Assembly (NCBI GenBank): GCA_019695095.1 | Contig: JAIBAQ010000005.1 | Location: forward strand, 25,144-89,143 | Direction of reading: 5' to 3' | Length of the DNA stretch: 64,000 bases | Source: Candidatus Hydrogenedentota bacterium | GTDB taxonomy: Bacteria; Hydrogenedentota; Hydrogenedentia; Hydrogenedentales; SLHB01 | Shown here: one piece after another, positions 1-64,000 of the stretch | Position numbering within the stretch: position 1 is the stretch's first letter | How the letters are laid out: each line of letters starts with the position of its first letter | Translations under genes and position numbers: made by a program | The notes under the pieces: model-generated | Database searches by the model: none | Told to the model about the DNA's origin: nothing | Seen by the model: only the letters and a program-made list of their open reading frames with translations

Positions 1-326
1 TAATCATCGGCCAACAAAGCCACTTTTCGCGGCAGAGCCGCCTGGCTTATCGTCTGCTCCGGCTGTCCTGCGATAGGCAGGTCCAGTCCCTTTTTGATTG
101 TATGCACAGCCATCAAAAAACCTGTCCCCAAACGCGTGCAAAACGCTGTAAGGTCCCAACCCAGGTGTGAATTCTTGCGGCTAAAACGGAAGTAGTGTGC
201 CAGATTCTCTCGCACAAAACAACTCGCATGTCAAGGTAGCCGCGCGCCCTTCGCGCGTGGCGGAAATTGTCCCATTTTTCACGATATCGGCCCATTTTCT
301 CGTTTAACGCCGCAACCACGCCCTTC

Positions 327-3194
327 TCACTCACCCGCCGTAATCTCTGCGCTCTGCCCAAACGCCCCGAAACGTCGAGACTCCATACGCAAACGTGACG
401 TGCCCTTGGGGGTCTCGGGCAATGCGAATTCCACCGATTCAAATCGACCTACGCGCTCTGCCAACGAAAGACGCTCCGCCTTCGCTCCGCTAACGACCGC
501 GAGCGCACAGTCCTTGGCGTCCCAGGCCGCTTCTCCCGTATTGATGACCTCGACAATCAAGCGCCCATTCGCATAGTTCGTCGTAATTTCTGCGTTGAGA
601 CACTCGGCAGGCATGGGCAATTCATAGGGAATACCACCCAACCCCACGAAGGGGCAGTCCGTCGAAGAGGCGCGCGTTCCCGGCGTCGAGATACAGATTG
701 GTTTGTTGTTCTCGTACGCTTCGGCAGCGAACTTCGAATGCTCGGCAACGACGGCAGCGAGACCGGAGGCGTGGGCCGATACGCAAACATCCAATGTATC
801 TGCGCTGGACAATGCCAAGGGTTGAAGGTTCTTTACGTCGTCCGCGACGCGCTGCAAGACCAGCGCCGCGGGCCGCAGAGTCCCATCGGGAGCTATGATT
901 CCGAAATCGCTTCGCTCATCGACGCGGTACCCGCCCGGAAACCACCAGCCAGCCCAGCCATCGGCATTCGAACGTTTAATCATCTGCGCGAAGGAATCAT
1001 AGAGTTCGGCTTGCTTATTCAGGGCCTCCTCTCCCCCATTCCACACCGAGCGCCCAAACTCGGCCCAAAACACGGGTTTGCCATTGCCGGCCCATCGAGC
1101 GAAGTGTCCAACCAACGCGGCATCGGCGATGTTGTCGGGGCCGTAGCCGTAACCTTCAGGAGAGACAAAGTCGAGGTGGGCCGCTCCTGCGGTCAGCGTG
1201 AAGGGCATGACTTCCACCACGCCGCGCGTGCCGGTTCCGCCGTAGCCTGTCCGCGCGCCGCACAAGTGCGTGTCGTCGATCGTGCGGAGAAGTCGAATCA
1301 CTTCGCCGTAGCGCCGGCTTATGAGGTCGTCCGCGAACCGGCAATAGGCCGCAGCCATGGCCGTGTGCGGACCGTCCGCTTTCAACTGTGCGTCCGTGGG
1401 TCCGCTCACTTTCCCGTCCACGCGATTGGCCGGAAACTTCCACACGGATTCCGCGCGTTCGACACTGCCGTATTGTTCCTTCAGCCACGCCTCAAAGAGC
1501 GCGTCGTACTGTGCACGCTCCTTATACAACCCCAATCGCGGTTCCCATGCCAGGTCGTACGCAAAGACACCGGCGTTCCCGCGCAGGTCCGCCGCGCGCA
1601 GCAGTTCCAGGAAGGGCCGTTTCGACAAGTCGTCCGTGGCGCTTGGACTTGTTGGGTGGGCTCCATTGAGATAGATATTCACTTTGATGCCGTATTTCGC
1701 GCACCGCGCGATGAAGTCGCGGAGCTGAGCCGCTTCGGCAGGGCGGATATATTGAACGCTCACGCAGTTCACGCCCATCTGCTGCAATGTAAGCAGGTCG
1801 CGCTCGATGTACTCCGGTTCGTATGTCGCGAGCATGGACCAGCCGCTGAAATACTCCTTAACCTCCATCCCCGAAGTGTACAGGGGCCAGTAGTTGATAC
1901 CGTGCGCAAACCAGGGTTTTCCGTCGAGCACGAACCGTCCGTCTTTCACGGTCACGCACGGCCCATCCACAGACAGGTCCGCCAGCAGTGCCGGCGCGGA
2001 AGCGGTCTGCCGTCCTTGCACCAGCATGGCTGCAACTGCGCGCACAATGGAATCCAACTCCGGGTCGCTGGGACGCCATCCGAGCAACGTCCAGGTTGCG
2101 CCATTTTTGTGCCACGTGGTTGCAAGGGGCGTCGTGGACCAAGTACCACCGGCATCGAGGCCTTTCACGTGCGGTTGCCAAACGTAGTCGCGTTCGGGTG
2201 AGACGTGGCGTGGCCGGGCAATCGGAGAAACGGCCTCGGCCGGTGGCGTCAGGCGAATGTCCTCCCACCCCGGTGTAGCGGCCAACGTGGACACCGCCCC
2301 GCGAAACGTCTTGTAGGACGGCGACAACCCTTCCAGGAGCGGCGCGGATGCCAGAACGAAACCGGGTCCGGCTTTCGCGGTACCCAACCCGCGAAGGATG
2401 TAGGTATACGCGCCTTCGTGGACAATTTGGTGCGACGACGCGAAGCCAACGCTGATGTCGACGAGATTCTCCAAATGCGGCTGGTCGCCAGGACCGCCCC
2501 GCCCTTCGGGAGAGTTGTCTTTCCAGAAGGAGAACTGCGAGACGTGCAGTCCGACGTTGCGCTCTTCCGGCGTGAGCGGGGCAACCGCCATCCAGCGGGC
2601 GCCATCGCGTTCACGCAACTCGATCACGAGCGACGTTGCGCGTTCTCCACCCGCCACACACAGGATGATCACGTCGTGGTCCGCGGGCGCGGCGGTAACG
2701 GGAAGGCCCCGGGTCTCCCAACCGAACGGCGCCACGGCCCTGAGCTTGGCGGAATATCCGTCAGGCAATGGTGAAAATTCCGCCACGACTTGGGGCTGGC
2801 TCGTGCCTCGGCGCGGTTCGGCGGCATTCACCGCCGCCCAATCGACCAGCGCATGTTCAACAGGCAAGGCCGCCAGATAGTCCGTAGGCGCGACCATACG
2901 CCCCTCCGGATCGCGATAGACCAGTTCTTCGAAGGCGGGCCCGCCCACGGCCAACAGGTGTCCGCCGCGCTGCACAAAGCCCTCAAGTGGCGCAATGGAC
3001 GCCGCGGGAAAGACGCGCGCGTCCGGAAGGACCAGCAACGTGTTTGCGTTCAGGCCTTCGAGCTCCTCCGGATGAACGCGCCGCCACGATGCGTCCGCTT
3101 GTGTCCACGGATGCGCCTCGCCATCGTAGGCAAATACGGCCACATCCACGGGACTCGCCGAAAAGACAAGTCCCAGAATCATTGCTGCAAGCAT
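327..3194 (-). CDS. Secreted multi-domain glycoside hydrolase (TIM-barrel GH, GH5/GH2-like catalytic region)
   Basis: Long ORF 327..3482. Start refined to the internal Met MLAAMILGLVFSAS (signal-peptide-like) preceded by a GGGAAGGGGGAAA RBS-like motif. The central region GINYWPLY...GVNCVSVQYI...YGIKVNIYL...FWAEFG resembles clan GH-A TIM-barrel hydrolases. Confidence 0.55.
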   Translation of the reverse strand: MLAAMILGLVFSASPVDVAVFAYDGEAHPWTQADASWRRVHPEELEGLNANTLLVLPDARVFPAASIAPLEGFVQRGGHLLAVGGPAFEELVYRDPEGRMVAPTDYLAALPVEHALVDWAAVNAAEPRRGTSQPQVVAEFSPLPDGYSAKLRAVAPFGWETRGLPVTAAPADHDVIILCVAGGERATSLVIELRERDGARWMAVAPLTPEERNVGLHVSQFSFWKDNSPEGRGGPGDQPHLENLVDISVGFASSHQIVHEGAYTYILRGLGTAKAGPGFVLASAPLLEGLSPSYKTFRGAVSTLAATPGWEDIRLTPPAEAVSPIARPRHVSPERDYVWQPHVKGLDAGGTWSTTPLATTWHKNGATWTLLGWRPSDPELDSIVRAVAAMLVQGRQTASAPALLADLSVDGPCVTVKDGRFVLDGKPWFAHGINYWPLYTSGMEVKEYFSGWSMLATYEPEYIERDLLTLQQMGVNCVSVQYIRPAEAAQLRDFIARCAKYGIKVNIYLNGAHPTSPSATDDLSKRPFLELLRAADLRGNAGVFAYDLAWEPRLGLYKERAQYDALFEAWLKEQYGSVERAESVWKFPANRVDGKVSGPTDAQLKADGPHTAMAAAYCRFADDLISRRYGEVIRLLRTIDDTHLCGARTGYGGTGTRGVVEVMPFTLTAGAAHLDFVSPEGYGYGPDNIADAALVGHFARWAGNGKPVFWAEFGRSVWNGGEEALNKQAELYDSFAQMIKRSNADGWAGWWFPGGYRVDERSDFGIIAPDGTLRPAALVLQRVADDVKNLQPLALSSADTLDVCVSAHASGLAAVVAEHSKFAAEAYENNKPICISTPGTRASSTDCPFVGLGGIPYELPMPAECLNAEITTNYANGRLIVEVINTGEAAWDAKDCALAVVSGAKAERLSLAERVGRFESVEFALPETPKGTSRLRMESRRFGAFGQSAEITAGE

Positions 3195-3394
3195 GGTGTT
3201 TCCCCCTTCCCGTGCGGAATCCGCGCGCCTGCACCGGGTCCGAGATTGCGCGTTATCCTGGCGCGGCACGGATACGTCGCGATTATGGCGAATCCCTCGT
3301 GGCCGCGCCAATTTGTGCGCACGTGTTGATGGTCTTCGTCTTGAAAGCGGAGACAACGAATGTTCGTTGATTAAATGGCAGGGCCTTGTGTGTG

Positions 3395-3646
3395 ACCACA
3401 GAGTACCTGAACTGAGTCGGACAGCGCCTCGCTCGCCGAGCGCGGCGCTACTGAATCGCAGCCGAGGGCGGCTGCGCCACAAGGAGACCCGCCGTCAGCA
3501 AGCGCCGAGGGATGCCCGGCATGGGCCCAAACGCAACAGACCCTGCATAAGCCAACTTCCCGAAACGCGGTCCCGGTAGCGCCTCGCTCGCCGAGCGCGG
3601 CGCAGGGTATTCCGCAGCCTGCAAGTAGTGTAGATGCTGGCGGCCA
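3395..3646 (+). repeat. Repeat family R1, long copy A (~250 bp): two near-palindromic GCGCTCGCCGAGCGC-type modules around a conserved core
   Basis: Direct sequence match to 11719-11969 over ~250 bp and to 3950-4067 over ~115 bp. The core is ctactgaatcgcagccgagggcggctgcgccacaaggagacccgccgtcagcaagcgccgag. Confidence 0.85.
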
Positions 3647-3949
3647 GGGAGTCGGCCCTGACTCGGCATCGGACAGCACGTGCTCTCGTTCACTACTCAC
3701 ACCGTGTGTTTCTCCTGCGCGCCGCACGGCGTAAAACATAACAGCCTGGCGCGGCATCGCCGCAACCAAAAGAGACTCAACCACCGATATACACCGACGA
3801 TTTGACTCGATCCTCCAGAGCGCTGCAAGCGCGAAATACTCCAGCCTGGGGTGAGATGCGCGTCTTGGACGCGAATCGAAACCCCAGGTACCCGCCCTCA
3901 CCCAACGTGAGTCCTGTAAGGACGAAAGCAACTTATGCCGTCCACTTCT

Positions 3950-4067
3950 TAGGAGCCACGACAGAGACCTCGGTTATCCGCGCCGCGCTCGGCGAGCGCT
4001 GCGCTACTGAATCGCAGCCGAGGGCGGCTGCGCCACAAGGAGACCCGCCGTCAGCAAGCGCCGAGAG
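3950..4067 (+). repeat. Repeat family R1, short copy B (first module only)
   Basis: gccacgacagagacc...cgccgcgctcggcgagcgctgcgctactgaatcgcagccgagggcggctgcgccacaaggagacccgccgtcagcaagcgccgag is near-identical to the 5' halves of copies A and C. Confidence 0.85.
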
Positions 4068-4302
4068 ACGCCCACTCTTCCGACGCGTGTGCGCATGATG
4101 ACGCACTTTAGGAAAAGGCCCCCTCCGGGTATAATCGCGGAGGTGGGATGGCAGCCGCAGCCAAGTTTGGGGGAGTATGTCGAACCGTACCCACAATCGG
4201 TGGGTCTCGAAGTCTCAGCAGTTGCGTTGTCTCACTTCCTATGCTATCAGTAGCACGAAGACGACTTAACGACGGTCAAGCCGTCAAGCTGTAACGGGGT
4301 CC

Positions 4303-5550
4303 ATGAGTACAATCGAGCCAGAGCCAGAAAATCTCTCCGCCGAACCCGCGCCGGATGTATGTGCGCATTTTGGGGATTGCGGCGGGTGCCAATCGCAGAA
4401 CGTACCCTACGAAAAACAAGTCCAGGCGAAAAGCGAAGCGCTTAGCGCGTTGTTTCGCGCGCACTGGGAAACGACCATTCCCGTCGCGGAGTCGCCAACC
4501 ATCTGGCACTACCGGAACAAGGTCGATCCCAACTTCGGACGCATGCATTACCCGGAACCGCCGCCAAAGGGATTCGAACGCGAGTTGGTACTGGGGTTCA
4601 AGCGGCACGGGAAATGGTTCTGGACGCTCGACCTCGCGGAGTGCCGCATCGCCCCGGAAGGAATGGACACGCTCGTTGCAGCCGTGCGCGCGTGGGCAAA
4701 AGAACGGAAGCTGACCGCATTCAGTTCGAAGTCGAAGGACGGGTTTCTGCGGGCGTTGCTGGTGCGCGAAGGCAAACGCACCGGGGAACGCATGGTCGTG
4801 CTCGTCACGCACAAAGGCGACCTCGACAAGCAGTCGTTTGTGGATACGGTGCAGGCCGTGTTTCCGTGCCAGAGCATCCAGTGGGCCGTCTATCGCGGAG
4901 ACGCGGAAATCACCGCGGCAGACCAACTGGAGTTGCTGTATGGGAAGCCGTCCATCGAAGAGGTGTTGCACATCCCCGATTCGCGGTTCGAACGCAAACT
5001 GAAGTTCAAGTTGTCGCCGTTCAGCTTCTTCCAGACCAACAGCCTCGCCACCGAACTGCTCTACGGGCAGATTCGCGCGTGGGTGCGCGAGTCGCGCCCG
5101 AGCGTGCTCTACGATCTCTACGGCGGTTCCGGCGGCATCGCGTTTAGCTGCGCCGACTGCGTTGACCGCGTGGTATCGGTGGAAAGCGAAGAGTCTGCGT
5201 CCGTGGACGGCGTCTTCAACCGCGAAACCAACAACATCGACGACGTAATCTTCCTGACGCAGAAAGTCGAAGACTACCTTCGCGAGACCTTGTCCAAGCA
5301 AGGCAAACTGCAATCGAACAACCTTGTCGTGCTCGACCCGCCCCGCGCGGGACTCCACCCCAAGGCCCTGAAGCGGCTGATGATGCTCGAACCCAAAGAG
5401 ATCATCTACGTCTCCTGCAAACCCACCGTCTTCGCGGAAGAACTCCCCGCGTTCCTCACCAAATACGACATCCGCGACATGCGCGCCTTCGACCTCTTCC
5501 CCCACACCGAACACGTCGAACTGCTGACGAGGCTGATGCTGAAGGGATAG
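4303..5550 (+). CDS. Class I SAM-dependent RNA (uracil-5)-methyltransferase, RumA/RlmC-like with Fe-S motif and no obvious TRAM domain
   Basis: An N-terminal CAHFGDCGGCQ 4Fe-4S cysteine motif of the RumA/RlmD/RlmC family. The C-terminal methyltransferase core has DLYGGSGGIAF (SAM motif I-like) and VLDPPRAG (motif IV). Confidence 0.75.
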   Translation: MSTIEPEPENLSAEPAPDVCAHFGDCGGCQSQNVPYEKQVQAKSEALSALFRAHWETTIPVAESPTIWHYRNKVDPNFGRMHYPEPPPKGFERELVLGFKRHGKWFWTLDLAECRIAPEGMDTLVAAVRAWAKERKLTAFSSKSKDGFLRALLVREGKRTGERMVVLVTHKGDLDKQSFVDTVQAVFPCQSIQWAVYRGDAEITAADQLELLYGKPSIEEVLHIPDSRFERKLKFKLSPFSFFQTNSLATELLYGQIRAWVRESRPSVLYDLYGGSGGIAFSCADCVDRVVSVESEESASVDGVFNRETNNIDDVIFLTQKVEDYLRETLSKQGKLQSNNLVVLDPPRAGLHPKALKRLMMLEPKEIIYVSCKPTVFAEELPAFLTKYDIRDMRAFDLFPHTEHVELLTRLMLKG

Positions 5551-5816
5551 CTAGAGCGCGCGCAACGTGACTTTTCTATCGGCCCACACCCGCAAGAGCG
5601 CCGAATAGGAGCAGACAAGACACGACGGCCCCATGCCTTCCTGAGAAAGTCGCGCGTTCCTATTGCCTTCTCGCTGCACTGCCATGTAGAATGTACTATA
5701 TGAGGTTTAACCTTACCTAGCACGTTTGGTCAAACGCAGATTTTGCACATTCACCGTTCCGGCTCGGGGGAGACTGGAAAGGCCGCACAGTGCGGTCCGC
5801 GTAAAGTGGGGCAATC

Positions 5817-8045
5817 ATGTTGACAAGCAATCGTGTAAGGGGAATTGTTCTTCTCGCTCTCGTGATATGCGGTGCAATTGCCGTCTTCCTTACGGGGCAT
5901 AAGACCAGCGAACACATTTCACCAACGCCCAAAACTTCATCGAATAATGTCGCACGATCAGCCTCGCCGAGCTTAGGGGAAGACTCAGATGCTTCCGCGG
6001 TCATTTCAGGGGCAGTTCGAAATCGCCTGACGCAAGAGTCCTTACCTGGTGTGGAATTGCTGCTGCGCGGGAAGGCTGGCGAAGCCGAACGAAGCGAAAC
6101 AGGTGACGATGGGACATACGAGTTTCGTGACCTGCCGCCCGGCGAGTATGTGCTGGAATTCTACTCCCCATCAGGCTTGGTTGAACGAAACCCTGACCTG
6201 ACGAAACGTACTGTCGTGGTGACAGCAGGAGAGAAGGCCAAAGTGGACCTCCTGTTGGATGCCGGCGCAGTCTACGCTGGTCTTGTAATCGACGCCGCAA
6301 CTCAAGCAGTCGTGCAAGACGTGACCGTTATCGCCACGGCAGAGGAGCATTCTCGAGGATATGGCAAAACGAACAATGAGGGCCATTTCTGCCTCATGGC
6401 CCTGCAGGGGGAACTTGAGTACGATGTAGTCGTTAGTAGTGAAGATTATCTCCGGTACACCAAAAAGATCTCCCTTCCCGCTCAGGGTTTTCAGAGTGAC
6501 TCGATTTCGCTGGTACGCGGTTCGGTAATTCAAGGAAGACTTCTCCTTTCCAATAACCAACCCATTGATACAGCGTACGGGTTGGGGAGCATCCGTATCT
6601 CGCTGGAAAACGAGACGGGAACTGAAGTGGCAGGGCCCTCCTCCCAAGTACCTCCCAAAGACAGTCCGCCCGCCCCCGGCACCTTCCGGTTCTCGTTGCT
6701 TCCGACGGGCACGTATTACCTAAAAGCCCAGTGCTATCTCGTACCGGGCTCAGCCTTGAATGGTAAGACCTTCTACCGCGACGAAGCTGTGGTCATACGG
6801 CGTCCCGGCGAAACGGTAGAGGCAGACTTGGCACTGCCTTTTGAAGCGGGTGGGACGGGCAGTATCGAAGGAAGAGTCGTTACAGCAGAAGGGAAGCCGG
6901 TCGCGAATGCGTCGGTCGCGCTTAAGGAGTATCCTCTGGAGACTAGACAGCGGACGGATAGTGAAGGGCATTTTGCACTCCCCAATCTGCTTGAGGGGGC
7001 ACGGTTCGATATCATCGCCCGTTTCGCCTATCACGACTACAAAGAGGAAACCGCCGGGCCCACTCAAGCCGAGGTGACCGGAGTTCCTGTCGGCAAGCGA
7101 AACCTCCGTATTGTGTTGCCGCTTTCTGGAAGCCTGGCTGGGGTAGCCGTGGACAAGGATACCGGCGGCGTCCTTGCGCAGGCAACGGTAGAAGTCGCGC
7201 GAGAATGCATACGAGACGAAACTGGCCAGTTCATCATGCCGAACTCCATGAGAGAAATCGCCCAGACCGATCCGGACGGCTTCGCTGTCCAGTTCCTCAC
7301 ACCTGGAACAGTCACAATTTGCGTCAGTAGTCCGGGGTACTACGCGGTGCGGGTGCCGGATATCCGGATCGAAAGCGGCCAAACAGCCGATGTGGGGCGG
7401 GTTCTGCTTTCGAAGGGAATTCCTGTTCAATTCGAAGTGTATTACGCCAAAGGGTTCTCTGGAAAGCTCTACGGTATTAACGTTTTCACTGCTACGGGCG
7501 GGTGGGCCGAACCCAGTATTGAAGAAAGAGAAGGTCAGGAGAATCCGCGCGTTTACGACGTGTCGATTTCGCCGGGATCCTATCTGGTTACCCCTCTCGT
7601 CGAGTACGAGGGCAGTCCCTGGGAAAGGAGCTACCACAATATTGAAGTGGCGGCCGCTTCCCAGACGGGCAGTACTCAGGTTTTCAAGTTTACCATCGGT
7701 AGCGATACGGGCGAAGTATATGGGGTGATTGAGAACGCGCTCGACTATCGAGTGGAACAGATCTATCTGGCGCGGCAGCAGCAGTGGCCCTACGCGCCCA
7801 ACGAACCCAATGTCAATGCTCGTTTCTATGAAGACCCTACGGCAACATTTCTGATGAGAGAACAACGGCCTTCCGAAACCGGTACATTTCGCTTTGAACA
7901 CTTGCCGGCGGATACCTATGGAATCCATGTTGTATATCAAGACCCCCGGACAGGGGAAAAGCGCGTTGAATCCACGCCAGTCACAGTAGGAGACGGAGAG
8001 ACTTCGGAGGTCTCGCTGAGTCTGCGCGGCGGGGATACAAGCTAA
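5817..8045 (+). CDS. Membrane-anchored protein with multiple carboxypeptidase-regulatory-like (Cna-B / Ig-like) repeats
   Basis: N-terminal TM helix (IVLLALVICGAIAVFLTG), then repeated G.V....G.P..G..V.L...GE..RSETGDDGTYEFRDLPPGEYVL-type modules (DGTYEF, SEGHFALPNL, ETGTFRFEHLPADTY). Lower GC than its surroundings. Confidence 0.5.
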   Translation: MLTSNRVRGIVLLALVICGAIAVFLTGHKTSEHISPTPKTSSNNVARSASPSLGEDSDASAVISGAVRNRLTQESLPGVELLLRGKAGEAERSETGDDGTYEFRDLPPGEYVLEFYSPSGLVERNPDLTKRTVVVTAGEKAKVDLLLDAGAVYAGLVIDAATQAVVQDVTVIATAEEHSRGYGKTNNEGHFCLMALQGELEYDVVVSSEDYLRYTKKISLPAQGFQSDSISLVRGSVIQGRLLLSNNQPIDTAYGLGSIRISLENETGTEVAGPSSQVPPKDSPPAPGTFRFSLLPTGTYYLKAQCYLVPGSALNGKTFYRDEAVVIRRPGETVEADLALPFEAGGTGSIEGRVVTAEGKPVANASVALKEYPLETRQRTDSEGHFALPNLLEGARFDIIARFAYHDYKEETAGPTQAEVTGVPVGKRNLRIVLPLSGSLAGVAVDKDTGGVLAQATVEVARECIRDETGQFIMPNSMREIAQTDPDGFAVQFLTPGTVTICVSSPGYYAVRVPDIRIESGQTADVGRVLLSKGIPVQFEVYYAKGFSGKLYGINVFTATGGWAEPSIEEREGQENPRVYDVSISPGSYLVTPLVEYEGSPWERSYHNIEVAAASQTGSTQVFKFTIGSDTGEVYGVIENALDYRVEQIYLARQQQWPYAPNEPNVNARFYEDPTATFLMREQRPSETGTFRFEHLPADTYGIHVVYQDPRTGEKRVESTPVTVGDGETSEVSLSLRGGDTS

Positions 8046-8046
8046 C

Positions 8047-9426
8047 TTGTCTGATCTACGAAACAGGGAGACGGATATTGGACTGGTCAACGTGAAGAAG
8101 CGGCTACGACTCCGAAGCTGCCTGTGCGTCGGATTCTCGTGCGGGGTCGTTAGCCTGGCCGGTGTGTTCCTGTGCTTTCTTCTGGTTGTAAGAATTGCAG
8201 GTTTCGACGTTGACATGAAAACTCTTCCCTCGTTTATTCACGGTCTCTTCGTCAATTTCCGGAGTTGGACCGCCGAATTCGTCGAACCCACCGATTACCC
8301 TCAATTCTTCACTGTGGTGGCCTGGAATGACTCGATTGTTGGAGTCAACACGAAAAGTACAGAGACGCTGATACGCACAGGCGGGATGCGGGTGGACGGA
8401 GGCACAGTGCGGCGCTGCTTCGAAGACATCAAATCTGGTGTGTCCGAGGATCTAACTCCGTTGTTTTGCCCCATCAGCTTCGATTCGCCAACAGTGCCGA
8501 TCGAAGTGCCGTTCGTGGCCTTTGGCAGAGAGCGTCAGCCCGGTTATGGCGCGGGCCTACCGGGAAACCCCGTGGAGAATGAGACATCGGAAGACGTAGC
8601 GCCATTGAGACTTCTTGCGGGAGTCGACGGACCTACTCCCTACTATACCGTGACACCGCGTGTTTTGTTGGACACTCGGCCTTCCGTGGCTTGGATTGAG
8701 AAACACAACGAGAAAGTGAACTTACTGTGTCTTCTGTCGGATGAGCGAAGTTGCCGTGTCATTCCAACGGATTATAGACCGGATCAACTCGTGGCTGGGC
8801 CAACATGGTGCGACAAGCGTGAACTGTGTCTTCTTGTAAAGGAAGCGGAGAGCGATGCACTAGACCTGGTTCTGGTCTCAATGGCGGACACAAATACAGA
8901 TGTCCAGAGAAGGCGAATCATCGTCCACCTCCCCGCGAAGCCACGGAATATACTCGTGTTCCAAGTTGCACGCGTCGGATTGAGCCACGTCATCCGTATA
9001 GACTCAAGTCTGGATAATGATCTCTATGAATTTGCCGACTGCCTGTTGTACCTGAGACACACAGGTGAAGTGGAGCGTATCAATTGCCAGGATCGGATCC
9101 GCTATCTCTCCCCTTCCGGTACCCATGTATCCTGTGAAGAAGATTCGGAATATGCTCTCACGCATTGGATCTGCAAACTTGACATCGAAACCTTGAGTCT
9201 CACGCGCGTATTGGTAGTAATTGGAGATCCATCGCTTTCTGGATGGGACCAGACGGAGCGGTTTTACGTATCGGCCTTCCATGTATTTCCCCGCTGGACA
9301 AGGCTGTGCGTGCATATGTACGACTTGGAATCAAAGAGGAAGCTACGCCGACTTTCGATTGATAGATACCCGACGGACGACCCGGCGGTCATGGTGGGGT
9401 CTAACAGTGAATTGATAAGAGACTGA
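8047..9426 (+). CDS. Hypothetical membrane-anchored protein (no recognisable domain)
   Basis: Starts 2 nt after the upstream stop, so it is translationally coupled. N-terminal hydrophobic segment VGFSCGVVSLAGVFLCFLLVV. Lower-GC codon usage shared with its neighbours. Confidence 0.4.
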   Translation: MSDLRNRETDIGLVNVKKRLRLRSCLCVGFSCGVVSLAGVFLCFLLVVRIAGFDVDMKTLPSFIHGLFVNFRSWTAEFVEPTDYPQFFTVVAWNDSIVGVNTKSTETLIRTGGMRVDGGTVRRCFEDIKSGVSEDLTPLFCPISFDSPTVPIEVPFVAFGRERQPGYGAGLPGNPVENETSEDVAPLRLLAGVDGPTPYYTVTPRVLLDTRPSVAWIEKHNEKVNLLCLLSDERSCRVIPTDYRPDQLVAGPTWCDKRELCLLVKEAESDALDLVLVSMADTNTDVQRRRIIVHLPAKPRNILVFQVARVGLSHVIRIDSSLDNDLYEFADCLLYLRHTGEVERINCQDRIRYLSPSGTHVSCEEDSEYALTHWICKLDIETLSLTRVLVVIGDPSLSGWDQTERFYVSAFHVFPRWTRLCVHMYDLESKRKLRRLSIDRYPTDDPAVMVGSNSELIRD

Positions 9427-9500
9427 GGCGAAGTGTTGGATTAAGCGGACAAGATGCAAAGAGTGAAGACATCGCAAAGCACAGATGCGGTGATTCACGA

Positions 9501-10433
9501 TTGAATAGTCAACTGACAATTAGCGCTACCAAAACGAATCGGGCCTTGCGAATGGCAAAGAGACTAAGCGTGGCTACAGTCATAATCTGCATGGCTGTCG
9601 CGGTCGTATATTCCGCCTCCAGACTCATCTCTATCGTAAGACACGATATGTTCCCGAATGTCAGTTCACCGGCATCGGCGGCGAACGCGGCGATCCATGT
9701 GCCCGAATTCAACAAGAAAGTCGCCGTCGGGCCGTGTATCGCGTATGGCGACGCCGTGTTGCCGTATTTGGAAGCAGAGTCGTCAAACTACACGCAGCTC
9801 TATCACGGTTCACATAGAAACGTCGCGCTCATCCTGAGCGGAATCGATTCCCCCAAATCACTTGCAGTTCTACGCGAGTTGTATTCGCGAGACCAATTAT
9901 GGGCGAAAGAAGCGGGAATGCTGGGACTTGTTCTATGTGGACAATTTAATGAACCCGTACACGAGGGGGCGTTTATCGTACAAGACATAGACGAAGTCAA
10001 AGCCACCGCTCTAGCATTGCTCGACCGTAAAGAAGCTGTCCCGTTCCTTATAAGCTCGCTCCAGTCCAGCAAGCGAGACTTCTGGGCCCACACCAAGATT
10101 ATGGAGGCACTTGGCGCGTTGGGCGACCAGACGTCGATTGAACCGTTACGCAACTACTTGCATGACAAGACTGTTTTCGCGTTGGACGGGGCGTTTCGGG
10201 CACTGATTATGCTTGGCGACCGAGATGCCATACCGATTACCATCAAACGTATTGAACCGGATATGGATGACTCTCAAGCCCTTGTAATTCCCTCGTTGGA
10301 ACTGGTCACGCGGCAGAACTTTGGCCGGGACAGGGAAGACTGGCAACGCTGGTGGCAGGGTGCTCAAACCTCCTTTCGAATCCCTCCAGAAGCCATAGAA
10401 ACGTTTCGGAAAGATGCTCTTCGTGTACCGTAG
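9501..10433 (+). CDS. HEAT/PBS-lyase-like repeat protein with N-terminal TM anchor
   Basis: TM segment VATVIICMAVAVVYSA followed by HEAT-like repeats (LISSLQSSKRDFWAHTKIMEALGALGDQTSIEPLRNYLHDKTVFALDGAFRALIMLGDRDAIP). Confidence 0.5.
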   Translation: MNSQLTISATKTNRALRMAKRLSVATVIICMAVAVVYSASRLISIVRHDMFPNVSSPASAANAAIHVPEFNKKVAVGPCIAYGDAVLPYLEAESSNYTQLYHGSHRNVALILSGIDSPKSLAVLRELYSRDQLWAKEAGMLGLVLCGQFNEPVHEGAFIVQDIDEVKATALALLDRKEAVPFLISSLQSSKRDFWAHTKIMEALGALGDQTSIEPLRNYLHDKTVFALDGAFRALIMLGDRDAIPITIKRIEPDMDDSQALVIPSLELVTRQNFGRDREDWQRWWQGAQTSFRIPPEAIETFRKDALRVP

Positions 10434-10485
10434 GGTCTCGGCAATTCCAGGTTACATGCCTTACGAGATGTCAAGTTGTTGTTTG

Positions 10486-10519
10486 GCGCCTTGGCGTCTT
10501 TGCGTTTCCTCTTGATTTG
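10486..10519 (+). repeat. Short repeat R3 copy 1 (ggcgccttggcgtctttgcgtttcctcttgatttg)
   Basis: Near-identical 34-bp match to 10781-10814 (one mismatch, g vs a). Confidence 0.8.
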
Positions 10520-10769
10520 CGTTTCTTCTTGAATTGATCTCAACTCAAGATAAGTCGCCAGGATACACCGGCTGTCCGCGTATGACCACTCATTCATTGT
10601 CTTCGTGCTGTTGCGGTGATAATCGAAGAGTCGTTACCACCAAGGCACGATGACACAAAGAAGATAACCCAAAAAGACTCAAGGGTACACAAGTCCACTC
10701 ACGCCTTGCAGACCAAGTATCAATCCTCAGTATCCATGTTGGATATGGATAGCGGCGACGTGCCTTACT

Positions 10770-10845
10770 TTGCGTCTTTGCGCCTTGGCGTCTTTGCGTT
10801 TCCTCTTAATTTGATTTCAACGCAAAGGCGCGAAGACGCCAGGAT
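10770..10845 (+). repeat. Short repeat R3 copy 2 embedded in an imperfect hairpin (ccttggcgtctttgcgtt ... aacgcaaaggcgcgaagacgccagg)
   Basis: Contains the 34-bp R3 unit plus an internal tandem tttgcgtctttgcg duplication and a downstream inverted-repeat arm. Confidence 0.7.
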
Positions 10846-11381
10846 GCTGCGTCAGTCCGCTTGCTACCACTCGCTCATCGCCTCCTTGTCCGGCCTGTCC
10901 CTTTCATTCGCCACGTCAGTGCAACGACTCTGCGCATATATGTGAGGTGCGTCACAAACAGAGTGGGGTTCTTACAATGTCGTTGCAGATACTTTCGCCA
11001 CTCCGCGTATGCTCGCGGCCAGGCTTCGGAGAGTCGGAAGTTCACCGGATGACCGGAATGACTCCCATAAAACGGCCAGGGACTCCCGGTTCCGGGAAAG
11101 GGGGGTGTCCCGTACGAATATGGACAGCCGTTCGCGGGTTTTCAAGAAACGCCATCCGCTCTAACTCATTTTTTCACAGGCGCTTACCCGACATCGTGCG
11201 CCGGTGCGCGCTCGGGGGGCCCCCCTTGCCCCGTCAAAACACATCGCGGGGCACCCCCCTTCCGAGAGTCCGGAGGCGTCGATTCTTCCGCGGACTACCG
11301 TCTCGCGGAAGACTCCTGTTGTCAATCTTGGCCGCAAGAGTACATGCTTAACGTGTGCACACCAATCGGAGGCCACCCAGC

Positions 11382-11642
11382 ATGAAGGTCACCCTTTCAG
11401 ACCTGCGTCGTAATCCCGGGAAGATCGTCGAGGCGATCAAGCGCGGCGAGACGGTCACGCTGTCCAAGCGCGGGAAGGAGATTGCATACATCATTCCAAA
11501 GCACTCGGCAAAGGCACCGATGTCGGCGTCGATCTCGGTCTCGTCATGTTCCGCTATTGGAATGTGGAAAGACCGTGAAGACATGAAAGATCCCTCGACC
11601 AGGACTACAGGGGATACAGGTCCCTATTCCTCAAGATCGTAG
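11382..11642 (+). CDS. Type II antitoxin, Phd/YefM (prevent-host-death) family; orphan, with no adjacent toxin gene
   Basis: MKVTLSDLRRNPGKIVEAIKRGETVTLSKRGKEIAYIIP matches the Phd/YefM N-terminal fold signature. GGAGG-like RBS (caatcggaggccacccagc ATG). The C-terminal GMWKDRED motif is the kind seen in antitoxins of VapC/PIN partners. Confidence 0.65.
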   Translation: MKVTLSDLRRNPGKIVEAIKRGETVTLSKRGKEIAYIIPKHSAKAPMSASISVSSCSAIGMWKDREDMKDPSTRTTGDTGPYSSRS

Positions 11643-11718
11643 AAAAGTTACGTATTGGGGGAGTAAGTTGTTGAACGGCTGCGTGTTGGCCATGGTTTAC
11701 GGATTTGCTTGGATGTGC

Positions 11719-11969
11719 TGAGCCACGACAGAGACCACGATTAACCTGCGCCGCGCTCGGCGAGCGCTGCGCTACTGAATCGCAGCCGAGGGCGGCTGCG
11801 CCACAAGGAGACCCGCCGTCAGCAAGCGCCGAGGGACTCCCGGCGTCGGCCCAAACGCAAAAAACTCTGCATGAGCCGACTTCCCGAAACGCGGTCCCAG
11901 TAGCGCCTCGCTCGCCGAGCGCGGCGCAAGGTATGCCGCAGACTCCAAGTAGTGTAGCTGCTGGCGGCC
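11719..11969 (+). repeat. Repeat family R1, long copy C (~250 bp)
   Basis: Collinear with copy A (3395-3646) over its full length, in the same orientation. It lies immediately downstream of the orphan antitoxin. Confidence 0.85.
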
Positions 11970-12104
11970 GCGAGAACAGTGGCGCTTATTTGGTTCGTTT
12001 ATCGGAGTTCATCGGTGTTCATCCGTGGTTGAATCTCTTCTGGTTGCGGCTGTGCCGCGCCAGGCTAAGGGAATTTCTTCCCAACGTAGATCGGAGCGAA
12101 TCCA

Positions 12105-13073
12105 ATGTCGGCTTCATTCGTGGTCTTCATGGCGCTTGCGGCGGGTCCCGTTCTTGGTGTCGATTCATCCCGCTTTACGCTCGATGAGCGGCCCGCGTTT
12201 CTGCTGGGTATTAGCTATTACGGGGCCTTGGCCATCGAGGACAAGGCGATTGTGGCGGGCGATCTCGACGAGATGAAGGCGCTCGGCTTTAATTGGGTGC
12301 GGGTATGGGTGACGTGGAATGCATTCGAAAACAACGTGAGCGCCGTCGCGCCGGATGGCTCGGTACGGCGGCCGTATATGGACCGCTTGCTGCGACTCTG
12401 CAAGCTTGCGGGTACGCGCGGCATGGTGGTCGACGTGACGGTGACGCGGGGCAAGGCTCCGGATTTTCCGAGCACCATGGCGGAACATGAAGCCGTGATG
12501 CAGACCTTGGCCCGCGAACTAAAACCGTATCGCAATGTCTATTTCGACGTGGGGAACGAGCGCAACGTGGGCGATGAGCGCCATGTGCCGATGAGCGAAG
12601 TGGGCCGTCTCGTCGAGTCGATCAAGCGCATCGATCCGGACCGGCTGTGTACCGCGTCGCAGGGCGGCGACATCAGCGACGAGGAATTCGGCAACTACCT
12701 TGAAACGGGCAAGGTGGATTTCGTCGCGCCGCATCGTGGGCGCTACGCGGGCAGCGCCGCGGAAACCGGCGAGACGACGCGGCACTATCTGGACTTGATG
12801 AAGGGCGGACGCATCGTGCCGGTGTTGTATCAGGAGCCGTTCCGGCGCGGGTATGCGGATTGGGAACCGAAGGCGGACGACTTCAGAACGGACCTCGAAC
12901 AGTCGAAGGCATCGGGAGCCGCAGGCTGGTGCTTTCACAACGGGTCGGTACGCAGCGGGAAAGGCGACGAACGCCCGCGACGGTCTTTCGACTTGCGACC
13001 GGAGGAAGGCAGATTGTTCGACCAATTCGACGCGGAAGAACGCGCGTTCCTTGACTCGCTCAAGAAACGCTGA
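12105..13073 (+). CDS. Secreted GH5-like (clan GH-A) glycoside hydrolase
   Basis: Signal peptide MSASFVVFMALAAGPVLG. GFNWVRVWVTW and YFDVGNERN (catalytic-acid NE motif of GH5-type TIM barrels). Confidence 0.6.
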   Translation: MSASFVVFMALAAGPVLGVDSSRFTLDERPAFLLGISYYGALAIEDKAIVAGDLDEMKALGFNWVRVWVTWNAFENNVSAVAPDGSVRRPYMDRLLRLCKLAGTRGMVVDVTVTRGKAPDFPSTMAEHEAVMQTLARELKPYRNVYFDVGNERNVGDERHVPMSEVGRLVESIKRIDPDRLCTASQGGDISDEEFGNYLETGKVDFVAPHRGRYAGSAAETGETTRHYLDLMKGGRIVPVLYQEPFRRGYADWEPKADDFRTDLEQSKASGAAGWCFHNGSVRSGKGDERPRRSFDLRPEEGRLFDQFDAEERAFLDSLKKR

Positions 13074-13077
13074 GTCC

Positions 13078-13095
13078 CCGCGGCGTCGGCCGCGG
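13078..13095. terminator. Candidate bidirectional hairpin between convergent genes (ccgcggc gtcg gccgcgg)
   Basis: Perfect 7-bp GC stem with a 4-nt loop, lying between the stop codons at 13071-13073 (+ gene) and 13101-13103 (- gene). Confidence 0.4.
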
Positions 13096-13100
13096 AGTCT

Positions 13101-15476
13101 TCACTGCGCGAAGTCCGAGGAATCCACCAGTTTCCACGTGGCGCCGCTGTCCGGCGACATCATCAGGGCGCGCCTCGAACCCATGTGGTCGTTGCGGTAG
13201 AACCACAACGTGGACCAGTAATCGTAGGACAGGAAGAGGCGTCCTTTCCGGTCGATGGTCAGACGGTGGTAGTACACGCTGTACTCGGAGAACGGCGGCA
13301 CGACAAGCAGCCGCGGCGCGGACCACGCTTCTCCCTTTCGCTTGCTCATGTACGCGAGGCATGCATAGATGCCCGAGGGGAATCGCTGCGTATCGTCCTG
13401 CCAAAGACGAAACACCACGTGGAGCGTGTCGTCCTTGTCGCAGACCATGCCCACGTAGGTTTGGCGCAGGCCCGCTCCCAAGTCTTCCGCGGGCGTCCAA
13501 CCGTCTGCGGTGCTGTTGGGTTTCAGCGAGCGCGAGTACTTGAACGTGGCCCCGTGCGTGCCAATGAGCACGTGGAGATATCCTTCGCTGTCCATCGTGA
13601 TGCACGGCGTGTTGTGAACGTCGTTCGCGGGAGGCCCGTAGCCGATCAGCGCGGGCGCGCCCAGCGTTCCCGTCTCACGGTCGTAGGTGGCCGCATAGGT
13701 TGGGACGCCGGGCACCTGTTCCGCCGGGTCCGTGGCTTCGGCCCACACGACGTGAACCTTGGAACCGCGCGACACGATGGTTGAAGGCATGCCGGAGTGT
13801 CCCGAGTAGCCGATGCATTTCTTCGTGATCAAGACAGGCTCTTGCAGGGAGACCGTTCCGTCTGCTTCCTTCTTGGGAAGATAGAGAAGCATATCGTTCA
13901 ATCGACGCCAAATGAGATTAGGGTCTTTCTCCGTCAGATTGAATTGCACAAAAGGCGGTGGCCCATCGGGAAGGTTGTGTCCGGAGAACTGCTCGATGTC
14001 GCACGTCCCGGGCGCGGGGATCGCGGTGGCGGCGAAATGGTTCCCGCCATCGCCCGAATAAAGGAGCACCTTCCCATTTGCGTCGCCGATTGAGTAGATG
14101 CCGTTATCGCGATCGAACGCGACCTTGGTGGTCGCCGAACGTATTGGCGCGCTCCCCGGCGCGGTGTAAGAGGCAGTCGGCCATTTGCCATCGTTCAAGA
14201 CTGACAGGCCATCGCCGTTATTCACAACCGGCCGATTGTTCATATCGAAGTAGACCTGATTGGTCAACGGGCACGACGGGGCGTAGCCGAGTTGTTCGTT
14301 TTCGTGTTGGAAAGGCTTCAAATCGAGCGGCATCGAAAGCGGCGCCAAAGCGGGCGCGATGCCTCGGCGCAGTCGGAAGGTCGAGAAGGTTGCGAGTTCT
14401 GGCGCGTCATTCGGAATTGCGCGCACTTTGCACTCCCACTGATCGCCTTCAGCCGGCAATTGATATCTAAGCGTGACCTCCGTGGATTGATTGGGTCCGA
14501 GCGTTACCTCGGACTTGTCCAGTTCCGCGGACCACTTCTTGTCCTCAGGGAACTCGATATCCAAAGTAACGGCGGTGCTTCTGGAATCGTTGTTATGAAC
14601 CTGGAACGTGCTCGTGCCGTCTTCCTGAGTGCCCGCATAGATTGTGTTCGAGTACGGAGTCAGCATCCAACGCACGGCGGCGAACCCAAACCATGAGTCC
14701 TTCTGCGGCGACCACAGCGTCTCGTCGCGAAACGAATCCTTCTGCGACCAGCGTGTCACGCCATCAATTTGGACGCTCCCGGAATACTTGGGCAGATGCA
14801 ACCGCCACGGCTCCATCGCAGATACCGTATCGGCGCGAAACTTCGCGGAACCGGTACCGTCGGAGCCGATGGGCAACTCTCCCACTTTCTCATCGAGCGC
14901 GTTGAACAGTTCCAGGGGGCCGGACTCCGATGACGCTTCGGCGACGTCGATGGTGAACTCGCCCGCGCGCGGCACGAAACACACGTCGCCAGCGACATCC
15001 GGATTTCGAAGCACGATTGGCTCTTCGTGATCGGCGTCGCGGTGGCCGCGCGCAGTCTCAATCACGTAATGCGTGCAATTGGTGCGGAACCCCCACTCCA
15101 CGTTCTCGCCGTACCGGTCATTCGAGACCGTGACGAGTACGCCGTAGATGCCCACACCGCGAACGGTAGTCGCGACACGAGCGTGTTGGACGGGACCCGT
15201 CCCGCTGCCCTTGGCTTGGCCGTCGTCAGGAATAGTCTTTTCGTCAAGCACTTGCCTGTCGGGACCGAAGAGAATAAGTGTCATGAAAGTTGGTTTGTCG
15301 GAACGATTCAGGTCGGCCTTCTCGACTTCGACCCAGAGTTCACCCGTATCAGGCAACAGAAAGATTCCGCCAATTCCACCCCAGCGGTGGTCCGTGGTCC
15401 AGGCCGAGTTCTCCGCCGCAATTGCGGCAGCCGCGAAGAACAGGAAGACAACCCCGAGATGTGTGATGCGTGTCAT
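13101..15476 (-). CDS. Secreted BNR/Asp-box repeat protein (sialidase/glycosidase-like beta-propeller)
   Basis: Start refined to MTRITHLGVVFLFFAAAAIAAE (signal peptide) with a GGGGAGAG RBS. Asp-box motifs SPDSGATW and SGDGGNHF. Confidence 0.55.
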   Translation of the reverse strand: MTRITHLGVVFLFFAAAAIAAENSAWTTDHRWGGIGGIFLLPDTGELWVEVEKADLNRSDKPTFMTLILFGPDRQVLDEKTIPDDGQAKGSGTGPVQHARVATTVRGVGIYGVLVTVSNDRYGENVEWGFRTNCTHYVIETARGHRDADHEEPIVLRNPDVAGDVCFVPRAGEFTIDVAEASSESGPLELFNALDEKVGELPIGSDGTGSAKFRADTVSAMEPWRLHLPKYSGSVQIDGVTRWSQKDSFRDETLWSPQKDSWFGFAAVRWMLTPYSNTIYAGTQEDGTSTFQVHNNDSRSTAVTLDIEFPEDKKWSAELDKSEVTLGPNQSTEVTLRYQLPAEGDQWECKVRAIPNDAPELATFSTFRLRRGIAPALAPLSMPLDLKPFQHENEQLGYAPSCPLTNQVYFDMNNRPVVNNGDGLSVLNDGKWPTASYTAPGSAPIRSATTKVAFDRDNGIYSIGDANGKVLLYSGDGGNHFAATAIPAPGTCDIEQFSGHNLPDGPPPFVQFNLTEKDPNLIWRRLNDMLLYLPKKEADGTVSLQEPVLITKKCIGYSGHSGMPSTIVSRGSKVHVVWAEATDPAEQVPGVPTYAATYDRETGTLGAPALIGYGPPANDVHNTPCITMDSEGYLHVLIGTHGATFKYSRSLKPNSTADGWTPAEDLGAGLRQTYVGMVCDKDDTLHVVFRLWQDDTQRFPSGIYACLAYMSKRKGEAWSAPRLLVVPPFSEYSVYYHRLTIDRKGRLFLSYDYWSTLWFYRNDHMGSRRALMMSPDSGATWKLVDSSDFAQ

Positions 15477-15645
15477 GGCATTCTCTCCCCGCTTTTCCAA
15501 GTGTATCTGCGAGCATTAAGCCCTTTCCGGATACGGGAAGCAAATGCCTCAAATCAGCGGATGCATGACGCGATTTTCGTGAACCTGGGGTATACTCTCT
15601 CCGCACAAGCGCAGCAACCGGACTCATCGCGGAGTGAAACCTATT

Positions 15646-17025
15646 ATGAGCAACCAAGAAGAAAGACCAGGGTGCTTCCGTCGTCTCATCAAGTGGACCG
15701 TACGCCTGGCCGTGTTTTTGATCGTTTTGGGCGCAGTGGTTTTCGGATTCGTTTTCCGGGAACCGATCTACAATCGATTCTACTATTTCCCGAAGGTTGC
15801 GGCCGCGTGGGAAGCGATTCGCGCGCAGTATGAACCCGTCAAGTTGGACGATGGGTGGACCGAATTCCGCGGTGTCTGCCACAGCCACTCCGAGTTGTCT
15901 CACGATTCCCAAGTGACATTCCCGGACATCATCAAAGCGGCGCACACCGCCGATATCAGCTTTATTTGCATGTCGGATCATTGCGTCGAAGGCAAGGCCG
16001 ATTACAGCCTGGGATTGAAGGGCATTCACGACGGGGTTCTATTTGTTCGCGGGTTCGAGATGCCCTACGGCTTCATGCCGTGGGGATTGCCGGACGATAC
16101 CGTCCTGGACTGCGGAGCCAGCGAGGAATCGCTGGTGAAGACCATCGAGGAACGCGGCGGATTGCTCTTCATTGCGCATTCGGAGGAAGATCGGCACTGG
16201 GAGTTGCCGCAGATCGCGGGCATGGAAATCTACAACATCCACACCAATCTCAAGGAAAACAATGCCAGCGTTGCAGATTTGCTACCGGACGTCGCGTTTT
16301 CGCTGAGGAAGTATCCGGACCATGTCATGCGAACCATATTTCGCCGGCAGACGGACATTCTCAAGCACTGGGACGAGTTGAACCGCGATCGAAAGATGGT
16401 CGGGATCTGCGCGGGAGACGCGCACCAGAACAATGGCGTGTACGGCGTTTACACCAACGACGAGAACCTGCAGATCTTTGAGGGCAGCGGCGAAGAAATG
16501 GAAACCGTCAAGCTCAACGGCGCGACGCGGGGGCTGTTGCGCCTGTTCTGCGGCCCGCTTGAGCAGGGCAAGGAGGTCTTTCGCCTGCAGCTTGACCCGT
16601 ATGAGCGCAGTCTGCGTTTTGTAAATAACCACGTGCTGGCCACGGACTTGAGCGAAGCGGCCATATTGGACGCGCTGCGAAAGGGACGCGTCTTCGTTGG
16701 GTTCGACATGATTGCCGATGCGCGGGGCTTCACATACTATGCGGAGTCGGGTCCGGTGAAAGCTGTCATGGGCGAAGAAGTGCCTATGGCCGACGGGATC
16801 GTGCTGCACGCTGCCTCCCCGTATCCGGTCCGGTTCACGCTGGTTCACGACGGCAATCCAATCGAGACGCAAGAAGGACGGACTTTCCAGTATCCGGTGA
16901 AGGAGCCGGGGAAATATCGGATTGAGGCGGAATTTGAGATTGCCGGAGAGTGGACGCCTTGGGTGTATACCAACCCCATTGAGGTGAAGCCGTCGTCCGT
17001 GGCCGTTGCGTCTGCCACGCCGTAG
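15646..17025 (+). CDS. Membrane-anchored PHP-domain metallophosphoesterase-like protein
   Basis: N-terminal TM (LAVFLIVLGAVVFGFVF). CHSHSELSHD...ISFICMSDHC His/Asp motifs typical of the PHP domain. Confidence 0.5.
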   Translation: MSNQEERPGCFRRLIKWTVRLAVFLIVLGAVVFGFVFREPIYNRFYYFPKVAAAWEAIRAQYEPVKLDDGWTEFRGVCHSHSELSHDSQVTFPDIIKAAHTADISFICMSDHCVEGKADYSLGLKGIHDGVLFVRGFEMPYGFMPWGLPDDTVLDCGASEESLVKTIEERGGLLFIAHSEEDRHWELPQIAGMEIYNIHTNLKENNASVADLLPDVAFSLRKYPDHVMRTIFRRQTDILKHWDELNRDRKMVGICAGDAHQNNGVYGVYTNDENLQIFEGSGEEMETVKLNGATRGLLRLFCGPLEQGKEVFRLQLDPYERSLRFVNNHVLATDLSEAAILDALRKGRVFVGFDMIADARGFTYYAESGPVKAVMGEEVPMADGIVLHAASPYPVRFTLVHDGNPIETQEGRTFQYPVKEPGKYRIEAEFEIAGEWTPWVYTNPIEVKPSSVAVASATP

Positions 17026-17111
17026 CAAAGCAATTCAGAGAGCGCAGACTCGATAAACAGGACGCCCCGGCGACAAACCGGGGCGTCCTTTAGTTGCGTA
17101 CTATTTGGCGC

Positions 17112-18245
17112 TTACTTGCCCATATTCTTGAACAAGTACATACCTTCTTTTCCTGGGGCAAGGATATCTTTCCAGCCATTGCCGTCGATATCTTCCACCC
17201 AGCAGAAGATGCCGACGCCGCTGTGCTGATCGGCAGGGCCATAGTCGACGGTGTTGCGCGTGAACTTGCCGCCGTCGACGGTGAAGTAATAGACACCCAC
17301 CGGATCGAGAGAGCCGGGATCGTGCTCCTGATGAGCGCGGTAGCGCTTACCGGTTACGACATCGTCAACGCCGTCGTTGTTCACGTCCACGAGCATCATG
17401 TCGTGGTACTGCGAACGCTCAGTGTCGATATCGTGCTTCTCCCACGTACCATCGGCCTTTTGCTCGTACCAATGCAGACCGTAATCGTGCCCCTGACCTA
17501 CGATGATGTCATTCTTGCCGTCTTTGTTGACGTCATAAGTCAGGATCGGGCAACTGGCGCCGCCCAGATTGAACGTATCGCGGTGCTCGATCCATGTGCC
17601 CGTGTAGGTGTCAGCCGGGGCTTCGAGCCAGCCCCAGGGCAATACGATATCGACGTGCTTGTCGCCGTTGATATCGCCGAACCCCATGCCGTGTCCGGCG
17701 CTGTTCTCGTAGATCTTTGTCTCTTTGAATTGGCCGGTGCCTTTGCCTTGGGAGTCGCGCACCAGTTTGAAGATGGAGATGTACTTCGTGCCCGGCAGAT
17801 TGGGAATGACTTCGACGTCGCCATCTCCGTCGATGTCGTAGAACATGGGCCGCTCGATGTTGCCGCACTTGGCAATCTCATGGGTCGTCCATTCGACTGG
17901 CTGGCCTTTGGGATTCTCGCGCCAGGACAGCGTTTCACCGAACCAGCCGCCCGTCACGATATCGACGTATCCGTCCCCATTGACATCCATGGGGTAATCG
18001 CTGAAATCGTCGTAATAATCCAATTCCCGGCGAATGGTGCAGATCTTGTGAGACGCGGTGAAATCCGGTCCCTCGAACCAGTATTCGCCGGACACGATGT
18101 CCTTCTTACCGTCGTTGTTGATATCGGCGATGCAGCAGGCTTCGTAGGTGACGTCGCCAATACGTTGACGTTCAAACTTGAGCGGTGAATCGTCGGATGC
18201 AGCGGTGATCGCGCCGACCGACAGAACCAATGCAAGATGCAACAT
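17112..18245 (-). CDS. Secreted FG-GAP / VCBS repeat protein (integrin-alpha-like beta-propeller)
   Basis: Start refined to MLHLALVLSVGAITAASDD with a GGGAGAG RBS. Six-plus DxNxDGxxDIV Ca-binding repeats (DINNDGKKDIV, DVNGDGYVDIV, DIDGDGDVEVI, DINGDKHVDIV, DVNKDGKNDII, DVNNDGVDDVV, DIDGNGWKDIL). Confidence 0.65.
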   Translation of the reverse strand: MLHLALVLSVGAITAASDDSPLKFERQRIGDVTYEACCIADINNDGKKDIVSGEYWFEGPDFTASHKICTIRRELDYYDDFSDYPMDVNGDGYVDIVTGGWFGETLSWRENPKGQPVEWTTHEIAKCGNIERPMFYDIDGDGDVEVIPNLPGTKYISIFKLVRDSQGKGTGQFKETKIYENSAGHGMGFGDINGDKHVDIVLPWGWLEAPADTYTGTWIEHRDTFNLGGASCPILTYDVNKDGKNDIIVGQGHDYGLHWYEQKADGTWEKHDIDTERSQYHDMMLVDVNNDGVDDVVTGKRYRAHQEHDPGSLDPVGVYYFTVDGGKFTRNTVDYGPADQHSGVGIFCWVEDIDGNGWKDILAPGKEGMYLFKNMGK

Positions 18246-18368
18246 GGATTCTCTCCCCTTGTGCCGTTTCGTGGACTCGAGCCGTGATGATACCAGACTG
18301 ACACTCTGGAGGAAACGCGCCAATCCTGTTAGTATTAAGATTGGATGGTTGCAAGGAGAGGTTTCGGC

Positions 18369-19367
18369 ATGCGTGTATTGGTCATCGGCGGCACGGGGCT
18401 CATCAGCACGGCAATTGTGGATCGGCTTCTGGAGAAGGGGCACGACCCGGTACTGTTCAACCGGGGAGTCACGCCGGCGCGCTATAGCCGTTCGGTTGAG
18501 ACGATCGTCGGTGATCGTTCCGATCACGGGGCGTTTGCGGAATCCATGGCCAAGGATCGCTTCGATGCGATTATCGACATGATCACGTACGACGCGGATC
18601 GCGCCCGTAATGCGGTGGAGGTCTTTGGAGACAGAACGGACCACTACGTGTTTTGCAGCACGGTGTGCGTGTACGGAGGTCCTCTGACGCGAATTCCCGC
18701 CGATGAAGACGAGCCGCACCGTCCGGTGAGCGACTACGGTAGGGGCAAGCGGGACGCCGAGGCCGTATTCCGGGAAGCTCACCAGGCAGGGAAGTTCCCG
18801 GTAACGATGTTCCGGCCTTCTCACTGTTATGGACCCGGGGCGCCGCTATTGGATATCTGGGGATACAATCCAAGTCTTGTTACACGCATTCGCGAGGGAA
18901 GAGCCATCCTGGTACCCGGCGACGGTTACGGTTTGTGGCAGCCGGGGTACATCGGCGACATGGCCAAGGGCTTTGTGGGTGCGTTGGGACGTGCCGAGAC
19001 GTTTGGCAACGCCTACAATCTGGTGGGCGATGAAATTATGGATTGGCGCGTGTTTCACGAGCGAATGGCTCGCGCCATCGGATGCGAGGCCGTCATCGTT
19101 CCCATGACCACGCAGCAGATCTGCGCCGGCGCTCCCGCGGACGAAACGGTCATGTTGCGTGAGATCTTCCAGTATCACGCCGCCTATCGAAACGACCGAA
19201 CCAAGCGCGACATCCCCGATTTCCGGGACCTGCTGCCGTGGGAAGAGGGGGTTCGCCGTACGGTCGCGTGGATGGACAAGGCCAACGTTCATGCGCCCGC
19301 AGACAAGCAGCCGTGGATTGACGAACTGGCCGATGCGGCGAGGGACTTCGAGCAGTCGTTGTTCTGA
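18369..19367 (+). CDS. NAD-dependent epimerase/dehydratase (extended SDR)
   Basis: MRVLVIGGTGLISTAIVDRLLEKGHDPVLFNRG Rossmann GxxGxxG motif. AAGGAGAG RBS. Confidence 0.7.
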   Translation: MRVLVIGGTGLISTAIVDRLLEKGHDPVLFNRGVTPARYSRSVETIVGDRSDHGAFAESMAKDRFDAIIDMITYDADRARNAVEVFGDRTDHYVFCSTVCVYGGPLTRIPADEDEPHRPVSDYGRGKRDAEAVFREAHQAGKFPVTMFRPSHCYGPGAPLLDIWGYNPSLVTRIREGRAILVPGDGYGLWQPGYIGDMAKGFVGALGRAETFGNAYNLVGDEIMDWRVFHERMARAIGCEAVIVPMTTQQICAGAPADETVMLREIFQYHAAYRNDRTKRDIPDFRDLLPWEEGVRRTVAWMDKANVHAPADKQPWIDELADAARDFEQSLF

Positions 19368-19378
19368 TCACCGCCGGT

Positions 19379-19939
19379 TCAGACGAAGAACGGATTGAAC
19401 CTGCTTTCAATCGCGACGGTACTCGACGGACCGTGTCCGGTATGAATCATGGTATCGGGAGGCAAGGTGAAGATGTGCTTCCTGATAGCATCGAGTTGGC
19501 GCTTGGCGTTTTCGGACGAAGACGTCCCTCCCACGGATCCGGCAAACAGTGCGTCGCCGGTGAACGCATGACCTGGAAACACGAGGCTCAGGCCATCCGG
19601 CGTATGACCGGGGGTCTCACAGACGTTGCCCACCAGGTTCCCGACGCGCACGGTTGCGCCTTGCGACACTTTGGTAGCGTCGCACCCGCCAACAGCCGAT
19701 CTCCCGGCAAAGACGCGGGCGCCGTAACGAGCCACGACGGGAGCGAGACCGTCAACGTGATCGTAATGATCGTGGGTGATGAAGACTTGCGATAGATTCA
19801 GGGAATGGGCCGAGACGAACTCCGCTACAGCGGGGGAAAAATCTCCCGCGTCGACCAGCAACGCATCGCGAGTCTCTTCACACGCGACGATGAACGCATT
19901 CGCTTCGTTCACGTCGAGGAGGAATCGGCGCACAATCAT
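19379..19939 (-). CDS. MBL-fold metallo-hydrolase (glyoxalase II-like)
   Basis: THDHYDHVDG (HxHxDH zinc motif). Its start overlaps the upstream gene's stop (atga). Confidence 0.7.
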   Translation of the reverse strand: MIVRRFLLDVNEANAFIVACEETRDALLVDAGDFSPAVAEFVSAHSLNLSQVFITHDHYDHVDGLAPVVARYGARVFAGRSAVGGCDATKVSQGATVRVGNLVGNVCETPGHTPDGLSLVFPGHAFTGDALFAGSVGGTSSSENAKRQLDAIRKHIFTLPPDTMIHTGHGPSSTVAIESRFNPFFV

Positions 19940-20445
19940 CTCCGGACCCCCTCCAGATTGGCGTTTTCGAAATTGGCTTGACCTTCAGCACCTTCAAACG
20001 AGGCCCCCGCGAGATTGGCGCGGCGAAAGATGGCGCGACGGATATCGGCGCGCTTGAACGAAGCGCCCTGAAAGTCCGCGTTACCTGGCCGCGAATAATA
20101 GAGGAGCGCCCCGTCAAACCGCGCGTTATGGCCCTTCGTTCCGACCAAGTTCGCGCGCTGTATGTTGGCATTGGTGAGGTCGGCTTCGGAAATGTCCGCC
20201 GCACCTAAGACCGCAAATTCGAGGTCAGCCTCGGACAGGTCCGCTCCGCGCAGATCGGCGCCATCGAAGAACGTCTCCCTCAAGTTCGCGCCACGAAGAT
20301 TCGCACCGGCAAGATTGGCGCCGGAAAGCCGGGCTCCGGCAAGATTGGAGCCCCCGAGATCGCAACCGCTCAGATCCACACTGGAGAGCACTGCTCCGGC
20401 GTGTTTTCCGGCGCGGATTTCCACGGCTAACTGAACTTTATCCAT
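19936..20445 (-). CDS. Pentapeptide-repeat protein
   Basis: Tandem A(D/N)LxG pentapeptides (GANLAGANLRGANLRETFFDGADLRGADLSEADLEFA...). Confidence 0.75.
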   Translation of the reverse strand: MDKVQLAVEIRAGKHAGAVLSSVDLSGCDLGGSNLAGARLSGANLAGANLRGANLRETFFDGADLRGADLSEADLEFAVLGAADISEADLTNANIQRANLVGTKGHNARFDGALLYYSRPGNADFQGASFKRADIRRAIFRRANLAGASFEGAEGQANFENANLEGVRR

Positions 20446-20458
20446 GGTGCGGAGTCCC

Positions 20459-21091
20459 TCAGAATTCGTCCGTGTTGCCCAGCCTTTGCTCCATCCAGTC
20501 CGCGAGGTAAGCGACTTCTTTCACGGATGCCTTCATTTCATTGCACGAGACCTCTTCCACAAGAAAACAGTTCACGAGGACAAAACGCTCCTCGTCGTCG
20601 TGTCCCGTCAGGGCTATAGCTGCCTGGGCCATCTTGGCATTGGCGCGAAGCGCCCACGCGTAAGTCTTTTCGTCGGCTTTGCCGCACACGCTGTAGACTT
20701 GATACAGCCGGACTCCATCTTTCCGGTTAAGCGGTTTGACATGGACATGTTGGGAGCGTCCCGTTTTCAAGGTGACTTTGACGACGAATGCGTCGCCATC
20801 GGCGAGTACTTCGCGCTCCCCCTTCTTTTCGCAGGACCGGACCAATTCTTCCAGAGGAATTGGACCCAGGGCGTCTCTAGGGATGACGCCGTTGAGCACG
20901 GATGCGGCATGTCCGAGTGCGCTTTCGATGGATCGCCGGACATCGACATCCATTTCTTCGCGCAGTTCATGAAGGGGCGCCAAGGCTCTCATGGCTGCGC
21001 GCCCGAGAATTTCGGCAGCATCACGACGATCCACCCAGCTCGCCCGCTTGTCACGAATTCGCTCCGCCGCAGCATCGATGTCTTCAAACAT
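20459..21091 (-). CDS. Hypothetical protein (first gene of the pentapeptide/MBL operon)
   Basis: An ORF with coding-like composition, 14 bp upstream of the pentapeptide gene on the same strand. No confident domain call. Confidence 0.4.
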   Translation of the reverse strand: MFEDIDAAAERIRDKRASWVDRRDAAEILGRAAMRALAPLHELREEMDVDVRRSIESALGHAASVLNGVIPRDALGPIPLEELVRSCEKKGEREVLADGDAFVVKVTLKTGRSQHVHVKPLNRKDGVRLYQVYSVCGKADEKTYAWALRANAKMAQAAIALTGHDDEERFVLVNCFLVEEVSCNEMKASVKEVAYLADWMEQRLGNTDEF

Positions 21092-21216
21092 AGGAATTGC
21101 CCTTCCATACAGCGTTCACTTGCAGACAACAGGCCGGGCGCCCGGCCACCTAGAGTATAGCAAATGAAACGGAACGTGGTTCGCCCGGTATCGTGGTAGA
21201 ATCGATGTGGTGACGT

Positions 21217-22353
21217 ATGCGGCATAATCTGAACATAACCCGATTTCCAGCGCGGGCTTGGCGGCCAGCCATACTGTCAGTGGTGCTGTGCCTTTTTGTG
21301 CTGGCTTTGGCGGATGAGATGTATGACTACATGAGCGTCGCCGACGAGTTGAACCGCATCGGGCCTGACTATGCACGAACACGCGGCAAGCAGGCGCTCA
21401 TTGATGAGTACCGCAATCTCATCGAGGCCTACCCCGGTTATGCGAACAACATTCAGATGGAGGCGCAAATCGCGCTCATCCACGAGTGGGATCTGTCCGA
21501 AGCCGGGCAACCCCCAAATCCGGTTGCAGCCTACGAGACGCTCACGAATGTCATTAACACGTATCCAGCCGATCATCCGTACATGAAGACGGTGCGGCGG
21601 ATGGCCGCCAATCGGGCAATCCCTATTGACCCTAAGGTGGCGCAGGATATGTACGTGGGGTTGATGGAAGACTATCCGGAGGACAACGTGCTCGCGGCGG
21701 AATCCCTGTTTTCGCTGGGGCAAATAGCCGACAGACAAGGAAACCGGGCGGAAGCAGACAAGTACTACGAGCAGACCATGAACTTCACGCCTTCGGGCGG
21801 GGAGAATCCGGAAACGGAGTTGCAGGACATCGAGGCTTTCAAGCTGAATGCGGCGGCCGTCATGTTGGGGACCGCAATACAACGCTTTGATGACCCCAAT
21901 GAGCGTCTGCGCGCGCTCGAAGATTTCCTCCGGGAGCATGCTGGATTCGCGGAGCGGTTTGGCGATCTTGCCAAGCGCATCCGGGAGACGATCGAGGTTC
22001 AGATACAGCAGCAGGCCGAAGGAGCCGGTATCGCCGCCGTGCCCGCGTCGGCCACGAATTCGGGCGCAGATACAGAGCAAGCGGCCGTGCATCGGGCCAC
22101 GCATGGTGCGTCAGCCACCGGAAGCGGGCAAGGTGGACAGCAGGAAGCCGCAGATTCCTTTCATACTGCGTCGGCCGTTGGAGTGTCGCCAGGGCAGGCA
22201 TCCGCCGGGCAGGGTAGCGGCAGGCTCGGCGGGGCATTGATGAAGGCGGTGCAGTCAGTGGCTTCATCACCGGGAGCCCGTGTAGCGTTGCCGGCGATCC
22301 TGGCAGTTCTCGTCCTGGGTGTGGTCGTACTTATTAGACGCCGCTTCACGTAG
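21217..22353 (+). CDS. Hypothetical bitopic membrane protein with TPR-like helical region and Ala/Gly/Ser-rich tail
   Basis: N-terminal signal anchor (AILSVVLCLFVLALA), a C-terminal TM (ALPAILAVLVLGVVVLIRRR) and a low-complexity GSGQGGQQ stretch. Confidence 0.45.
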   Translation: MRHNLNITRFPARAWRPAILSVVLCLFVLALADEMYDYMSVADELNRIGPDYARTRGKQALIDEYRNLIEAYPGYANNIQMEAQIALIHEWDLSEAGQPPNPVAAYETLTNVINTYPADHPYMKTVRRMAANRAIPIDPKVAQDMYVGLMEDYPEDNVLAAESLFSLGQIADRQGNRAEADKYYEQTMNFTPSGGENPETELQDIEAFKLNAAAVMLGTAIQRFDDPNERLRALEDFLREHAGFAERFGDLAKRIRETIEVQIQQQAEGAGIAAVPASATNSGADTEQAAVHRATHGASATGSGQGGQQEAADSFHTASAVGVSPGQASAGQGSGRLGGALMKAVQSVASSPGARVALPAILAVLVLGVVVLIRRRFT

Positions 22354-22354
22354 G

Positions 22355-22382
22355 ACGCGGGCAGTTTCCGCGCGGCTTTTGT
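22355..22382 (+). terminator. Possible intrinsic terminator (cgcgg-gcagttt-ccgcg followed by cggcttttgt)
   Basis: A short GC stem plus a T-run directly after the stop codon at 22351-22353. Confidence 0.3.
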
Positions 22383-22494
22383 CCGCCGTATCGAATGAAG
22401 GCATACCCATCCTCCCGCCCCCTGAAATGTGCTACACTCTGCATCCGCATTTGTTGTCGTAAGAATGGAAAAGGCATAGGGGAAATCGGGCGCA

Positions 22495-23385
22495 ATGGCC
22501 AAGACAGCACGCATCATTGACGGGAACAAAGTAGCTGCCGAGATTCGGGCGGAAATCAAGGAGGAAGTGGCGCAACTCGCGAAGAAAGGAATTCGCCCGG
22601 GCCTGGCCGTCGTGCTTGTTGGAGACGACCCGGCGATGCAGTCGTATGTGCGCAACAAGCAGCGCGGATCCGAGGAAACCGGTATCGCCTTCTTCCCGCA
22701 TTTCCTGCCATCGGCCGTCACGGAACGCAAACTGCTGGGCTTGATCGAGAAACTGAACGTCGATCCGCGAGTAACCGGCATCATCGTGCAGAGCCCGCTA
22801 CCCAAGCACATTGACGAAGGCAAGGTCGTTAACGCGATTTCGCCGGACAAGGATGCGGACGGTTTTCATCCGGTTAATGTTGGGAAGATGCTCATTGGTG
22901 AGCCTGGGTATCTGCCATGCACGCCGCACGGTTGCCAAGTGCTGCTCGAACGGTATGGCTATGACCCGGCCGGAAAGCATGTCGTTATCGTCGGGCGCTC
23001 GAATATCGTAGGGAAACCGCTTGCGGCCATTTTGATGCAGAAGGCCAAATGGGCGAACGCCACGGTAACGGTGTGCCATTCGCGGACTCGGAATCTCACT
23101 TCGTACACAAGACAGGCGGACATCCTCGTGGCGGCATTGGGGAGCCCGGAGTTTGTCAAGGCGCGCATGGTCAAGCCGGGTGCAGTCGTGTTGGATGTCG
23201 GCATATCTCGCGTGGAAGACGCGACCAAGAAATCTGGCTATCGGCTCGCGGGGGACGTGCATTTCGCATCGGTGAGCAAGGTTGCCAAGGCCATCACGCC
23301 AGTCCCGGGCGGTGTGGGTCCGATGACCGTAGCCATGCTGCTTCGGAATACGGTGGACGCGGCTATACGGCTTAAGAAGAAATAG
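22495..23385 (+). CDS. folD: Bifunctional methylenetetrahydrofolate dehydrogenase / methenyl-THF cyclohydrolase
   Basis: Full-length collinear similarity to FolD (IIDGNKVAAEIRAEIKEEV..., NKQRGSEE, VIVGRSNIVGKP, PVPGGVGPMTVAML). Confidence 0.9.
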   Translation: MAKTARIIDGNKVAAEIRAEIKEEVAQLAKKGIRPGLAVVLVGDDPAMQSYVRNKQRGSEETGIAFFPHFLPSAVTERKLLGLIEKLNVDPRVTGIIVQSPLPKHIDEGKVVNAISPDKDADGFHPVNVGKMLIGEPGYLPCTPHGCQVLLERYGYDPAGKHVVIVGRSNIVGKPLAAILMQKAKWANATVTVCHSRTRNLTSYTRQADILVAALGSPEFVKARMVKPGAVVLDVGISRVEDATKKSGYRLAGDVHFASVSKVAKAITPVPGGVGPMTVAMLLRNTVDAAIRLKKK

Positions 23386-24736
23386 CCGTGACGCTTTGGG
23401 TCACGCGGCCCGTCACGTCGTAGACATCCGAATCGACTATTTCGACGGCCACAAACTGTCCGACGGCGAGCGGCGCTTCACTTTGCACGTAGACACAGCC
23501 GTCAACTTCGGGGGCTTCGGTTGCGGAGCGCCCGACGTAACAGCCTTCACCTTCGTCGTAGTCTTCGATGAGGATACGCGTGCGGGTTCCGACACGAGCG
23601 CGGTTATACGATTCGGTAATCTCGGCTTGAAGCTCCATCACGGCGCGCCATCGTTGTTCTTTGATGCGGTCTTCGATTTGGTCTTCGGCCTGCCCGGCCG
23701 GCGTATCGTCTTCCAACGAATACTGAAACGATCCCAGCCAGTTGAAGCGTAATGCAGCCAAGTCGTCGAGCATGTGCCGGTGGGCGATATCTGACTCTCC
23801 CGGGAAACCGACAATCATCGTAGTGCGCAATGCAAGCCCGGGAACAGCGTCGCGCAGGCGGCGCACAAGTTCCGCTGTGTTGGCCTCGCGGTATGGGCGC
23901 TTCATCCGTTTAAGTGTGCTTGGATCAAGATGCTGCAGCGGCATGTCCAGGTAGGGGACAATCTTCTTTTCGGAAGTCATCACGTCCAGGAACGCGTCGG
24001 TCACGCCGCCCGGGTAGACGTAGAGGCACCGCAGCCAGAAGTCGCCGTCGACGGCGCATAGGTCTCGGAGCAATTCGGGGAGGCGATAGTCCTTGCCGAG
24101 ATCGCGTCCATAGTCTGCCAAATCTTGCGCGACGAGATTGAACTCGCGCACGCCTTGGGAAACGAGCGAGCGAACCTCTTCCTGGAGAATCTGCGGCTGG
24201 ACGGACCGGTGCTTTCCCTTCATGAGCGGAATCGAACAGAAGGTGCATGCGTGGTTGCAGCCGTCGGAAATCTTGAGGAAGGTGTATGGCTTTGTATCGA
24301 GCCGACGACGCTGCATGAAGGGGTAGATGGCCACCGAGGGCACGTGTTCGACGCCAACTTTCGGCGACCCGGTTTCGAGAATCATATGTGTCAACCGCTG
24401 GAATTGGCCGACACCCACGATGCCATCAATCTCCGGGATTTCCTTCATCAGTTCGTCGGCATAGCGTTGTGCCAGGCATCCGGCTACGTACACTCGTTTG
24501 GGTCCGTCAGTTTCGGCTTTGCGTTCTGTCCATTCGACGATCGTATCGACGGACTGTTGCTTGGCATCGCCGATAAACCCGCACGTCGTGATGATCACGG
24601 CATCCAAGCCGGACGCGTTGTCGTCACCAACGGCGACCACATCGCATCCCGCAGACTCGAGTTGTCCCGCGAGATATTCGTTGTCGACGGTGTTTTTGTC
24701 GCAACCGAGGGTAATCAATCCAACGCGCATGCTCAT
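23372..24736 (-). CDS. rimO: Ribosomal protein S12 methylthiotransferase (radical SAM MTTase)
   Basis: VGLITLGCDKNTVDNEYLAGQL MTTase N domain, CNHACTFCSIP radical-SAM motif, PYLDMPLQHLDPSTLKRMKRP, and a C-terminal TRAM (ATEAPEVDGCVYVQ). Collinear with E. coli RimO. Confidence 0.85.
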   Translation of the reverse strand: MSMRVGLITLGCDKNTVDNEYLAGQLESAGCDVVAVGDDNASGLDAVIITTCGFIGDAKQQSVDTIVEWTERKAETDGPKRVYVAGCLAQRYADELMKEIPEIDGIVGVGQFQRLTHMILETGSPKVGVEHVPSVAIYPFMQRRRLDTKPYTFLKISDGCNHACTFCSIPLMKGKHRSVQPQILQEEVRSLVSQGVREFNLVAQDLADYGRDLGKDYRLPELLRDLCAVDGDFWLRCLYVYPGGVTDAFLDVMTSEKKIVPYLDMPLQHLDPSTLKRMKRPYREANTAELVRRLRDAVPGLALRTTMIVGFPGESDIAHRHMLDDLAALRFNWLGSFQYSLEDDTPAGQAEDQIEDRIKEQRWRAVMELQAEITESYNRARVGTRTRILIEDYDEGEGCYVGRSATEAPEVDGCVYVQSEAPLAVGQFVAVEIVDSDVYDVTGRVTQSVTAISS

Positions 24737-24769
24737 GAGGTCGGCACTATTTCCTTGCAGTAAGGGTCT

Positions 24770-25777
24770 CTATTTGCCCCAACGGACTTTGTGGGCGCGT
24801 TCCGCGAGCCAGCCGCATTGGAGCGCCAGGCGATCCATCCATGCGGCGGCTGAGAACCCCGCGACGATGTTTCCTTGGGCCTGAATCTGGTAGGAAACGG
24901 TCGCAATGTGTTTTACGCCCACGGCGTAGTACAGGGCAGCCTCTTCGTAAAAGGATAGTGTACGGAATCGTTGATATTGATCCAACAAGATGTCCGTGCG
25001 CTTGGCCAGACGGTCGGGCTTCATGGTTGTGCGGATGCATAGGTTGGAGATGGCATAAGACAAGTCCTCAAGGTAGCACCCGTCGCCGGCGAACTCCAGA
25101 TCGACCACGGCCACCAACCGGTCGTTCTTGTAGATGAGATTGCCGCTGTGCCAATCGCCGTGAATGAGGCCCGTTTCAAACCGGCTTCGCTTTTCAAGGC
25201 TGAGCGCTTCACCCGCATCGCGAAGGAAGAGGGCAATTCGATTGCATTGCTCATTCAAGAGATCTTGATTGCCGCCTTCCATCTTTGCCATGTCGTACAA
25301 CTTTGCGAACGCCGCGCGAGGCACTTCGCTGAAACGCCACATCTGCGCGTCGCGCTCGGGACGCGGGAAATCACGGCAGCATTCATGGAAACGCCCTAGG
25401 GCCTGGGCCGAAATCGCGAGCGTGTCGCTGGACACCTGCATCGGTTCGCCTTCGACGAATTGCTGCAGTTCCAGCGCCCATGTATTCAACTCAACGATAC
25501 GCACCCCTTTGTTCGTGGGCTGCACACGGGCGACGGGAATGCCGTTTTTCAGCAGATGCTCCGAGAGCCGGTGCTGGAAGCGCAACGCGTCGAGCACATA
25601 GGGATCCCGTTTATACGTCTTGGCCAGGAACTGCCCGACCGCGGTATTCACCAACAGCTTTTGGTGCCGGCGTTGGTGCGCGCCTTCCAGCGGTTGGGGC
25701 CGGTCAACGCGTCCCAAGTCGTAGTGATCGCGTATTACCTGCGCGATGATGTCCAGCGAGTCGAGCTTGGTAGTCAC
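24770..25777 (-). CDS. Phosphotransferase-family kinase (APH / homoserine-kinase-II-like)
   Basis: Brenner and catalytic motifs LIHGDWHSGNLIY and VVDLEFAGDG. Its start overlaps the upstream acylase stop by 4 bp (atga). Confidence 0.65.
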   Translation of the reverse strand: MTTKLDSLDIIAQVIRDHYDLGRVDRPQPLEGAHQRRHQKLLVNTAVGQFLAKTYKRDPYVLDALRFQHRLSEHLLKNGIPVARVQPTNKGVRIVELNTWALELQQFVEGEPMQVSSDTLAISAQALGRFHECCRDFPRPERDAQMWRFSEVPRAAFAKLYDMAKMEGGNQDLLNEQCNRIALFLRDAGEALSLEKRSRFETGLIHGDWHSGNLIYKNDRLVAVVDLEFAGDGCYLEDLSYAISNLCIRTTMKPDRLAKRTDILLDQYQRFRTLSFYEEAALYYAVGVKHIATVSYQIQAQGNIVAGFSAAAWMDRLALQCGWLAERAHKVRWGK

Positions 25778-28038
25778 GGAATCGTCAGGACCTTCTCCGA
25801 TACCTTGTTGGCCATCATTTCATCTTTCGTGAACCAAGTCGGCTTCATCTTGCGCTTCGAATACAGTTGTTCTCCCTGGTCCATGTAGTGTGGCGAATCT
25901 GGATTCGCGCTTTGGCCCCATGGGATCACCGTATACGACTCGATGCCGTCTTTGTGCATGAACATGAGCATGGTGGCGCAAGAACCGTCGTCGGCGATGA
26001 ATTTGCCGGGGTTGTCTTTATCCGCGGAACTGCGCACGTCGAACAGGGTCTCGGTCATATTGGAGCCGCTGGTCGATCCGCCGAAGTCGGCTCCGGGAGC
26101 GGGATAGAACTTGCCGCCTCGTCCAATGCGATAGACATCGCCCCAGGGGACGAGCACCGAGCCGTATGCGTTCTGCACCTCGTTGATGGATTCGGCCAGT
26201 ATCGCGAGCATCGTCTCCTGGTCGGTGCCCGACAAGGGTTTGCCGTCAGCGATCGCGGCGGTATCGATTTTGTTGTTGCACTTCATGCGCCAGGTCTTGT
26301 AGAGCACGGTTGCAGTTCGATCAGGTTCAAACTGGCCGTCCCAATCCAAGATAGCCTTGACAGCGTCTGCAAAGCTCTGGTCACTCATGCGCGTCCAGCC
26401 GGCTTTTTCGGAGGCGGTTTTCAAGGCAGCCTGCCACGGTTTGGCGAGAACGTCGTACACGTTTAGGGCATATTCCATGGCCTCGTCTTTTGTCACCGAG
26501 TCGTCGGAGTCCAGCAGAGCAGTGATTCGTTCGCTGCGCCGATTTTGCGTATCCCACGTGACGTTATAGATGTAATCCGGATACTTTTCCGGCGTCATCG
26601 TGCTGCCCTTCATCATATTTGCGGGGCTTATGTTGCAGTTCTGCATGTAGCCTTGCGTGGGATTCTTGATTTGCACCAGGTCTGCAATAGGATGAATCCC
26701 TTTCCACATGGAGGCTTCGGAGGCAGGCACCGGGGCGTTCCAATCGAAGCCGGAAGGCCGAATCGGCGTGCGGCCGTTGCGCACGTACTGAATGTTCCCT
26801 TCTCTGTCGGCAAACATCAGGTTCTGGTCCATGAGCTGTAGCATGCCAGCCGCTTCATAGAACTCGTCGCAATTCTTCGCGAGACACATCTTGTAGGATT
26901 GCTCGAAGACTCCTGTTTCCTTGAAGTACGGCGATGCCGCCACATAGGCAATCCCTGCCTCGGCGTCGAGATCCATAACGGGCCCCAATTCCGTATCCGT
27001 CGTGGGCTGTTGTATTGCCGCTTCACCCTTGACCTCGATGTTCAGCATACGAAGCTTTGCGGGGTGCCATTCCCCGTTGAGCTCGTATTTTGGGCTTGCC
27101 ATATTCGACAGGTCGACTTTGATCTCATAGACGTCGCCTGTATCTGGGCCGCCCGTTGTGGGAGCCCAACCGACGCTCTCGGTATGGCCAAATGCCATAA
27201 TCGGGGAACCGACGAGGAAGAACCCGTTCATGTGTAGCTTTGCGCCGTGTACGCGCGCCTCGTAGAAAACAGAAAGCCCTTCCCACGAGACGTGAGGATC
27301 GGTGAGGAGTATCGCGCTTCCATCTGCGCTTCGCGATGGCGAAACCGACCATTCGTTTGACGCGCCTGTTCTCTTCTTCTTGTGCTCGAGGTCGCCGAAC
27401 ACATTGCCAATTGGCCACCGCAGGATCATGGCGCGCCCGACGGCGGCACACTGCCATCCTTCCAGCTCAATTGCCCAATCGGGGGCAGGGGCGGGATTTT
27501 CCGCGATATACGCCTTGACTCCAGCCATGAAGCTTTCGCCCAGTGCGGTAAGCTCAGACGGGGCGTCATCCCAGTAGTTCTGGCATATTCCAGCATTATC
27601 GACAAGCTGCATCGCTTGGTCGCCCATTTTGGCGTCTTTACCGAAGTACTTCGCGGCACTGCCGCATGCGATGCGGATGTTTGCGTACATATCCGCGAGG
27701 CGATCCTCTGCTTGCGCATAACCGAGTCCGTAGGCGGCGGCTTCGTCGGAATCGGCATAGATATGGGGAACGCCCCAGGTGTCGCGGTAAATGGTGACGG
27801 TTTTCGCGGAGGGTTTCGGCGCTTCAGGTGCTGGAGCAGGAACGGGCTCAGCCGCTGGCGGTGCTACCGGCGCGCTGGGCTGGGAAGGGGGTGGTGTCTC
27901 TGAAGAAGGTTTTCCACAGCCTTGCCATCCCAGCACCACAAGAAATGCGCATAATCCGAGCGATACCTTGAGTCTCATGAGGAATCTCCAAAATTGCATG
28001 ATCTTACCGTGCGTCCTAAGCCATACCCCGAATGCCAA
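25774..28038 (-). CDS. Penicillin-acylase-family Ntn hydrolase (possible AHL/penicillin acylase), secreted or lipoprotein
   Basis: Signal peptide ending LGWQGCG. Beta-subunit N-terminus SNEWSVS...ILLTDPHVSW (the Ser-Asn nucleophile context of penicillin amidases). About 750 aa, typical of the family. Confidence 0.8.
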   Translation of the reverse strand: MAFGVWLRTHGKIMQFWRFLMRLKVSLGLCAFLVVLGWQGCGKPSSETPPPSQPSAPVAPPAAEPVPAPAPEAPKPSAKTVTIYRDTWGVPHIYADSDEAAAYGLGYAQAEDRLADMYANIRIACGSAAKYFGKDAKMGDQAMQLVDNAGICQNYWDDAPSELTALGESFMAGVKAYIAENPAPAPDWAIELEGWQCAAVGRAMILRWPIGNVFGDLEHKKKRTGASNEWSVSPSRSADGSAILLTDPHVSWEGLSVFYEARVHGAKLHMNGFFLVGSPIMAFGHTESVGWAPTTGGPDTGDVYEIKVDLSNMASPKYELNGEWHPAKLRMLNIEVKGEAAIQQPTTDTELGPVMDLDAEAGIAYVAASPYFKETGVFEQSYKMCLAKNCDEFYEAAGMLQLMDQNLMFADREGNIQYVRNGRTPIRPSGFDWNAPVPASEASMWKGIHPIADLVQIKNPTQGYMQNCNISPANMMKGSTMTPEKYPDYIYNVTWDTQNRRSERITALLDSDDSVTKDEAMEYALNVYDVLAKPWQAALKTASEKAGWTRMSDQSFADAVKAILDWDGQFEPDRTATVLYKTWRMKCNNKIDTAAIADGKPLSGTDQETMLAILAESINEVQNAYGSVLVPWGDVYRIGRGGKFYPAPGADFGGSTSGSNMTETLFDVRSSADKDNPGKFIADDGSCATMLMFMHKDGIESYTVIPWGQSANPDSPHYMDQGEQLYSKRKMKPTWFTKDEMMANKVSEKVLTIP

Positions 28039-28157
28039 CGGTGACGCGCATCACATGGCCATCGCGTCATCGCTGGCCACATAAACTCGCCGGGCACACG
28101 CAGGCCAGTGTGTCACAATGGTCAGGGCTCGTCAACCGCGTGTGGAACGACCACCTA

Positions 28158-28343
28158 CCCCGGATTTTTCACGAACATACTTGAACCTCTCTCGTAACCA
28201 ATGTGTTTGCGAGACTTGCGGCGAAATACAAATCGGTTCTCCAAAAACGGAGTGTGTTCGCGAGAAATCCTCAAGGCATAACCTCAACGTCTTGCACGTG
28301 AGCATTTTGCGTCGGCGCTCAATCGCGCCAGTGCAAATTGCGG
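28158..28343 (+). repeat. Repeat family R2 copy 1 (~186 bp) with internal 17-bp inverted repeats (ggatttttcacgaacat / gtgttcgcgagaaatcc)
   Basis: About 88% identical to 56184-56369. It sits immediately 3' of ppk, between it and the acylase start. Confidence 0.85.
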
Positions 28344-28344
28344 A

Positions 28345-30360
28345 CTATTGCTGCGCGGAGAGTTTTTTCAAGTACCGATAGGTCTCGATCTGCGACCCGT
28401 GTGTGCTGGACCCATCGCGCACGTATTGGTTCGACTGAAACTCGTCCAATACACGCGCCTTATACTTGTCCGCGACTTGGAGTCCCATGACATCCACAAC
28501 CTGTTGCTGCAATTCCGGATCGTATACCGGGAATGCCGCTTCGACTCGCCAGTCAAGGTTGCGTTCCATCAAGTCAGCAGAACTGAGGTATACAAGGCGG
28601 TCCTTGCCTTTGCCGAAGATGTAGCACCGCTGGTGTTCGAGGAATCGGTCCACAATGGAAATGGCCCGGATATTCTTATGGGGCAGGACGGCATAGGTCG
28701 TGCGAACAATGAGGTCCATCTTGACGCCGGCATCGGCCGCTTTGCCCATTTTCTTCAGGATCTTGCTGTCGGTGAGGTGATTGACCTTGAGAAAGACATA
28801 ACCGTCTTCGCCTTTGGCTTTCTCGCGGGCCAGTAATTTCAGGAACATCTTGCGCGAATTGAACGGCGAGATCATGAGATGCTTGAGCTTGGGCATGGGC
28901 ATGGTGCGCATCTTGGAAGCGCCATCGAAGACTTCGAAGACTTCGTCAACTTCGGCGGCAAGCCGCTTGTCAACCGTGAGCAGCAGGCTATCGACGTAGA
29001 GCTTCCCTGTCACCTCGTTGAAGTTGCCGGTGGAAAGCCCGGCGTAAAGGACGTTGTTGCGCTTGATGAGCAACAACTTGCTATGGACCTTCATGGGGGG
29101 CATGCCGAACGTGATTCGCGCGCCCACTTCGGTGAGTTGTTCGGCGATTCGAAGGTTGTTCTTTTCGTCGAACCGCGCTTGAAGCTCGATCGATACGAAT
29201 ACTTTCTTACCGTTTCGGGCCGCGTTTATGAGCGCATTGACGATGTGGGAGTTTCGAGCGGCGCGGTAAATGCACATTTTGATTTCGTCGACTTTGGGGT
29301 CGATGGCCGCCTCGCGCAATAGACGAATTAGATGGTCGAACGATTGATACGGGTACGTAACCAGCAGGTCACGGCTCTTGATGGTTTCAAGCATTGGCTG
29401 ACGTACGCGGTCCAGCACGGGATGCGGAACGGGCGTGAGCTTCTTAAACGACATCTCGGGACGGTGATTGGGGAACTGCATGAGGTCTCGCATATTGTGG
29501 TAACGTCCGCCGCCAATTAGGGCGTCGTCCACTGTAATGCGAAGTTCCTGGCGCAGCAGTTTCAGCAATCCCGGTGGGATTTCCTCGTCATAGACGAGCC
29601 GTGTCGGGCGGCCGCCTTTTCGTTGTTGAAGAACGCGCTCCATCTTGCGCGCATAGCCTTCGCTGAAGTCGTTGTCAATGTCTAGCTGCGCGTCTCGCGA
29701 GATTTTGAATTCAAACGCTTCGATTCGTTCGTATTCAAAGATATAGAAGACTTCATTCAATTGATGACGAATCACGTCATCGATATACATGATGTTGCCG
29801 TTGGGGAGTTCGACGAAACGCGGCAAGTCGGACGGAATCTCAAGGATGGCGTAGATAGGCTTCTTTGCCCACATTTTGACGGCAAAGTACAGCGCCCCGT
29901 CATTCAACTGGGGGAATGGCTGACCGTCGCGAATAATGATTGGCACAAGGCTGGGCAGTACGTGTTCCCGGAAAAATTCCTGAAGCCACTTGGCGATACC
30001 GTCTGTACTCTTTGCTATGTCTTTCTCGGTGAGGATTCGCACGCCTTCGGCCGCCAGGGCTTTCGTGATTTCGGCGTAGGCAGCGCGGGATCGTTCGTCA
30101 AGCTCGCGCGACTTGTCCGCGATGCTTTCAAGAAGGGCCATCATGGTCTTCTCGCCGAGTTCGATTCGGCGCTGAATACTTGCGACTCGCACCTTGAAGA
30201 ACTCGTCCATGTTGGAGGAGAAGATACCCAGGAACTTAAGCCGCTCCATGAGCGGGTTCCGAGCGTCTTCGGCCTCCTGCAATACGCGTTCGTTGAAGGA
30301 GAGCGTGGAGATCTCGCGAATCTGAAAGAGGTTCTTAATGAATTGCTCTTGCGCTTTCAT
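28345..30360 (-). CDS. ppk: Polyphosphate kinase 1
   Basis: Collinear with E. coli PPK1 (LSFNERVLQEA, MDEFFKVRV, GGRYHNMRDL, VSIELQARFDE, HSKLLLIKR, LSSADLMERN). Confidence 0.95.
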   Translation of the reverse strand: MKAQEQFIKNLFQIREISTLSFNERVLQEAEDARNPLMERLKFLGIFSSNMDEFFKVRVASIQRRIELGEKTMMALLESIADKSRELDERSRAAYAEITKALAAEGVRILTEKDIAKSTDGIAKWLQEFFREHVLPSLVPIIIRDGQPFPQLNDGALYFAVKMWAKKPIYAILEIPSDLPRFVELPNGNIMYIDDVIRHQLNEVFYIFEYERIEAFEFKISRDAQLDIDNDFSEGYARKMERVLQQRKGGRPTRLVYDEEIPPGLLKLLRQELRITVDDALIGGGRYHNMRDLMQFPNHRPEMSFKKLTPVPHPVLDRVRQPMLETIKSRDLLVTYPYQSFDHLIRLLREAAIDPKVDEIKMCIYRAARNSHIVNALINAARNGKKVFVSIELQARFDEKNNLRIAEQLTEVGARITFGMPPMKVHSKLLLIKRNNVLYAGLSTGNFNEVTGKLYVDSLLLTVDKRLAAEVDEVFEVFDGASKMRTMPMPKLKHLMISPFNSRKMFLKLLAREKAKGEDGYVFLKVNHLTDSKILKKMGKAADAGVKMDLIVRTTYAVLPHKNIRAISIVDRFLEHQRCYIFGKGKDRLVYLSSADLMERNLDWRVEAAFPVYDPELQQQVVDVMGLQVADKYKARVLDEFQSNQYVRDGSSTHGSQIETYRYLKKLSAQQ

Positions 30361-30646
30361 GGACGTGTTCCGGGATCTGGCTTACGCCAGCTCGGTTTCT
30401 CCCCAATAAAGGACCGTCGTCATCAAGGTTCGCCGTGCTTTCATGGAATGCATACTTGCTCTGCGTGCAGCAAGAAGTCACTATAACAAATAGGGAGGAT
30501 ACGGGTCATCTTGGCGGAAATGTGCCTGATTCGGGGCTGCGCGCAGGGCTGATCCGATTCTGAGCGCGTGGGTGCAAGCGCTGTTCTCGGCAAGTAATTG
30601 CCGGCCGGTTGACGTTCGAAGGCGCACGCCGTAAACTCCTCCGGTT

Positions 30647-31912
30647 ATGTTGAAAGCGCATCATCGTTGTTATCTGGCAGCCTTCCTGCTCGACTTTGCC
30701 GTATCGTCCGGATTTACGGCGTTTCCGTTCTTCATCTTTGACCACCTTGGGGGCGATGCCCGCATGTCAGGATGGATATCGGCGATTCAATCCGCGTGTT
30801 ACGGGGCCGTATGCATCCTCTCGTCGACTTTTGTCGGCCGTGCGCGAAACGGATTGATCTGGGCACAAATAGGAAGCTTGGGATATGCCCTCATTTTCCC
30901 GGCTGCGATACTTTTCCGGAATCCGATCATCATCGCGGCCATGACGATTGCAGGCGTCACGTGCATGGCCTTGTTCTGGCCGGCCCTTCAGTCCTGGATC
31001 GGTTCAGTGCCGGATCTTCGCTTACGCTCACGCCGCATTGCGCACTACAACATTTCGTGGAGCCTGGGTCTTGCCACTTCCCCGTTACTGGCCGGTCCTC
31101 TGTACGATATGCACTACTCCTTGCCGTTTGTGCTCGTGTTTGTGTCGGCACTGCTTTCGTTCGCTCTGGTGATGTCCTTGCCGCATGAGCTGTCTTACTT
31201 CGGCGCTGCCACGCCGGAGGACTTAAGCTCGCGCGCCGAGCACACCGCGATTAGCGAGGCCCACCTTCATTGCACGTGGCTGGCCAGCTTTGTAGGCTGG
31301 GCGATGGTGGGCGTGATGCGGTCGGTCTTTCCGAAGCGTGTTCACGAGCTGGCCGCTAACCACGATCTTGTTGTACTTTTCGGGAGCATGTCTTGGGAAC
31401 GCCTTAACCTGGGACCGGCCACTCAGACGTCGTGGTTGATCCTGATGCTGTACGCTTCGCGCGTCATAACGACGTTGGACATGGGACACCGGCATACGTG
31501 GCATCACAAGTTTCGAATACTCGTCGTCTGGCAGATTGCGGCCGCGTTGGCGTTTCTGGGACTGGGCATCTCCCACAGCCTGTTCGTGATGGCCATATGC
31601 TGCCTGATTATCGGAGCAAACGGGGCCGTTTCGTTCTTTGCCAGTCTGTATTACAGCGTTGCCAACCCCGCATTCAGGCACGGGCGAACCGCCATTCATG
31701 AGGGCATGGTTGGTGTGGGCGGATTCGTGGGTTCCGTGGCATTCGGTGAACTCGCGAGCAGGCTTGGCACGTCGTGGCCATTCGTGTATACGCCGGTATT
31801 TGTTGCGGTATGTCTGGCAGGGCAATGGCTTCTATTTCGTAGGGGCATGGAGAGACTTCACCGCTCACAGAGTGAGTTGGGAGACTCCGACTCGTCCCGA
31901 AACTGGACGTAA
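30647..31912 (+). CDS. MFS transporter
   Basis: About 12 predicted TM helices. MFS-like architecture of 421 aa. Confidence 0.65.
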   Translation: MLKAHHRCYLAAFLLDFAVSSGFTAFPFFIFDHLGGDARMSGWISAIQSACYGAVCILSSTFVGRARNGLIWAQIGSLGYALIFPAAILFRNPIIIAAMTIAGVTCMALFWPALQSWIGSVPDLRLRSRRIAHYNISWSLGLATSPLLAGPLYDMHYSLPFVLVFVSALLSFALVMSLPHELSYFGAATPEDLSSRAEHTAISEAHLHCTWLASFVGWAMVGVMRSVFPKRVHELAANHDLVVLFGSMSWERLNLGPATQTSWLILMLYASRVITTLDMGHRHTWHHKFRILVVWQIAAALAFLGLGISHSLFVMAICCLIIGANGAVSFFASLYYSVANPAFRHGRTAIHEGMVGVGGFVGSVAFGELASRLGTSWPFVYTPVFVAVCLAGQWLLFRRGMERLHRSQSELGDSDSSRNWT

Positions 31913-31999
31913 GGTACGTCCACTCTACAGATCGCGTTTGCTTGCCATCAGAGTGTAGAATCACTCCTGAGTTTGTAAGCCTATTGGGGAGAACATGCC

Positions 32000-33601
32000 A
32001 TGCGTTCCGTCATTTCCTTTTTCACCGCCGTGCTTCTGTTGTCCGTTTCCGCCGTTGCGCAAGGGGGCATGGTTTCCATCTCCAAAGAGAAGTTTCTGGA
32101 CAAGTGCAAGGGTGCATGGGCGGGCCAGATGATAGGCGTATGCTATGGCGCGCCGTACGAATTCGTGTCCAACGCCAAGCCCATTACCGACCCCATGAAG
32201 GAATGGAAGCCTGACCGCATCGAAGGCTCGATCGGGCAAGATGATCTGTATGTCGAGATGACGTTTCTCAAAGCACTCGAGGACTATGGTCTTGGGATTT
32301 CCTACGAGCAGGCGGGGAAAGCGTTTGGCGAATCCAAGTACGATTTGTGGCACGCGAACTACTTTGGACGCGAGAACATCCGCAGAGGCATCATGCCACC
32401 AATGTCGGGACATCCTTTGTACAATCGGCACGCGGACGATATCGATTTTCAGATTGAGGCTGACCTGTTTGGCATTCTTTGCCCGGGGTTGCCGCACGAG
32501 TCCAACCAGTTATGCGACATCTTCGGCCGGATCATGAACTACGGTGATGGGTTGTACGGAGGCATGTTCGTGGCGGGCATGTATACGGCAGCATATTTCG
32601 AAGACAACGACGTCAACAAAGTGATCCAGGCAGGATTGGCGTGCATTCCAAAAGACTCCGAATTTCACCGGTGCATCTCTGACGTTGTTGCCTGGCACAA
32701 AGAGAACCCCGGCGACTGGTTGGCCACATGGAAGAAGATTGAGGAGAAGTGGCAGGACGACGTGGATTGCAGTCCCGGAAATGTGTTCAACATCGATGCG
32801 AAATTGAACGCGGCCTACATCGTCATGGGATTGGTCTACGGAGAAGGCGACATGACGAAGACCGTCGAAGTCTCGACGCGTTGCGGTCAAGATGCCGACT
32901 GCAACCCATCCAATGCAGCGGGGGTACTGGGTTGCATGAAGGGATTCGCCGCGCTCGGCGATCACTTCACGGGTGGCATCCCTGCGATGGGCGACACGAA
33001 GTTTGCTTTTACGGACTACTCTTTTAATTCGCTCATCCCCGTGTCGCAGCGCATCACGGAGAACATAATCCAGAGCGTGGGCGGTCAGATTACGGACAAG
33101 ACTTATGAAATACCGCTGCAACAACCGTCTGAGCCAATCGTTGTGGAACAGTGGGTTCACCAGAAGGAGATGCTGTCGCAGGCTATATCTCAGACGGAGT
33201 TGAGTCTGTGGAATCCGGCGTGGCGTGTCGTAGCCTGCGGGACTGACATGGAGCCGGGTATACACGGCAGAGAATACGGCCGCACCAACGTACTTGTTCT
33301 GCATCCCGTTGACGAGAAGACACCGGCGGTGATGACAGCCAGCTACAAGGTTGCGTCAAGTGGCAGTCCGAAGCTTGTGGTGGACGCAGCCTCCGACAAA
33401 CGCGGCAACTTCGCGCTGCGCATCCTCGTCAACGGCCAGCCGATGATCGAAGAGCCGATCGACACCAAGGGTGAATGGAAGACGGTCACCGTGGATTTGA
33501 TGCCCTACACGGGCAAGACGATTGACGTGCGCGTGGAAGTGTGCGCGACGGGATGGTCGTTTGAGGCCGCATACATCGCGAAAGCGGCCTTTGAATCCTA
33601 G
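32000..33601 (+). CDS. Secreted ADP-ribosylglycohydrolase-family protein with C-terminal extension
   Basis: Signal peptide MRSVISFFTAVLLLSVSAVAQG. ARH-family motifs (KGAWAGQMIGVCYGAPYEF, DDIDFQIEADLFG, GQDADCNPSNAAGVLG). About 150 extra C-terminal residues. Confidence 0.7.
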   Translation: MRSVISFFTAVLLLSVSAVAQGGMVSISKEKFLDKCKGAWAGQMIGVCYGAPYEFVSNAKPITDPMKEWKPDRIEGSIGQDDLYVEMTFLKALEDYGLGISYEQAGKAFGESKYDLWHANYFGRENIRRGIMPPMSGHPLYNRHADDIDFQIEADLFGILCPGLPHESNQLCDIFGRIMNYGDGLYGGMFVAGMYTAAYFEDNDVNKVIQAGLACIPKDSEFHRCISDVVAWHKENPGDWLATWKKIEEKWQDDVDCSPGNVFNIDAKLNAAYIVMGLVYGEGDMTKTVEVSTRCGQDADCNPSNAAGVLGCMKGFAALGDHFTGGIPAMGDTKFAFTDYSFNSLIPVSQRITENIIQSVGGQITDKTYEIPLQQPSEPIVVEQWVHQKEMLSQAISQTELSLWNPAWRVVACGTDMEPGIHGREYGRTNVLVLHPVDEKTPAVMTASYKVASSGSPKLVVDAASDKRGNFALRILVNGQPMIEEPIDTKGEWKTVTVDLMPYTGKTIDVRVEVCATGWSFEAAYIAKAAFES

Positions 33602-33620
33602 CCAAGCCAGGACGTGTGAA

Positions 33621-34931
33621 TTAGGGGCGTGCGCTCTTGAAGTACGCTTCGGCGGACGCACCAAGCCATGCCACCTGTTCTATCGCGTCGGCTGAGCGTT
33701 CCGCACCATTCGTTTCGCGGACCTGTTGACCGAATCTCTGCGCGCATTCCCGAAATGAAGGTTCTTCGACGACTCGTTTGAGCGCCTGCGCCAAGGCGTA
33801 TCCGCTTATTTTGCGGGGCTTGGGTGCAGCCAGGCAAAAGCCATGACGCACCGCGTGGCGAACCACAAGCTCTTGCTCGAGATGGGCCGGCACGGCCACC
33901 ATGGGCACACCGGCGGCGAGACCTTGGTACATCGTGCCGTTGCCTCCGTGGTAGACCATTGCGGCGCAATGCCGGAGAATGTCTCCTCCGTGAGCGAACT
34001 CGGCAAAGCGAAAGTTTGCGGGGGCCTGTTGCATGGTGTCTTTGCTGACTTGACCACCCGTAGTGACCAGGAATCGATACGGAAGCTTGCCCAACGCTTC
34101 GTAGGTACGATTCAAGAACGTATCGAAAATGCCAGTCGACCCCATGGACACGTAGATATTGGGCGTACCGTCGTCTAGTTCATCCATCCATTCCGGGGGC
34201 GGCGCGGGATGATCGAATAGGATGGGGCCGACCGTATGGTAATGCGGGCAACGCGGCGACGGATCATACAGCGTGGGGAGATCGGGAGAGAGAATCGGAA
34301 TAGAGCATAGCAGTCGCATGGCATTGACCGGCTTGACGCCGTGGCGTTTGTACACCCTACGCCGCATGGGCTCCAGGTTCCAACGGTCCCACGAACGCAG
34401 GTGCATGCGGTAGTACGGATTCGAGTTGATGTGATCGAGGAAGTAGGCGCCCTGCACACAAGCAACGGGGATTCCGGTGATGTAGGCGGAGGTGCTGGCA
34501 GACACCGAACTGTCGCCGACGACAATGTCCGGTTTCTCCCGCCGGATGATCTCGACGTGGGACTCAATGATTTCGTGAAGCGGCGCCCAACGCGAAACAA
34601 AGGTCAGGTCGATCGATGTCTTGAACCAGCCGTGCTTGATAAACCTGTCCCACACGTACGGGTGATTGGGTTCCGGCGCGACGACGTGCCGAAAATCCGC
34701 CTGCCTCACCAGGCTCATCTTGGAACGTGGAGTAGACGCATCAACCCCCACGAAGAACACTTCGTGACCACGCGCCCTGAGGACTTTGGCAATTTCGATA
34801 GGGCGAACCGTGTGAGCCAGCACGTAGCTCAAGGGGATAAACATGACCTTGAGGCGGCGGCCCGGATTGGCACGGGCGGAAGTGGTATCGCTATCGACCG
34901 CTGATGATCTGGCAGCTAACGCAGATTTCAT
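33621..34931 (-). CDS. Glycosyltransferase family 1, MGT/UDP-glycosyltransferase type (GT-B); alternative start at 34844 (MFIPLS)
   Basis: MFIPLSYVLAHTVRPIEIAKVLRARGHEVFFVG N-terminal acceptor domain. A C-terminal UDP-sugar binding region (HGGNGTMYQGLAAGVPMVAVPAHLEQ). Convergent with the ARH gene, with 20 bp between stops. Confidence 0.7.
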   Translation of the reverse strand: MKSALAARSSAVDSDTTSARANPGRRLKVMFIPLSYVLAHTVRPIEIAKVLRARGHEVFFVGVDASTPRSKMSLVRQADFRHVVAPEPNHPYVWDRFIKHGWFKTSIDLTFVSRWAPLHEIIESHVEIIRREKPDIVVGDSSVSASTSAYITGIPVACVQGAYFLDHINSNPYYRMHLRSWDRWNLEPMRRRVYKRHGVKPVNAMRLLCSIPILSPDLPTLYDPSPRCPHYHTVGPILFDHPAPPPEWMDELDDGTPNIYVSMGSTGIFDTFLNRTYEALGKLPYRFLVTTGGQVSKDTMQQAPANFRFAEFAHGGDILRHCAAMVYHGGNGTMYQGLAAGVPMVAVPAHLEQELVVRHAVRHGFCLAAPKPRKISGYALAQALKRVVEEPSFRECAQRFGQQVRETNGAERSADAIEQVAWLGASAEAYFKSARP

Positions 34932-35000
34932 GAAACGTCCGTACTGATATGCCTTGATGCCGATTCGGCAGGCTGTAAATGGATCCGATTATTCCGCGGT

Positions 35001-38000
35001 TCAGGCGTGAATGTTGGCCTCTCGCTCGCGCACGGCCCTTCGAGGTTGAGCCGGCGAAAGAGCGTCCAGCGCTGCCCGGACCTGGATTGCAAGTTCTTTG
35101 GCGTTGGGATCTATAAGCATCGTGATATGGTTGCCCGGTGCTGAGGCCACATCGACGGGTTGCGTAGAATATCGCTTCCAGCCGAGCGTCGGATCTCCGA
35201 AAAGACGACGCAACAGACCTGAACGGCGCGCCAGCGAGAAGGAATCCGCCCAAACATAAGGCAAGCCGCCCAAAACGGCGCGCCAATTCTGGCGTAAGGC
35301 CCGCCAGAACATGACTATTGTGTGCTGCTTGGCTCCGCGCGGAATCGAAGTGAAGAGCTCGCGCGTGTGTACGAATACCACTTTGCCGTCGAACACCGGC
35401 GGGGCATATTTGACGGCGGCGTTGCTCGTCATCTTGACGTTTTCCACCAGACCGTGAATGGCTCCGGGGCCCGAATTCGGAGGCACAAACCCAACCTTCT
35501 TCAACGAATCCAACACGGCCTCGTATTGTTCGTCAACAGGCAGGCGCTTGAGCGTCGAGTACGAAATGTCAAAACGTGTCTGGAAGAAGAATTCAACCAG
35601 CATGAGAACGCACGCCAGCCAGAATGCATCGTCGGCAGTAGCCTGACATGCTGAATAGACCTGCGCTGCCTTCTGGGCGGGCAGCGGGGCAATGCTGTCC
35701 AACAGCACAACTGCGCCGACTTCGCAGCCTTCAGCCTTAAGCAGACGCGCAAGTTCGAGCGCGACGACACCACCGGAAGAGTGGCCGCCCAAGTAGTAGG
35801 GACCTTCGGGCTGCACTGCCCTAACCGCGCTCACGTAGTGCCGCGCCGTCTCCTCGATGGAATCGAACACAACGCGCGCGCCGTTGACACTGGGCGCTTG
35901 TATGCCATAGAAGGGGCGGTCTTCGCCCATGTGCTTGGCCAAGGCCATGTAGCAGAACACGGTGCCCGGAGCAGGATGCACGCAGAAGAACGGTGGTTTC
36001 GAACCGCGCGGTTGAATCGGCACAATTACGGGAACCGGTTCGTCGGTGGCCTGATTGCGCAGCACGGCCGCCATCTGCTCGATTGTTGGCGATTCGAAGA
36101 GAGCCGTCGGAGGGACAAGACGGTCGAACTTCTGAAGGATCTGATCCATCAGATACACGGCGGACAGTGAATGACCGCCCAGATCGAAGAAGTTGTCCGT
36201 GACTCCAATAGGCCGGACATCGAATACCTGCTCCCAAATGTGCACGAGTTCCAGTTCGACCGCATCGCGCGGGAGCACAACCGGGCCACGCATATTTCGG
36301 TCTTCGCGTTCCGGCTGCGGCAGGGCTTTTAAGTCCACCTTGCCATTGGGGGTCATCGGGAGTTCGTCAAGCACGACGAACGCGGATGGAATCATGTACT
36401 CAGGCAGCAGTTTCTTAAGCTGCGATTTCAGTTCGCCATTGAACGACTTGTTGCGTTCGCGCGGAACGATGTACGCGACCAGTTGACGGTCTTGCGGAAC
36501 GTCTTCGCGCGCCATGACCACCGTTTCGGCGACATCCGGATGATCCTGCAAGACCGATTCGATCTCGCCGAGTTCGATGCGGTACCCGCGAATCTTCACT
36601 TGATGATCGGTTCGCCCGATAAACTCTAGGTTACCGTCCATGCGGTACCGTACGATGTCGCCTGTTCTGTAGAGGCGCTCGCCGGGGATCTGCGCGAACG
36701 GGTTGGGCACAAACCGATCTTCGGTGAGTTCAGGGCGGTTCAGATAGCCGCGGGCCAATCCCACGCCGCCGATATAGAGTTCACCGGCGACGCCAAATGG
36801 GGCGGGCCGCATGCGGTCGTCCAATACAAATACCTGCATATTGGCAATTGGCTTGCCAATGGCGGGCGCTTCCGTGCCGTCGCCGTCGTACTGTGCCGCG
36901 GTCACGTAAACGGATGTCTCCGTCGGACCGTATGCGTTGATGAAGCGGCGGCTGGCAGCCCATTGCGCGGCCAGTGCAGGCGGACAGGCTTCTCCGCCGA
37001 CGATAACCGTCTTCAAATCGGGCAAATCTTCCGGCGACAAGGTCTTCAGATACGACGGAGTCAGCAAGACCACGTTCACATTGTGTTGCTGAAGCAGGCC
37101 GCGCAATTCGCGAGACGAGGTGACCGTCTCTTTGCTGGCGAGGCACAAAGTGCTTCCGGCGCAGAGTGTGGGGAAAATCTCCATCGCCGACGCGTCGAAA
37201 CTCATCGAAGCGAACTGCAGCACGCGGTCGCCGACGCTGAGTTTCGCGAGGTCGCGTGCATTCAGAGCCATGTTTGTTAGGCCGCGATGTTCGATCATCA
37301 CGCCCTTGGGGAGGCCCGTGGAACCCGAGGTATAGATAACGTATGCAAGATTCGTTGAAGACGCGCCGGGCTCCGGATTTCGACCATCGCATTGCGCAAT
37401 TGCAGCCCAATCCGAATCGATGCACACCACGCGGGCTCCGCTCTTGGGCAGGGCCGACAGAATTCCGCTCTGGGTGACAAGTACCGGAGTCTTTGTGTCG
37501 TCGAGGAAGAACTTCAAGCGTTCGTGGGGATAGCTGGGGTCCATGGGCACGTAGGCGCCGCCCGCCTTCATGATGCCCAGTATTCCCACAATCATCTCGG
37601 TCGAACGCTCCACACACAATCCAACGACCGTTTCAGAAGTGACTCCAAGAGTTCGGAGATAATGAGCGAGGCGATTGGCGCGCTCGTTCAACTCCGCGTA
37701 CGTCGTCCGTTCTTCGCCATACAGTAGGGCGATGGCATCGGGATGCTTGGCTGCCGTTTCTTCGAACAGACCGACCACGGTACGGTCCAAGGGCAGGCCG
37801 ACGGCCGTATCATTGAACTCCACAACGAGACGACGAAGTTCGTCTTCTCCCACCAGCGAGACTTGGGAGACCGCCAATTCCGGATTCGCGATCATCGCAT
37901 CCAGGACATTGTCGATGTGACGAATGGCGAGAGTCTGTAGGGCGTCATCAAAATAGGCCCGATTGAAATCGAAGCCAATTCCGAAACTCTCGTTCACGGG

Positions 38001-39338
38001 ATTCTCAAAGACGCTCAGCGTCAGAGGTTCCGTTCCATAGCCGGACTGAATCCAGCGCACTTCCGATGCCGTTCCGGCGAATTCGGGCATGTTGAAGGCC
38101 AGGAAGTTCAGCAGAACATCCTGCGCGTGCATGTGCATGAGGTTATGGAAGTAGTACCGGCTATTCTTCAGCGAGGCGGCCGCTTGCTCGCCGACTTTGG
38201 CAACCAGCGACTGAAGGGTGTCGTCGTCGTCAATATCCACCGTAAGGGGCAAAACCCCGATAAAGATGCCTGGTGTCATCTTCTGAGCACCGCTGCGGCG
38301 GTTGTGGAACGGCATGCCGATCGATATCCGTCTGCTTCCGCTGAGGCGATGCAGGTAGGCAACAAGCGCCGCCGCAAACACGTTGAACACCGCCGCGTGC
38401 TGTGTCTTGGCAGCGACGGGGTCCTGTTCGGCGAGGGCTTTGATGCGCAAGGTTCGTTCGATGCCGAGATTGTGCCGCACCTTGCTGACGGTGCCCAGTT
38501 GCCGGACGATCGTTTTGCCGTAGAGGTTGATTGGCTCCACCTTACGCGCGAGTTGTTCGCGCCAGTAGGCGCGTTCGGAAGCGTCGGAGGCGTCTCCCCT
38601 GTGCGAGCGCTCGTATTCCAGATAGTCTTTGAACGGGGGCAGGCACGGCACGCTGTCGAGGGTCCCAGCCATCGCCGCTTCGTACAGATGAGACATGTAT
38701 CCCGTCAGGATGACAAAGGAAAACGCATCGCTGATGATGTGGTGCTGATTCAAGTACCAGCCGTAGAGTTCATCGCCCAGTTTTAGGAGAACAGAGTCGA
38801 ACAAGCGCTTGCCCATGTCGTGAACGACTTGGCAGCGCTCCGTACACCACTCCTGAGTGGCAATCCGATAGTCGGAAGCGCCGGTAAGGTCGACGCACTC
38901 CAGATCGAAGACCATGCTATCGAGCACGCGTTGCTGTGGGGCGCCGTCTACGACTTCGATGATGGTTCTTAGGGCATCGGTATTGTCGACCGCCTTCTGA
39001 AAGGCTCGCGCAAACAGGGCTGGGTCGAGGGCCTGCGGGATGTAAAGGACCATCGCGTTGTTGTAGAGGGGAATAGTGGGTTGCAGCTTCTGTCCCAGGT
39101 AGAAGACGAGCTGCGCACGGGTCAGATTCGAGCGCTCGTAAATATCCAAGCTACCTTCTCCCAGAATCCCCCTAAATGTAGGCGCATATACCGTGTCTTT
39201 GTGACGCGGCAACCAAGTTTCCCAGTATTTTTCCGCCGCGAGCGCGTCGATACGCCCGTGCATTGTCTGTTGCCCCCCCGTCACGCAAAGAGACTCCAAC
39301 ACGGTTCTGGTTCCGGAAGAGCCAAAGCCGCGTGCCAA
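35001..39338 (-). CDS. Single-module non-ribosomal peptide synthetase: C - A - T(PCP) - TE
   Basis: C domain with HHIISDAFS (an HHxxxD variant). A-domain core motifs [17 protein letters not shown] (A3), FDASAME (A4), NAYGPTE (A5), YRTGDIVRY (A8) and [20 protein letters not shown] (A9). PCP [20 protein letters not shown]. Confidence 0.9.
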   Translation of the reverse strand: [1445 protein letters not shown]

Positions 39339-39453
39339 ATTCCGTAGAAGTTATTTTGCCCTGAATGCAACATCGAAATGTTTGCCGTTCCAACCGTACA
39401 TAATGTCAAGTTAGATTCTCCAGAGCAAGCCGGGAGATTTTTCTCGCGCCCGA

Positions 39454-40602
39454 TCATCCTGGCAGTCCAGTTTGACGCTCTGAAAGAACTGTCTCATAGA
39501 TATCAAGAACTTGCCTTGCCTGCACGTCGAGGGAGTAGCGGTCAATAGCGCATTTCCTCGCCGCCCGTCCCATTTCTCGTTCCTTGGCCCGGTCGTCACA
39601 CAGGCTCGACAGACAAGCATACAGGGAATCCGGGCCTCCGTCATAGACAAAACCGTTGACGCCGTCATCCACGATTTCCCGCAGCATCCCCCGGTTGGCG
39701 ACGATGGCAGGTTTTCCCATGGCCATTGCCTCGCGCACCGCGCGGCAGGTCCCGTCGCTTCCGGGTACCAGGAAGACCTTAACACTAAACGCTTTGAGCA
39801 TGCCCACATAGTTTTCGCCGGACACATATCCAGGGAAATGGACGCGATCCGTCAGATTCAATTCACGGACCGGTTGCTTTCCAACCGTTTCCTGATTCGT
39901 GCCTCGCCCGACGACGATAGCGTGGGCATTCTTCCCTGCATCGACAAGCATACGAATTGCACGAAAAAAGTCTTCATACCGCCGATGAGTCTGCATCCGG
40001 GCGACAATTCCTATTACGAACGCATCCGGCGGAATACCCAGCCATCGGCGTCCGTCGGGGACTTCACGAGCCGGATCGAAACGCTCCACATCAACCGCAC
40101 CTGGAACTACTTGCATAGACCGTTCGGGATACCCGAAGGTTTCAAGGTCATGTGCCAGCGCAACTTGCGAAGGCTCCAGGATTCTGGCCGCGGAAAAGAC
40201 GAGGCGTCGCTGGCGCTTGGGAGACCGAAAACCCTCGCCCTCGTAACTGGAGCGGATAATCGGTATGCCAAGTGACTGAGCGGGCCATCGGGCAATCCGG
40301 TGGTCGTTGTCGAGATGGCAGTGAAGAAGGTCGTAGCGGTTTGCCTGCAGATACCTTCCGAGAGCCATGCTATCGAGTAGGTTCCTGAGGGGGTGCCTGT
40401 GTTTCCCCATGCGGAACCGGAGTATAGGCTCAATTCCGCGGTCGCGAGCCGTTTCCACCATGGTATGGGGCACGCCTTCCGGCAGAGGGGGACAGGCGAA
40501 ATCGGCGTCCACGCCGAGCTTACGCAAGGACAGGCATAGGTTCAGTGCGGGTTCGGCCGGTCCAGTCCATTTCGCGTTGCTGAAAAGGTGAAGTACCCTC
40601 AT
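39454..40602 (-). CDS. Glycosyltransferase, GT4 family (GT-B, Pfam Glycos_transf_1)
   Basis: MRVLHLFSNAKWTGPAEP N-terminal GT4 motif. A C-terminal EX7E-like region (GTCRAVREAMAMGKPAIVAN). Confidence 0.75.
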   Translation of the reverse strand: MRVLHLFSNAKWTGPAEPALNLCLSLRKLGVDADFACPPLPEGVPHTMVETARDRGIEPILRFRMGKHRHPLRNLLDSMALGRYLQANRYDLLHCHLDNDHRIARWPAQSLGIPIIRSSYEGEGFRSPKRQRRLVFSAARILEPSQVALAHDLETFGYPERSMQVVPGAVDVERFDPAREVPDGRRWLGIPPDAFVIGIVARMQTHRRYEDFFRAIRMLVDAGKNAHAIVVGRGTNQETVGKQPVRELNLTDRVHFPGYVSGENYVGMLKAFSVKVFLVPGSDGTCRAVREAMAMGKPAIVANRGMLREIVDDGVNGFVYDGGPDSLYACLSSLCDDRAKEREMGRAARKCAIDRYSLDVQARQVLDIYETVLSERQTGLPG

Positions 40603-40635
40603 ACACGTAGCACTGTATACAGGCGACTCAAGAAG

Positions 40636-43600
40636 CTACACGCCATTCATTTTGACGCTGACCAATTGGGACACGCCCCGCTCTTGCATCGTAACGCCGT
40701 AGAGCGCATTGGCCTTGGCCATTGTCTGCTTGTTGTGCGTAATCACGATGAACTGGCTCTGGTCCGTGAATTCATCGATGATACCCAGGAACCGTCCGAT
40801 GTTGGCGTCGTCCAGCGGGGCATCGACCTCGTCGAGCACGCAGAACGGGCTGGGCTTTGCTTTAAAAATACTGAACAGCAATGCCACGGCCGTCATCGCG
40901 CTCTCACCGCCCGACAACAGCGAGATGGAAGTCGGCTTTTTGCCGGGAGGCCGGGCTTCGATTTCGATGCCTGACTCAAGCGGATCGTCTTCGTTCAGAA
41001 GATAGACGCGCGCCTGCCCGCCATTGAACAACCGGCGGAAGAACGCGCTGAAGTTCTCCGCGATTCGGTTGAATGTATCGAGGAACATTTCGCGAATTCG
41101 TTTGTCGCTCCGCTCGATGACGCCGAGCAATGCATCCTTGGCCTGATGGAGGTCTTGGGATTGGGCCAAGAGGAATGCGTGGCGCTGTTCCAGGGCTTCG
41201 TATTCTTCGATGGCCATGAGATTCACTTCGCCCATGCGCTGGAGTTTGCCGCGAATCTCGTTCACGAGGTTTGTTCGCGTATCGGCGTCGTACTCGTCGG
41301 TTCCGACCTGTTCCTCGGTCAGCGACGCCAGGGCAACGTTGTATTCGGAAATGATGCGTTCCTGGAAGAAACCGACACGGTCCTCGTTCTGGCGCAGCGC
41401 CAATTCGGTACGGTGGACTTCCGACTGCGAGGCGCGCGCTTCTTCGCGCAAATGCTTCAGTTCCTTCTCGATGGTCTCGCTTTCGTCGAGGAGGGTTTGC
41501 AGTTGGTTCTGGGCGTCTACGGCCTTCTTGCTCGCTTCTTCGCGCGTCTCCGACAACGCAACGGAGCGTTCGACGTGCAAGGCGATGTTTTGCTCGATGT
41601 CGGTTCGCTCTTGGTTCAACTGCTCGATGATGCCGTCGCGGCGTTCTGCTTCGGACATAGCATCTGCGCGTTCCCGCAGCAGCCGCTGCTTTTCGCGCTC
41701 AATCTCTTCGAGACGTTGAGCCAGTCCTGCCTGCTTCAAGCGGATGTCCGACAATTCACTCGTGAGCACGCTGAGCCGCTGCCGCGCGTGGGAGGCAGCG
41801 TCCTGCGCTTCGGCGAGTTCCTGCTGCAGCAATTCATCGTCGTTAATCGATGCGTCCGCTCGCGCAAGCGCTTCCTGGCGTTCCGAATCAAGTTGATCGC
41901 GCCGCGCGCGGAGTTCGTCGCGCTCACGGTCAAGCGCCTGGCCGCTTTGCACCATGCTGTCCAACTCGGCGGCCTGCCGCGCATGGTCAACAGAAATCAC
42001 GTTCAGTTCCTGCCTGCACGTCTTCAAGCGGCCGTCAATTGCCGAGATTTCCTCCGCATAGCGGGCGATGTTTTCGGTCGTTGTCTTGCGGCGCTCCGCC
42101 AGTTCAACGATCTTCTTTTCCGCATACGCAACGCGCTTCTCGAGCTCGCCGATTTCCGCGCTGCGGCCCAACAACCCGCGGCTCTCGTGCTTGGTACGTC
42201 CGCCCGTGACAGCACCCGCCGACGACACAACTTCGCCGTCCAACGTCACCAATCGAGGATGGTTTGCACAGGAACGCGTGATACGGATGGCGTCATCGAG
42301 GGTATTCACGATAATGGTGTTGTGCAGCAGGTATTCAACAACGTGCTGCAAGCGCGCCTCGTAGCGCACGAAATCGATGGCCTGACCCACGACACCGGGC
42401 TTGCCGTCGTCATAAGGTGCATTGGAATCGCCTCGATCGGCGCGGCCATGCCCACGCACCGTGTCCAAAGGCAGGAACGTGACGCGTCCCGCGCCGGTGC
42501 GTTTGAGGAACTCGATGGCGCTTTTTGCCGCTTCGGCATTTTCGACGACAACATTGTTAATGTTGCCGCCGAGCGCAGCTTCGATGGCCTGCTCATACTC
42601 CTTATCGGACGATAGGAGGTCACCCACGGGACCGATAATGTCCCGAACGTCCATCATGTTCTTGGAGGCGGCCTTCATCACGGCGCGCACGCCGATGGCG
42701 AAGCCTTCGTAGTTGTCGCGCAGTTCGCGCAACGAATTCAGGCGGGCTTCAAGGCTGCTCTTTTCTTCGCGACTGGTGCGCCACTGTTCGTCTACGTCAC
42801 GCAGCACATCGGTGTCGCGCTGTCTGGCAGTGACCGTCTGTTCACGGTCATGCTCCAACGCCGCCAACGCCTGTTGTTTTTCGGATTCCGCGCGACGGGC
42901 CGTTTCCAATGAGGCAAGCAGTTCCTCGTGACGCGAAGCCACCGTGCGTTGACGTTCGTAGATTGACGAAAGCTGTCGATCGACGCCTTCGATAGTCTCG
43001 TGCAGCTTTTCGAGCGCCGTTTGTGCGCGGGCGCGATCCGTCACGCGCTCGGTATGCCGCGCGCGCATCGCCTCCAGGCGCGCCTCCAAATCGGCAACTT
43101 CAGCGGCGGTCTGCGCGTGGGCTTCAATCTTTTGGGCGATTTCGCTATTCGATCCTTCTATTGCCGAGCCGACTTCGCCCGCCTGGCTGCCGGTATTGGC
43201 GACTTGCTCGTCGAGCGCAGCAGCCCGTTGAATGAGGGCTTCCTTTTCTTGCGCCGCCGCTTCGATCTTCTCGCCGCAGTACTCGATCTGTTGGCGCTGA
43301 AGCGCAATCTGGCGCTCGATCTTCTCCATCTCGGATTCAATCTCGTAGACGCCCTGCTGGCGGGCGAGCCGTACGCGTTCGACTTCCAGACGGTTCAGGT
43401 TGACTTCTTCGTGGCGCGCCTCAAGACCCGAGATACGAGTTGAGACTTTCTCGTAGCGGTCTGTTGAATCGGCAAACTGGTGCTTGAGAATTTCGATCTC
43501 GGAGGTAAGGCGGACGAACTCGAGCCACGCCGCTCGAATTTCGATCTCGCGGAGTTGATCGCTCAGTTCGCGGTACCGAATCGCCGCGTTGACTTGACGT

Positions 43601-44217
43601 TTCAGCGAACGCATCTGACGTTCCACTTCGGCGATGATATCGCCCAAGCGGAGCAAGTTTTGTTCGGCGGACTCCAAGCGGCGAACGGCCAGGCGCTTGC
43701 GGTTCTTGTATTTGATGATCCCCGCGGCTTCCTCGAAGATGAACCGTCTGTCTTCCGGCTTTGAGCTCAGGATCATGTCCATCTTGCCCTGGCCGATCAT
43801 CGAGTAGGCCTGCGTGCCGATACCGGTATCCATGAAGAGTTCATGGATGTCTTTCAGGCGGCACGCGGCCTTATTGATGAAGTATTCGCTTTCGCCGGAG
43901 CGATAGATGCGCCGGGTAATCTGGACTTCGGAGAAGTCCACTGGAAGGCTCGAATCCGAGTTGTCGAAAGTGACCGAGACTTCGGCCATGCCCAAAGGAT
44001 GCCGGTTCTCGCTTCCATTGAAAACGATGTCCTGCATGTTGGAACCGCGCAGTTCTTTTGCGCGCTGTTCCCCCAGCACCCATCGTAGGGAATCGAGAAT
44101 GTTGCTTTTGCCGCACCCGTTCGGTCCGACCACGGCGGTAACGCCGGGATCGAGTTTCAAGATGGTCCGATCCGCAAAAGACTTAAAGCCAATCAGCTCG
44201 AGCTGCTTAAAGTACAT
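40636..44217 (-). CDS. smc: Chromosome segregation protein SMC
   Basis: N-terminal Walker A FKSFADRTILKLDPGVTAVVGPNGCGKSNILD. Long coiled coils, a hinge, and C-terminal signature LSGGE plus Walker B (FCVLDEVDAPLD). 1193 aa. Confidence 0.9.
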   Translation of the reverse strand: MYFKQLELIGFKSFADRTILKLDPGVTAVVGPNGCGKSNILDSLRWVLGEQRAKELRGSNMQDIVFNGSENRHPLGMAEVSVTFDNSDSSLPVDFSEVQITRRIYRSGESEYFINKAACRLKDIHELFMDTGIGTQAYSMIGQGKMDMILSSKPEDRRFIFEEAAGIIKYKNRKRLAVRRLESAEQNLLRLGDIIAEVERQMRSLKRQVNAAIRYRELSDQLREIEIRAAWLEFVRLTSEIEILKHQFADSTDRYEKVSTRISGLEARHEEVNLNRLEVERVRLARQQGVYEIESEMEKIERQIALQRQQIEYCGEKIEAAAQEKEALIQRAAALDEQVANTGSQAGEVGSAIEGSNSEIAQKIEAHAQTAAEVADLEARLEAMRARHTERVTDRARAQTALEKLHETIEGVDRQLSSIYERQRTVASRHEELLASLETARRAESEKQQALAALEHDREQTVTARQRDTDVLRDVDEQWRTSREEKSSLEARLNSLRELRDNYEGFAIGVRAVMKAASKNMMDVRDIIGPVGDLLSSDKEYEQAIEAALGGNINNVVVENAEAAKSAIEFLKRTGAGRVTFLPLDTVRGHGRADRGDSNAPYDDGKPGVVGQAIDFVRYEARLQHVVEYLLHNTIIVNTLDDAIRITRSCANHPRLVTLDGEVVSSAGAVTGGRTKHESRGLLGRSAEIGELEKRVAYAEKKIVELAERRKTTTENIARYAEEISAIDGRLKTCRQELNVISVDHARQAAELDSMVQSGQALDRERDELRARRDQLDSERQEALARADASINDDELLQQELAEAQDAASHARQRLSVLTSELSDIRLKQAGLAQRLEEIEREKQRLLRERADAMSEAERRDGIIEQLNQERTDIEQNIALHVERSVALSETREEASKKAVDAQNQLQTLLDESETIEKELKHLREEARASQSEVHRTELALRQNEDRVGFFQERIISEYNVALASLTEEQVGTDEYDADTRTNLVNEIRGKLQRMGEVNLMAIEEYEALEQRHAFLLAQSQDLHQAKDALLGVIERSDKRIREMFLDTFNRIAENFSAFFRRLFNGGQARVYLLNEDDPLESGIEIEARPPGKKPTSISLLSGGESAMTAVALLFSIFKAKPSPFCVLDEVDAPLDDANIGRFLGIIDEFTDQSQFIVITHNKQTMAKANALYGVTMQERGVSQLVSVKMNGV

Positions 44218-44232
44218 GAAATTCCTGAATAC

Positions 44233-45015
44233 CTAGGCGACGTAACGCGCCACACGTTGAATGGAAACCGCACGCCCTGTCGAATCGTCCGCTTCGATCA
44301 CGACACCGTTCAGCCCTGGGCGTTCATTCGATATGGTATGTTCCACCGGCATGCCGGTCAGAAACTTGTGAATAATCTTATCTCGTTCCACCCCAATCAC
44401 CGAATCCATTGGCCCGGTCATGCCGACGTCGGTGATATAGGCCGTTCCTTGGGGGAGTATCCGTTCGTCGGCAGTCTGCACGTGCGTGTGCGTACCCACC
44501 ACGGCCGTGCAAAGGCCGTCGAAATACCACCCCAAGGCGATCTTCTCCGCCGTCGCCTCAGCATGAACATCGACCAGAACAACCTGGACTTCCCGGCGTA
44601 ACGATTCCAGTTCGCTCCGCCCGACCGTGAAAGGACACCGCACCGGGTCCATGAACACACGGCCCAAAAGACTCACAATTCCAATAGACCGGCCGTCGTT
44701 CAGCCGCACGACCGTGCTACCCTTGCCGGGCACGCCTTCCGGATAGTTGGCCGGGCGCACCACCGTGCCAAAAGAATCCAGCGATGGAGCCAGTTCCTTC
44801 TTGCGCCACGTGTGGTTGCCCATCGTGATCGCATGAATGCCGCACCCAAGCAGTTCCCTCAGAATGGCCGGGGTCGCCCCCAGCCCGCCCGCGGAATTTT
44901 CACCATTGGCGGCAACGAAGTCAATCCGATGTTCGGCGCACAATTCCGGCAGCCATTTCTTGACGCACGTGCGCCCCGGTCCGCCGACAATGTCACCGAT
45001 GAAAAGTATACGCAT
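44233..45015 (-). CDS. ymdB: YmdB-like metallophosphoesterase (TIGR00282; 2',3'-cNMP phosphodiesterase)
   Basis: MRILFIGDIVGGPGR, GENSAGG, GNHTW, HAEATAEK and GTHTHVQTADERILPQGTAYITDVGMTGP are collinear with B. subtilis YmdB. Conserved synteny downstream of rny. Confidence 0.85.
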   Translation of the reverse strand: MRILFIGDIVGGPGRTCVKKWLPELCAEHRIDFVAANGENSAGGLGATPAILRELLGCGIHAITMGNHTWRKKELAPSLDSFGTVVRPANYPEGVPGKGSTVVRLNDGRSIGIVSLLGRVFMDPVRCPFTVGRSELESLRREVQVVLVDVHAEATAEKIALGWYFDGLCTAVVGTHTHVQTADERILPQGTAYITDVGMTGPMDSVIGVERDKIIHKFLTGMPVEHTISNERPGLNGVVIEADDSTGRAVSIQRVARYVA

Positions 45016-45026
45016 TCACCGACGGC

Positions 45027-46592
45027 CTACTTCGCCACTTCGGTGGCGCGGGTCTCGCGAATCACGGTCACTTTGATCTGACCCGGGTACGTCATTTCGC
45101 TTTCGACCTTCCGGGCCACGTCTCGCGCTAACTGCATCGCTTCGGCGTCGTTCATGCGCTCCGGACACACGGCGATGCGGATTTCGCGTCCTGCCTGAAG
45201 GGCATAGGACTTGTCAACGCCGGGGAATCCGTCGGCAATTTTTTCAAGTTGCTCCAGGCGCTTGATATACGTCTCGACGGTCTCGCGCCGGGCGCCGGGC
45301 CTTGCCGCGGACAATGCGTCGGCGGCCTGAACGATTACGGCCATCACCGAGGCTTGCTCCATTTCGTTGTGGTGCGCGCCAACGGCATTGGCAATCAATT
45401 CGTTTTCGCCGTACTTCTTGCAGAAGTCGTGCCCGATGAGGGCGTGCGACCCTTCGATTTCGTGGCTGACGGCCTTGCCCATATCGTGGATCAACGCGGC
45501 GCGCTTGGTCTCTGGGATGTTCAAACCCAGCTCCGCGGCCATGATTCCGGCAAGGTGGCAGACTTCAAGCGAATGCTTGAGCACGTTCTGACCGTAGGAC
45601 GTACGATAGCTCAAACGGCCAAGCAGGCGGACGATTTCCGGGTGCAGGCTGTGTACGTCGGCTTCCAGGCAGGCGCGTTCGCCGACTTCCTTGATGGTCC
45701 GGTTCATTTCCTCCTTGACCTTCTCGACGACTTCTTCGATTCGGGCAGGGTGGATGCGACCGTCTTGAATGAGACGTTCCAAAGCAATGCGCGCGGTTTC
45801 ACGGCGAACGGGATCGAAGCCGGACAGAATCACCGCTTCGGGAGTGTCGTCAATAATGATATTGATGCCCGTGGCGCTTTCGAGGGCGCGGATATTGCGA
45901 CCTTCGCGGCCGATAATTCGGCCTTTCATCTCGTCATTGGGCAGCGCAACCACGCTGACGGTGGTTTCGGCGACGTGGTCGGCGGCACACCGTTGAATGG
46001 CTTGACCGATGATCCACTTGGCTTTTTTGTCGGAATTCTCGATAAGCTCTTCTTCGATGCGCTTAAGGCGAAGTGCGGCGTCACGCCGGACTTCAGTTTC
46101 CAACTGATTGAAAAGTTCCTTTTTCGCCTCTTCAGCACTCATGCCGGAAATTATCTCCAGTTTTTGAGTCTGTTCGGCGACGAGAGTCTCCAAGCGTTCG
46201 TGACTTTTCGCCAAGGCGTTTTCGCGATTGGTCAGGTCACGTTCTTTTCCGCTCAGTTCATTGGCTTTGCGCTCGATGGCTTCAACGCGCTTGTCAACCT
46301 GCTCTTCCTTACCAAGAATGCGTTTCTCAAGTGCAACCAACTCTTTACGAAATTCGCGGGCCTCCCGCTCCGCTTCTTCACGTTGCGCAATTCGCTGCTC
46401 TTTGATGGTGGTGTTGGCGTCTTTAATGATCGAAGCGGCTTCGCGTTCCGCGTCCGAAATGGTTTGGGCGGCCTGACGGCGCGCTGCCCCCATGAGGTTG
46501 CGTCCCAAAATCCTGGCGCCCACGACGGCGAGCACCAGTCCAACGAAAATGCCAGCTCCGATCCACGCGTAAAACAGTGGATCATCGTACAT
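45027..46592 (-). CDS. rny: Ribonuclease Y
   Basis: Start refined to [23 protein letters not shown] (N-terminal TM) with a GGAGG RBS. Coiled coil, a KH domain ([23 protein letters not shown]) and an HD domain ([17 protein letters not shown]...LIHDMGKA). Confidence 0.85.
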
Positions 46593-46987
46593 GCGATTGG
46601 ACCTCCATCCTGGAAAGGATGTTTCTACCCGGTTTGGCGCCCCAGGAAGGATGGAGAACAAGAGAAGATATCGGAGCCGTTTTTGAACCTACTGTTAGAT
46701 ATGTACTTAGCGCAAACCATCCATGGCCCGCAAACACAACCCAACCATAGAAAATCCGCCGTAGCAGAGATTTAGGCTTATCCGACTATGTCCCATGCCT
46801 TGCCTCAGGACGTCCGAAGTAACAAGTACAGAATACAGATCTGAAATAACAGAGGGCAGTATAAGGAATATGTTAACGTGAAGTCAATCCAATAGATCCT
46901 CCTTTTAGCGCAATTCACCGATTGAGGGAGGATACCCTGGGGAGGTATAAACAAGTAGGGACTCGCAAAAACCAACCAAAATATGGT

Positions 46988-47470
46988 ATGCTGGATTCCG
47001 AAATGAACGCACAATACGTAAATCCCTTTGTTGAAGCTGTTTTTGAATTGTTCTCAACGATGCTGCAGTCCAAAGCAGCGCGCACGGGCTTAGGTGTAAG
47101 CGGTGGAGAGCAACACCCTGACGAAGTCATGGCGCTGATTGGCTTTAGCGGGGTCGTTCGGGGCACTGTTGCATTGGCCATGCCACATAACACGTGTCAG
47201 GGCATGGTGCGGCGTTTGCTTGGAGAGGGCGTGGAGGCGGATCCGGAGACCGTTTCGGATACGATTGCCGAAATGGTGAATATTGTTGCGGGTGCGGCCA
47301 AGTCGAAACTTTCTCTGCAAGTCAAAGAGACGCTAGAGCTTAGCCTTCCTGTGGTAGTCCACGGTGACGAGTTTGAAGTCTTCTCCCCTTCGCATGCCAT
47401 TTGGCTTGAGATTCCCTTTTCGAGCGATCTCGGACCTCTTTGTATGCGCCTATCCTTTCAGAATAGTTAA
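46988..47470 (+). CDS. CheX/CheC-like chemotaxis phosphatase-family protein (orphan)
   Basis: Architecture and motifs match CheX (NPFVEAVFELFSTML, VMALIGFSGVVRGTVAL, DTIAEMVNIVAGAAKSKL, LELSLPVVVHG). No other che genes are in the window. Confidence 0.6.
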   Translation: MLDSEMNAQYVNPFVEAVFELFSTMLQSKAARTGLGVSGGEQHPDEVMALIGFSGVVRGTVALAMPHNTCQGMVRRLLGEGVEADPETVSDTIAEMVNIVAGAAKSKLSLQVKETLELSLPVVVHGDEFEVFSPSHAIWLEIPFSSDLGPLCMRLSFQNS

Positions 47471-47667
47471 TCCTTTCCTTGGAAGACCCAATCGCTACCA
47501 AGTGTTTTCTTCCTGAACCATGGAGTGCCGGTTCGCGAAACGGATGAAACTTTCAGGCGCTTTTGGGGATTAGAATTTGGGCGCTTTCTGTAGATGGCGC
47601 TAAACGCCGCTGCAAGGCCATACCAAAACCGCAATCATTGCGTGTCGGGAGGTGTACGGTGAGGGGA

Positions 47668-48972
47668 ATGGAAGGTTGTAGGACGGGATGTGCTGACTAT
47701 CGCGCTTTCAATCGACGGGATTTCCTGAAGGTTGGAGTCATCTCGGGACTGGGTCTGACGCTTGGCGACTATTTCCGGTTTTCGGAGGCCCGCGCCCAAA
47801 CAAGTCCCAAGGCCGAATCCGTCATTTTCATTTTCCTCGCCGGCGGCATGAGTCATCTGGACACGTTCGATCCGAAGCCCTACGCGCCGATCGAATACCG
47901 GGGTGAAGCCGGGACTGTCAATACCAATACGGGCGAAGTCTTTGGAGGCGTTTTCCCGGGCTTGGCGTCTGTAGCGGACAAGTTGGCCGTGATTCGATCT
48001 ATGACGCACGGGGAGGCTGCCCACGAACGCGGCACGCACAACATGCTCACGGGATACAGGCCGAGTCCGGCGATTGTCTATCCGAGCATGGGAAGCGTGG
48101 TGGCACACGAGTTCGGTCCGCGCAACGATCTGCCGGGATACATTGCCATACCTGGCGCAAGCGATCCGTTCATGGGCTCAGGGTATCTCAGTTCCGCGTT
48201 TGGACCTTTCAGCGTGGGGGGAGAACCCGCGACGGATGGTTTCCAAGTTCGTGATTTGAGTCTTGCGAGCGATGTGACGCCAGAACGCATGGAGAGCCGC
48301 AAGACCTTGCTGGCTGCCGTGGACAGTCATTTCGCGTCGTTGGAGAAGACCGACGCGCTGAATGCGATGGACAGCTACTATCAGCGCGCGTACGCGCTGA
48401 TAAGCTCTCAATCGGCGCGTGAGGCATTCAATATTTCGGCAGAACCGGCGGAGTTACGCGATGCGTACGGACGCACGGCGATGGGGCAACGGCTGTTGCT
48501 TTCCAGAAGGCTTGTCGAGGCAGGCGCGCGTTTCGTGAGTGTCATTGATGGCGGGTGGGACATGCACACGAACATCAAGGCGAGCATGAACAACCAGGCA
48601 CCAGGGCTCGACAAGGGCTTGACGGCGCTAATCAATGACTTGGCAAATCGCGGTCTTCTCGAGAAGACGATGGTCGTTTTGACAACGGAATTTGGCCGTA
48701 CCGTTCGGATCAACAAGGACGGCGGCCGGGACCACTGGCCGAAGGCGTTCAGCATGATGCTGGCCGGAGGCGGAATAAAGGGCGGGATTATTCACGGCGC
48801 GACGGACGCGTATGGCGCTGAACCCGCAGATTCGCCAGTGGGGCCGGGAGACATCGCGGCGACGGTGTTCACGCAGTTGGGTATCGACCCGGCGCGTAAG
48901 CTCATGAGCGCCGGTGACCGGCCGGTTGACATCGTACGGGATGGAAGCGTCATCTCCGCAGTGACGGCGTAA
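47668..48972 (+). CDS. DUF1501 domain protein (sulfatase-like, Tat signal)
   Basis: Twin-arginine motif NRRDFLKVGVISGLGL. DUF1501-typical FIFLAGGMSHLDTFDPKP and DHWP motifs. Confidence 0.8.
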   Translation: MEGCRTGCADYRAFNRRDFLKVGVISGLGLTLGDYFRFSEARAQTSPKAESVIFIFLAGGMSHLDTFDPKPYAPIEYRGEAGTVNTNTGEVFGGVFPGLASVADKLAVIRSMTHGEAAHERGTHNMLTGYRPSPAIVYPSMGSVVAHEFGPRNDLPGYIAIPGASDPFMGSGYLSSAFGPFSVGGEPATDGFQVRDLSLASDVTPERMESRKTLLAAVDSHFASLEKTDALNAMDSYYQRAYALISSQSAREAFNISAEPAELRDAYGRTAMGQRLLLSRRLVEAGARFVSVIDGGWDMHTNIKASMNNQAPGLDKGLTALINDLANRGLLEKTMVVLTTEFGRTVRINKDGGRDHWPKAFSMMLAGGGIKGGIIHGATDAYGAEPADSPVGPGDIAATVFTQLGIDPARKLMSAGDRPVDIVRDGSVISAVTA

Positions 48973-49015
48973 TCAGTAATTTTGCGCGGGCCATGGGGGC
49001 CTGTGATGTTGCGGC

Positions 49016-51391
49016 ATGGATGTGAAGGCGTACATGTTCAGGAATGCTGCTGTTCTTTGCTGTCTGTTGGGTGCGTTATCGGTGGATGCGTGGGCCGTAT
49101 CCCCTTCGATTGGCGACATTCTGCCTCGGGGCGCGGCGCGAGGCTCGACGGCAGAAGTTGATGTTGTCGGCAACAATCTGTCCGACGCGGTCGATCTCAT
49201 GTTCCACGACGCAGGCATCACGCTTGTCGAATTGACGCCAGTCGATAACGGCAAAGCGCACTGCAAACTGCAGATTGCGCCGGATTGCCGGATTGGCACG
49301 CATGCCATCCGTATTCGAACCAAGTCAGGCGTCTCAAATCTACGACTCTTCAGCGTAGGGTCGCTGAATGAGATTCAAGACACCGAACCGAATAACGATC
49401 CGGCAACGGTTGCCTCTGTCCCGCTTGGGACGACCATCAATGGGTCGATAGACAACGAAGACGTCGACTACTTCGCCGTGGATCTTCAGGCCGGGCAGCG
49501 TCTGACGGCTGAGGTGGAAGCCATCCGCTTGGGCGGTCCGCTGTTCGACGCGAAACTGCGGTTGTTCGGACCGGCGGGTCATGAACTTGTTTCGGAAGAT
49601 GACACGGCGCTGTTGGCACAAGACGCCGCCTTTGTGTATCACGCGGCTGAAGCGGGACGATACGTGCTCGCTGTCAGCGAAGCCGCATATGGCGGCGGCG
49701 GCGGATTCTACTATCGGCTTCACGTTGGTCAGTTTCCGAGGCCTTTTGCAGTGACGCCCATGGGAGGACAGCCGGGAGCGCAGGCGAATGTTCGTTGGCT
49801 TGGCGATGCGGACGTGCCCGCACAGACGATCACCCTGGCGTCCGACGTTCGGGGGTTGAGCCCCATCGACCCCAGCACCGACCTGGGAGTTGCCCCATCG
49901 CCGATCCCGTTCCGAATTTCCGATCTGCCCGATACGCTTGAAGCGGAACCCAACAACGAACCTGGACAAGCCACCGCGGGTGTCGCGCCGGGCGCGTTTG
50001 ACGGAGTTATCGAGGCTGCCGGAGACAGTGATTTTTACTGTTTCGACGGCACCAAAGGCCAGGTCTATGACGTTCGCGTGTACGCCCGCGAAATGGGTTC
50101 ACCTCTGGACAGCATTTTGACGGTCTACAATCCGTCGGGAGGCGCGCTCGCGGACAACGACGACGCCGTGGGAGTCGACAGCGCGTTTCGAATCACGCTC
50201 GCAGAAGATGGCCGCCACGTTATTCGCGTGACCGATCACCTTGGCGCGGGTGGCGCAGCATTTGCGTATCGCGTAGAAGTGGCTCCCGTAAAGCCCGTGT
50301 TGAAGCTGGGCTTTCTGGAGAATGATGCCGCTTGCATAGTCGCCCCCCAGGGCAACCGGGCCTTTCTGCTGTTGTCTGCGGCGCGCGCCGATTTCGATGG
50401 GCCTCTGAAACTCACCTTTGATGGTCTCCCACAAGGCATGACGGCAGATTTTGATCCCTTTGCTGCGGGGCAAGGCGTCATCCCTGTCGTGTTCTCCGCG
50501 GCACCTGACAGTCCGGTGGGCGGAGGACTCGCGTCTGTCACAGGCAAGCTTGACCAGGAAGGTGCGGACGTTCAGGGCGGCATCGATTACAACGTGGTGC
50601 TCCTGGAAATCGCCAACAAAGTCCCCTTCTTCGTGCGCAACGTGAATCGGTTGGCGACTGCGGTGGGCGAGGCGGCGCCGTTCTCAATCGAGTTGGTTGC
50701 CCCCAAAGCCCCGGTTGTTCAGAACGGCTCGATGACGCTGAAGGTTGCTGTCACGCGGAAAGAGGGTTTCACGGCCCCGATTTCGCTTCGCATACCGTGG
50801 CTACCTTCGGGTGTGGGAGCGGGCACGGCCGATGTACCGGAGAATGGCACGGAGGCGGGCATCATCATTAACGCGAGCAACGGCGCTGCATTGGGCAAGT
50901 ACCGGCTCGCGGTGGTGGGTTCCAGCAGCGGATACACGGTGAGTACGTCATTGACGCCCGTCGAGATCGCGAAACCGTGGGTCACGTTCGAAGTGGCCAA
51001 AGTGGAGACTGAACAAGGCAAGCCCACCCAACTCGTGGTCACGGTCAATCAAGGTCAGGAATACGCGGGGAGCTATAAGGCGGAATTGCTGGGACTGCCC
51101 AAGGGCGTCACGTCGCAACCGCAGGACATCTCGCATGACACAACGCAGTTGACTTTTCCGATTGAGGTGGCGGCAGATGCGCCTGCCGGAAAATTCGAAG
51201 GTTTGTTCGTTCGGTCGGTTTTGTCGTTTGAAGGTGAAGACGTATTGAATCAGTCCGGAGGCGGTGCGCTGACCATCTTTGAGCCGCTGCCACCCACACT
51301 GCAAGCCCCAGAGCCGGCGCCGGCACCGACCCCGGAGCAGCCGAAGCCCGAGGAGCCGCAGAGGAAGACGCGTTTCCCGAAGACCGCATAG
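49016..51391 (+). CDS. Secreted protein with bacterial pre-peptidase C-terminal (PPC)-like domains and Pro-rich C-terminal tail
   Basis: Signal peptide. Two PPC-like segments (DVDYFAVDLQAGQRLTAEVEA; GDSDFYCFDGTKGQVYDVRVYA). C-terminal PEPAPAPTPEQPKPEEP. Confidence 0.5.
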   Translation: MDVKAYMFRNAAVLCCLLGALSVDAWAVSPSIGDILPRGAARGSTAEVDVVGNNLSDAVDLMFHDAGITLVELTPVDNGKAHCKLQIAPDCRIGTHAIRIRTKSGVSNLRLFSVGSLNEIQDTEPNNDPATVASVPLGTTINGSIDNEDVDYFAVDLQAGQRLTAEVEAIRLGGPLFDAKLRLFGPAGHELVSEDDTALLAQDAAFVYHAAEAGRYVLAVSEAAYGGGGGFYYRLHVGQFPRPFAVTPMGGQPGAQANVRWLGDADVPAQTITLASDVRGLSPIDPSTDLGVAPSPIPFRISDLPDTLEAEPNNEPGQATAGVAPGAFDGVIEAAGDSDFYCFDGTKGQVYDVRVYAREMGSPLDSILTVYNPSGGALADNDDAVGVDSAFRITLAEDGRHVIRVTDHLGAGGAAFAYRVEVAPVKPVLKLGFLENDAACIVAPQGNRAFLLLSAARADFDGPLKLTFDGLPQGMTADFDPFAAGQGVIPVVFSAAPDSPVGGGLASVTGKLDQEGADVQGGIDYNVVLLEIANKVPFFVRNVNRLATAVGEAAPFSIELVAPKAPVVQNGSMTLKVAVTRKEGFTAPISLRIPWLPSGVGAGTADVPENGTEAGIIINASNGAALGKYRLAVVGSSSGYTVSTSLTPVEIAKPWVTFEVAKVETEQGKPTQLVVTVNQGQEYAGSYKAELLGLPKGVTSQPQDISHDTTQLTFPIEVAADAPAGKFEGLFVRSVLSFEGEDVLNQSGGGALTIFEPLPPTLQAPEPAPAPTPEQPKPEEPQRKTRFPKTA

Positions 51392-51403
51392 GTAGAGGAT
51401 GGA

Positions 51404-53842
51404 TTGGACATCATGCAGGAGCGGCAACTGAGATTACGAGTGTGTGCTTGGGTCGGGGTGGCGCTTTGCGCGTCGGCGGCGTGGGGAGACACGCTGTCTG
51501 TGTATCCTTCCTCCGTGCAATTGGACAACCAGAATGACCACCAGCGCGTCATTCTGGTGGGCACACGCGACGATGGCGTGACGCTGAATCGCACGTCGGA
51601 GGCCGCCGTCACGTTCGCGCCCGAGGGCATTGCCAAGTGGGAAGGCGGCAAGCTTCAACCCGTGGCTGACGGAGAGACCGTTGCCACGTTTGCATTCGGG
51701 GACCAGTCATTAACCGTACCCGTCAAGGTTTTGAATGCGTCGGTCAATCCATCCCCGAGCTTCCGAAACGACATTGTGCCGGTGCTGATGAGGGCTGGGT
51801 GTAACTCAGGGAAATGCCACGGAAGCTTTCAAGGAAAGAACGGCTTTCGGGTGTCGCTCTTCGGTTTCGATCCGACCATGGACTACATCAATTTGACGCG
51901 TGACAATCGTGCGCGACGCCTTAACACGGGCAGCCCCGAAGAGAGCCTCATGTTGACCAAGGCCACGGGGCAGGTGGACCACACGGGCGGTACTCGCTTC
52001 ACGCATGAAAGCCCCCTTTACAAGGTCATTGAGCGATGGATTTCCGAAGGGGCTCATGACGACGCGGCTCCCCCTCCCGCACTGGTTGACATTGAGATTC
52101 TGCCCAAGAATGCGGTGTTGGAGGGCAAAGGGGTCCAGTATCCGTTCTTGGTCAGAGGCATCTATGCAGACGGTTCCGACCGAGACGTCACTGACTTGAC
52201 GCTACTGAGCACGAGCGACGATTTGACGGCGACCATCGACGACTCGGGTGTGATCACTTCGGGCGATCGCGGTGAAGCGAGCATCATGGCGCGCTACGGT
52301 ACGTTCGCGGTGGTCTCGCAGGTGATGGTGCTTCCGGAAGGTCTGGCATTGCAGTGGCCTGATGTGGCCGAGCGCAATTACGTCGACAAGCTCATTTTCG
52401 ACAAACTGAAGAAGCTTCGCATCCCTCCGGCGGAATTGTGCTCCGATGAGACCTTTGTTCGGCGTGTCTATCTCGACATTCTGGGTGTCGTGCCGACGGT
52501 CGATGAGACGAAGGCATTCTTGGCGGACACCGCGCCCGATAAGCGAGAGAAGCTCATAGACACCTTGTTGCAGCGGCCCGAATTCCCTGAATTGTGGGCG
52601 ATGAAATGGGCCGATTTGTTGCGAGTCCAGACGATCGCAAACACGGTCGACCGGAAAGCGTTGCAGCGTTACAACGATTGGCTGCGGCAATCGATCACGG
52701 CGAACAAACCGCTGGATCAACTTGTGCGGGAACTCCTTACCGCGCAGGGCGGCAACTTCACGGCGCCGGCGACGAATTTCTATGTGGCTGAACCATCGCC
52801 GACGCAGATGGCAGAAAACGTAGCTCAGGTGTTCTTGGGCATTCAGATCAAGTGCGCTCAATGCCACAACCATCCCTTCGAGCGATGGACCATGGACGAT
52901 TACTACGCGTTCTCGGCTTTCTTCGCACAAGTTGGTTCAAAAGGGTCGAGCGATCCCCGCGAGCGCATCACCTATGACCGGCGTTCGGGTGATGTGAACA
53001 ATCTAAAAGATGGCAGGGTGATGGCTCCGAAATATCTGGGAGGCGCCGAACCCGACTGCTCAAATCGTGACCGCCGCGCCGCATTGGCGGAGTGGATTAC
53101 CTCGCCTGATAACCCGTGGTTCGCGAAGAACATTGCCAATCGGGTGTGGGATCAGTTCTTTGGGCGAGGAATCACGAATCCGCCTGATGACGTTCGTGTA
53201 ACGAATCCTCCAAGCCATCCGGAACTGGAGACCGAATTGGCGAAACATTTGGTCGAGTACAATTACGACCTGCGGAAGCTGGTGCGCGATATTTGCACAT
53301 CGTACACCTATCAAATGAGCACCCAACCGCGCGATCCTTCGATTAAGGATGAGCGCAACTTTTCGCATGCGCTGGTTCGCCGGTTACCCGCGGAACAATT
53401 GCTCGATGCCGTGTGCAACGTGACGGAGAGCAAGGTGAAATTTCCGAACTTGCCATTGGGTGCGCGCGCGGCGGAAGTTGCGGACGGACCAAGCGGAAAC
53501 TACTTCTTAACATTGTTTGGTCGTCCTGCTCGCAATACGGTCAGCGCGTGCGAACGCCGCAGCGAAGCCACGTTGGCGCAGGTGCTTCATCTGGTGAACG
53601 GCGACACAGTGACTTCGGCTCTGAAGGCCCCAGGTGGACGAGTGGAGCGTTTGTCAGCGGCGGACAAACCGCCCGCGGATATCGTTCAGGAGTTGTGGCT
53701 GGCCGCGTATTCGCGCACTCCGACGGCGGACGAGCAGGAGAAGTTCAGCGCCTACATAACCGCCGCCACGGACAAGCGGGCCGCTGTAGAGGATTTGTTC
53801 TGGAGTGTGCTGAATTCGAAGGAATTTGTTTTCAATCATTGA
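51404..53842 (+). CDS. PSCyt2 / DUF1549 / DUF1553 protein (Planctomycete cytochrome-C-like; usual partner of DUF1501)
   Basis: Signal peptide. Big_2-like N-terminal region. CNSGKCHGSFQGKNGFRVSLFGFDP (PSCyt2), CAQCHNHPFERWTMDDYYAFSAFF (DUF1549) and a C-terminal DUF1553-like region ending EFVFNH. Confidence 0.8.
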   Translation: MDIMQERQLRLRVCAWVGVALCASAAWGDTLSVYPSSVQLDNQNDHQRVILVGTRDDGVTLNRTSEAAVTFAPEGIAKWEGGKLQPVADGETVATFAFGDQSLTVPVKVLNASVNPSPSFRNDIVPVLMRAGCNSGKCHGSFQGKNGFRVSLFGFDPTMDYINLTRDNRARRLNTGSPEESLMLTKATGQVDHTGGTRFTHESPLYKVIERWISEGAHDDAAPPPALVDIEILPKNAVLEGKGVQYPFLVRGIYADGSDRDVTDLTLLSTSDDLTATIDDSGVITSGDRGEASIMARYGTFAVVSQVMVLPEGLALQWPDVAERNYVDKLIFDKLKKLRIPPAELCSDETFVRRVYLDILGVVPTVDETKAFLADTAPDKREKLIDTLLQRPEFPELWAMKWADLLRVQTIANTVDRKALQRYNDWLRQSITANKPLDQLVRELLTAQGGNFTAPATNFYVAEPSPTQMAENVAQVFLGIQIKCAQCHNHPFERWTMDDYYAFSAFFAQVGSKGSSDPRERITYDRRSGDVNNLKDGRVMAPKYLGGAEPDCSNRDRRAALAEWITSPDNPWFAKNIANRVWDQFFGRGITNPPDDVRVTNPPSHPELETELAKHLVEYNYDLRKLVRDICTSYTYQMSTQPRDPSIKDERNFSHALVRRLPAEQLLDAVCNVTESKVKFPNLPLGARAAEVADGPSGNYFLTLFGRPARNTVSACERRSEATLAQVLHLVNGDTVTSALKAPGGRVERLSAADKPPADIVQELWLAAYSRTPTADEQEKFSAYITAATDKRAAVEDLFWSVLNSKEFVFNH

Positions 53843-53936
53843 TGAGGGCGATTGAGCGTATATCTCGGAGCATATGGCTCGGGGATGGGCTTCGAAGTGA
53901 TGTCGATCAGGAGGAAGGACAGTACCATGATGAACT

Positions 53937-54433
53937 GGATGAAGCGGGGTGTAGTCCTTGCGGCATTGGCTGTGGCGGTTTCGGTGGGTGGAGCGCTGGT
54001 CGCATACGCCCAGGAAGCCCAGCCGGCCCCGGCCCCTGCTCCTGCTCCCGCGCCTGAGCAACCTGCTGCTCCTCCCGCGGAGCAACCCGCGCCGCCAGCC
54101 GAGCAACCGGCGCCTGGCGCAGACATTGACAAGGTCCTTGAGGAGTTGGCTAGCCTCGGGCCAGATGCCATTGCGGGACGAGTAACGGCGATGGTGAAAG
54201 ACGTTGAGAGCCTGAACGGGGAAGCCGCAAAGCTGCGCGAACAGGCAACGGATCTGGAAAACAAAGCGAACAGTCTTAAGGCGCGCATAGCCGTCATGGA
54301 GAAGTTCACGGCTGCAGTCATGGCGTCTCAGCAACCTGCCGCCGCGCCCGCGGAAGCCGCGCCGGCTGCGGCTCCGGCCGAACCTGCGCCCGCGCCTGAA
54401 CAACCCGCTCCCGCAGAGCAGCCGAAACAATAG
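53937..54433 (+). CDS. Secreted Ala/Pro-rich coiled-coil protein
   Basis: AGGAGG RBS. Signal peptide MMNWMKRGVVLAALAVAVSVGGALVAYA, (PAPA/EQPA)n repeats flanking a heptad coiled coil. Paralogous to the N-terminus of the downstream gene. Confidence 0.45.
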
Positions 54434-54445
54434 GAGGCGTACACG

Positions 54446-56164
54446 GTGGTCGCTCCGAAGTACAGATTGAAACGGCATGGCCGGCGCCTGTGTGTTGCCC
54501 TTGCCCTTCTGTTGAGTTGTGCATTTGCGCATGCCGATGGACCTGCGCCTGAGGCCATAGACGCGGCCATCGACAAGCTGGTGACCTTGGATCCGGCAAC
54601 TTTGGCCGCAAAGCTCAAGGAATACGCAAGCCAGGCGGAAGCGTGGCAAGCAGAAGCCAATACGCTGAAGCAGAAGGCAGATGAAATCGAGAATCATTCA
54701 AAAGAGCTTGCCACGCGCGTTGAGGCGCTCAAGGAACGCGCGAAGGCATTAGGCATGGCGTTGGGTGAACCGGCAACGACCATGGTGGCGGAAGCAGCTC
54801 CGGCGGCCGCTCCGAGCATGGAGATGCAAGCTCAGGCTGAAGCTGCAGCGCCGAAGGTAAATTTTCAAGAGCACATCTTGCCGATACTCAAGCAGCGTTG
54901 CGTGAAGTGCCACAATCAAGATAGTGCCAAGGGCGGTCTTGTTGTGGATACGTATGCATCGCTCATGGAAGGCGGCAGTTCGGGCGCGGTGATTGCAGCG
55001 GGACAACCCGATTCCAGCCGCTTATTTAAACTGGTGAGCCGTGCCGAAGAGCCTTATATGCCCCCTTCGGGAGATCCGCTGACAGCCGAACAGTTGGCGC
55101 TGATTAAGGATTGGATACAGTCTGGCGCGCCGCAGGATGCCAACTCAAAGGTTGCCGCAGCCGAGGCAATGGGCGCGGAGAAGAAAGACGTCTATGTGGC
55201 TGCGGCGATCGTCGACGGTCCACCACCCATGCCTGAAGTCGCGCTTCAAGCGCCCGCAGCGGAGTTGGCGAAGCGCGTTGTAGCGCGCGCCGTGGCAACG
55301 AGTCCGCGCGCGCCGTTGGCGGCTGTCGCGGGGTATAAGCAGGTCCTGCTCTACAATCTTGCGGACTACAAGTTGCTTGGCGCTCTTCCCTTTCCCGAAG
55401 GCGAGATTTACACCATTGCCTTCAGCGTTAATGGAGAACTTCTGCTCGCTGGTGGTGGCGTCGAAGGCGATTCGGGCCGAGTGGTTGTATGGAATGTGCG
55501 CAAAGCCGAACGCGCCGGCGTGTACGGGGAAGAGTACGACACGATTCTCGCGGCCGACGTCAGTCCTGACCACAAGCTGCTTGCATTGGGAGGTCCCAGC
55601 AAGAAAGTTAAGGTCTATTCTCTAGCCGACGGCGCACTCGCTTACAAGCTGGAGGACCATACCGATTGGATCACGTCGATCAAGTTCAGCCCCGACGGCG
55701 AATTGCTGGCCACCGCGGATCGCGCGGGCGGGCTTCTGCTATGGCAAGCGGCAAATGGGCGAGCCGTGGAAGCGTTGCGAGGACACACCGGCGCAATTAA
55801 CGACCTGGGATACAGCGCCGATTCTGCGTTGCTCGCGTCGGCGGGAGCCGACGGCACGGTACGTCTGTGGGACACCTGGAAGTATGCGCAGACCGCATCG
55901 ATCAGCGCGCATCCCGGCGGTGCACTGAGTGTCGCATTCAGCGCCGCAAACGAACTCGTGACGACCGGCATCGATGGTCTTACGAAACGGTGGGACACCG
56001 GCGGAAAGAACCTCGCCACGTATGAAAAACTGGCGGACTGGGGCTATCAGGCGCGCTTTGGCAATGCCGGCGCGCTGGTGCTCGCAGGAACATGGACCGG
56101 CGAAGTGTCCGTGTGGGATCTAGCCGGGGCTCGCGTGGCTACAATGAGCACCAACGCGTCGTAA
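54446..56164 (+). CDS. Secreted PSCyt1 (Planctomycete cytochrome C) domain plus WD40-repeat protein with N-terminal coiled coil
   Basis: GTG start after a TAGGAGG RBS. Signal peptide. ILPILKQRCVKCHNQDSAKGGLVVDTY (PSCyt1). About 6 WD40 repeats (GHTGAINDLGYSADSALLASAGADGTVRLWD). Confidence 0.7.
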   Translation: MVAPKYRLKRHGRRLCVALALLLSCAFAHADGPAPEAIDAAIDKLVTLDPATLAAKLKEYASQAEAWQAEANTLKQKADEIENHSKELATRVEALKERAKALGMALGEPATTMVAEAAPAAAPSMEMQAQAEAAAPKVNFQEHILPILKQRCVKCHNQDSAKGGLVVDTYASLMEGGSSGAVIAAGQPDSSRLFKLVSRAEEPYMPPSGDPLTAEQLALIKDWIQSGAPQDANSKVAAAEAMGAEKKDVYVAAAIVDGPPPMPEVALQAPAAELAKRVVARAVATSPRAPLAAVAGYKQVLLYNLADYKLLGALPFPEGEIYTIAFSVNGELLLAGGGVEGDSGRVVVWNVRKAERAGVYGEEYDTILAADVSPDHKLLALGGPSKKVKVYSLADGALAYKLEDHTDWITSIKFSPDGELLATADRAGGLLLWQAANGRAVEALRGHTGAINDLGYSADSALLASAGADGTVRLWDTWKYAQTASISAHPGGALSVAFSAANELVTTGIDGLTKRWDTGGKNLATYEKLADWGYQARFGNAGALVLAGTWTGEVSVWDLAGARVATMSTNAS

Positions 56165-56183
56165 GGCACCATCTCGCCGTTAG

Positions 56184-56369
56184 CCCGGATTTCTCACGAA
56201 CACACTTGACCTTTTCTCGTAGCCAGTACGTTTGCGGGACTTACGACGAAAAACAAAGCGGTTCTCCGAAAGAAGAGTGTGTTCGCGAGAAATCCTCATG
56301 GCATAACCTCAACGTCTTGCACGTGAGCAATTTGCGTCGGCGCTCAATCGCGCCGCTGCGAAATGCGGG
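56184..56369 (+). repeat. Repeat family R2 copy 2 (~186 bp)
   Basis: About 88% identical to 28158-28343, including the 17-bp inverted repeats (ggatttctcacgaacac / gtgttcgcgagaaatcc). It fills the gap between convergent gene ends. Confidence 0.85.
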
Positions 56370-56765
56370 TTAGTGGGAACACGTGCAGGTATGGTCTCCC
56401 CCATGAATGTGGCCCGAGAAATAGGCGGCCGCGGCATCTTCGGGAGATGCTTCGGGATTCACCATGAGTGGAGTAATCCCATGCTCCTTCAATTCGCTTG
56501 CCGCGCGTGAACCCATACCGCCGGCTATAACTGCTTCGCAATCGTGCAGCAAGGCCATGAGATCCGCGTGGCCATGATGCTCACCGTGAGCGTGGCCCTC
56601 GCCGTGTCCGCAGCCCACGTGGGATGAACATGCATGGGTGTTGGCGCGTGCTTCCCTTCGGACGATTTCGTTTGCCTCCAAATCGTAAATCAAAAAGCAT
56701 AGGCTCCGTCCGAAGTGCGTCGAAATGCACTCGCCGTCCGACGAGGCAATAGCAATACGTTTCAT
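56370..56765 (-). CDS. NifX/NafY/NifB-C-terminal-like cofactor-binding domain protein (dinitrogenase FeMo-cofactor biosynthesis domain family) with His-rich insert
   Basis: MKRIAIASSDGECISTHFGRSLCFLIYDL and CEAVIAGGMGSRAASELKEHGITP match the PF02579-type fold. The insert is CSSHVGCGHGEGHAHGEHHGHAD. Start position approximate (the Met at about 56763-56765). Confidence 0.7.
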   Translation of the reverse strand: MKRIAIASSDGECISTHFGRSLCFLIYDLEANEIVRREARANTHACSSHVGCGHGEGHAHGEHHGHADLMALLHDCEAVIAGGMGSRAASELKEHGITPLMVNPEASPEDAAAAYFSGHIHGGDHTCTCSH

Positions 56766-56828
56766 TGCGGGAATCCCCCTTGGTTGTTCCTGTGACGGCA
56801 TACTGCCGACTGTATCCGTGCTTCTCTT

Positions 56829-57242
56829 CTACGTCTCACTGCGTCGCGTCCGTTGATGCCGTTGTCCACGTCCCCGGTGCTCGTGGCAACGGCGAACGCT
56901 CACTTGAGCGCATGCAGGACACGCACTTGGCTTCGATTCGCCAAGCGTGTCGCTCATGGTCACTTCACCACCCTCAATAACAAGTAAACGGCCAGCTACC
57001 AGTGCTTCCGCGACCTTCCTGCGCGCTGCTTCCACGATGCGGCCAAACGTGGCGCGCGATACGCCCATGCGTTCGGCGGCGTCTCCGTGATACAAGCCTT
57101 CCAAGTCCGCAAGCCGCAGCGCTTCAAGTTCATCAAGGCCCAGCGCAATTCGTTCAAGTCCCGCGGCAGGAATGCCCAAGGGCTTGAACGCCTTACACCC
57201 TGGCTTGAGACCGATTCTCCGGCAGCAGACAGGTCGCGACAT
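56829..57242 (-). CDS. DUF134 (UPF0251) predicted DNA-binding protein with Cys/His/Arg-rich C-terminal tail
   Basis: MSRPVCCRRIGLKPGCKAFKPLGIPAAGLERIALGLDELEALRLADLEGLYHGDAAERMGVSRATFGRIVEAARRKVAEALVAGRLLVIEGG is collinear with archaeal and clostridial DUF134 proteins (CRR...FKP...ELEA.RL.D.EGL.QEEAA.RMGVSRPTFGRIL.EAR.KVA.ALV.G..I.IEGG). Start refined from the ORF 56829..57299. Confidence 0.8.
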   Translation of the reverse strand: MSRPVCCRRIGLKPGCKAFKPLGIPAAGLERIALGLDELEALRLADLEGLYHGDAAERMGVSRATFGRIVEAARRKVAEALVAGRLLVIEGGEVTMSDTLGESKPSACPACAQVSVRRCHEHRGRGQRHQRTRRSET

Positions 57243-57270
57243 TGAGGAAGTGCTCCATGGCCACGGTTTC

Positions 57271-57292
57271 ATTATAAGCATATGCTCATAAT
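57271..57292. promoter_or_regulatory. 22-bp imperfect AT-rich palindrome (ATTATAAGCATATGCTCATAAT), candidate DtxR-family operator in a divergent promoter region
   Basis: One mismatch to perfect dyad symmetry. It lies 29 bp upstream of the DUF134 start and about 160 bp upstream of the DtxR-like gene. Confidence 0.35.
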
Positions 57293-57449
57293 TAATCAAG
57301 TCCGGTGCATGTGATCCGGGGATGATACTCGCCTCAATTCATGCAATGATTGTCTAGTGCATGTCCTTGTGTGCGCGTGATACACTCTCTTCCGGACGCT
57401 GCAGAGTGCGCAGCCTGGGCGTACGACGGGGTCCGCAGGAGAAGAACTC

Positions 57450-57920
57450 GTGCCCGATCATTCCTCGACGTCCAGACCCGCCGCGCGGGCGACTAGTCCG
57501 TCCATGGAGCAGTACATCGAGACCATCGCTTACTTGTTGACTCAAGGAAGTGTGTGCAGCGTGAGCGATATCGCGGCGCACGCCTGCGTGAGCCGTCCAG
57601 CGGCTTCGCGAGCCGTGCGCGACCTTGCGGCCAAGTCATTGGTCCAGCACAAGTCGTACGGTTATGTCGAGTTGACGGAACAAGGGCGCGCCCTGGCTCG
57701 GCGTCTTGAAGCACGGCATGCGATGCTGTTCGATTTCCTTCAGCGCGTCCTTGGATTGAGCGAAGACGATGCCAATCGAGAGGCATGCAGGCTGGAGCAT
57801 CATCTTGACGACGAGCTCGTGAAGCGCATGGGTGAATTGACGTCGTTCCTTGAAGCGGACGAGACGCGCAGCCGGCAATGGCAGCAGCGGCTCGAGCAGC
57901 TCACAAAACCGAGCATGTAG
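57450..57920 (+). CDS. DtxR/MntR-family metal-dependent transcriptional regulator
   Basis: MEQYIETIAYLLTQGSVCSVSDIAAHACVSRPAASRAVRDLAAKSLV...YGYVELTEQGRALARRLEARHAMLFDFLQRVLGLSEDDANREACRLEHHL matches the DtxR HTH plus dimerisation and metal-site consensus. GTG start after an AGGAGAAG RBS. Confidence 0.7.
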   Translation: MPDHSSTSRPAARATSPSMEQYIETIAYLLTQGSVCSVSDIAAHACVSRPAASRAVRDLAAKSLVQHKSYGYVELTEQGRALARRLEARHAMLFDFLQRVLGLSEDDANREACRLEHHLDDELVKRMGELTSFLEADETRSRQWQQRLEQLTKPSM

Positions 57921-57967
57921 CGGCGGCGTTTGCCGCATTTGGGGTAGACAATTCCGGGGAAGTCATC

Positions 57968-59257
57968 GTGAGAACCATTTTGGTTGCAGGCGTCCTTGTG
58001 TCTGTTGGGATCGCAGCCGGATACATCGGTGTTCTTCTCTATGCGCCCAAGGAGGTCGCGTCGGCAGTCGAGGCTGCCAAAGCAGCCGGGTACCCGGTGA
58101 CCGTCGAAGAGCTGGACGCGTGGTATCAACTTTCAGCGGATAGAATCAATGCGTCCGACCTCTATATGAAAGCCTTCGAATTGGACGCGAAATCCGGCTC
58201 CGCCTTGTCCGAGAAATCGTTGCCGTTCGTGGGCGAGGGGGCTCTCCCCGATTTCAGTGTGCCTTTGCCTGAGGCGCAGCGGACATCCGCAACCAATTAT
58301 CTTGCGTCGAAAGCGGAAGTGCTGAAGGCTTTGCACGAGGCAAGCGCGACATCGGCATGCCGGTATGATTTTCGAATTGGTGAAGCAGGGCCGGACGATC
58401 TTCCGCATCTGAATGGGTTGCGCCACGCCGTGCAATTGCTTGCCCTGGAGTCATGTGTAGCCGCGGAAGACAAGCAGGGCAATGCAGCAGTTGGCGCGCT
58501 TATGGCGGGCTATGCCGCCGCAAGCAGTCTGAGGGATGAACCCATGCTTGCGTCGCAATTGGCGCGCGTTGCCAGTGTGTCGGCAATGACCGAAGCTCTT
58601 GAGCGGGTGCTCAATCACGCAGAGCTGGATAACATGCAGCTCAGTCAGGTTCTGAGTTCCGTATCGTTTTCTGAAGCGCCTCACGCATTCGAGCGCGCAT
58701 TTGCCGGAGAACGCTGCTTCGGTCTGGCCGCGTTTCCCGATGAACCTGCGGGCGTAACGGAAGACGGCGATACGACGATCATGGGCCAATGTTACGCGTT
58801 GATGGGCGTTCGCAGGTTGGACACGTGGGCGTTCGCAGTATTCATGGAGGAACTAATCGCGGCATCGGAAGAACCATTGCATCAGCGGCGAACGGCCTAC
58901 AAGGAATGGTCAACTCGCGTCGACAAACTGCCGGCGATTTTCGTAATCACGAAGCACAAGCTGGACGAATTGGAAAAGGCGACCACCGCAGATTTGAAGG
59001 GATCGGCCTTGTTGCGCGTGGCAACTGCCGCGATTGCCGTTGAGCAGTATCAGAACGACGCTGGCCGGCTGCCGGAGTCGCTGGATGCACTCGTGCCGCG
59101 TTATCTTGAAGTGGTGCCGGGGGACCCTTTCGCTCCGGCGCCGATTCGATACGAAAGCTCGGGGATTCGTTCGGAAGTCTCGAGTGTGGGTCTCGATAGC
59201 GCGCCGGATAGCGGCCTTACGACAGACGACGACATCATCGTAACGGTAGTGCACTGA
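57968..59257 (+). CDS. Hypothetical membrane-anchored (periplasmic) protein
   Basis: Start refined to a GTG after GGGGAAG that avoids overlap with the regulator gene. N-terminal TM ILVAGVLVSVGIAAGYIGVLLYA. No domain recognised. Confidence 0.4.
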   Translation: MRTILVAGVLVSVGIAAGYIGVLLYAPKEVASAVEAAKAAGYPVTVEELDAWYQLSADRINASDLYMKAFELDAKSGSALSEKSLPFVGEGALPDFSVPLPEAQRTSATNYLASKAEVLKALHEASATSACRYDFRIGEAGPDDLPHLNGLRHAVQLLALESCVAAEDKQGNAAVGALMAGYAAASSLRDEPMLASQLARVASVSAMTEALERVLNHAELDNMQLSQVLSSVSFSEAPHAFERAFAGERCFGLAAFPDEPAGVTEDGDTTIMGQCYALMGVRRLDTWAFAVFMEELIAASEEPLHQRRTAYKEWSTRVDKLPAIFVITKHKLDELEKATTADLKGSALLRVATAAIAVEQYQNDAGRLPESLDALVPRYLEVVPGDPFAPAPIRYESSGIRSEVSSVGLDSAPDSGLTTDDDIIVTVVH

Positions 59258-59385
59258 CAGGATGCACGGGGGCAGAGGGCTGTCCGCTGCAAACGACTAC
59301 TTGGCAACGGTTGTGCATGGTCCGTATAATGCCGGAATCTTTGGGCAACCAATCGAATAATGTAACGGCAAGGAGGGGATTCCAT

Positions 59386-60552
59386 ATGGCCAAGAAAACG
59401 CTGAATGTCGCGATGATCGGCGCGCAATTCATGGGGAAGACGCACAGCAACGCATGGCGTAAAGTGGGGATGTTCTTCGATCTTCCGGTCACGCCTGTGA
59501 TGAAAGTCCTTTGCGGAAAGTTTCCGGAGGAAGTGAAAGTCGCCGAGAAATGGGGCTGGCAAGAGACAAGCCTTGATTGGGAGGCGGTGGTGAATCGCCC
59601 GGATATCGACATCATCGACATCTGCACGCCGAATTTCCTGCATCCGACCATTGCGATCGCGGCGGCGAAAGCGGGCAAGCAGATCGTGTGCGAAAAGCCG
59701 CTTGCCAATTCGCTGAAAGAGGCCAACGACATGTTGAAGGCCGTGCAGAAAGCCGGCGTGAATCACATGTGCGGATTCTCTTACCGCTTTGCGCCGGCCG
59801 TGACGACCATCAAGAACATGATCGCGCGCGGCGAACTTGGCCGCATCTTCCACTTCCGCGCCGCCTACCAGCAGGACTGGATCGTCGACCCCAATTTCCC
59901 GCGTGTGTGGCGCCTCGTGAAGAAGCACACGGGGTCGGGTGCTTTGGGCGATATCGGCGCGCACATTGTCGATCTTTGCCACTATTTGGTCGGGCAAGTC
60001 GACGAAGTATCGGGCGCCATGCAGACCTTCATCAAGAAGCGCCCGCTTACGGAAAGCGACACGGGAATCTCAGGCAAGTCCGGCGAGAAGAAACTGGGGA
60101 AGATGGGCGAAGTGGACGTAGACGATGCAGCGATCTTCCTTGGACGCATCAAGGATGCCGACACGCTTGCGACGTTTGAAGCGACGCGTTTTGCGCCCGG
60201 ACGCAGGAATTACAACACGATCGAGATCTATGGAAGCGAAGGGGCCGTGTGCTGGAATCAGGAGGACATGGACTACTTCGAGTACTTCAACCGAAACGAT
60301 CCGCCGCACTTGCAGGGTTTCCGGCGCGTCCACGCGTCCGATCCGGTACACCCCTACATGAAGGCGTGGTGGCCGTCGGGGCACATTATCGGTTATGAAC
60401 ACTTGTTCGTCCACGAGGTTTATGACTTCCTCACGCAACTCGGCAAGAAGAAGGTCACGTATTCGACGTTCGAAGACGGTGTCAACTGCCAGCGTGTTCT
60501 TGAAGCCGTCGAGAAGTCCGCGAACAGCAAGAAGTGGGTGAAGGTGAAGTAA
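59386..60552 (+). CDS. Gfo/Idh/MocA-family NAD(P)-dependent oxidoreductase
   Basis: AAGGAGGGG RBS. LNVAMIGAQFMGKTHSNAW Rossmann N-terminus. Consensus EKP motif (QIVCEKPLAN). Confidence 0.8.
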   Translation: MAKKTLNVAMIGAQFMGKTHSNAWRKVGMFFDLPVTPVMKVLCGKFPEEVKVAEKWGWQETSLDWEAVVNRPDIDIIDICTPNFLHPTIAIAAAKAGKQIVCEKPLANSLKEANDMLKAVQKAGVNHMCGFSYRFAPAVTTIKNMIARGELGRIFHFRAAYQQDWIVDPNFPRVWRLVKKHTGSGALGDIGAHIVDLCHYLVGQVDEVSGAMQTFIKKRPLTESDTGISGKSGEKKLGKMGEVDVDDAAIFLGRIKDADTLATFEATRFAPGRRNYNTIEIYGSEGAVCWNQEDMDYFEYFNRNDPPHLQGFRRVHASDPVHPYMKAWWPSGHIIGYEHLFVHEVYDFLTQLGKKKVTYSTFEDGVNCQRVLEAVEKSANSKKWVKVK

Positions 60553-60654
60553 GAACGCATCCGCGAGGACACGGGAAAGCAGGATGCGTCCGCGCAGCAA
60601 TGCTTCCCGTGCCCCTCGTGGTGAAGACGTATTAAACAAAGGGAGGAGAACATA

Positions 60655-61620
60655 ATGAAACTGGGTCTACTGACCGTCATGTTCGGCGACAAGCCGCTCA
60701 AGGACGTCCTGCAGGTTATTCGTCCGTTTGGACTTCAGTGCGTGGAGTTGGGAACAGGGAATTATCCCGGCGACAAGCATGCTCCCTTGGCCGCGTTGCT
60801 TGCTTCGAAGCCGAAGCGCGATGAACTGTTAGCCATGCTCAAGGGAGAGGGTCTTGAGATTTCCGCGCTGAGTTGCCACGGCAATTGCCTGCACCCCGAC
60901 GCTGCGTTCGCGAAGAAGAACATCCAAGTGCAAACCGATACGATTAAGCTCGCCGAGATGCTTGGTGTGGGCGTCGTCATCGATTTCTCGGGGTGCCCCG
61001 GGTCTGACGAGAAGTCCACGAAGCCGAACTGGGTCACGTGTCCGTGGCCGCCGGATTTCCTGGATGTGCTCAACTGGCAGTGGGAGAAGAAGGTCATTCC
61101 GTATTGGACGAAGCAGGCCAAGTTTGCCGCGGACCACGGCGTGAAGGTCGCCTTCGAGGCGCATCCTGGATTCGTTGTGTACAACCCCGAGACGTTGCTG
61201 AAGCTGCGCAAGGCGTGCGGCAACAACCTGGGCGCGAACTTCGATCCCAGCCACTTCTTCTGGCAAGGCATCGATCCGGTAGACGCCGTGCGCGCGCTTG
61301 GCGGCAAGGCGATCTTCCACGTTCACGCGAAGGACTCGAAAGTCTACGAGCAGAATGCCAAGGTCAACGGCGTGCTCGACACCAAACACTATGGCGACGA
61401 GTTCAACCGCGCGTGGATCTTCCGCACGGTCGGCTATGGCCATTCGCTGGAATGGTGGAAGGACTTCGTATCGACGCTGCGTATGGTCGGATACGATGGC
61501 ACGTTATCCATTGAGCATGAGGATTCGCTGATGTCCAGCATGGAAGGCCTCAAGAAGGCGGTGGAAACGCTCAAGCAGTGCCTTATCTTCGAGAAGAAGA
61601 CGGCGATGACGTGGGCATAG
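60655..61620 (+). CDS. Sugar phosphate isomerase/epimerase (xylose-isomerase-like TIM barrel)
   Basis: GGGAGGAG RBS. Conserved EAHPG and FHVHAKD metal-site motifs of AP-endonuclease-2/XylA-like TIM barrels. Confidence 0.8.
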   Translation: MKLGLLTVMFGDKPLKDVLQVIRPFGLQCVELGTGNYPGDKHAPLAALLASKPKRDELLAMLKGEGLEISALSCHGNCLHPDAAFAKKNIQVQTDTIKLAEMLGVGVVIDFSGCPGSDEKSTKPNWVTCPWPPDFLDVLNWQWEKKVIPYWTKQAKFAADHGVKVAFEAHPGFVVYNPETLLKLRKACGNNLGANFDPSHFFWQGIDPVDAVRALGGKAIFHVHAKDSKVYEQNAKVNGVLDTKHYGDEFNRAWIFRTVGYGHSLEWWKDFVSTLRMVGYDGTLSIEHEDSLMSSMEGLKKAVETLKQCLIFEKKTAMTWA

Positions 61621-61703
61621 AGTGACCGATCACTTCAAGAGAAGCGATTCAACGGGGGGCGCGATGACCTGCGCCCCCCGTTTCCTTTAGTGGGAGACTT
61701 ACG

Positions 61704-63260
61704 ATGAGAGTATGGGGTTGGCTGGCGATAGTGATGACAAGTTGTGTCTTTGCATCAATGCCCGCTATCGCGCAAGAGAGCGCAAATCGCGGCAGCGTGA
61801 TGCGAAAGTCCATCGAGCCCAAAGACGTCACCCCCGAACTCGATGTCCCCAGTCCCAAGCAAGAGAAGATCAAACCGCCGAAAAAGCAGGAGCAGCGTGG
61901 TCCGTTGACCGCATGGCCCGCGGGATTAAACGACTACTTTGGCGTCGAGTTCGAGATCCCGACGACGGAGCAGGTGCTCTCGAGTATCGCAGCGCACTTG
62001 AATCGGCGCACGCTCGCCGGTGTGAAGCCGGAGGAGGAGTACCGAACATTTGCGAAAGTCGAGGAGAACGTGCAGCGAATGCTGCCTAAGAACGACCTTG
62101 AGCTGACGCAAGTGTCCGGTTTCTACCGCAACTTGACGGAATGGGTACGCCTGGAAGTGGAGTATACGCAGAAGCCTTCGCGCGGCGTGTTGAAAGACTT
62201 GCGCGAGGTGGTGGACAGCCAGGCCAAACTCGATCCGGACTTCGATCCAGAACGTCGAGACAAGATCATAGGCACGATTGAGTCACAAGGGCTCTTTGTG
62301 CCGGCAGGCATCCTGTTCGGAGTTTCCGTGCTGCCTTGGAGACCCATGCCTGCGGGACTTAATCTGTTCGAGGTCACCGCAACGCCGGCCTTCAGTGACA
62401 AGGAGAACCGTGCGGAGGCGATTTTCGATTTTCTTCAGTGTCCCGGACCCGTCTATCGTATTGATTTCGACACGCTCTCCACCACGGCTTTGCGCGTGGA
62501 CATGTCCGAGAAGGAAGGACAGTTCGATTTGGTTGAGGAGTGGAAATCGAACTCGCAGCAGGGCGTGCGCGGACCGGCGATTTTGCGCAAACCGTTCCGC
62601 TCTCGTTTTATGCGCGTCACGGCGGAGTCGCCCAATGAAGCCGCCGTGCTGCGCAACGTCCGCGTGTTCGCGACAAAAGAGCCTGCCGCGGCTGTCTGCA
62701 AGTACACCAAGGTTGCCCCGAAGCTGGACGGGGATTTCAAAGAGTCGATGTGGCCGGCACAGCCGCAGATCGACGGCTTCGTCAATCCGGAGACGCTTTC
62801 TTTTGCCGAGGCTCAGACTACGGTACGCGTCTGCAACACTGCGGATACGTTGTACATTGGGGTCTATGCGCGCGAACCGCGCGTCGCGACCATGGTTGCG
62901 GTGATGACCGACGATGAAGCGCCGGTGTGGGATGAGGAGTCTGTCGAGTTGGCCATACGTCCATCGGGCAAGCCCGAGTACAAGTTCTTCGTGAATCCTA
63001 AGGGAGCCCGGTTCGATAGTCGCGACAATGACGCGAACTGGAACGGGGAATGGCAAGTGGTGACGAAGCTCTATCAGACCGGTTGGGTGGCGGAGATTGC
63101 CATTCCCTTCTCTACGCTCGGCGTGAAGTCGTCGGGGGCGACCGACTGGACGCTTGATTGCGTGCGCAATCGCAGGAACGTGGTCAATGAACGGTCCGTG
63201 TGGGCGTTTACTTCTCCCGAGAAGAGGTCGGAGCACGGCAGTCTCATCTTCTCGCGGTAG
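61704..63260 (+). CDS. Secreted protein with C-terminal CBM9-like carbohydrate-binding domain
   Basis: Signal peptide MRVWGWLAIVMTSCVFASMPAIAQE. C-terminal DGDFKESMWP...VWDEESVELAI...WVAEIAIPFSTLG resembles CBM9 / DOMON-like sugar-binding modules. Confidence 0.5.
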   Translation: MRVWGWLAIVMTSCVFASMPAIAQESANRGSVMRKSIEPKDVTPELDVPSPKQEKIKPPKKQEQRGPLTAWPAGLNDYFGVEFEIPTTEQVLSSIAAHLNRRTLAGVKPEEEYRTFAKVEENVQRMLPKNDLELTQVSGFYRNLTEWVRLEVEYTQKPSRGVLKDLREVVDSQAKLDPDFDPERRDKIIGTIESQGLFVPAGILFGVSVLPWRPMPAGLNLFEVTATPAFSDKENRAEAIFDFLQCPGPVYRIDFDTLSTTALRVDMSEKEGQFDLVEEWKSNSQQGVRGPAILRKPFRSRFMRVTAESPNEAAVLRNVRVFATKEPAAAVCKYTKVAPKLDGDFKESMWPAQPQIDGFVNPETLSFAEAQTTVRVCNTADTLYIGVYAREPRVATMVAVMTDDEAPVWDEESVELAIRPSGKPEYKFFVNPKGARFDSRDNDANWNGEWQVVTKLYQTGWVAEIAIPFSTLGVKSSGATDWTLDCVRNRRNVVNERSVWAFTSPEKRSEHGSLIFSR

Positions 63261-63284
63261 ACGGCCTGCGAGCCGGCGTGTTCG

Positions 63285-63998
63285 TCAGGGAGCGGGTTTA
63301 TCTGCTGGCGTAGTGACAGCCAGCATTCCCGCATACGGCACAAAGCCAGGCATCTCCAGTTTGCCGGGCACGCAGAAGCTCGATATGACGCCATCCAAGT
63401 ACAGCGCGTTCTTACAATTCAGAGCGTCGCGGAAAAGACTGCCGAATTCGTGAAACGTCACTTCGTCGCGGCTGAGTACGAAGCAGATTTCCGTGGGGGA
63501 TACAACCCCGACTCCGCTGCGGATATTGCGATGTTTTGAATCGGCTTTGAAGGCGGGATGCAGCTCTCCATCAATGACAAGCATCGGACCGGATTGCGTA
63601 GCCAACAGCACCGTGCTTGTTTCTGCATCGAAGCGTTCTGACACAACCACGCGCGCGCCCTCTTCCGTCAGATAGAAGACACCGTTGGGTTTTAGGTGGA
63701 AGTTGCCGAATCCGTCGCGCAGGTTGAGTTTACCGAGCATGCGGCCTTCCTCGATGTGCAGCCCGCACGGGGCATAGTCGGGACGAAACATGCCTGCGTT
63801 GGTTCCGAACAACATGATCTCGCCTCGGTCTTCGAGCCATTTCTTAAGATTATCGAGACTGCCGAAGTGCTGCCCATCGGGATTGTTCCAGTACAACCGA
63901 AGCTTGGTTCGCTGGGTATCGACACGGACGACCGAATAGGTATGCCCCGCGTGCGTTACTTCCTGCAGCGTCACCGATTCACGTTCTGCTTCTGCCAA
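63285..63998 (-). CDS. Phosphodiester-glycosidase-family (DUF2233/NAGPA-like) protein, probably 5'-truncated by the window edge
   Basis: GTNAGMF...SGPMLVIDGE...RSGVGV motifs are typical of DUF2233. The first in-window codon is TTG and no signal peptide is visible, so the true start probably lies beyond position 64000. Confidence 0.5.
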   Translation of the reverse strand: MAEAERESVTLQEVTHAGHTYSVVRVDTQRTKLRLYWNNPDGQHFGSLDNLKKWLEDRGEIMLFGTNAGMFRPDYAPCGLHIEEGRMLGKLNLRDGFGNFHLKPNGVFYLTEEGARVVVSERFDAETSTVLLATQSGPMLVIDGELHPAFKADSKHRNIRSGVGVVSPTEICFVLSRDEVTFHEFGSLFRDALNCKNALYLDGVISSFCVPGKLEMPGFVPYAGMLAVTTPADKPAP

Positions 63999-64000
63999 TG

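Follow-up and report, generated by a model that had tools for sequence, protein, structure and literature searches.

Intergenic repeats of REP-like architecture flank rlmD at a mosaic locus of a Candidatus Hydrogenedentota bacterium

Islands bounded by att sites are integrase-mediated and are often found at tRNA genes. In a stretch of 64,000 nucleotides of a Candidatus Hydrogenedentota bacterium (contig JAIBAQ010000005.1; hereafter the window), two long direct repeats, R1-A and R1-C, share one orientation and bracket low-GC genes together with an orphan antitoxin gene, which raises the question whether the DNA between them entered the genome as a unit. The initial annotation read positions 3395-11969 in this way, as a single integrated island, perhaps decayed or mobilised in trans, in which R1-A and R1-C are attL/attR-type repeats.

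The repeats were recovered much as first described. In a repeat search of the window, R1-A and R1-C were collinear, both on the + strand, and 92% identical over 222 ungapped nt (3424-3645 and 11748-11969). With MAFFT and blastn the similarity could be followed to about 3395 and 11719 on the left, across a 6-nt indel, and to about 3650 and 11972 on the right. R1-A (3395-3650), supported by the alignments and by its fold, and R1-C (11719-11972) are full-length copies. The short copy inside the interval, earlier placed at 3950-4067, was located at 3953-4073 on the + strand (R1-B). It is a truncated 5′ half, which matches R1-C over 114 nt and R1-A over 86 nt, both at 96.5% identity (blastn). R1-B and R1-C, which lie 8 kb apart, are 96-98% identical, and the 5′ half of R1 is 95-98% conserved between copies. 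In shuffled sequence a 25-nt palindrome pattern observed 10 times and a 32-nt core pattern observed three times gave no match in 100 shuffles, which excludes a chance origin. In addition, independent Logan contigs of sample SRR1027651 showed 100% identity to 4036-6904 and 99.97% to 7385-10800, and their ends lie at the repeats. Since these contigs reproduce the sequence, the repeats cannot be ascribed to misassembly of the window.

All three copies are intergenic. R1-A and R1-B share a gap of 1.1 kb (3195-4302) between a glycosidase-like gene of 955 or 1051 aa on the - strand and rlmD, and R1-C lies in the gap 11643-12104. The start codon of the 1051-aa ORF is almost certainly the ATG at 3194, outside R1. 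No Rfam family and no tRNA was found in the R1 copies. Whole copies of R1 were not found in any collection searched, and protein-space proxies for its copy number gave no match; as the collections contain neither the source genome nor this window, the lack of R1 elsewhere is uninformative.

To place the repeats relative to the surrounding genes, we compared the locus with two Hydrogenedentales metagenome-assembled genomes, L002 and L003, of about 83% nucleotide identity to the window. The two are 92% identical to each other and therefore represent one relative lineage, which leaves the arrangement upstream of rlmD unpolarised. The gene rlmD (4303-5550, + strand) encodes the 23S rRNA U1939 C5-methyltransferase (TIGR00479 equivalog match, 206.6 bits against a cutoff of 183.55) and is present in both relatives in syntenic position with 89-90% amino acid identity. 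In L002 it is followed after 40 nt by the GH5-like glycosidase gene, which in the window is the core flank at 12105-13073 (+ strand), and then by BNR; in L003 an intact phd-vapC pair stands between rlmD and GH5. The rlmD-GH5 gap is thus found in three states: empty (L002), with phd-vapC (L003), and with phd alone plus cargo (window). Because rlmD forms one collinear series with GH5 and BNR, both located beyond the repeats, it belongs to the core genome and the bracketed interval is not one unit.

The presence/absence comparison that the initial annotation had proposed also placed the edges elsewhere than at R1. Positions 5560-12095 of the window are missing or replaced in both relatives; the left edge lies at about 5560 or 5583 and the right edge at about 11325 or 12095. 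The empty site of L002 and the site of L003 that holds only the toxin-antitoxin pair both put the left edge at about 5560-5583, where no R1 sequence was found. No R1 was present at the empty site, nor any R1 module in the 26 kb of L002 and L003 sequence. In favour of an island, homology with the region upstream of rlmD in the relatives starts only at about 4115, some 40 nt to the right of R1-B. Both R1-bearing gaps are indeed synteny breaks relative to these genomes, and since they coincide in this way, some causal tie between R1 and rearrangement at the locus may exist.

The part of the interval that was acquired is a block of about 5.74 kb (5583-11325, + strand), which is missing from both relatives and is bracketed by spacer homology at about 5583 and 11325. 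It contains three low-GC genes of envelope type. The gene at 5817-8045 encodes a membrane-anchored protein with CarboxypepD_reg/transthyretin-like repeats, 8047(8215)-9426 is an ORFan, and 9501-10433 encodes HEAT repeats; the products of these last two each have a hydrophobic segment at the N terminus. These are followed by a noncoding tail of 0.9 kb (10434-11325) with 8-mer and 37-mer repeats. The lower GC noted earlier for this cargo was confirmed both by GC (0.50-0.57 against 0.60-0.65) and by GC3 (0.57-0.58 against 0.65-0.78). The interval thus does contain a compositionally atypical, recently acquired block, placed at a toxin-antitoxin hotspot where even the two relatives differ; on the other hand, rlmD is core and R1 does not form the block edges. 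Domain searches of the interval ORFs, with permissive thresholds included, found no integrase or transposase, in agreement with the initial annotation. Neither a mobility pseudogene in the interval, nor a recognisable mobility or defence gene in the cargo, nor a tRNA or tmRNA in the window was detected.

The orphan antitoxin noted earlier was confirmed as a member of the phd family, and its gene occupies 11382-11642 on the + strand (TIGR01552, 36 bits against a cutoff of 20.8). It is orthologous to the antitoxin of L003 over residues 1-67, and from about 11595 its 3′ end is replaced. The replacement block of about 500 nt (11595-12099, + strand) consists of R1-C and a 58-nt element and occupies the site where L003 carries the antitoxin 3′ end and vapC; its edges are the points where the alignment homology to L003 stops and then resumes. 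The adjacent toxin of the pair, intact in L003, has been lost from the window, and tblastn (E≤10) revealed no VapC remnant there. Compared with other phd/vapC hotspots, the polymorphism of the gap in three states is familiar. In contrast, the toxin here was cleanly replaced by repeat DNA instead of being point-mutated, and the cargo is without a recognisable mobility or defence gene.

Taken together, the island reading is largely refuted by synteny and we consider it highly improbable. The resemblance to att-bounded islands consists in direct repeats that bracket atypical genes and a toxin-antitoxin remnant. However, a core gene lies within the brackets, the true indel edges are away from the repeats, and integrase, tRNA and mobility pseudogene are all lacking. 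R1 itself is also unlike an att site: it is about 250 nt long, approximately ten times the typical att core, modular and internally palindromic, and its third copy is truncated.

What, then, is R1? Each copy is built from two classes of palindromic unit. REPa lies at 3424-3451 (- strand) and 3576-3603 (+) in R1-A, at 3980-4007 (-) in R1-B, and at 11748-11775 (-) and 11900-11927 (+) in R1-C. All five units have a GTAG head followed by CGCC(K)CGCTCG-SC-GAGCG(M)GGCG, a palindrome of about 24 nt with a 10-bp stem. REPb was found once per copy, at 3457-3480, 4013-4036 and 11781-11804, each time on the - strand. All three have the form GTGG-CGCAGCCG-CCCT-CGGCTGCG, in which a GTGG head precedes a 20-nt palindrome with a 9-bp stem. 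R1-B comprises the left flank, REPa, REPb and 37 nt, and R1-C ends in a GTAG-headed tail (11949-11969). REPa occurs as an inverted pair in R1-A and R1-C and as a singlet in R1-B, because this copy is truncated. In a full R1 the two inverted units lie about 127 nt apart and would be able to close a hairpin of about 180 nt around REPb; beyond them are short flanks that are conserved. In R1-C the inverted arms (11742-11777 and 11898-11933) measure 36 nt each, with 89% complementarity and 120 nt between them. Within the 64-kb window all REPa and REPb units lie inside the three R1 copies, that is, in two of the 24 intergenic gaps.

The predicted folds of R1 are long hairpins closed by the REPa arms, with z-scores of -5.9 and -6.6 as RNA, strong on both strands, and -2.0 as DNA. 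Such folding, together with the conservation of the 5′ half and the intergenic position of every copy, would be compatible with three paralogous copies of a structured small RNA or a cis-regulatory RNA. We regard this as improbable. The stability arises mostly from perfect palindromes, equal as DNA or on either strand, and no compensatory changes were seen between R1-A and R1-C; where the left palindromes of the two differ, it is by a flip of the asymmetric positions, which is a typical form of change in DNA palindromes. None of the three copies was found to be bracketed by a convincing promoter or terminator, the orientation is inconsistent (R1 is antisense to the 955-aa gene and sense to rlmD and GH5), and the truncation of R1-B and the lack of an Rfam match also speak against an RNA gene.

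REP elements, REPINs and BIMEs are known from Proteobacteria, where they are mobilised by RAYT/TnpA_REP Y1 transposases. Two of the features that define REPs, which lie almost only between genes, are that they are dispersed in tens to hundreds of copies per genome and that they also flank the gene of their cognate RAYT (a Y1 HUH transposase), itself present in a single copy. We propose that R1 is a non-coding, REPIN/BIME-like composite of REP-like palindromic units, which on the architecture seen in 64 kb is the probable explanation. By definition a REP or REPIN carries the conserved tetranucleotide GT(A/G)G at its 5′ end, behind which lies a palindromic region (PMC3686654), and the R1 architecture agrees with the published definition (PMC3686654; PMC3337134): in the R1 units the GT(A/G)G head directly precedes a GC-rich imperfect palindrome. 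As in REPINs, two inverted units of the same class, REPa, close a hairpin, and as in BIMEs, R1 is a mosaic of different unit classes with conserved linkers. The strictly intergenic position of the copies and the occurrence of a truncated one, R1-B, are further likenesses. The differences are longer palindromes (9-10-bp stems in units of 24-28 nt), a spacing of the inverted units of about 127 nt compared to 34-110 nt in P. fluorescens, a duplicated unit larger than the textbook doublet, and the host, a Hydrogenedentales-like bacterium. No Y1 transposase was found among the window genes scanned against Pfam, and the four proteins outside that scan, of at least 790 aa, are far too large for RAYTs. 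Literature searches aimed at other subjects surfaced no description of REPs or RAYTs for the Hydrogenedentales lineage. The initial annotation had set a dispersed REP-like element against its island; the architecture of R1 supports such an element, while a genome-wide copy number to match is not yet supported.

We also considered a MITE. R1 resembles one in being small, non-coding, intergenic, present in several copies and able to form a hairpin from inverted-repeat ends. This candidate was rejected, as no target-site duplication is present at the arm flanks (ACGAT/TAACCT ... AAGGTA/TGCCG in R1-C). Moreover, unlike in a MITE, the homology between copies continues past the arms on both sides, the arms are self-palindromes with GTAG heads, which are REP-like and not IS-end-like, and no related IS or transposase is present in the window. 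The similarity overshoots the REPa pair by about 25 nt on the left and about 42 nt on the right; pairwise, R1-A and R1-C share 42 nt past the right arm and R1-B and R1-C about 28 nt past the left arm.

A 58-nt element, which contains a GCGGC-NNN-GCCGC mini-hairpin, accompanies R1 at both loci. Its copies at 3743-3800 (+ strand) and 12009-12066 (- strand; it ends 39 nt before the start codon of GH5) are 86% identical and in opposite orientations. A second hairpin-forming intergenic repeat of the window, D3, is unrelated; its copies are 28 kb apart.

This pairing bears on a further explanation, a low-copy local segmental duplication, in which recombination or template switching, at work while both sides of rlmD were being remodelled, carried copies of R1 and the 58-nt element from one junk gap to a site about 8 kb distant. 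The REP-like palindromes would then be incidental or relics of an old REP cluster. Every R1 module of the 64 kb is at this locus, R1 and the 58-nt element occur together at both sites, both sites are synteny or indel breakpoints, and R1-B and R1-C share their high identity, left flank included, at close distance. The lack of whole R1 copies elsewhere would also fit, but it carries little information for the reason given above, the source genome being outside the collections. At the second site the 58-nt element runs opposite to R1, and therefore one simple duplication cannot explain both repeats, and the invariant GTAG and GTGG heads and the presence of REPb in other genomes argue for a family with its own dynamics. 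We therefore judge a local duplication possible but rather unlikely.

The occurrence of REPb in other genomes is as follows. The 24-mer of R1-A, followed by a GCCACAAGG tail, recurs identically in four metagenome contigs (L025-L028) that share no flanking similarity. In all four it is intergenic and lies among housekeeping genes, for example aconitase/Obg, helicase/GT4 and DivIC. Such a module, present in unrelated genomes amid housekeeping genes, again does not fit an island end. In L028 REPb forms an inverted doublet, an arrangement that, like its sharing between genomes, resembles REP/REPIN elements, and in L026 it stands amid clusters of other GTAG/GTGG palindromes. The REP-flanked ORF of L026 is not a RAYT and encodes a GT4 glycosyltransferase.

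For the REPIN/BIME-like composite that we prefer, the history of the locus may be pictured as follows. Three R1 copies, one of them truncated, would have lodged in two long, fast-evolving gaps that flank rlmD. R1 would have spread in the manner of REPs, either mobilised in trans by a Y1 (RAYT-type) transposase or through recombination and gene conversion between copies. The DNA between R1-A and R1-C would be a mosaic of three histories, with rlmD as its vertically inherited core. A low-GC block of about 5.74 kb (5583-11325), made up of the three envelope-type genes and decayed noncoding DNA, presumably entered the gap that separated rlmD from an ancestral phd-vapC pair, and later vapC and the antitoxin 3′ end would have been swapped for the R1-C/58-nt-element block of about 500 nt, which orphaned the antitoxin. 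The bracketing of the interval by R1-A and R1-C would be incidental. As 222-nt direct repeats of 92% identity, they could nevertheless serve as a substrate for RecA-mediated deletion.

For genome scans, the locus indicates that atypical genes within long direct repeats are insufficient to call an island. A single synteny comparison shifted both edges and placed a housekeeping rRNA methyltransferase inside the proposed island. Three processes appear to act on one intergenic hotspot, namely gain or loss of a toxin-antitoxin module, the arrival of a block of envelope genes that includes an ORFan, and the settling of palindromic repeats. Tentatively, and with more doubt than belief, R1, REPa and REPb might be the tip of an undescribed REPIN-type population of mobile repeats in Hydrogenedentota that remodels toxin-antitoxin hotspots. 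If so, the hairpin of REPb (GTGG-CGCAGCCGCCCTCGGCTGCG) together with its GCCACAAGG tail would be conserved base for base across several uncultured lineages, which would be unusual because REP classes are species-specific as a rule. Such hotspots would then be actively reshaped as R1 inserts or recombines, here with vapC deleted and the antitoxin orphaned. A true REPIN/RAYT system would be a modest advance that leaves understanding unchanged; it would extend the system to a poorly known uncultured phylum and give a REP unit common to several lineages.

A repeat search of the window recovered a direct repeat between 3424-3645 and 11748-11969 (222 nt ungapped, 92% identical) and a 94-nt family of three copies, in which 3980-4073 is the additional member. 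By alignment and blastn, the repeat, R1, is present as two full copies, R1-A (~3395-3650) and R1-C (~11719-11972), and one truncated copy, R1-B (3953-4073), all on the + strand. R1-B and R1-C are 96.5% identical across 114 nt and have their left flank in common. Judged from shuffled sequences, zero matches to the palindrome and core patterns are expected by chance. Moreover, an independently assembled Logan contig from run SRR1027651 matches window 4036-6904 at 100%, and a second contig from this run matches 7385-10800 at 99.97%. The ends of these contigs fall within R1-B and within a local repeat of 37 nt, which is the behaviour expected when repeats are truly present in the reads. The repeat search, alignment, blastn, shuffles and Logan contigs therefore bear out the ~250-bp direct repeats and the partial third copy of the initial annotation.

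The gene content that had been described for 3395-11969 was also found. The RNA methyltransferase gene rlmD lies at 4303-5550 (+), and its product scores above the NCBIfam trusted cutoff for the RlmD equivalog. It is followed by the lower-GC three-gene module at 5817-10433 (GC 0.50-0.57; GC3 0.57-0.58, compared to 0.65-0.78 in neighbouring genes) and by the orphan Phd antitoxin gene (TIGR01552), whose true frame is 11382-11642 (+). As had been stated, domain searches of the ORFs in the interval detected no integrase or transposase.

With the methyltransferase as query, a related-locus search yielded two Candidatus Hydrogenedentales MAG contigs, L002 and L003, which are collinear and 92% identical to each other. 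Their methyltransferases share 89-90% amino acid and ~83% nucleotide identity with that of the window. On L002, 40 nt separate rlmD from a GH5 gene, after which comes a BNR gene; these two genes correspond to window 12096-14960, so that there is no counterpart to window ~5560-12095. The position of rlmD next to GH5/BNR in the relatives ties this housekeeping gene, which the proposed island would enclose, by vertical descent to genes that lie beyond the island. From this comparison, a single integrated unit spanning 3395-11969 is incompatible with the rlmD linkage, and the proposed island with R1-A and R1-C as its ends did not hold. The R1 repeats are thus confirmed and an R1-bounded island is not supported in the form proposed, but a smaller insertion of atypical DNA, from ~5583 to ~11325, is real. 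These limits were set by weak, positionally consistent homology to the L003 spacer. No R1-related sequence was found in 5551-5816. A 14-nt inverted pair close to the edges of the insertion (5565-5578/11640-11653) was considered as possible transposon ends and treated as chance, since it belongs to a set of 30 comparable pairs, no homology boundary coincides with its right arm, and its left arm lies partly in sequence with weak homology to a hairpin that follows rlmD in L003.

The gap between rlmD and GH5 is empty in L002 (11249-11290), carries an intact phd antitoxin (82 aa) and VapC/PIN toxin (123 aa) gene pair in L003 (11249-12110), and holds the acquired block, the orphan phd and repeats in the window (5551-12104). 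This clean presence/absence difference of the toxin-antitoxin pair between L002 and L003, despite their 92% identity, marks the gap as a toxin-antitoxin-associated hotspot. The window antitoxin is orthologous to that of L003 up to residue 67 (window 11594). Beyond this residue and up to ~12099, R1-C and a 58-nt element take the place of the antitoxin C-terminus and vapC of L003, and tblastn detected no VapC remnant in the window. Upstream of rlmD, homology to the relatives is first seen at ~4115, some 40 nt past the right end of R1-B, and the relatives' 10 kb upstream of rlmD has no match to the window; with L002/L003 as the only outgroup lineage, either lineage may be the one that rearranged here. 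The upstream spacers of L002 (9483-9787) and L003 (9630-9787) cannot be aligned to each other despite the 92% identity of the contigs, indicating that the region where the window carries R1-A and R1-B is also hypervariable in the relatives. The L002 spacer contains a short GAAGGAAGT tandem run at 9590-9650.

All three products of the acquired block (5583-11325) start with a hydrophobic segment; one contains CarboxypepD_reg/transthyretin-like repeats and one HEAT repeats. The middle gene (8047-9426, +; probable start ATG 8215) is a true ORFan. A word-indexed search of 5.8 billion clusters returned no homologue, and an exhaustive HMMER (phmmer) scan of 1.84 billion representatives gave only its own Logan copy and one marginal match (E = 8.5e-4). 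The block matched no known defence system or phage module. Its ~0.9-kb tail (10434-11325) is apparently noncoding, with no detectable pseudogene. Units of 8 nt (CTTTGCGY/CTTGGCGY) occur there in runs, a 37-nt sequence is repeated at 10483 and 10777, an imperfect duplication of ~290 nt pairs 10483-10607 with 10777-10888, and a hairpin lies at 10772-10847. The tail looks iteron-like, with no recognisable coding content. Nothing links the arrival of the block to R1.

R1 itself is built from palindromic units. The window contains five copies of a self-complementary 25-nt palindrome, all of them within R1 (3424, 3579, 3980, 11748 and 11903) and each preceded by GTAG on the appropriate strand. We named this unit REPa, GTAG-CGCC(K)CGCTCG-SC-GAGCG(M)GGCG (sequence GTAGCGCCKCGCTCGSCGAGCGMGGCGC). 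A full R1 copy has two inverted REPa units with heads inward and ~127 nt between them; the 36-nt arms are 89% complementary, and the right arm is followed by a GTAG-headed tail. The arms enclose another unit, REPb, GTGG-CGCAGCCG-CCCT-CGGCTGCG (sequence GTGGCGCAGCCGCCCTCGGCTGCG), which does not vary among the three R1 copies. Folds were predicted for the ~260-nt R1 region as RNA on both strands, and were closed by the REPa arms on either strand (z = -5.9 and -6.6); the predicted fold of the 198-nt core as DNA had z = -2.0. The left palindrome of R1-A has the same asymmetric bases as its right one, a flip relative to R1-C that explains three A/C mismatches and that probably reflects typical evolution of a DNA palindrome.

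At the sequence level, REP elements and REPINs are defined by a palindrome headed by the tetranucleotide GT(A/G)G, by an intergenic location and by inverted doublets that fold into hairpins (PMC3686654; PMC3337134). High genomic copy number and a cognate RAYT gene are two further features that define REPs. R1 resembles them in its GT(A/G)G-headed palindromes, intergenic site and inverted hairpin-forming doublets, and on these sequence features would for now be best filed as REP/REPIN/BIME-like. In the 64-kb window, REPa and REPb units occur at the R1 locus only, which makes a low-copy local duplication a serious, if rather unlikely, rival. A small RNA is also possible, but this reading has no promoter, terminator or covariation support and the copies are not consistently oriented. 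Rfam gave no family in R1 at gathering or permissive thresholds, and no tRNA was found. Between the 58-nt element and R1-B, a sub-threshold match to the Rfam Acido-Lenti-1 sRNA at 3819-3850 (-; 23 bits vs gathering 37, E = 0.011) was dismissed as probably chance. A diversity-generating retroelement was rejected, as the aligned A-vs-C substitutions are not adenine-specific and a reverse transcriptase is absent. A target-site duplication or MITE was ruled out from the reading of the flanks.

When searching other genomes, an exact scan with a 23-nt R1 core gave 0 matches among one genome per GTDB species, a set from which the source species is missing. The same core matched four contigs in JGI metagenomes, which have just 26-34 nt in common with R1, namely REPb plus its GCCACAAGG tail. 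REPb sits between housekeeping genes there, for instance aconitase/Obg, helicase and GT4 glycosyltransferase, and DivIC. One contig (L028) carries REPb as an inverted doublet, with a third variant close by; on another (L026), two inverted copies of another GTAG palindrome class enclose it, and more GTAG/GTGG palindrome clusters come after the next gene. The organism of L026 appears rich in REP/BIME-like clusters. On this contig, several distinct GTAG/GTGG-headed classes flank the GT4 glycosyltransferase gene on both sides (5277-5373 and 6685-6847), and a GTAGGGTGGGTCTTGACCCACC palindrome occurs three times. From its context on the four contigs, REPb behaves in several uncultured organisms like a unit of the REP type and is usually found within mosaic clusters resembling R1.

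A complete R1 was absent from the GTDB-species genomes, JGI metagenomes, protein-space and plasmid searches, which says little because the window itself is not in these collections. In protein space, a six-frame concatenated query for spurious ORFs over R1 gave 0 matches among 8000 candidates, which were probably saturated by low-complexity words, and a 160-aa ORF through R1-C also gave 0; both negatives are uninformative. REPa, REPb and the 58-nt element had one match in viral contigs, a chance one within a phage coding region; the R1 region and the tail of the acquired block had none in plasmids (blastn).

The 58-nt element lies beside R1 at both loci in opposite orientation, at 3743-3800 (+) with R1-A/B and at 12009-12066 (-) with R1-C. 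The copies are 86% identical and share a mini-hairpin, GCGGC-NNN-GCCGC, with a conserved stem and a different loop (ATC vs ACA). Being inverted relative to each other, the copies could allow the 8.2 kb between them to invert. Each copy is upstream of a flanking glycosidase-type gene in the same relative orientation, and a shared promoter/operator of two paralogous glycosidase genes was considered as what the element might be. However, the two proteins show only a distant relationship (21% identity, E = 6e-6), and the start-codon distances differ (39 nt vs 549 nt). A second repeat of the window, D3, unrelated to R1, occurs at 28156-28350 and 56181-56375 (both +; ~195 nt, 86-88% identical). Its copies are intergenic, 28 kb apart and in ordinary gene neighbourhoods, one flanked by the penicillin amidase and ppk1 genes and the other by a PSCyt1/WD40 gene and a gene of the FeMo-cofactor family. 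D3 forms a long hairpin through an internal inverted repeat of 22 bp, GGATTTYTCACGAACAYACTT ... GAGTGTGTTCGCGAGAAATCC, and Rfam gave no match. D3 could be a MITE/REPIN-like element or an sRNA, and its presence shows that this genome does host dispersed, structured intergenic repeats.

The interval would best be read as a five-part mosaic: a REP-like cluster (R1-A, the 58-nt element and truncated R1-B) in the 1.1-kb gap upstream of a core gene; that core gene, rlmD; the acquired 5.74-kb block; an ancestral antitoxin; and a second REP-like cluster (R1-C and the inverted 58-nt element) in the toxin's place. On either side of rlmD, R1 units occupy the two largest variable gaps; the bracketing by R1-A and R1-C is most simply incidental. 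As direct repeats, the two copies could nevertheless serve as substrate for homologous deletion of the 8.3 kb between them.

Follow-up and report, generated by a model that had tools for sequence, protein, structure and literature searches.

R1, a non-coding intergenic repeat, probably a composite built on GTAG-tagged REP sequences, in a Candidatus Hydrogenedentota bacterium

Genes, repeat copies and turnover at the locus

The window considered here is the whole stretch of 64 kb (64,000 nucleotides) that was analysed. It encodes DUF1501, DUF1549 and DUF1553 proteins, and its RlmD has hundreds of homologues, of which the named ones are from Candidatus Hydrogenedentes; the window thus belongs to Hydrogenedentota. 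Copies of a repeat called R1 occupy two of its gaps between genes. The first gap, of 1.1 kb (3195-4302), holds R1 copies A and B and is bordered by a leftward gene of 955 amino acids (327-3194, minus strand, from its translation; the mechanically called ORF covers 327-3482) and by rlmD (4303-5550, plus strand, PF05958 in Pfam). The second gap (11643-12104), which contains copy C, separates a Phd/YefM antitoxin gene (11382-11642, plus strand) from a GH5-like gene (12105-13073, plus strand). Copy B lies 230 nt upstream of rlmD, and copy C is found 78 nt downstream of the antitoxin gene and 136 nt upstream of the GH5-like gene. These coordinates agree with the initial annotation, which had placed the copies 5' of a glycoside hydrolase gene, 5' of a methyltransferase gene and 3' of an antitoxin gene.

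Comparison of the window with itself gives three copies of R1, all on the same strand. Copy C (11720..11969, plus strand) has the full length of 250 nt. It contains a palindromic unit, C-left, of variant v2 (11748..11775, minus strand), a core, or spacer, of 124 nt (11776..11899, plus strand), a second palindromic unit, C-right, of variant v1 (11900..11927, plus strand), which is the inverted-repeat partner of C-left, and a right tail (11928..11969, plus strand); the core and the tail are defined by the alignment with copy A. The two units are part of a 36-nt inverted repeat, 89% complementary, which pairs 11742-11777 with 11898-11933. Copy A (3397..3645, plus strand) is also of full length and is 92% identical to copy C over 222 nt (3424-3645 in A, 11748-11969 in C). 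Its parts are A-left (3424..3451, minus strand, GTAGCGCCGCGCTCGGCGAGCGAGGCGC), a core of 124 nt (3452..3575, plus strand), A-right, which is the canonical variant v1 (3576..3603, plus strand, GTAGCGCCTCGCTCGCCGAGCGCGGCGC), and a right tail (3604..3645, plus strand) that is kept in copy C past the palindrome with 5 differences in 42 nt. The left extension of copy A (3397-3423) bears a weak likeness to those of B and C. Copy B (3953..4073, plus strand) is truncated: it consists of a left extension (3953-3979), the unit B-left of variant v2 (3980-4007, minus strand, GTAGCGCAGCGCTCGCCGAGCGCGGCGC) and the first 66 nt of the core (4008-4073, plus strand), after which it ends. It is 95% identical to copy C over 122 nt, where the match stops, and the same truncation is present in two strain contigs, L001 and L075.

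A stretch of 63 nt in the core is invariant in the three copies. Conservation extends past the palindromes, by 27 nt leftward in B and C and by 42 nt rightward in A and C. Two copies of a 58-nt companion repeat, R2, are found next to R1, in opposite orientations and 86% identical: the first (3743..3800, minus strand) is 97 nt past the right end of copy A, and the second (12009..12066, plus strand) lies between copy C, 39 nt away, and the start codon of the GH5-like gene, 38 nt away.

Among assembled relatives, the closest is GCA_041859475.1 (contig L074), whose RlmD is 89% identical to that of the window at the protein level, the rlmD genes being 83% identical as DNA. Upstream of its rlmD, R1 is absent. 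Its homology to the window begins at position 4245, and a promoter stretch containing TATAAT is also recognisable at about 4125-4150; from the position of this TATAAT, copy B is upstream of the rlmD promoter and outside the rlmD mRNA. In this relative rlmD is followed by the genes of the antitoxin, the PIN toxin and GH5, in that order. In the window, rlmD and the antitoxin gene are separated by other genes over 5.8 kb, there is no PIN gene, and copy C and R2 stand at its place. The strain contig L075 (from Logan, 94.6% identical) has copy B and differs again downstream of rlmD. Both strain contigs, L001 and L075, have their start within copy B, directly past the palindrome in the case of L075, which fits a repeat that breaks short-read assemblies. 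Judging from these alignments, the copies of R1 coincide with breakpoints of synteny, and close relatives differ by their gain or loss. The antitoxin gene of the window is an orphan, within a region prone to rearrangement.

The initial annotation described R1 as a dispersed element in which two palindromes flank a conserved core. The second half of this description is borne out by the three copies, the five palindrome sites and the 92% identity of A and C. As for its dispersal, three copies do exist, but their spread is seen over 8.6 kb only and all five palindromes are inside R1. This clustering on one strand within 8.6 kb, the conservation of sequence past the palindromes and the position of the region at a synteny breakpoint with respect to both L074 and L075 argue for a local segmental duplication. 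The copies would then have arisen by recombination in a region of 9 kb, the palindromes would be host-functional hairpins (terminators or protein-binding sites) kept by selection, and nothing would be mobile. The start of the L001 and L075 contigs inside copy B speaks against this explanation, since it is expected for a multi-copy repeat.

The palindromic unit and the contents of R1

On the appropriate strand, the palindromic unit is 28 nt long and is composed of GTAG followed by an imperfect palindrome of 24 nt, so that an unpaired GTAG tag is carried by the palindrome GTAGCGCCTCGCTCG-C-CGAGCGCGGCGC. The tag adjoins the palindrome in all five units of the window, four of which have the canonical body with a C at the centre. 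The right arms of A and C (v1) read GTAG-CGCCTCGCTCG-C-CGAGCGCGGCG-C, and B-left and C-left (v2) read GTAG-CGCAGCGCTCG-C-CGAGCGCGGCG-C. The near-palindrome, taken over 25 nt, occurs five times in the window, each time inside R1. With up to two mismatches, GCGCTCGCCGAGCGC marks the five R1 sites 3429-3443, 3584-3598, 3985-3999, 11753-11767 and 11908-11922; counted by strand it has 11 matches for 0.86 expected, a number reached by none of 100 shuffles. A stricter pattern of 21 nt matches 5 times in the window for 0.00 expected. The 64-kb window has no further units outside R1.

Folded as single-stranded DNA or RNA, the units are predicted to form a hairpin of 10 bp (10-11 bp) with one internal mismatch, a 3-nt loop and an unpaired GTA tail, with energies as DNA of -11.8 to -13.1 kcal/mol (-12.9 kcal/mol for A-left and -11.8 kcal/mol for A-right). 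A GTAG tag on an imperfect palindrome is the anatomy of a GTAG-type REP (PMC3733652), and the units of R1 combine a palindrome in the range of 20-40 bp, an unpaired GTAG and an arrangement in inverted pairs or clusters. In copy C, two different REP variants are placed tail-to-tail (TT), with their GTAG tags pointing inward, toward the spacer, and 124 nt apart. The 124-nt linker joins v2 on the minus strand to v1 on the plus strand and is 92% conserved between A and C. Copy C thus shows the two REP types, the alternating orientation and the conserved linker of a BIME. The two inverted REPs do not bound the repeated unit: because the conserved sequence continues past them, they do not delimit what has been duplicated, as they do in a REPIN. 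From its sequence, copy C is a tail-to-tail REP heterodimer, BIME/REPIN-like.

The first palindrome was initially said to be flipped in some copies, as if the stem arms had been exchanged. A-left (GCGCCTCGCTCGCCGAGCGCGGCGC) indeed deviates from B-left and C-left (GCGCCGCGCTCGGCGAGCGCTGCGC) at three positions and no more: the base at the centre and, in either of the arms that bear the mismatch, a single base. The difference is real, but it is better read as the right arm having converted A-left than as an exchange. A-left is identical to the right arms in direct orientation (26/26, for example to 3578-3603), and the two hairpin bodies of copy A are direct copies of each other. Read from its own GTAG, A-left has a G at the centre and a G.A mismatch, whereas canonical v1 has C and T.C; it is the only Hydrogenedentota unit with a full palindrome whose body is flipped against its tag. 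The palindrome bodies align at 88% in either orientation, and it is because near-palindromic bodies align almost equally well both ways that a conversion is possible in A-left. The best explanation of the flip in copy A is gene conversion over a short tract, or template switching, with the right arm as the source; in the simplest account, the donor of the tract would be this right arm or another v1 unit on the plus strand.

In E. coli, a palindrome with this anatomy is the substrate of the REP-associated transposase. TnpA-REP binds REPs in a strand-specific manner: it tells the strands apart by the stem mismatches, the loop and the GTAG, and does not process a REP in inverse form (PMC8266576). 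If recognition here resembles that described for the enzymes of E. coli, Stenotrophomonas and Marinomonas (PMC8266576), A-left, in which the tag does not go with the strand that bears the loop and mismatch, would look like an inverse REP joined to a tag and is probably inactive.

The proposal that R1 is non-coding is confirmed. Copies A and C show 18 differences, distributed 4/7/7 over the codon positions, with no synonymous bias in any frame: a conserved frame with synonymous-biased variation was looked for between these two copies and was not found. Non-synonymous changes prevail in all frames; in the two open frames that cross R1, 11/16 and 10/16 of the differing codons are non-synonymous. 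The ATG at 3521 in copy A, already suspected not to be conserved, is GTC in copy C. The ORFs 3371-3931 (minus strand), 3933-4196 (minus strand), 11705-12187 (plus strand) and 3193-3579 (plus strand) match no Pfam family, and the translated open frame of copy C has no homologue among 5.8 billion proteins. The long ORFs called across R1 are, as had been stated, translations of the repeat and are spurious.

R1 could also be a structured small RNA or a cis-regulatory leader, with its function in the 124-nt core and with the REP-like stems as a clamp or terminator. Copy C folds far beyond shuffles as RNA of either strand (-133.8 kcal/mol and z -5.9 for the plus strand, -154.7 kcal/mol and z -6.6 for the minus strand). 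Besides the 63-nt stretch, one hairpin of 8 bp, CGCAGCCG-AGGG-CGGCTGCG (3457-3476 in copy A), is invariant in the three copies, and B and C are upstream of plus-strand genes. However, the excess stability of copy C comes from the paired REP arms, and the core of copy A alone is at the level of shuffles (z 0.06 and -0.64) apart from CGCAGCCG-AGGG-CGGCTGCG, which is the sole invariant inner hairpin. The differences between A and C are not compensated. In L075, 8 of 14 core bases are rewritten, from GACCCGCCGTCAGC to GAAGCATCCCCGGC, also with no compensating change; this destroys the CCGCC arm of the GGCGG...CCGCC inner stem proposed initially, while GGCGG is kept, and this stem is not upheld. 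Searches of the whole window against Rfam gave no matches at gathering thresholds, hence no known RNA family, and at E<=1 only sub-threshold matches at chance level, none of them credible for R1; the scan for tRNA and tmRNA gave none. The genes downstream are unrelated (rlmD and GH5), no promoter-like site was found for R1, copy B is upstream of the conserved TATAAT of rlmD and so outside the mRNA, and the close relative L074 is devoid of R1 at both loci. A function as RNA is thus very unlikely.

The REP family beyond the window and the search for a transposase

A pattern of 21 nt, GCTCGSCGAGCGNNGCGCTAC, was used to scan one genome per species for 185,579 species and gave 68 loci. Six Candidatus Hydrogenedentota MAGs account for 15 of them: SJ475 has 6, NC_groundwater_378 has 5, and NC_groundwater_1878, AMX-MBFR-82, SO_2017_GW1_155 and SJ408 have one each. 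Seven loci are from one 'Chthoniobacterales' MAG, which has its own related GTAG element, and the other 46 are scattered across GC-rich taxa. The 7 bases upstream of the pattern, which are independent of it, were used to see whether the palindrome is completed. The Hydrogenedentota loci complete it at 4-7 of the 7 positions, compared to 0-5 (median 2, the chance level) for the 46 loci of other taxa. The longest open frame over a site was also considered as a measure of intergenic position and was discarded as uninformative in GC-rich DNA.

The 28-mer also occurs in three metagenome contigs with unrelated flanks; the scan of metagenomes added four units to those of the species genomes. Aligned on the tag, the Hydrogenedentota units have sharp boundaries, unrelated flanks and intergenic positions. 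Many of them match v1 or v2 at every one of the 28 positions: the 28-mer of A-right (v1) is found at L013, L015, L022, L027, L035, L070 and L071, and that of C-left (v2) at L026 and L040. GTAG is present at nearly all units, with the variants GTGG and GTAC seen once each. Among the 10 distinct variants, 90.9% of cells are paired, and 3 of the 10 have T-A or A-T instead of C-G at the stem pair 5-27, a count reached by only 4 of 500 shuffles. The REP family is phylum-wide. The MAG SJ408 (locus L065) has a v1 REP in which the canonical 27 nt are identical and the last base alone differs, and its RlmD is 66% identical to that of the window; the REP core is thus conserved essentially letter for letter across a deep divergence in the phylum.

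The units are arranged in several ways. Singletons are found directly past stop codons (L013, L019, L070 and L073), head-to-head (HH) dimers at L015, L019, L065 and L073, tail-to-tail dimers in copy C and at L072, and a head-to-tail tandem array of four units at L026. A CRISPR was considered for the 49-nt array of L026 and rejected, because its 'spacers' are identical. Hydrogenedentota DNA fetched via rlmD rather than via the REP (79 kb) contained 0 REPs, and the copy number of the REP appears to be low. A text search of the literature with a 13-mer yielded no paper and, as far as could be checked, the REP sequence is not among the published consensus families.

A 22-mer of the R1 core, GCGGCTGCGCCACAAGGAGACC, has no exact match in the genome or metagenome contigs (its last two bases differ in L075), and both the REP pattern and a 28-mer of the core are absent from the viral contigs. 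In these core-word searches of genome, metagenome and viral contigs, the long R1 unit was seen in this lineage alone.

The absence of the tested core words from every scanned collection again favours a local duplication, as do the lack of a consistent target duplication and the failure to find a RAYT. However, the identical 28-nt REP is present in unrelated intergenic contexts in at least six species, which is difficult to account for unless the unit was copied or selection on its exact sequence was very strong, and the tandem and inverted multimers of L026, L015 and L072 resemble the dynamics of REP clusters. A mere duplication of host-functional hairpins is therefore unlikely, although it is the least improbable of the competing explanations.

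The search for a RAYT by tblastn with two probes was negative in the 64-kb window and in the fetched Hydrogenedentota and metagenome loci; the RAYT probe was an E. coli RayT sequence, and it is insensitive since it missed the TnpA of L072 too. A tblastn search with this TnpA as the probe recovered only itself. Pfam was also run on the 93 ORFs within 1.5 kb of the REPs at 19 loci and identified one Y1_Tnp, in L072, about 190 nt from the REP dimer. This protein scores 146.6 bits with NF033573 vs 42.8 bits with the RAYT model (cut-off 80), so that NCBIfam assigns it to the IS200/IS605-type TnpA, as a prediction from its sequence.

The vicinity of an IS200-type TnpA to the REP dimer of L072 is one of the observations that would be explained if R1 were a miniature derivative of an insertion sequence whose transposase is encoded elsewhere, either a MITE with terminal inverted repeats and target duplications or an IS200/IS605 derivative with subterminal hairpins. 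The 36-nt inverted repeat of copy C, the hairpins' subterminal position, 27 and 42 nt inward, which recalls the ends of IS200/IS605 elements, and the fact that the two hairpins of copy A are direct copies also go in this direction, and a 9-nt direct repeat, of a kind reached by 17 of 2000 shuffles, flanks copy A. On the contrary, the inverted repeats do not stand at the ends of R1, direct repeats are missing from the flanks of copies B and C, the left junctions (...GTGCT vs ...CTTAG) share no target word, no transposase was found in the window, and BLAST of R1 against plasmid and phage records gave no match. Such an origin is extremely unlikely. A MITE of the first type was rejected because the inverted repeats of R1 are subterminal and no target duplication is consistent. 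An integron attC site was also rejected, for want of an integrase, of terminal inverted repeats and of a consistent duplication.

Interpretation and comparison with known systems

R1 is probably a non-coding composite repeat built on the GTAG-tagged REPs of a Candidatus Hydrogenedentota bacterium. The initial annotation had left a choice between a REP/BIME-like element, a small RNA and a recombination site. The first option is supported by the GTAG tag, by the unrelated flanks of the units in several genomes and by their inverted pairs; the other two are not supported.

On the analogy of E. coli and Pseudomonas, a RAYT, which is a REP-associated tyrosine transposase of the HUH type, would recognise the hairpins strand-specifically on single-stranded DNA and would spread or maintain them. 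The REPs might in addition act, as by-products, as transcription barriers, as stabilisers of 3' ends or as recombination substrates. Since the searches gave no RAYT, we infer this mechanism of mobilisation from the analogy, and the mobility of the 250-nt unit as such is inferred in the same way. Indeed, given that the core words are absent from the scanned collections, the whole of R1 could have been duplicated locally and not be a unit that moves.

A more ambitious possibility is that R1 is more than a REP dimer: a non-autonomous element, specific to this lineage, with subterminal REP hairpins, which moves as a unit of 250 nt, remodels loci and has a functional core and a record of flip-flop. 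This is distinctly unlikely. If it were true, the element would have taken the place of the PIN toxin in a Phd/PIN pair and would mark where the 5.8-kb insertion is bordered, its core would be, for example, a REP-clamped small RNA or a platform for protein binding, and the left arm of copy A would be the record of a hairpin-mediated flip-flop in vivo.

R1 reveals no new mechanism. It extends the GTAG-type REPs to Hydrogenedentota, an uncultured phylum outside the published surveys. A letter-perfect unit of 28 nt at about 66% RlmD identity is what a vertically inherited REP-RAYT partnership predicts, and the Hydrogenedentota lineage could serve as a test case for the inheritance of this partnership. 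R1 is also of use for annotation, because it accounts for three spurious ORFs and several assembly breaks.

Like the BIMEs of E. coli, which combine Y and Z REPs and are bound by host proteins (IHF, gyrase, Pol I), R1 has two REP variants in opposite orientation with a conserved linker between them, and this mosaic recurs at several intergenic sites. Its linker is much longer, however, and its three copies are all within 8.6 kb. Like REPINs (Bertels and Rainey 2011, PMC3116915), it contains an inverted REP doublet able to form one long hairpin, and its REP sequence is conserved across the lineage, as for a vertically inherited REPIN-RAYT system (PMC3116915). Unlike REPINs (PMC3116915), it is conserved past the REPs, its GTAG tags point inward, and the loci scanned contain no cognate RAYT.

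R1 shares with the ends of IS200/IS605 elements and their miniatures the subterminal imperfect hairpins that follow a guide tetranucleotide, and as in these elements there are no terminal inverted repeats and no regular target duplication. In contrast to IS200/IS605, its hairpins are inverted in copies B and C, its left junctions have no word in common, and neither TnpA nor TnpB is found near R1 in the window.

The closest resemblance in anatomy is to the GTAG REPs (PMC3733652), imperfect palindromes of 20-40 bp with an unpaired GTAG at one end, which, like the units of R1, have one mismatch and a 3-nt loop. The two also have in common their arrangement as singletons, HH, TT and HT dimers and tandem clusters, the heterodimers of units that differ in stem residues, and the intergenic positions, often just past a stop codon (PMC3733652). 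The resemblance is in particular to the GTAG-tagged families with long mismatched stems of 12-13 bp, such as GTAG-24 (Di Nocera, De Gregorio, Rocco 2013, PMC3733652); Hydrogenedentota was outside that survey (PMC3733652). The TT spacers of REP dimers are usually variable, from 20 to 100 bp (PMC3733652), whereas that of R1 is long (124 nt) and conserved, and the copy number of the REP is apparently low. R1 thus belongs to a type of REP-based composite that Proteobacteria and several other phyla have long been known to carry, and what is unusual in it, as read from the sequence, is the long conserved TT spacer, the flipped arm and the association with the loss of a toxin gene.

Flanks of the R1 copies and the second repeat R2

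Copy A of the non-coding repeat R1 (3397-3645) has on both sides a 9-nt direct repeat, TCGGACAGC (window 3417-3425 and 3669-3677), which is matched by 17 of 2000 shuffles. No flanking direct repeat comparable to it was found around copies B and C. It could have arisen by target duplication, as a scar of recombination, or by chance. Between copies A and B, positions 3819-3850 (minus strand) give a sub-threshold Rfam match to the Acido-Lenti-1 RNA (23 bits versus a gathering score of 37; E-value of 0.01).

R2, a second repeat of 58 nt, accompanies two of the R1 copies. Its two copies are 86% identical and have opposite orientations: the first (3743-3800, minus strand) lies 97 nt past the right end of R1-A, and the second (12009-12066, plus strand) lies 39 nt past the right end of R1-C, with the GH5 start codon 38 nt downstream of its end. 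R2 was found in none of the fetched loci.

A comparison of window 11382-12104 with positions 11415-12080 of L074, a contig from a close relative, shows that the Phd/YefM antitoxin is an orphan in the window: in the relative the antitoxin gene is followed by a PIN toxin gene, whereas in the window this gene is missing and R1-C and R2 occupy its place. The antitoxin is separated from rlmD by about 5.8 kb (5551-11380), whose products include a CarboxypepD_reg and a HEAT-repeat protein. This segment is missing in L074 and the strain contig L075 has different genes there; it is therefore a strain-variable island.

Within this region, the gene-poor stretch 10434-11381 contains two copies (95% identical) of a 37-nt repeat, TTTGCGCCTTGGCGTCTTTGCGTTTCCTCTT... 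(10483-10519 and 10777-10813), and a partly complementary stretch at about 10822-10842. The Logan contig L075 terminates inside the 37-nt repeat, which suggests that the latter is multi-copy. Elsewhere in the window, a 195-nt intergenic repeat occurs twice on the same strand (28156-28350 and 56181-56375; 86% identity), with no REP unit inside.

REP units in other genomes

A multi-copy gene of the Hydrogenedentota MAG SJ475, seen also in one metagenome (L013 1012-1986; L019 5-553; L070 about 2190-2360), has the REP 20-40 nt past its stop codon; ahead of the REP is a short half-repeat, GTAGCGCC. The gene product is a 324 aa protein with an HGGxSTG domain (NF041373) and the C-terminal end ...FLPRFHxVYPMKLSG.

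The locus L026 (84-265) is a REP cluster, in which four units are arranged in head-to-tail tandem with a period of 49 nt. The 21-nt linkers are near-identical, and a CRISPR array was rejected on this basis. In L072 (260-946), a tail-to-tail REP dimer and the gene for an IS200/IS605-family TnpA of 129 aa (NF033573, 146.6 bits) are about 190 nt apart. The dimer has a 1-nt spacer and is enclosed by a 21-nt inverted repeat, which itself ends in CTAC/GTAG.

A GTAG element in a Chthoniobacterales MAG

The 'Chthoniobacterales' MAG SRP141376_co3_36 contains a related GTAG element (L009, L030, L034, L037, L041, L047 and L056), a head-to-head heterodimer, GTAGGGCTCCCTCGCCGAGGGGGCC ... GTAGCGCCCCGCTCGCCGAGCGGTCGG. 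It is frequently located at contig ends, which suggests a high copy number in that MAG. The centre CTCGCCGAG is common to this element and to the Hydrogenedentota REP, but the two are distinct.

Follow-up and report, generated by a model that had tools for sequence, protein, structure and literature searches.

A probable lineage-specific islet encoding three membrane-anchored proteins in a Candidatus Hydrogenedentes genome

Analysis of a 64-kb stretch of DNA from a Candidatus Hydrogenedentes MAG, hereafter called the window, suggests, with a probability that we put at roughly 60%, that three co-directional genes (the trio g1, g2 and g3; module span 5817–10433) constitute a lineage-specific accessory islet encoding envelope-anchored proteins, most likely acquired or fast-evolved here. 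The islet would extend from approximately 5.6 to 11.35 kb, within a variable intergenic spot between a methyltransferase-like and a GH5-like gene. The three open reading frames of 742, 459 and 310 codons on which the initial annotation was built are present at these positions and are annotated in GenBank. The features of the locus are the following.

4303–5550, forward strand: tRNA (uracil-5)-methyltransferase-like gene, conserved left anchor, outside the islet (Pfam tRNA_U5-meth_tr, 65.5 bits)
5551–5816, no strand: upstream non-coding stretch holding the left indel junction; similarity to the intergenic DNA of L002 and L003 (see below) is lost after the methyltransferase stop
5817–8045, forward strand: g1, 742 aa, ATG start (GenBank MBX7255052.1)
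8047–9426, forward strand: g2, 459 aa, TTG start (GenBank MBX7255053.1, K1Y02_01735, 459 aa)
9501–10433, forward strand: g3, 310 aa, TTG start (GenBank MBX7255054.1, K1Y02_01740, 287 aa)
10434–11381, no strand: trailing non-coding tail of the indel, approximately 0.95 kb, absent from L002 and L003
11382–11642, forward strand: orphan Phd/YefM-type antitoxin gene at the right edge of the indel (PhdYeFM_antitox, PF02604, 29.7 bits for a cut-off of 29.8)
11720–12066, no strand: MITE/REP-like hairpin repeat in place of the lost toxin gene, with further copies at 3424–3645 and 3953–4073
12105–13073, forward strand: GH5-like (Cellulase family) gene, conserved right anchor, outside the islet (Pfam Cellulase, 32.2 bits)

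The locus was compared with two related Hydrogenedentales MAGs, L002 and L003. In L002 the methyltransferase gene is directly followed by the GH5-like gene, in L003 a Phd/VapC toxin-antitoxin pair lies between the two, and neither genome carries the trio at this place. The left-anchor methyltransferase is 89–90% identical to its counterparts in both relatives at the protein level and 83% at the DNA level, with homology stopping at approximately 5545; the GH5-like protein is 76% identical to that of L002. Window positions from approximately 5546 to 11380 match neither genome, and since the trio and the trailing non-coding DNA are missing together in both relatives, these approximately 5.8 kb represent an indel. 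Conservation of the neighbourhood in related genomes, proposed earlier as a check, is found for the flanking methyltransferase/GH5-like synteny and not for the trio itself. A metagenome scan with the methyltransferase as query found no close relative. Outside the islet the window carries SMC, RNase Y, FolD, MiaB-like and PPK genes, that is, ordinary chromosome, so the islet is neither a plasmid nor a phage; a search of the trailing non-coding region for similarity to phage or plasmid DNA found none.

The composition of the module sets it apart from the rest of the window. Its GC content is 53.8% (g1 55.3%, g2 52.5%, g3 52.3%) versus 57.7% for the window, which makes it the lowest-GC 4.6-kb stretch, at approximately the 2nd percentile. 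The AT-richer stretch of the initial annotation is therefore real, but neither the module (roughly 50% GC in that estimate) nor its flanks (62–65%) have the values given there, the latter measuring 60.7% on the left and 57.8% on the right. GC3 is almost identical in the three genes (0.573, 0.578 and 0.582 for g1, g2 and g3, respectively), approximately 10 points under that of the genes of the window (0.674 ± 0.059). The module is also the top 4.6-kb outlier of the window in tetranucleotide distance (z 3.2) and in dinucleotide relative abundance (z 2.9); as the latter is normalised for base composition, the GC dip alone is not a sufficient explanation. Thus the quantitative GC and codon analysis that had been called for does reveal a deviation in GC, GC3 and both oligonucleotide signatures. 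The shift is moderate, amounting to 2.4–3.2 standard deviations inside a single 64-kb window, and could alternatively be caused by low expression or by young, fast-evolving genes.

No homologues of g2 and g3 beyond the proteins themselves were found among 5.8 to approximately 15 billion public proteins. For g2, a search of 5.8 billion clusters returned only the query, a scan of the genome collection no relative, and an exhaustive HMMER search of 1.84 billion representatives the query and one further protein, P0012 (E 8.5e-4); the latter was rejected as an artefact because its sequence is tandemly repetitive and contains no real domain. For g3, the query and one 39-bit HEAT match were recovered. 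Two genes without relatives in billions of proteins, on a stretch missing in related genomes, point to an ordinary lineage-specific accessory islet. A look-up of the exact sequences of g1, g3, the GH5-like protein and the antitoxin found no record, and a literature search on the domain combination of the trio found no paper.

The same distribution would result if the trio were ancestral to the Hydrogenedentales group and had been deleted toward L002 and L003, its low GC3 then reflecting weak expression or relaxed selection. At the methyltransferase gene, identity is 91% between L002 and L003 and 83% between either of them and the window, which makes the two a single sister lineage; a single deletion would account for both, and loss there is as parsimonious as gain in the lineage of the window. 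Gene loss at this very spot is evident, the toxin-antitoxin pair being gone in L002 and VapC in the window, and the islet has neither mobility genes nor att-like repeats. Against deletion stand the want of homologues of g2 and g3 in any other genome or metagenome, the GC3 shift of equal size in three genes and the oligonucleotide signatures, and we regard an ancestral trio as unlikely. The islet was probably acquired. Gain and loss are both possible, and composition alone favours gain; of the horizontally acquired envelope module first proposed, there stands an accessory segment for membrane-anchored proteins, probably acquired as judged from the indel, the GC3 values, the oligonucleotide signatures and the orphan genes.

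As regards the type of element, presence/absence between conserved flanks and deviating composition are as expected for an integrative island. On the other hand, no integrase, recombinase or transposase was matched by Pfam in the trio or in the open reading frames of 10364–11376 (the latter have no Pfam match at all), no tRNA was found in the window, and there is neither a tRNA/tmRNA target nor a flanking direct repeat. The two junction regions share no word of 10 nt or more, their common 9-mers are at chance level, and target-site duplications or terminal inverted repeats at the junctions do not rise above chance. Lacking integrase, tRNA target and flanking repeats, the segment does not qualify as a classical integrative island. 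It resembles more closely the small strain-specific islets found in variable spots that hold toxin-antitoxin genes, with which it has in common presence/absence, odd composition, orphan cargo, a degraded Phd-VapC module and MITE-like repeats.

The antitoxin gene noted downstream of the trio in the initial annotation is indeed an orphan. Its product is 69% identical to the L003 antitoxin over residues 1–67; in L003 a PIN toxin gene follows, whereas no VapC/PIN toxin remnant is found in the window, which therefore has no Phd/YefM-VapC pair. The orphan antitoxin is a remnant of an ancestral Phd-VapC pair, and this pair, too, has appeared and disappeared at the same spot. The MITE/REP-like copies are 92–95% identical to one another by self-BLAST, have terminal inverted arms of 36 nt and give an RNA fold z-score of -6.5. 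The repeats suspected in the downstream intergenic region were recovered as a 37-nt direct repeat in two copies (10483–10519 and 10777–10813), the first of which overlaps a terminator-like hairpin 52 nt past the g3 stop codon. The trailing non-coding region has no match to an Rfam family.

The three co-directional genes are probably one transcription unit, an operon status that we infer from their arrangement. No terminator-like site was found between the genes of the trio, and a promoter-like site is located upstream at 5663–5692, although such sites are no commoner than in shuffled sequence. The tight spacing described earlier depends on the translation starts retained. If g2 starts at TTG 8047, the gap between g1 and g2 is a single base (8046), close to the 2 nt originally given; with the other candidate start GTG 8092 (444 aa, product beginning MKKRLRLRS followed by the transmembrane helix) it is 46 nt. 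A third candidate, ATG 8215 (403 aa, without the helix), is the start called on an independent Logan contig. The gap between g2 and g3 is not tight, ranging from 74 to approximately 140 nt according to the g3 start, for which ATG 9552 (293 aa) or a position 18 nt further (287 aa) may be considered besides TTG 9501. Each of the three proteins has exactly one hydrophobic segment in a Kyte-Doolittle scan, located at the N-terminus, in agreement with the membrane anchors first proposed. For g2 the helix is present with the start at 8047 or 8092, and the protein would have no membrane anchor if translation starts at ATG 8215.

The domain assignments made from the sequence were borne out by Pfam, with CarboxypepD_reg repeats in g1 and HEAT repeats in g3, g2 matching no domain. 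The g1 protein begins with a signal-anchor helix, continues with a Ser/Pro-rich linker and carries at least five to six CarboxypepD_reg domains of the transthyretin-like β-sandwich type. It belongs to this family (PF13620) with 138.7 bits over five stretches for a gathering cut-off of 32.3, and a weak sixth stretch covers residues 686–736; the C-terminal approximately 200 residues are essentially orphan. Like PF13620 arrays of, for example, Planctomycetota and Acidobacteriota, g1 is a single-pass membrane protein with tandem domains. Besides itself, protein databases contain only repeat-level relatives at 25–30% identity, and the best of these align over 21–72% of g1, are longer (1039–1292 aa), carry additional PDZ or sigma-70 domains and are encoded among unrelated neighbours. 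The protein also touches the Pfam models of EMC7 and of the NOMO transthyretin-like domain. Eukaryotic NOMO and EMC7 have the same fold as CarboxypepD_reg domains, and the likeness is only one of fold, homology not being implied. A local match of g1 residues 35–186, in the β-sandwich repeats, to the Kustd1514-family S-layer glycoprotein of anammox bacteria (NCBIfam NF052345) likewise reflects the same domain type, in proteins that are both of the envelope; g1 is not a member of this family, as it scores 37.4 bits for a cut-off of 1400 and matches approximately 150 of the 1596 profile positions.

For g2, no match was found in Pfam even at E<=10, nor among NCBIfam, PHROG and PADLOC profiles, and phmmer against PDB sequences gave noise only (E>=0.37). 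The protein contains 15 cysteines, is predicted to be mostly β-strand and has no internal repeats by self-BLAST; its single-sequence AlphaFold2 model has a pLDDT of 35, too low for use. The same holds for the g3 model (all-helical, pLDDT 41). In sequence, g3 is a member of both HEAT_2 (PF13646, 37.3 bits, cut-off 27.7) and HEAT_PBS (PF03130, 31.5 bits, cut-off 20.9), as are bacterial HEAT_2/PBS-lyase HEAT-like proteins such as CpcE and NblB, and like them is predicted to be all-helical. It differs from this type of protein by its N-terminal membrane anchor and by having no homologue beyond generic repeats, and scores far below the family cut-offs of CpcE (29 bits, cut-off 330) and NblB (19 bits, cut-off 300). 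The Hydrogenedentes host is not known to be a phycobilisome-bearing phototroph.

The trio had been tentatively considered a sensor or defence-like module, a proposal that the domain content and the PADLOC search do not support. Indeed, the three proteins contain no domain for catalysis, nucleotide binding or signalling, and none of the sigma/anti-sigma type. A new membrane-associated anti-phage system beside a toxin-antitoxin locus, in the manner of a defence island, would fit a variable genomic spot common to the trio and the toxin-antitoxin module, as well as an accessory, orphan and compositionally atypical cluster. Against PADLOC-DB v2, g3 does give faint matches to the candidate models HEAT-ARM_XIII and WGR_XIII (E 0.002–0.004, approximately 14 bits), but these are sub-significant and represent repeat-level noise, g1 and g2 having no match at E<=1, so the check for a defence system proposed earlier gave no significant match for any of the three proteins. 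Moreover, the trio has no nuclease, ATPase, NTPase, TIR, SIR2, protease or other effector-type domain and no other defence genes nearby. The cluster is found in no other genome and hence gives no guilt-by-association signal; the neighbourhoods of distant g1 relatives are unrelated, with no common partner genes and no defence genes seen. A role in defence is therefore very improbable.

Just as hard to sustain is a role in sensing at the envelope or in signal transduction, as in a system of the anti-sigma-like or co-receptor type. It is suggested by two distant g1-like proteins (P0006 and P0010), in which ECF sigma-70 regions 2 and 4 are fused to CarboxypepD_reg arrays, and by another that is encoded near an ECF sigma/FecR pair. 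The likeness of g1 to proteins of the P0006/P0010 type is, however, limited to the generic β-sandwich repeats, at 25–30% identity. In g1 itself, sigma and anti-sigma domains are lacking, and the cytoplasmic tail before the transmembrane helix counts only approximately 8 residues. Neither kinase, GGDEF, HAMP, PAS nor response-regulator domains are present, and the window encodes no sigma factor next to the trio; Sigma70_r2/r4, zf-HC2, RskA and FecR models match neither the trio nor its neighbours, which thus comprise no ECF sigma/anti-sigma pair.

That foreign DNA was joined into the contig by an assembly or binning artefact, as the MAG source, the MITE-like repeats nearby and a right junction (10800–11381) without an independent contig might suggest, is very improbable, since the left junction is exactly reproduced in a separate Logan assembly (contig L043, window 4036–6904, 100% identity), the insertion is clean, both its ends lying in intergenic DNA and the genes on either side being undamaged and in synteny with those of the relatives, and no repeat common to both junctions could drive a mis-join. 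Together with contig L001 (window 7385–10800, 99.97% identity), which ends in the second copy of the 37-nt repeat, contig L043 shows the left junction to be real DNA and not a chimera.

Within the lineage-specific islet, a role for the proteins can be proposed from their predicted topology and domains. All three are single-pass proteins with short, positively charged N-terminal tails, which places the bulk of each, by inference, toward the periplasm or the cell surface. In such an arrangement g1 would form a rod of at least six transthyretin-like β-sandwich domains held off the membrane by the Ser/Pro linker, g3 an α-solenoid scaffold for protein binding, and the cysteine-rich g2, with its predicted β-strands, could be the specificity subunit. 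The three together might then build a non-enzymatic binding or structural assembly of the envelope and not one for signalling or immunity. It is a speculative and rather improbable extension that they represent an undescribed envelope apparatus of Hydrogenedentota, in which a periplasm-spanning or surface stalk of g1 and the g3 scaffold present g2 for a dedicated task that no existing family covers, for example to capture substrate or prey, to adhere or to exclude phages.

If the main reading is true, the trio joins the small islets that are specific to one lineage and encode orphan envelope proteins, here in a phylum that is uncultured. It raises no question of long standing, and would gain greater weight only if the trio forms a functional surface or periplasmic complex. 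Its use is as a documented variable spot, where toxin-antitoxin decay and MITE-like repeats are found at a methyltransferase/GH5-like junction, and as a clean example of proteins without relatives in approximately 15 billion sequences.

Comparison of the window with contigs of two related Hydrogenedentales MAGs, L002 (JBAZRU010000052) and L003 (JBHEKO010000764), reveals that three consecutive genes and the ~0.95 kb of non-coding DNA behind them (window ~5546–11380) have no counterpart in either of them. The three ORFs described in the initial annotation are indeed present:

5817–8045, plus strand, g1, 742 aa, ATG start
8047–9426, plus strand, g2, 459 aa, TTG start
9501–10433, plus strand, g3, 310 aa, TTG start

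The same genes are found in GenBank, from a Candidatus Hydrogenedentes MAG (91-kb contig), as MBX7255052.1 ("carboxypeptidase-like regulatory domain-containing protein", 742 aa), MBX7255053.1 (K1Y02_01735, hypothetical, 459 aa) and MBX7255054.1 (K1Y02_01740, hypothetical, 287 aa). The methyltransferase gene to their left (4303–5550, tRNA_U5-meth_tr) has orthologues in L002 and L003 at 89–90% identity. In L002 the counterpart of the GH5-like gene (window 12105–13073) comes next, within ~80 nt, and then a BNR-repeat gene; in L003 an intact Phd/YefM antitoxin and PIN (VapC) toxin pair lies between the methyltransferase and GH5-like genes. Judged from these sequences, window ~5546–11380 is a clean indel flanked by conserved genes. 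Identity of the methyltransferase gene is 91% between L002 and L003 and 83% between either and the window, showing that L002 and L003 form one sister lineage. Parsimony alone does not decide between gain in the lineage of the window and loss in that of L002 and L003; of the two, gain agrees better with composition and orphan status. Synteny breaks to the left of the methyltransferase gene too, the 10 kb that precede it in L002 and L003 (92% identical mutually) having no counterpart in the window. A 1051-aa minus-strand ORF of the window (327–3482) has no Pfam or NCBIfam match.

Two contigs of an independent Logan assembly (run SRR1027651) match window 4036–6904 at 100% and 7385–10800 at 99.97% identity; the left junction and the order g1-g2-g3 are thus not peculiar to the MAG assembly. 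This cover ends at 10800, and the right junction (10800–11381) is known from the MAG assembly alone.

The GC content of the module (53.8%) is lower than that of the window (57.7%) and of the left and right flanks (60.7% and 57.8%), as initially claimed, the original figures having exaggerated the difference. It is the lowest-GC stretch of its length in the window (~2nd percentile). Third-position GC is nearly equal in g1, g2 and g3 (0.573, 0.578 and 0.582), all below the mean of the 38 window ORFs (0.674, sd 0.059), and reaches 0.78 and 0.75 in the immediately flanking genes. The trio segment also tops the window outliers in tetranucleotide distance (z 3.2) and in dinucleotide relative abundance (z 2.9), the latter being corrected for base composition; synonymous-codon distance, relative to genes of similar length, is raised for g1 and not for g2.

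g2 matched itself alone in a search of 5.8 billion clusters and gave no match in a genome scan. Exhaustive HMMER against 1.84 billion representatives returned g2 itself and one further match, rejected as a tandem-repeat artefact. g3 matched itself and one HEAT protein (39 bits), and relatives of g1 are similar at the repeat level only (25–30% identity), in neighbourhoods having nothing in common with the window locus. Nor did the methyltransferase have close relatives in a metagenome scan. Two distantly g1-like metagenomic proteins of ~1040–1180 aa, P0006 (contig L026, 2291–5416) and P0010, begin with ECF sigma-70 regions 2 and 4, to which a long CarboxypepD_reg array is fused; this is either an unusual architecture combining sigma factor and extracytoplasmic array in one polypeptide or a gene-call fusion.

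The window has no tRNA, and searches for integrase or transposase ORFs and for similarity to phages or plasmids were negative; the two junction regions of the islet share no repeats beyond chance. The following repeats flank the block of methyltransferase, trio and antitoxin on both sides:

3424–3645, 3953–4073 and 11720–11969, MITE/REP-like element (~222 nt), three copies, one partial, 92–95% identity
3743–3800 and 12009–12066, inverted fragment of the element

Terminal inverted arms of 36 nt bound the element, which folds as a long hairpin (z −6.5) and is absent from L002 and L003; an independent Logan contig, L043, starts within a copy. A copy occupies the position of the VapC gene of L003. 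The toxin-antitoxin pair is intact in L003 (11415–12024), neither gene occurs in L002, and the window retains the antitoxin alone (11382–11642; 69% identical to that of L003 over residues 1–67, C-terminus replaced) with no VapC remnant left: this locus is a case of toxin-antitoxin decay. A 186-aa minus-strand ORF (3371–3931), mostly made of the element and with tblastn "paralogues" (86% identical) at 11749–11967, is probably not a gene, and the first 20 codons of the 1051-aa ORF, taken from its maximal N-terminus, fall within a repeat copy. The non-coding tail of the islet contains a 37-nt direct repeat (10483–10519 and 10777–10813, 95% identity, 294 nt apart), the second copy of which can pair as a hairpin with a partly complementary stretch at ~10816–10845; Logan contig L001 terminates within this copy. 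A second intergenic family comprises direct copies of ~188 nt at 28156–28343 and 56181–56368 (87% identity).

Elsewhere the window consists of ordinary chromosomal DNA (SMC, RNase Y, YmdB, FolD, a MiaB-like radical-SAM enzyme, polyphosphate kinase). A single-module NRPS (C-A-T-TE, 1445 aa, 35001–39338) with glycosyltransferases on either side (33621–34931 and 39454–40602), in 33621–40602 on the minus strand, may constitute a small glycolipopeptide-type biosynthetic cluster.

Pfam bears out the domain assignments first made: CarboxypepD_reg in g1 (138.7 bits; five stretches and a weak sixth near the C-terminus), HEAT_2 (37.3 bits) and HEAT_PBS (31.5 bits) in g3, and no match for g2 even at E ≤ 10. 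Three further matches are weak and remain far below threshold: 37 bits for g1 with the anammox Kustd1514 S-layer model (cut-off 1400), and for g3 29 bits with CpcE (cut-off 330) and ~14 bits with PADLOC HEAT-containing candidate models. Pfam, NCBIfam, PHROGs and PADLOC reveal no catalytic, nucleotide-binding, signalling, sigma/anti-sigma or defence domain in the trio, which leaves the suggested sensor or defence-like role without support. g2 contains 15 cysteines and no internal repeat. Single-sequence AlphaFold2 models are unusable (g2, pLDDT 35, mostly β-strand; g3, pLDDT 41, all helical). A hydropathy scan confirms in each protein one strongly hydrophobic N-terminal region (19-residue window) preceded by basic residues, suggesting an N-in, C-out topology. 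For g2 this depends on the start, among TTG 8047, GTG 8092 and ATG 8215: from the last, called independently on the Logan contig (403 aa), the helix would be lost. Likewise, the tight g1-g2 spacing (1 base) holds with TTG 8047 and is otherwise start-dependent; the g2-g3 gap is 74 to ~140 nt, depending on the start (for g3, TTG 9501, ATG 9552 or 18 nt beyond). The genes are presumably co-transcribed: plus-strand terminator-like sites, no commoner than in shuffled sequence, are lacking between them, and one lies at 10485–10498. A 488-aa ATG ORF antisense to g1 (6750–8216, minus strand) most likely represents a shadow ORF, such ORFs being frequent in coding DNA rich in G+C.

The trio is best read as an assembly of three parts, non-enzymatic and anchored in the envelope, which may physically associate: g1 would form a β-sandwich rod carried on a Ser/Pro linker, g3 an α-solenoid scaffold, and g2 an orphan cysteine-rich subunit. 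Absence from L002 and L003, composition, orphan status and the N-terminal helices uphold the view of the trio as accessory, probably acquired and envelope-associated, an orphan islet of a kind common in genomes of uncultured phyla.

Follow-up and report, generated by a model that had tools for sequence, protein, structure and literature searches.

The DNA directly downstream of the polyphosphate kinase gene (ppk) in this Candidatus Hydrogenedentota genome is found again, in the same orientation and 28,025 nt away, beside unrelated genes, which raises the question of what kind of sequence has come to occupy both places. A preliminary description of the window (the whole 64,000-nt stretch of DNA that was analysed) had reported the pair as intergenic repeats of about 186 bp with some 88% identity, and had considered a MITE-like or REP-like element, a small RNA or a terminator module. 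Alignment bore out the two repeats, their common orientation and their unrelated flanks, and refined their boundaries to positions 28158-28344 (copy A) and 56183-56369 (copy B). Both are given on the plus strand, for copy A by convention; copy A is supported by its alignment with copy B and with a third copy, copy C, that is described below (nhmmer E = 2e-70). Each copy is 187 nt long and the two align without gaps; the high identity reported earlier stood, at a measured 86% (161/187). The 26 mismatches comprise 17 transitions and 9 transversions, involve all bases and run in both directions. Two conserved sub-patterns within the repeat each occurred exactly twice in the window, compared with none expected from 100 shuffles. 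Similarity ended abruptly at both edges of the element, so copies A and B have no flanking gene sequence in common, and a segmental duplication that took in neighbouring genes, which the preliminary description had set against its own reading, is contradicted.

Two minus-strand genes in tandem enclose copy A, a penicillin amidase ORF (25774-28038) to its left and the ppk ORF (28345-30360) to its right. Copy A is situated directly after the ppk stop codon (28345-28347) and about 120 nt upstream of the amidase ORF, and its minus strand is co-oriented with both genes. Copy B has a PSCyt1/WD40 protein ORF (54446-56164) on the plus strand to its left and, on the minus strand to its right, an ORF for a NifX-like protein with a Pfam Nitro_FeMo-Co match (56370-56801). 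The earlier placement of the repeats at the 3′ ends of two gene pairs applies to copy B, which is between convergent genes, but not to copy A, whose neighbours are in tandem. On the right, both window copies abut a stop codon that belongs to a minus-strand gene. The GC content of the element is 50-53% compared with 58% for the genome.

Short direct repeats flank both copies. Copy A is bracketed by CTA at 28155-28157 and by an identical CTA at 28345-28347, which read on the minus strand is TAG, the ppk stop codon. Copy B is bracketed by TTA at 56180-56182 and 56370-56372, or by TTAG if positions 56183 and 56373 are counted, and here the right-hand repeat, read on the minus strand, is the TAA that ends the NifX-like gene. 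These repeats are unlike between copies A and B, as target-site duplications should be. TA is present at both junctions of both copies and the base before it is duplicated as well (C..C in A, T..T in B), which favours a duplication of at least 3 nt. With a fourth base included copy B reads TTAG; copy A reads CTAC/CTAT, which is not YTAR.

The two ends of the element form an imperfect terminal inverted repeat, in which the left end CCCGGATTTCTC is matched by the reverse complement of the right end CCCGCATTTCGC. The repeat is short, and by eye the match extends to about 10/12 positions in copy B and 8/12 in copy A. In copy A the left terminal inverted repeat (CCCCGGATTTTTC) occupies 28158-28170 and its degenerate right counterpart 28332-28344, both given on the plus strand; the equivalents in copy B are 56183-56195 and 56357-56369 (GCGAAATGCGGG). 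The right terminus is the most diverged part of the element, with five A-B differences in the last 15 nt. The best inverted repeat is not between one end and the other: what had been described as terminal-inverted-repeat-like arms proved to be the left terminus and its own internal inverted copy. This repeat, given earlier as 17 bp around about 75 nt, is real; it is longer than described, with arms of 21 nt and a loop of about 67 nt.

The site of copy B is empty in relatives. Contigs L016 (Logan SRR14117728) and L018 (GCA_041662805.1) carry the same convergent WD40/NifX-like pair, with WD40 proteins 88-89% identical, and the stop codons of the pair are only 14-15 nt apart, so that both contigs represent empty sites for copy B. 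At the same locus the window reads as a spacer of 15 nt followed by TTA, the element (187 nt) and a second TTA, and the spacer before the left TTA fits the spacing at the empty sites. A three-way alignment of the window, L016 and L018 showed one clean element-sized gap in both relatives. The orthologous site of copy C is likewise empty, in contigs L027 and L028, and the filled/empty comparison covers these two of the three loci. Downstream of ppk, contig L003 of the closest relative (Logan SRR14117728) ends 107 nt after the gene, and this downstream DNA (12017-12123) shows no similarity to the window; the ppk stop codon of L003 is TGA rather than TAG. The NifX-like gene does not follow WD40 in a more distant relative, L017 (GCA_041859475.1), where another gene in the orientation of WD40 takes its place; the intergenic DNA after WD40 (2458-2652) contains a short tandem repeat (GCTCGTCCGTG / CGGGTCCGTG / CGCGTCCGTG).

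Looking for further copies had been proposed in the preliminary description, and a third full-length copy was found. The minus-frame peptide of copy A had one match in the protein libraries, a 63-amino-acid protein (P0241; E = 2.7e-10) encoded on the 6.2-kb Logan contig L019. P0241 is a spurious ORF, called in a public assembly at L019 5329-5520 across copy C, which lies at about 5371-5557 and is 70-72% identical to copies A and B with no indels. Neighbouring proteins on L019 are identical to K1Y02_ proteins (e.g. K1Y02_12790), so copy C belongs to the window's genome, on another contig; the WD40 protein of the window is itself 100% identical to P0121, a K1Y02_-tagged protein encoded on a 91-kb contig of an NCBI metagenome-assembled genome (MAG). 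The WD40 and ppk proteins assign the window to Candidatus Hydrogenedentota and not to the planctomycetes. There are three dispersed copies on two contigs of the K1Y02 MAG, all with unrelated flanks, a count that refers to known copies only, as the rest of the genome is outside the DNA collections searched.

Copy C lies between divergent GGDEF and response-regulator genes, 17 nt upstream of the regulator start codon. This intergenic region is 554 nt long in K1Y02 compared with 361 and 377 nt in L027 and L028, and in the alignment both relatives lack one stretch of about 190 nt at the position of the element. The flanks of copy C are TCA and TTG, so the duplication is not intact here, while L028 has TTAG at the corresponding position. 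The simplest reading of this alignment is a TTA(G) duplication that has since decayed in K1Y02, as the TTAG of L028 suggests, and such decay fits the status of copy C as the most diverged copy. On L019 a bidirectional promoter-like block occupies 5224-5266: one strand has TTGACA-17-TAGTAT and the opposite strand TTGACG-17-CATTAT. The core of the block (CATACTACTAATCATTTGACGGA.TGTCAAT) hardly varies across the three genomes (L019, L027 and L028), and the intergenic DNA around it is otherwise poorly conserved among them. Copy C is inserted between this block and the response-regulator start codon.

That the element is a MITE is well supported by its target-site duplications, its imperfect terminal inverted repeats, the empty sites at two of the three loci and the third dispersed copy, and the MITE-like option of the preliminary description is the one that survives. 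We put at about 0.85 the probability that the element is a non-autonomous DNA transposon of this type, 186-187 nt in length, that was moved in trans by a transposase duplicating a short TA-containing target. As it encodes no protein, it would be mobilised by a transposase encoded elsewhere in the genome, and each insertion would duplicate a target of 3-4 nt, YTA(R), that would have been TTAG at copy B, probably TTAG at copy C and CTA(C/T) at copy A. The three known copies sit at unrelated loci and two of them are exactly in a gene's stop codon. Insertion into the TAG of ppk and the TAA of the NifX-like gene would restore the stop codon through the duplication and thus leave the gene undamaged. 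Stop codons may be among the few harmless TA-containing sites in a genome of 58% GC with very short intergenic spacers; before the insertion of copy B, the only TA dinucleotides between the WD40 and NifX-like genes were in their stop codons. With the interrupted codon rebuilt by the target duplication, the stop-codon insertions would illustrate how an element that targets TA can find harmless sites even where genes are dense and GC content is high. The copies are old, at 14-30% divergence, and so give no sign of current activity.

Bacterial MITEs are non-coding elements of <200 bp with terminal inverted repeats, TA junctions, a target duplication, a long stem-loop fold and filled and empty sites (PMC2229807). 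The Hydrogenedentota element is like Correia/NEMIS of Neisseria, RUP of Streptococcus pneumoniae and ERIC/IRU of enterobacteria in being <200 bp, non-coding and intergenic, and in its terminal inverted repeats, TA junctions, target duplication, predicted stem-loop transcripts and filled/empty sites (PMC2229807). It differs from all of these in having no sequence similarity to them, in not being A+T-rich and in its host, an uncultured Hydrogenedentota lineage. Its anatomy is also different, since the end-to-end inverted repeat is weak and the left end pairs internally, with a structured tail of 70 nt following. In this respect YPAL/RU-2 of Yersinia (168 bp; PMC2229807) is closer, being similar in size, not A+T-rich and furnished with internal rather than strictly terminal inverted repeats, and it too shows target duplications and filled/empty site polymorphism. 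YPAL duplications, however, are of 3 to 26 bp and without TA, whereas that of the Hydrogenedentota element is a short YTA(R), and there is no sequence similarity between the two.

The target sites also bear on the enzyme that would have moved the element. IS5 has a YTAR target and a 4-bp duplication (PMC5009759), and IS711 duplicates TA within YTAR (PMC2266754). With YTAR a documented target of both, an IS5-family enzyme is a reasonable lead. TTAG at copy B and at the probable ancestral site of copy C fits YTAR, with CTA followed by C or T at copy A. PIF/Harbinger-Tourist MITEs, the eukaryotic counterparts of the IS5 family, have a TTA/TAA duplication. A TA target of the IS630/Tc1-mariner type fits the data about as well as the IS5 type, the families being compared here by their target sites. 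The candidate transposase, IS5-like or IS630-like, would belong to the DDE enzymes and prefer YTAR or TA as its target.

No transposase was found among the 36 large ORFs of the window, and the window contained no further end-like sequence. When the window and about 50 kb of relatives' sequence were searched with nhmmer profiles built from two and from three copies, no additional copy emerged. In a collection of genome contigs that does not include the source genome, the 18-mer GTGTTCGCGAGAAATCCT gave two unrelated matches, in Phyllobacterium and in a Sphingomonadaceae MAG, with little similarity beyond the seed, and a 21-mer from the tail gave nothing in metagenome contigs, again a collection without the source genome. 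A degenerate 20-mer from the arm matched metagenome contigs at 10 loci belonging to four unrelated sequence groups, and only 21 nt were matched, as expected of chance matches. Three scans of viral contigs returned chance seeds only, blastn against plasmids and phages returned nothing, and plus-frame peptides of the element had no match in the protein libraries. The element family is thus undescribed as far as the Rfam, plasmid, phage, GTDB-representative and JGI metagenome searches extend, with the source genome itself outside the DNA collections. On present evidence the element is an ordinary MITE, a new family of a known kind of element. It documents a mobile-element family in Candidatus Hydrogenedentota, a phylum that to our knowledge has been seen in metagenomes only. 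Repeats of this sort break assemblies, and the spurious small ORFs that arise on them seed databases with hypothetical proteins. Among the contigs matched by the degenerate arm sequence, JGI metagenome contigs L004, L006, L007, L010, L011 and L012 come from an A+T-rich organism in which a segment of about 200 nt is repeated in at least three flanking contexts. This dispersed repeat contains the 20-mer GGATTTTTCACGAACATACT; it matches the Hydrogenedentota element over 21 nt only, and the link was therefore judged to be chance.

Folding predicted three hairpins in copies A and B, and the same three in copy C. Hairpin 1 (28162-28270, plus strand) is formed by the 21-nt arms (28162-28182 with 28250-28270; in copy B 56187-56207 with 56275-56295), which have one A-C mismatch and enclose the variable loop, and 95% of its cells are paired across the three copies. 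The internal arm of hairpin 1 and hairpin 2 together make up the most conserved part of the element, a 52-nt core at 28250-28301 (56275-56326 in copy B). Inside this core is a CACGTG palindrome, at 28295-28300 and 56320-56325, as the preliminary description had observed for the conserved tail. Hairpin 3 (28302-28341; 56327-56366 in copy B) is a long imperfect stem with GGCGC/GCGCC at its top, and its 3′ half extends into the right terminus. Copies A and B folded better than shuffled sequences on the plus strand (z = -4.1 and -6.2 respectively) and on the minus strand (z = -2.1 and -4.6); for copy C neither strand outdid its shuffles (z = -1.4 and -1.7). Over the three copies, 93.5% of cells in the consensus structure are paired, a figure that reflects conservation of the stems and not covariation. 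The compensatory changes that folding had been proposed to reveal came to one double-change pair, and with 459/500 shuffles equal or better, covariation was not above shuffled controls, in a test of low power on three sequences. Changes compatible with G-U pairing were commoner on the plus strand, the strand on which the structure was optimised and the one that is antisense to the neighbouring genes.

Conservation within the element is far from uniform. The 52-nt core is 98% identical between copies A and B and 88-90% identical to copy C, while identity in the large loop is 50-76% overall and 50-60% to copy C. Only two differences between copies A and B fall in 80 core positions compared with 24 in the other 107 (Fisher p = 6e-5, for a segmentation into 80 and 107 nt chosen after seeing the data). 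Across the three copies paired columns vary less than unpaired ones (24/112 versus 42/75, p = 2e-6, with a structure derived from the same three sequences), and there are no indels across 187 nt at up to 30% divergence. This uneven conservation, with stems less variable than loops and length unchanged, suggests that the element is constrained, whether by transposition or by a secondary role. The minus strand of the element is also co-oriented with an adjacent gene at all three loci, where the order on that strand is ppk-element-amidase, NifX-like-element and element-response regulator. The element is therefore probably transcribed in neighbouring mRNAs at all three loci, within 3′ or 5′ untranslated regions; copy C, between a strong and conserved promoter-like site (TTGACA-17-TAGTAT) and a start codon, would lie wholly in a 5′ untranslated region. 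These observations, together with the predicted folds of copies A and B on the plus strand, could be read as the mark of a MITE that has been co-opted by its host, in which the 52-nt core and the hairpins act in RNA, as a stabiliser of 3′ or 5′ untranslated regions or an RNase target, or as a protein-binding site centred on the CACGTG palindrome, and in which conservation reflects selection and not recent copying. We regard this as unlikely. The covariation and copy C folding results give it no help, the better-folding plus strand is the wrong one for the neighbouring transcripts, and three copies in the same orientation have a probability of 0.25. Moreover, conservation is concentrated in the left end, in the inverted copy of it inside the element and in the sequence next to these, where binding by a transposase is to be expected. 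Constraint in an active lineage thus explains the pattern equally, with no need of a host function. These parts, the adjacent core included, are probably requirements of the transposase or of a host factor. Taken further, co-option would make the element a domesticated regulatory cassette that seeks stop codons, with its core, stems and length under selection and with TA-containing stop codons serving to deliver it to 3′ and 5′ untranslated regions, where, as a functional RNA or DNA module, it might for example stabilise mRNA ends, be a target for an RNase or bind a regulator. This too seems improbable to us. A functional core would nevertheless provide a compact example of a regulatory sequence spread by transposition.

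The readings that dispense with transposition fare worse against an element with precise insertions and empty sites. Stable predicted folds and intergenic locations are what a multi-copy small RNA gene or a cis-regulatory RNA family would show, had it spread by ordinary duplication, but the flanking direct repeats and the empty sites in relatives largely refute such a family, and we consider it very improbable. No sigma-70 promoter match was found inside the element, which also lacks terminator-like signals; Rfam 15 gave no gathering-score match in the window and none of relevance at E <=10 for copies A and B or at E <=1 for copy C, and together with the covariation result this leaves the small RNA option of the preliminary description unsupported. 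Hairpins directly after two stop codons recall a REP/BIME-type palindromic unit or an intrinsic terminator module common to the 3′ ends of genes. REP and BIME sequences are palindromic units of 20-40 nt with no target duplication; this element, at 187 nt with three hairpins, is far larger and differently built, and it does have a target duplication. No hairpin followed by a T-run was present on either strand at the copy A or copy B locus, and copy C is upstream of a start codon and not at a 3′ end, so that both the REP-like and the terminator options put forward earlier are unsupported and retain hardly any probability. The direct orientation and spacing of the window copies might also be those of attL and attR around an integrated island of 28 kb, or of a segmental duplication. 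This reading is already refuted. Attachment repeats start identical, and these are only 86% identical; the interval holds the core genes ppk, SMC, RNase Y and YmdB and an NRPS gene, with no integrase or transposase; and the 12 kb adjoining copy A (28350-40331) are colinear with the relative L003. The copies are independent small insertions, each flanked by a duplication of its own, and a duplicated segment is at odds with the third copy on another contig as well as with similarity that stops before the flanks.

Some further candidates were considered and rejected. As the preliminary description had held, peptides read across the element are conserved only through the DNA. Of the six frames, four contain stop codons in both A and B, and one more is broken in copy B; a single plus-strand frame is open in both copies, and its translations differ at many amino acids. 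In the frame of the P0241 ORF, which is the one broken in copy B, all five core substitutions of copy C change the amino acid. A protein-coding small ORF was rejected on these non-synonymous substitutions and on the start and stop codons, which are not conserved among the copies. The ATG-initiated plus-strand ORFs over the element run from 28118 to 28381 (87 amino acids) and from 56092 to 56373 (93 amino acids). Integration linked to a tRNA was rejected, with no tRNA found in the window or in L019. A guide of the IS110 bridge-RNA type was sought as complementarity between the variable loop of each window copy and the flanks of that copy, and was rejected: copy A had no such match, and copy B had one 9-mer (about 0.05 expected by chance in each copy). 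A DGR TR/VR pair was dismissed because the mismatches are not confined to adenines and both window copies are intergenic. DGR repeats, integron attC sites and island att sites were, as a group, at odds with the mismatch pattern, the symmetry of the ends or the gene content.

The window also contains a second, unrelated and GC-rich repeat family, with copies at 3424-3645, 3980-4073 and 11748-11969 that are 92-98% identical and have internal palindromes. In the same part of the window a 58-nt inverted pair (3743-3800 and 12009-12066) flanks about 8.2 kb, and the genes within this interval look ordinary, among them those for a tRNA methyltransferase-like protein, a CarboxypepD_reg protein and HEAT repeats.
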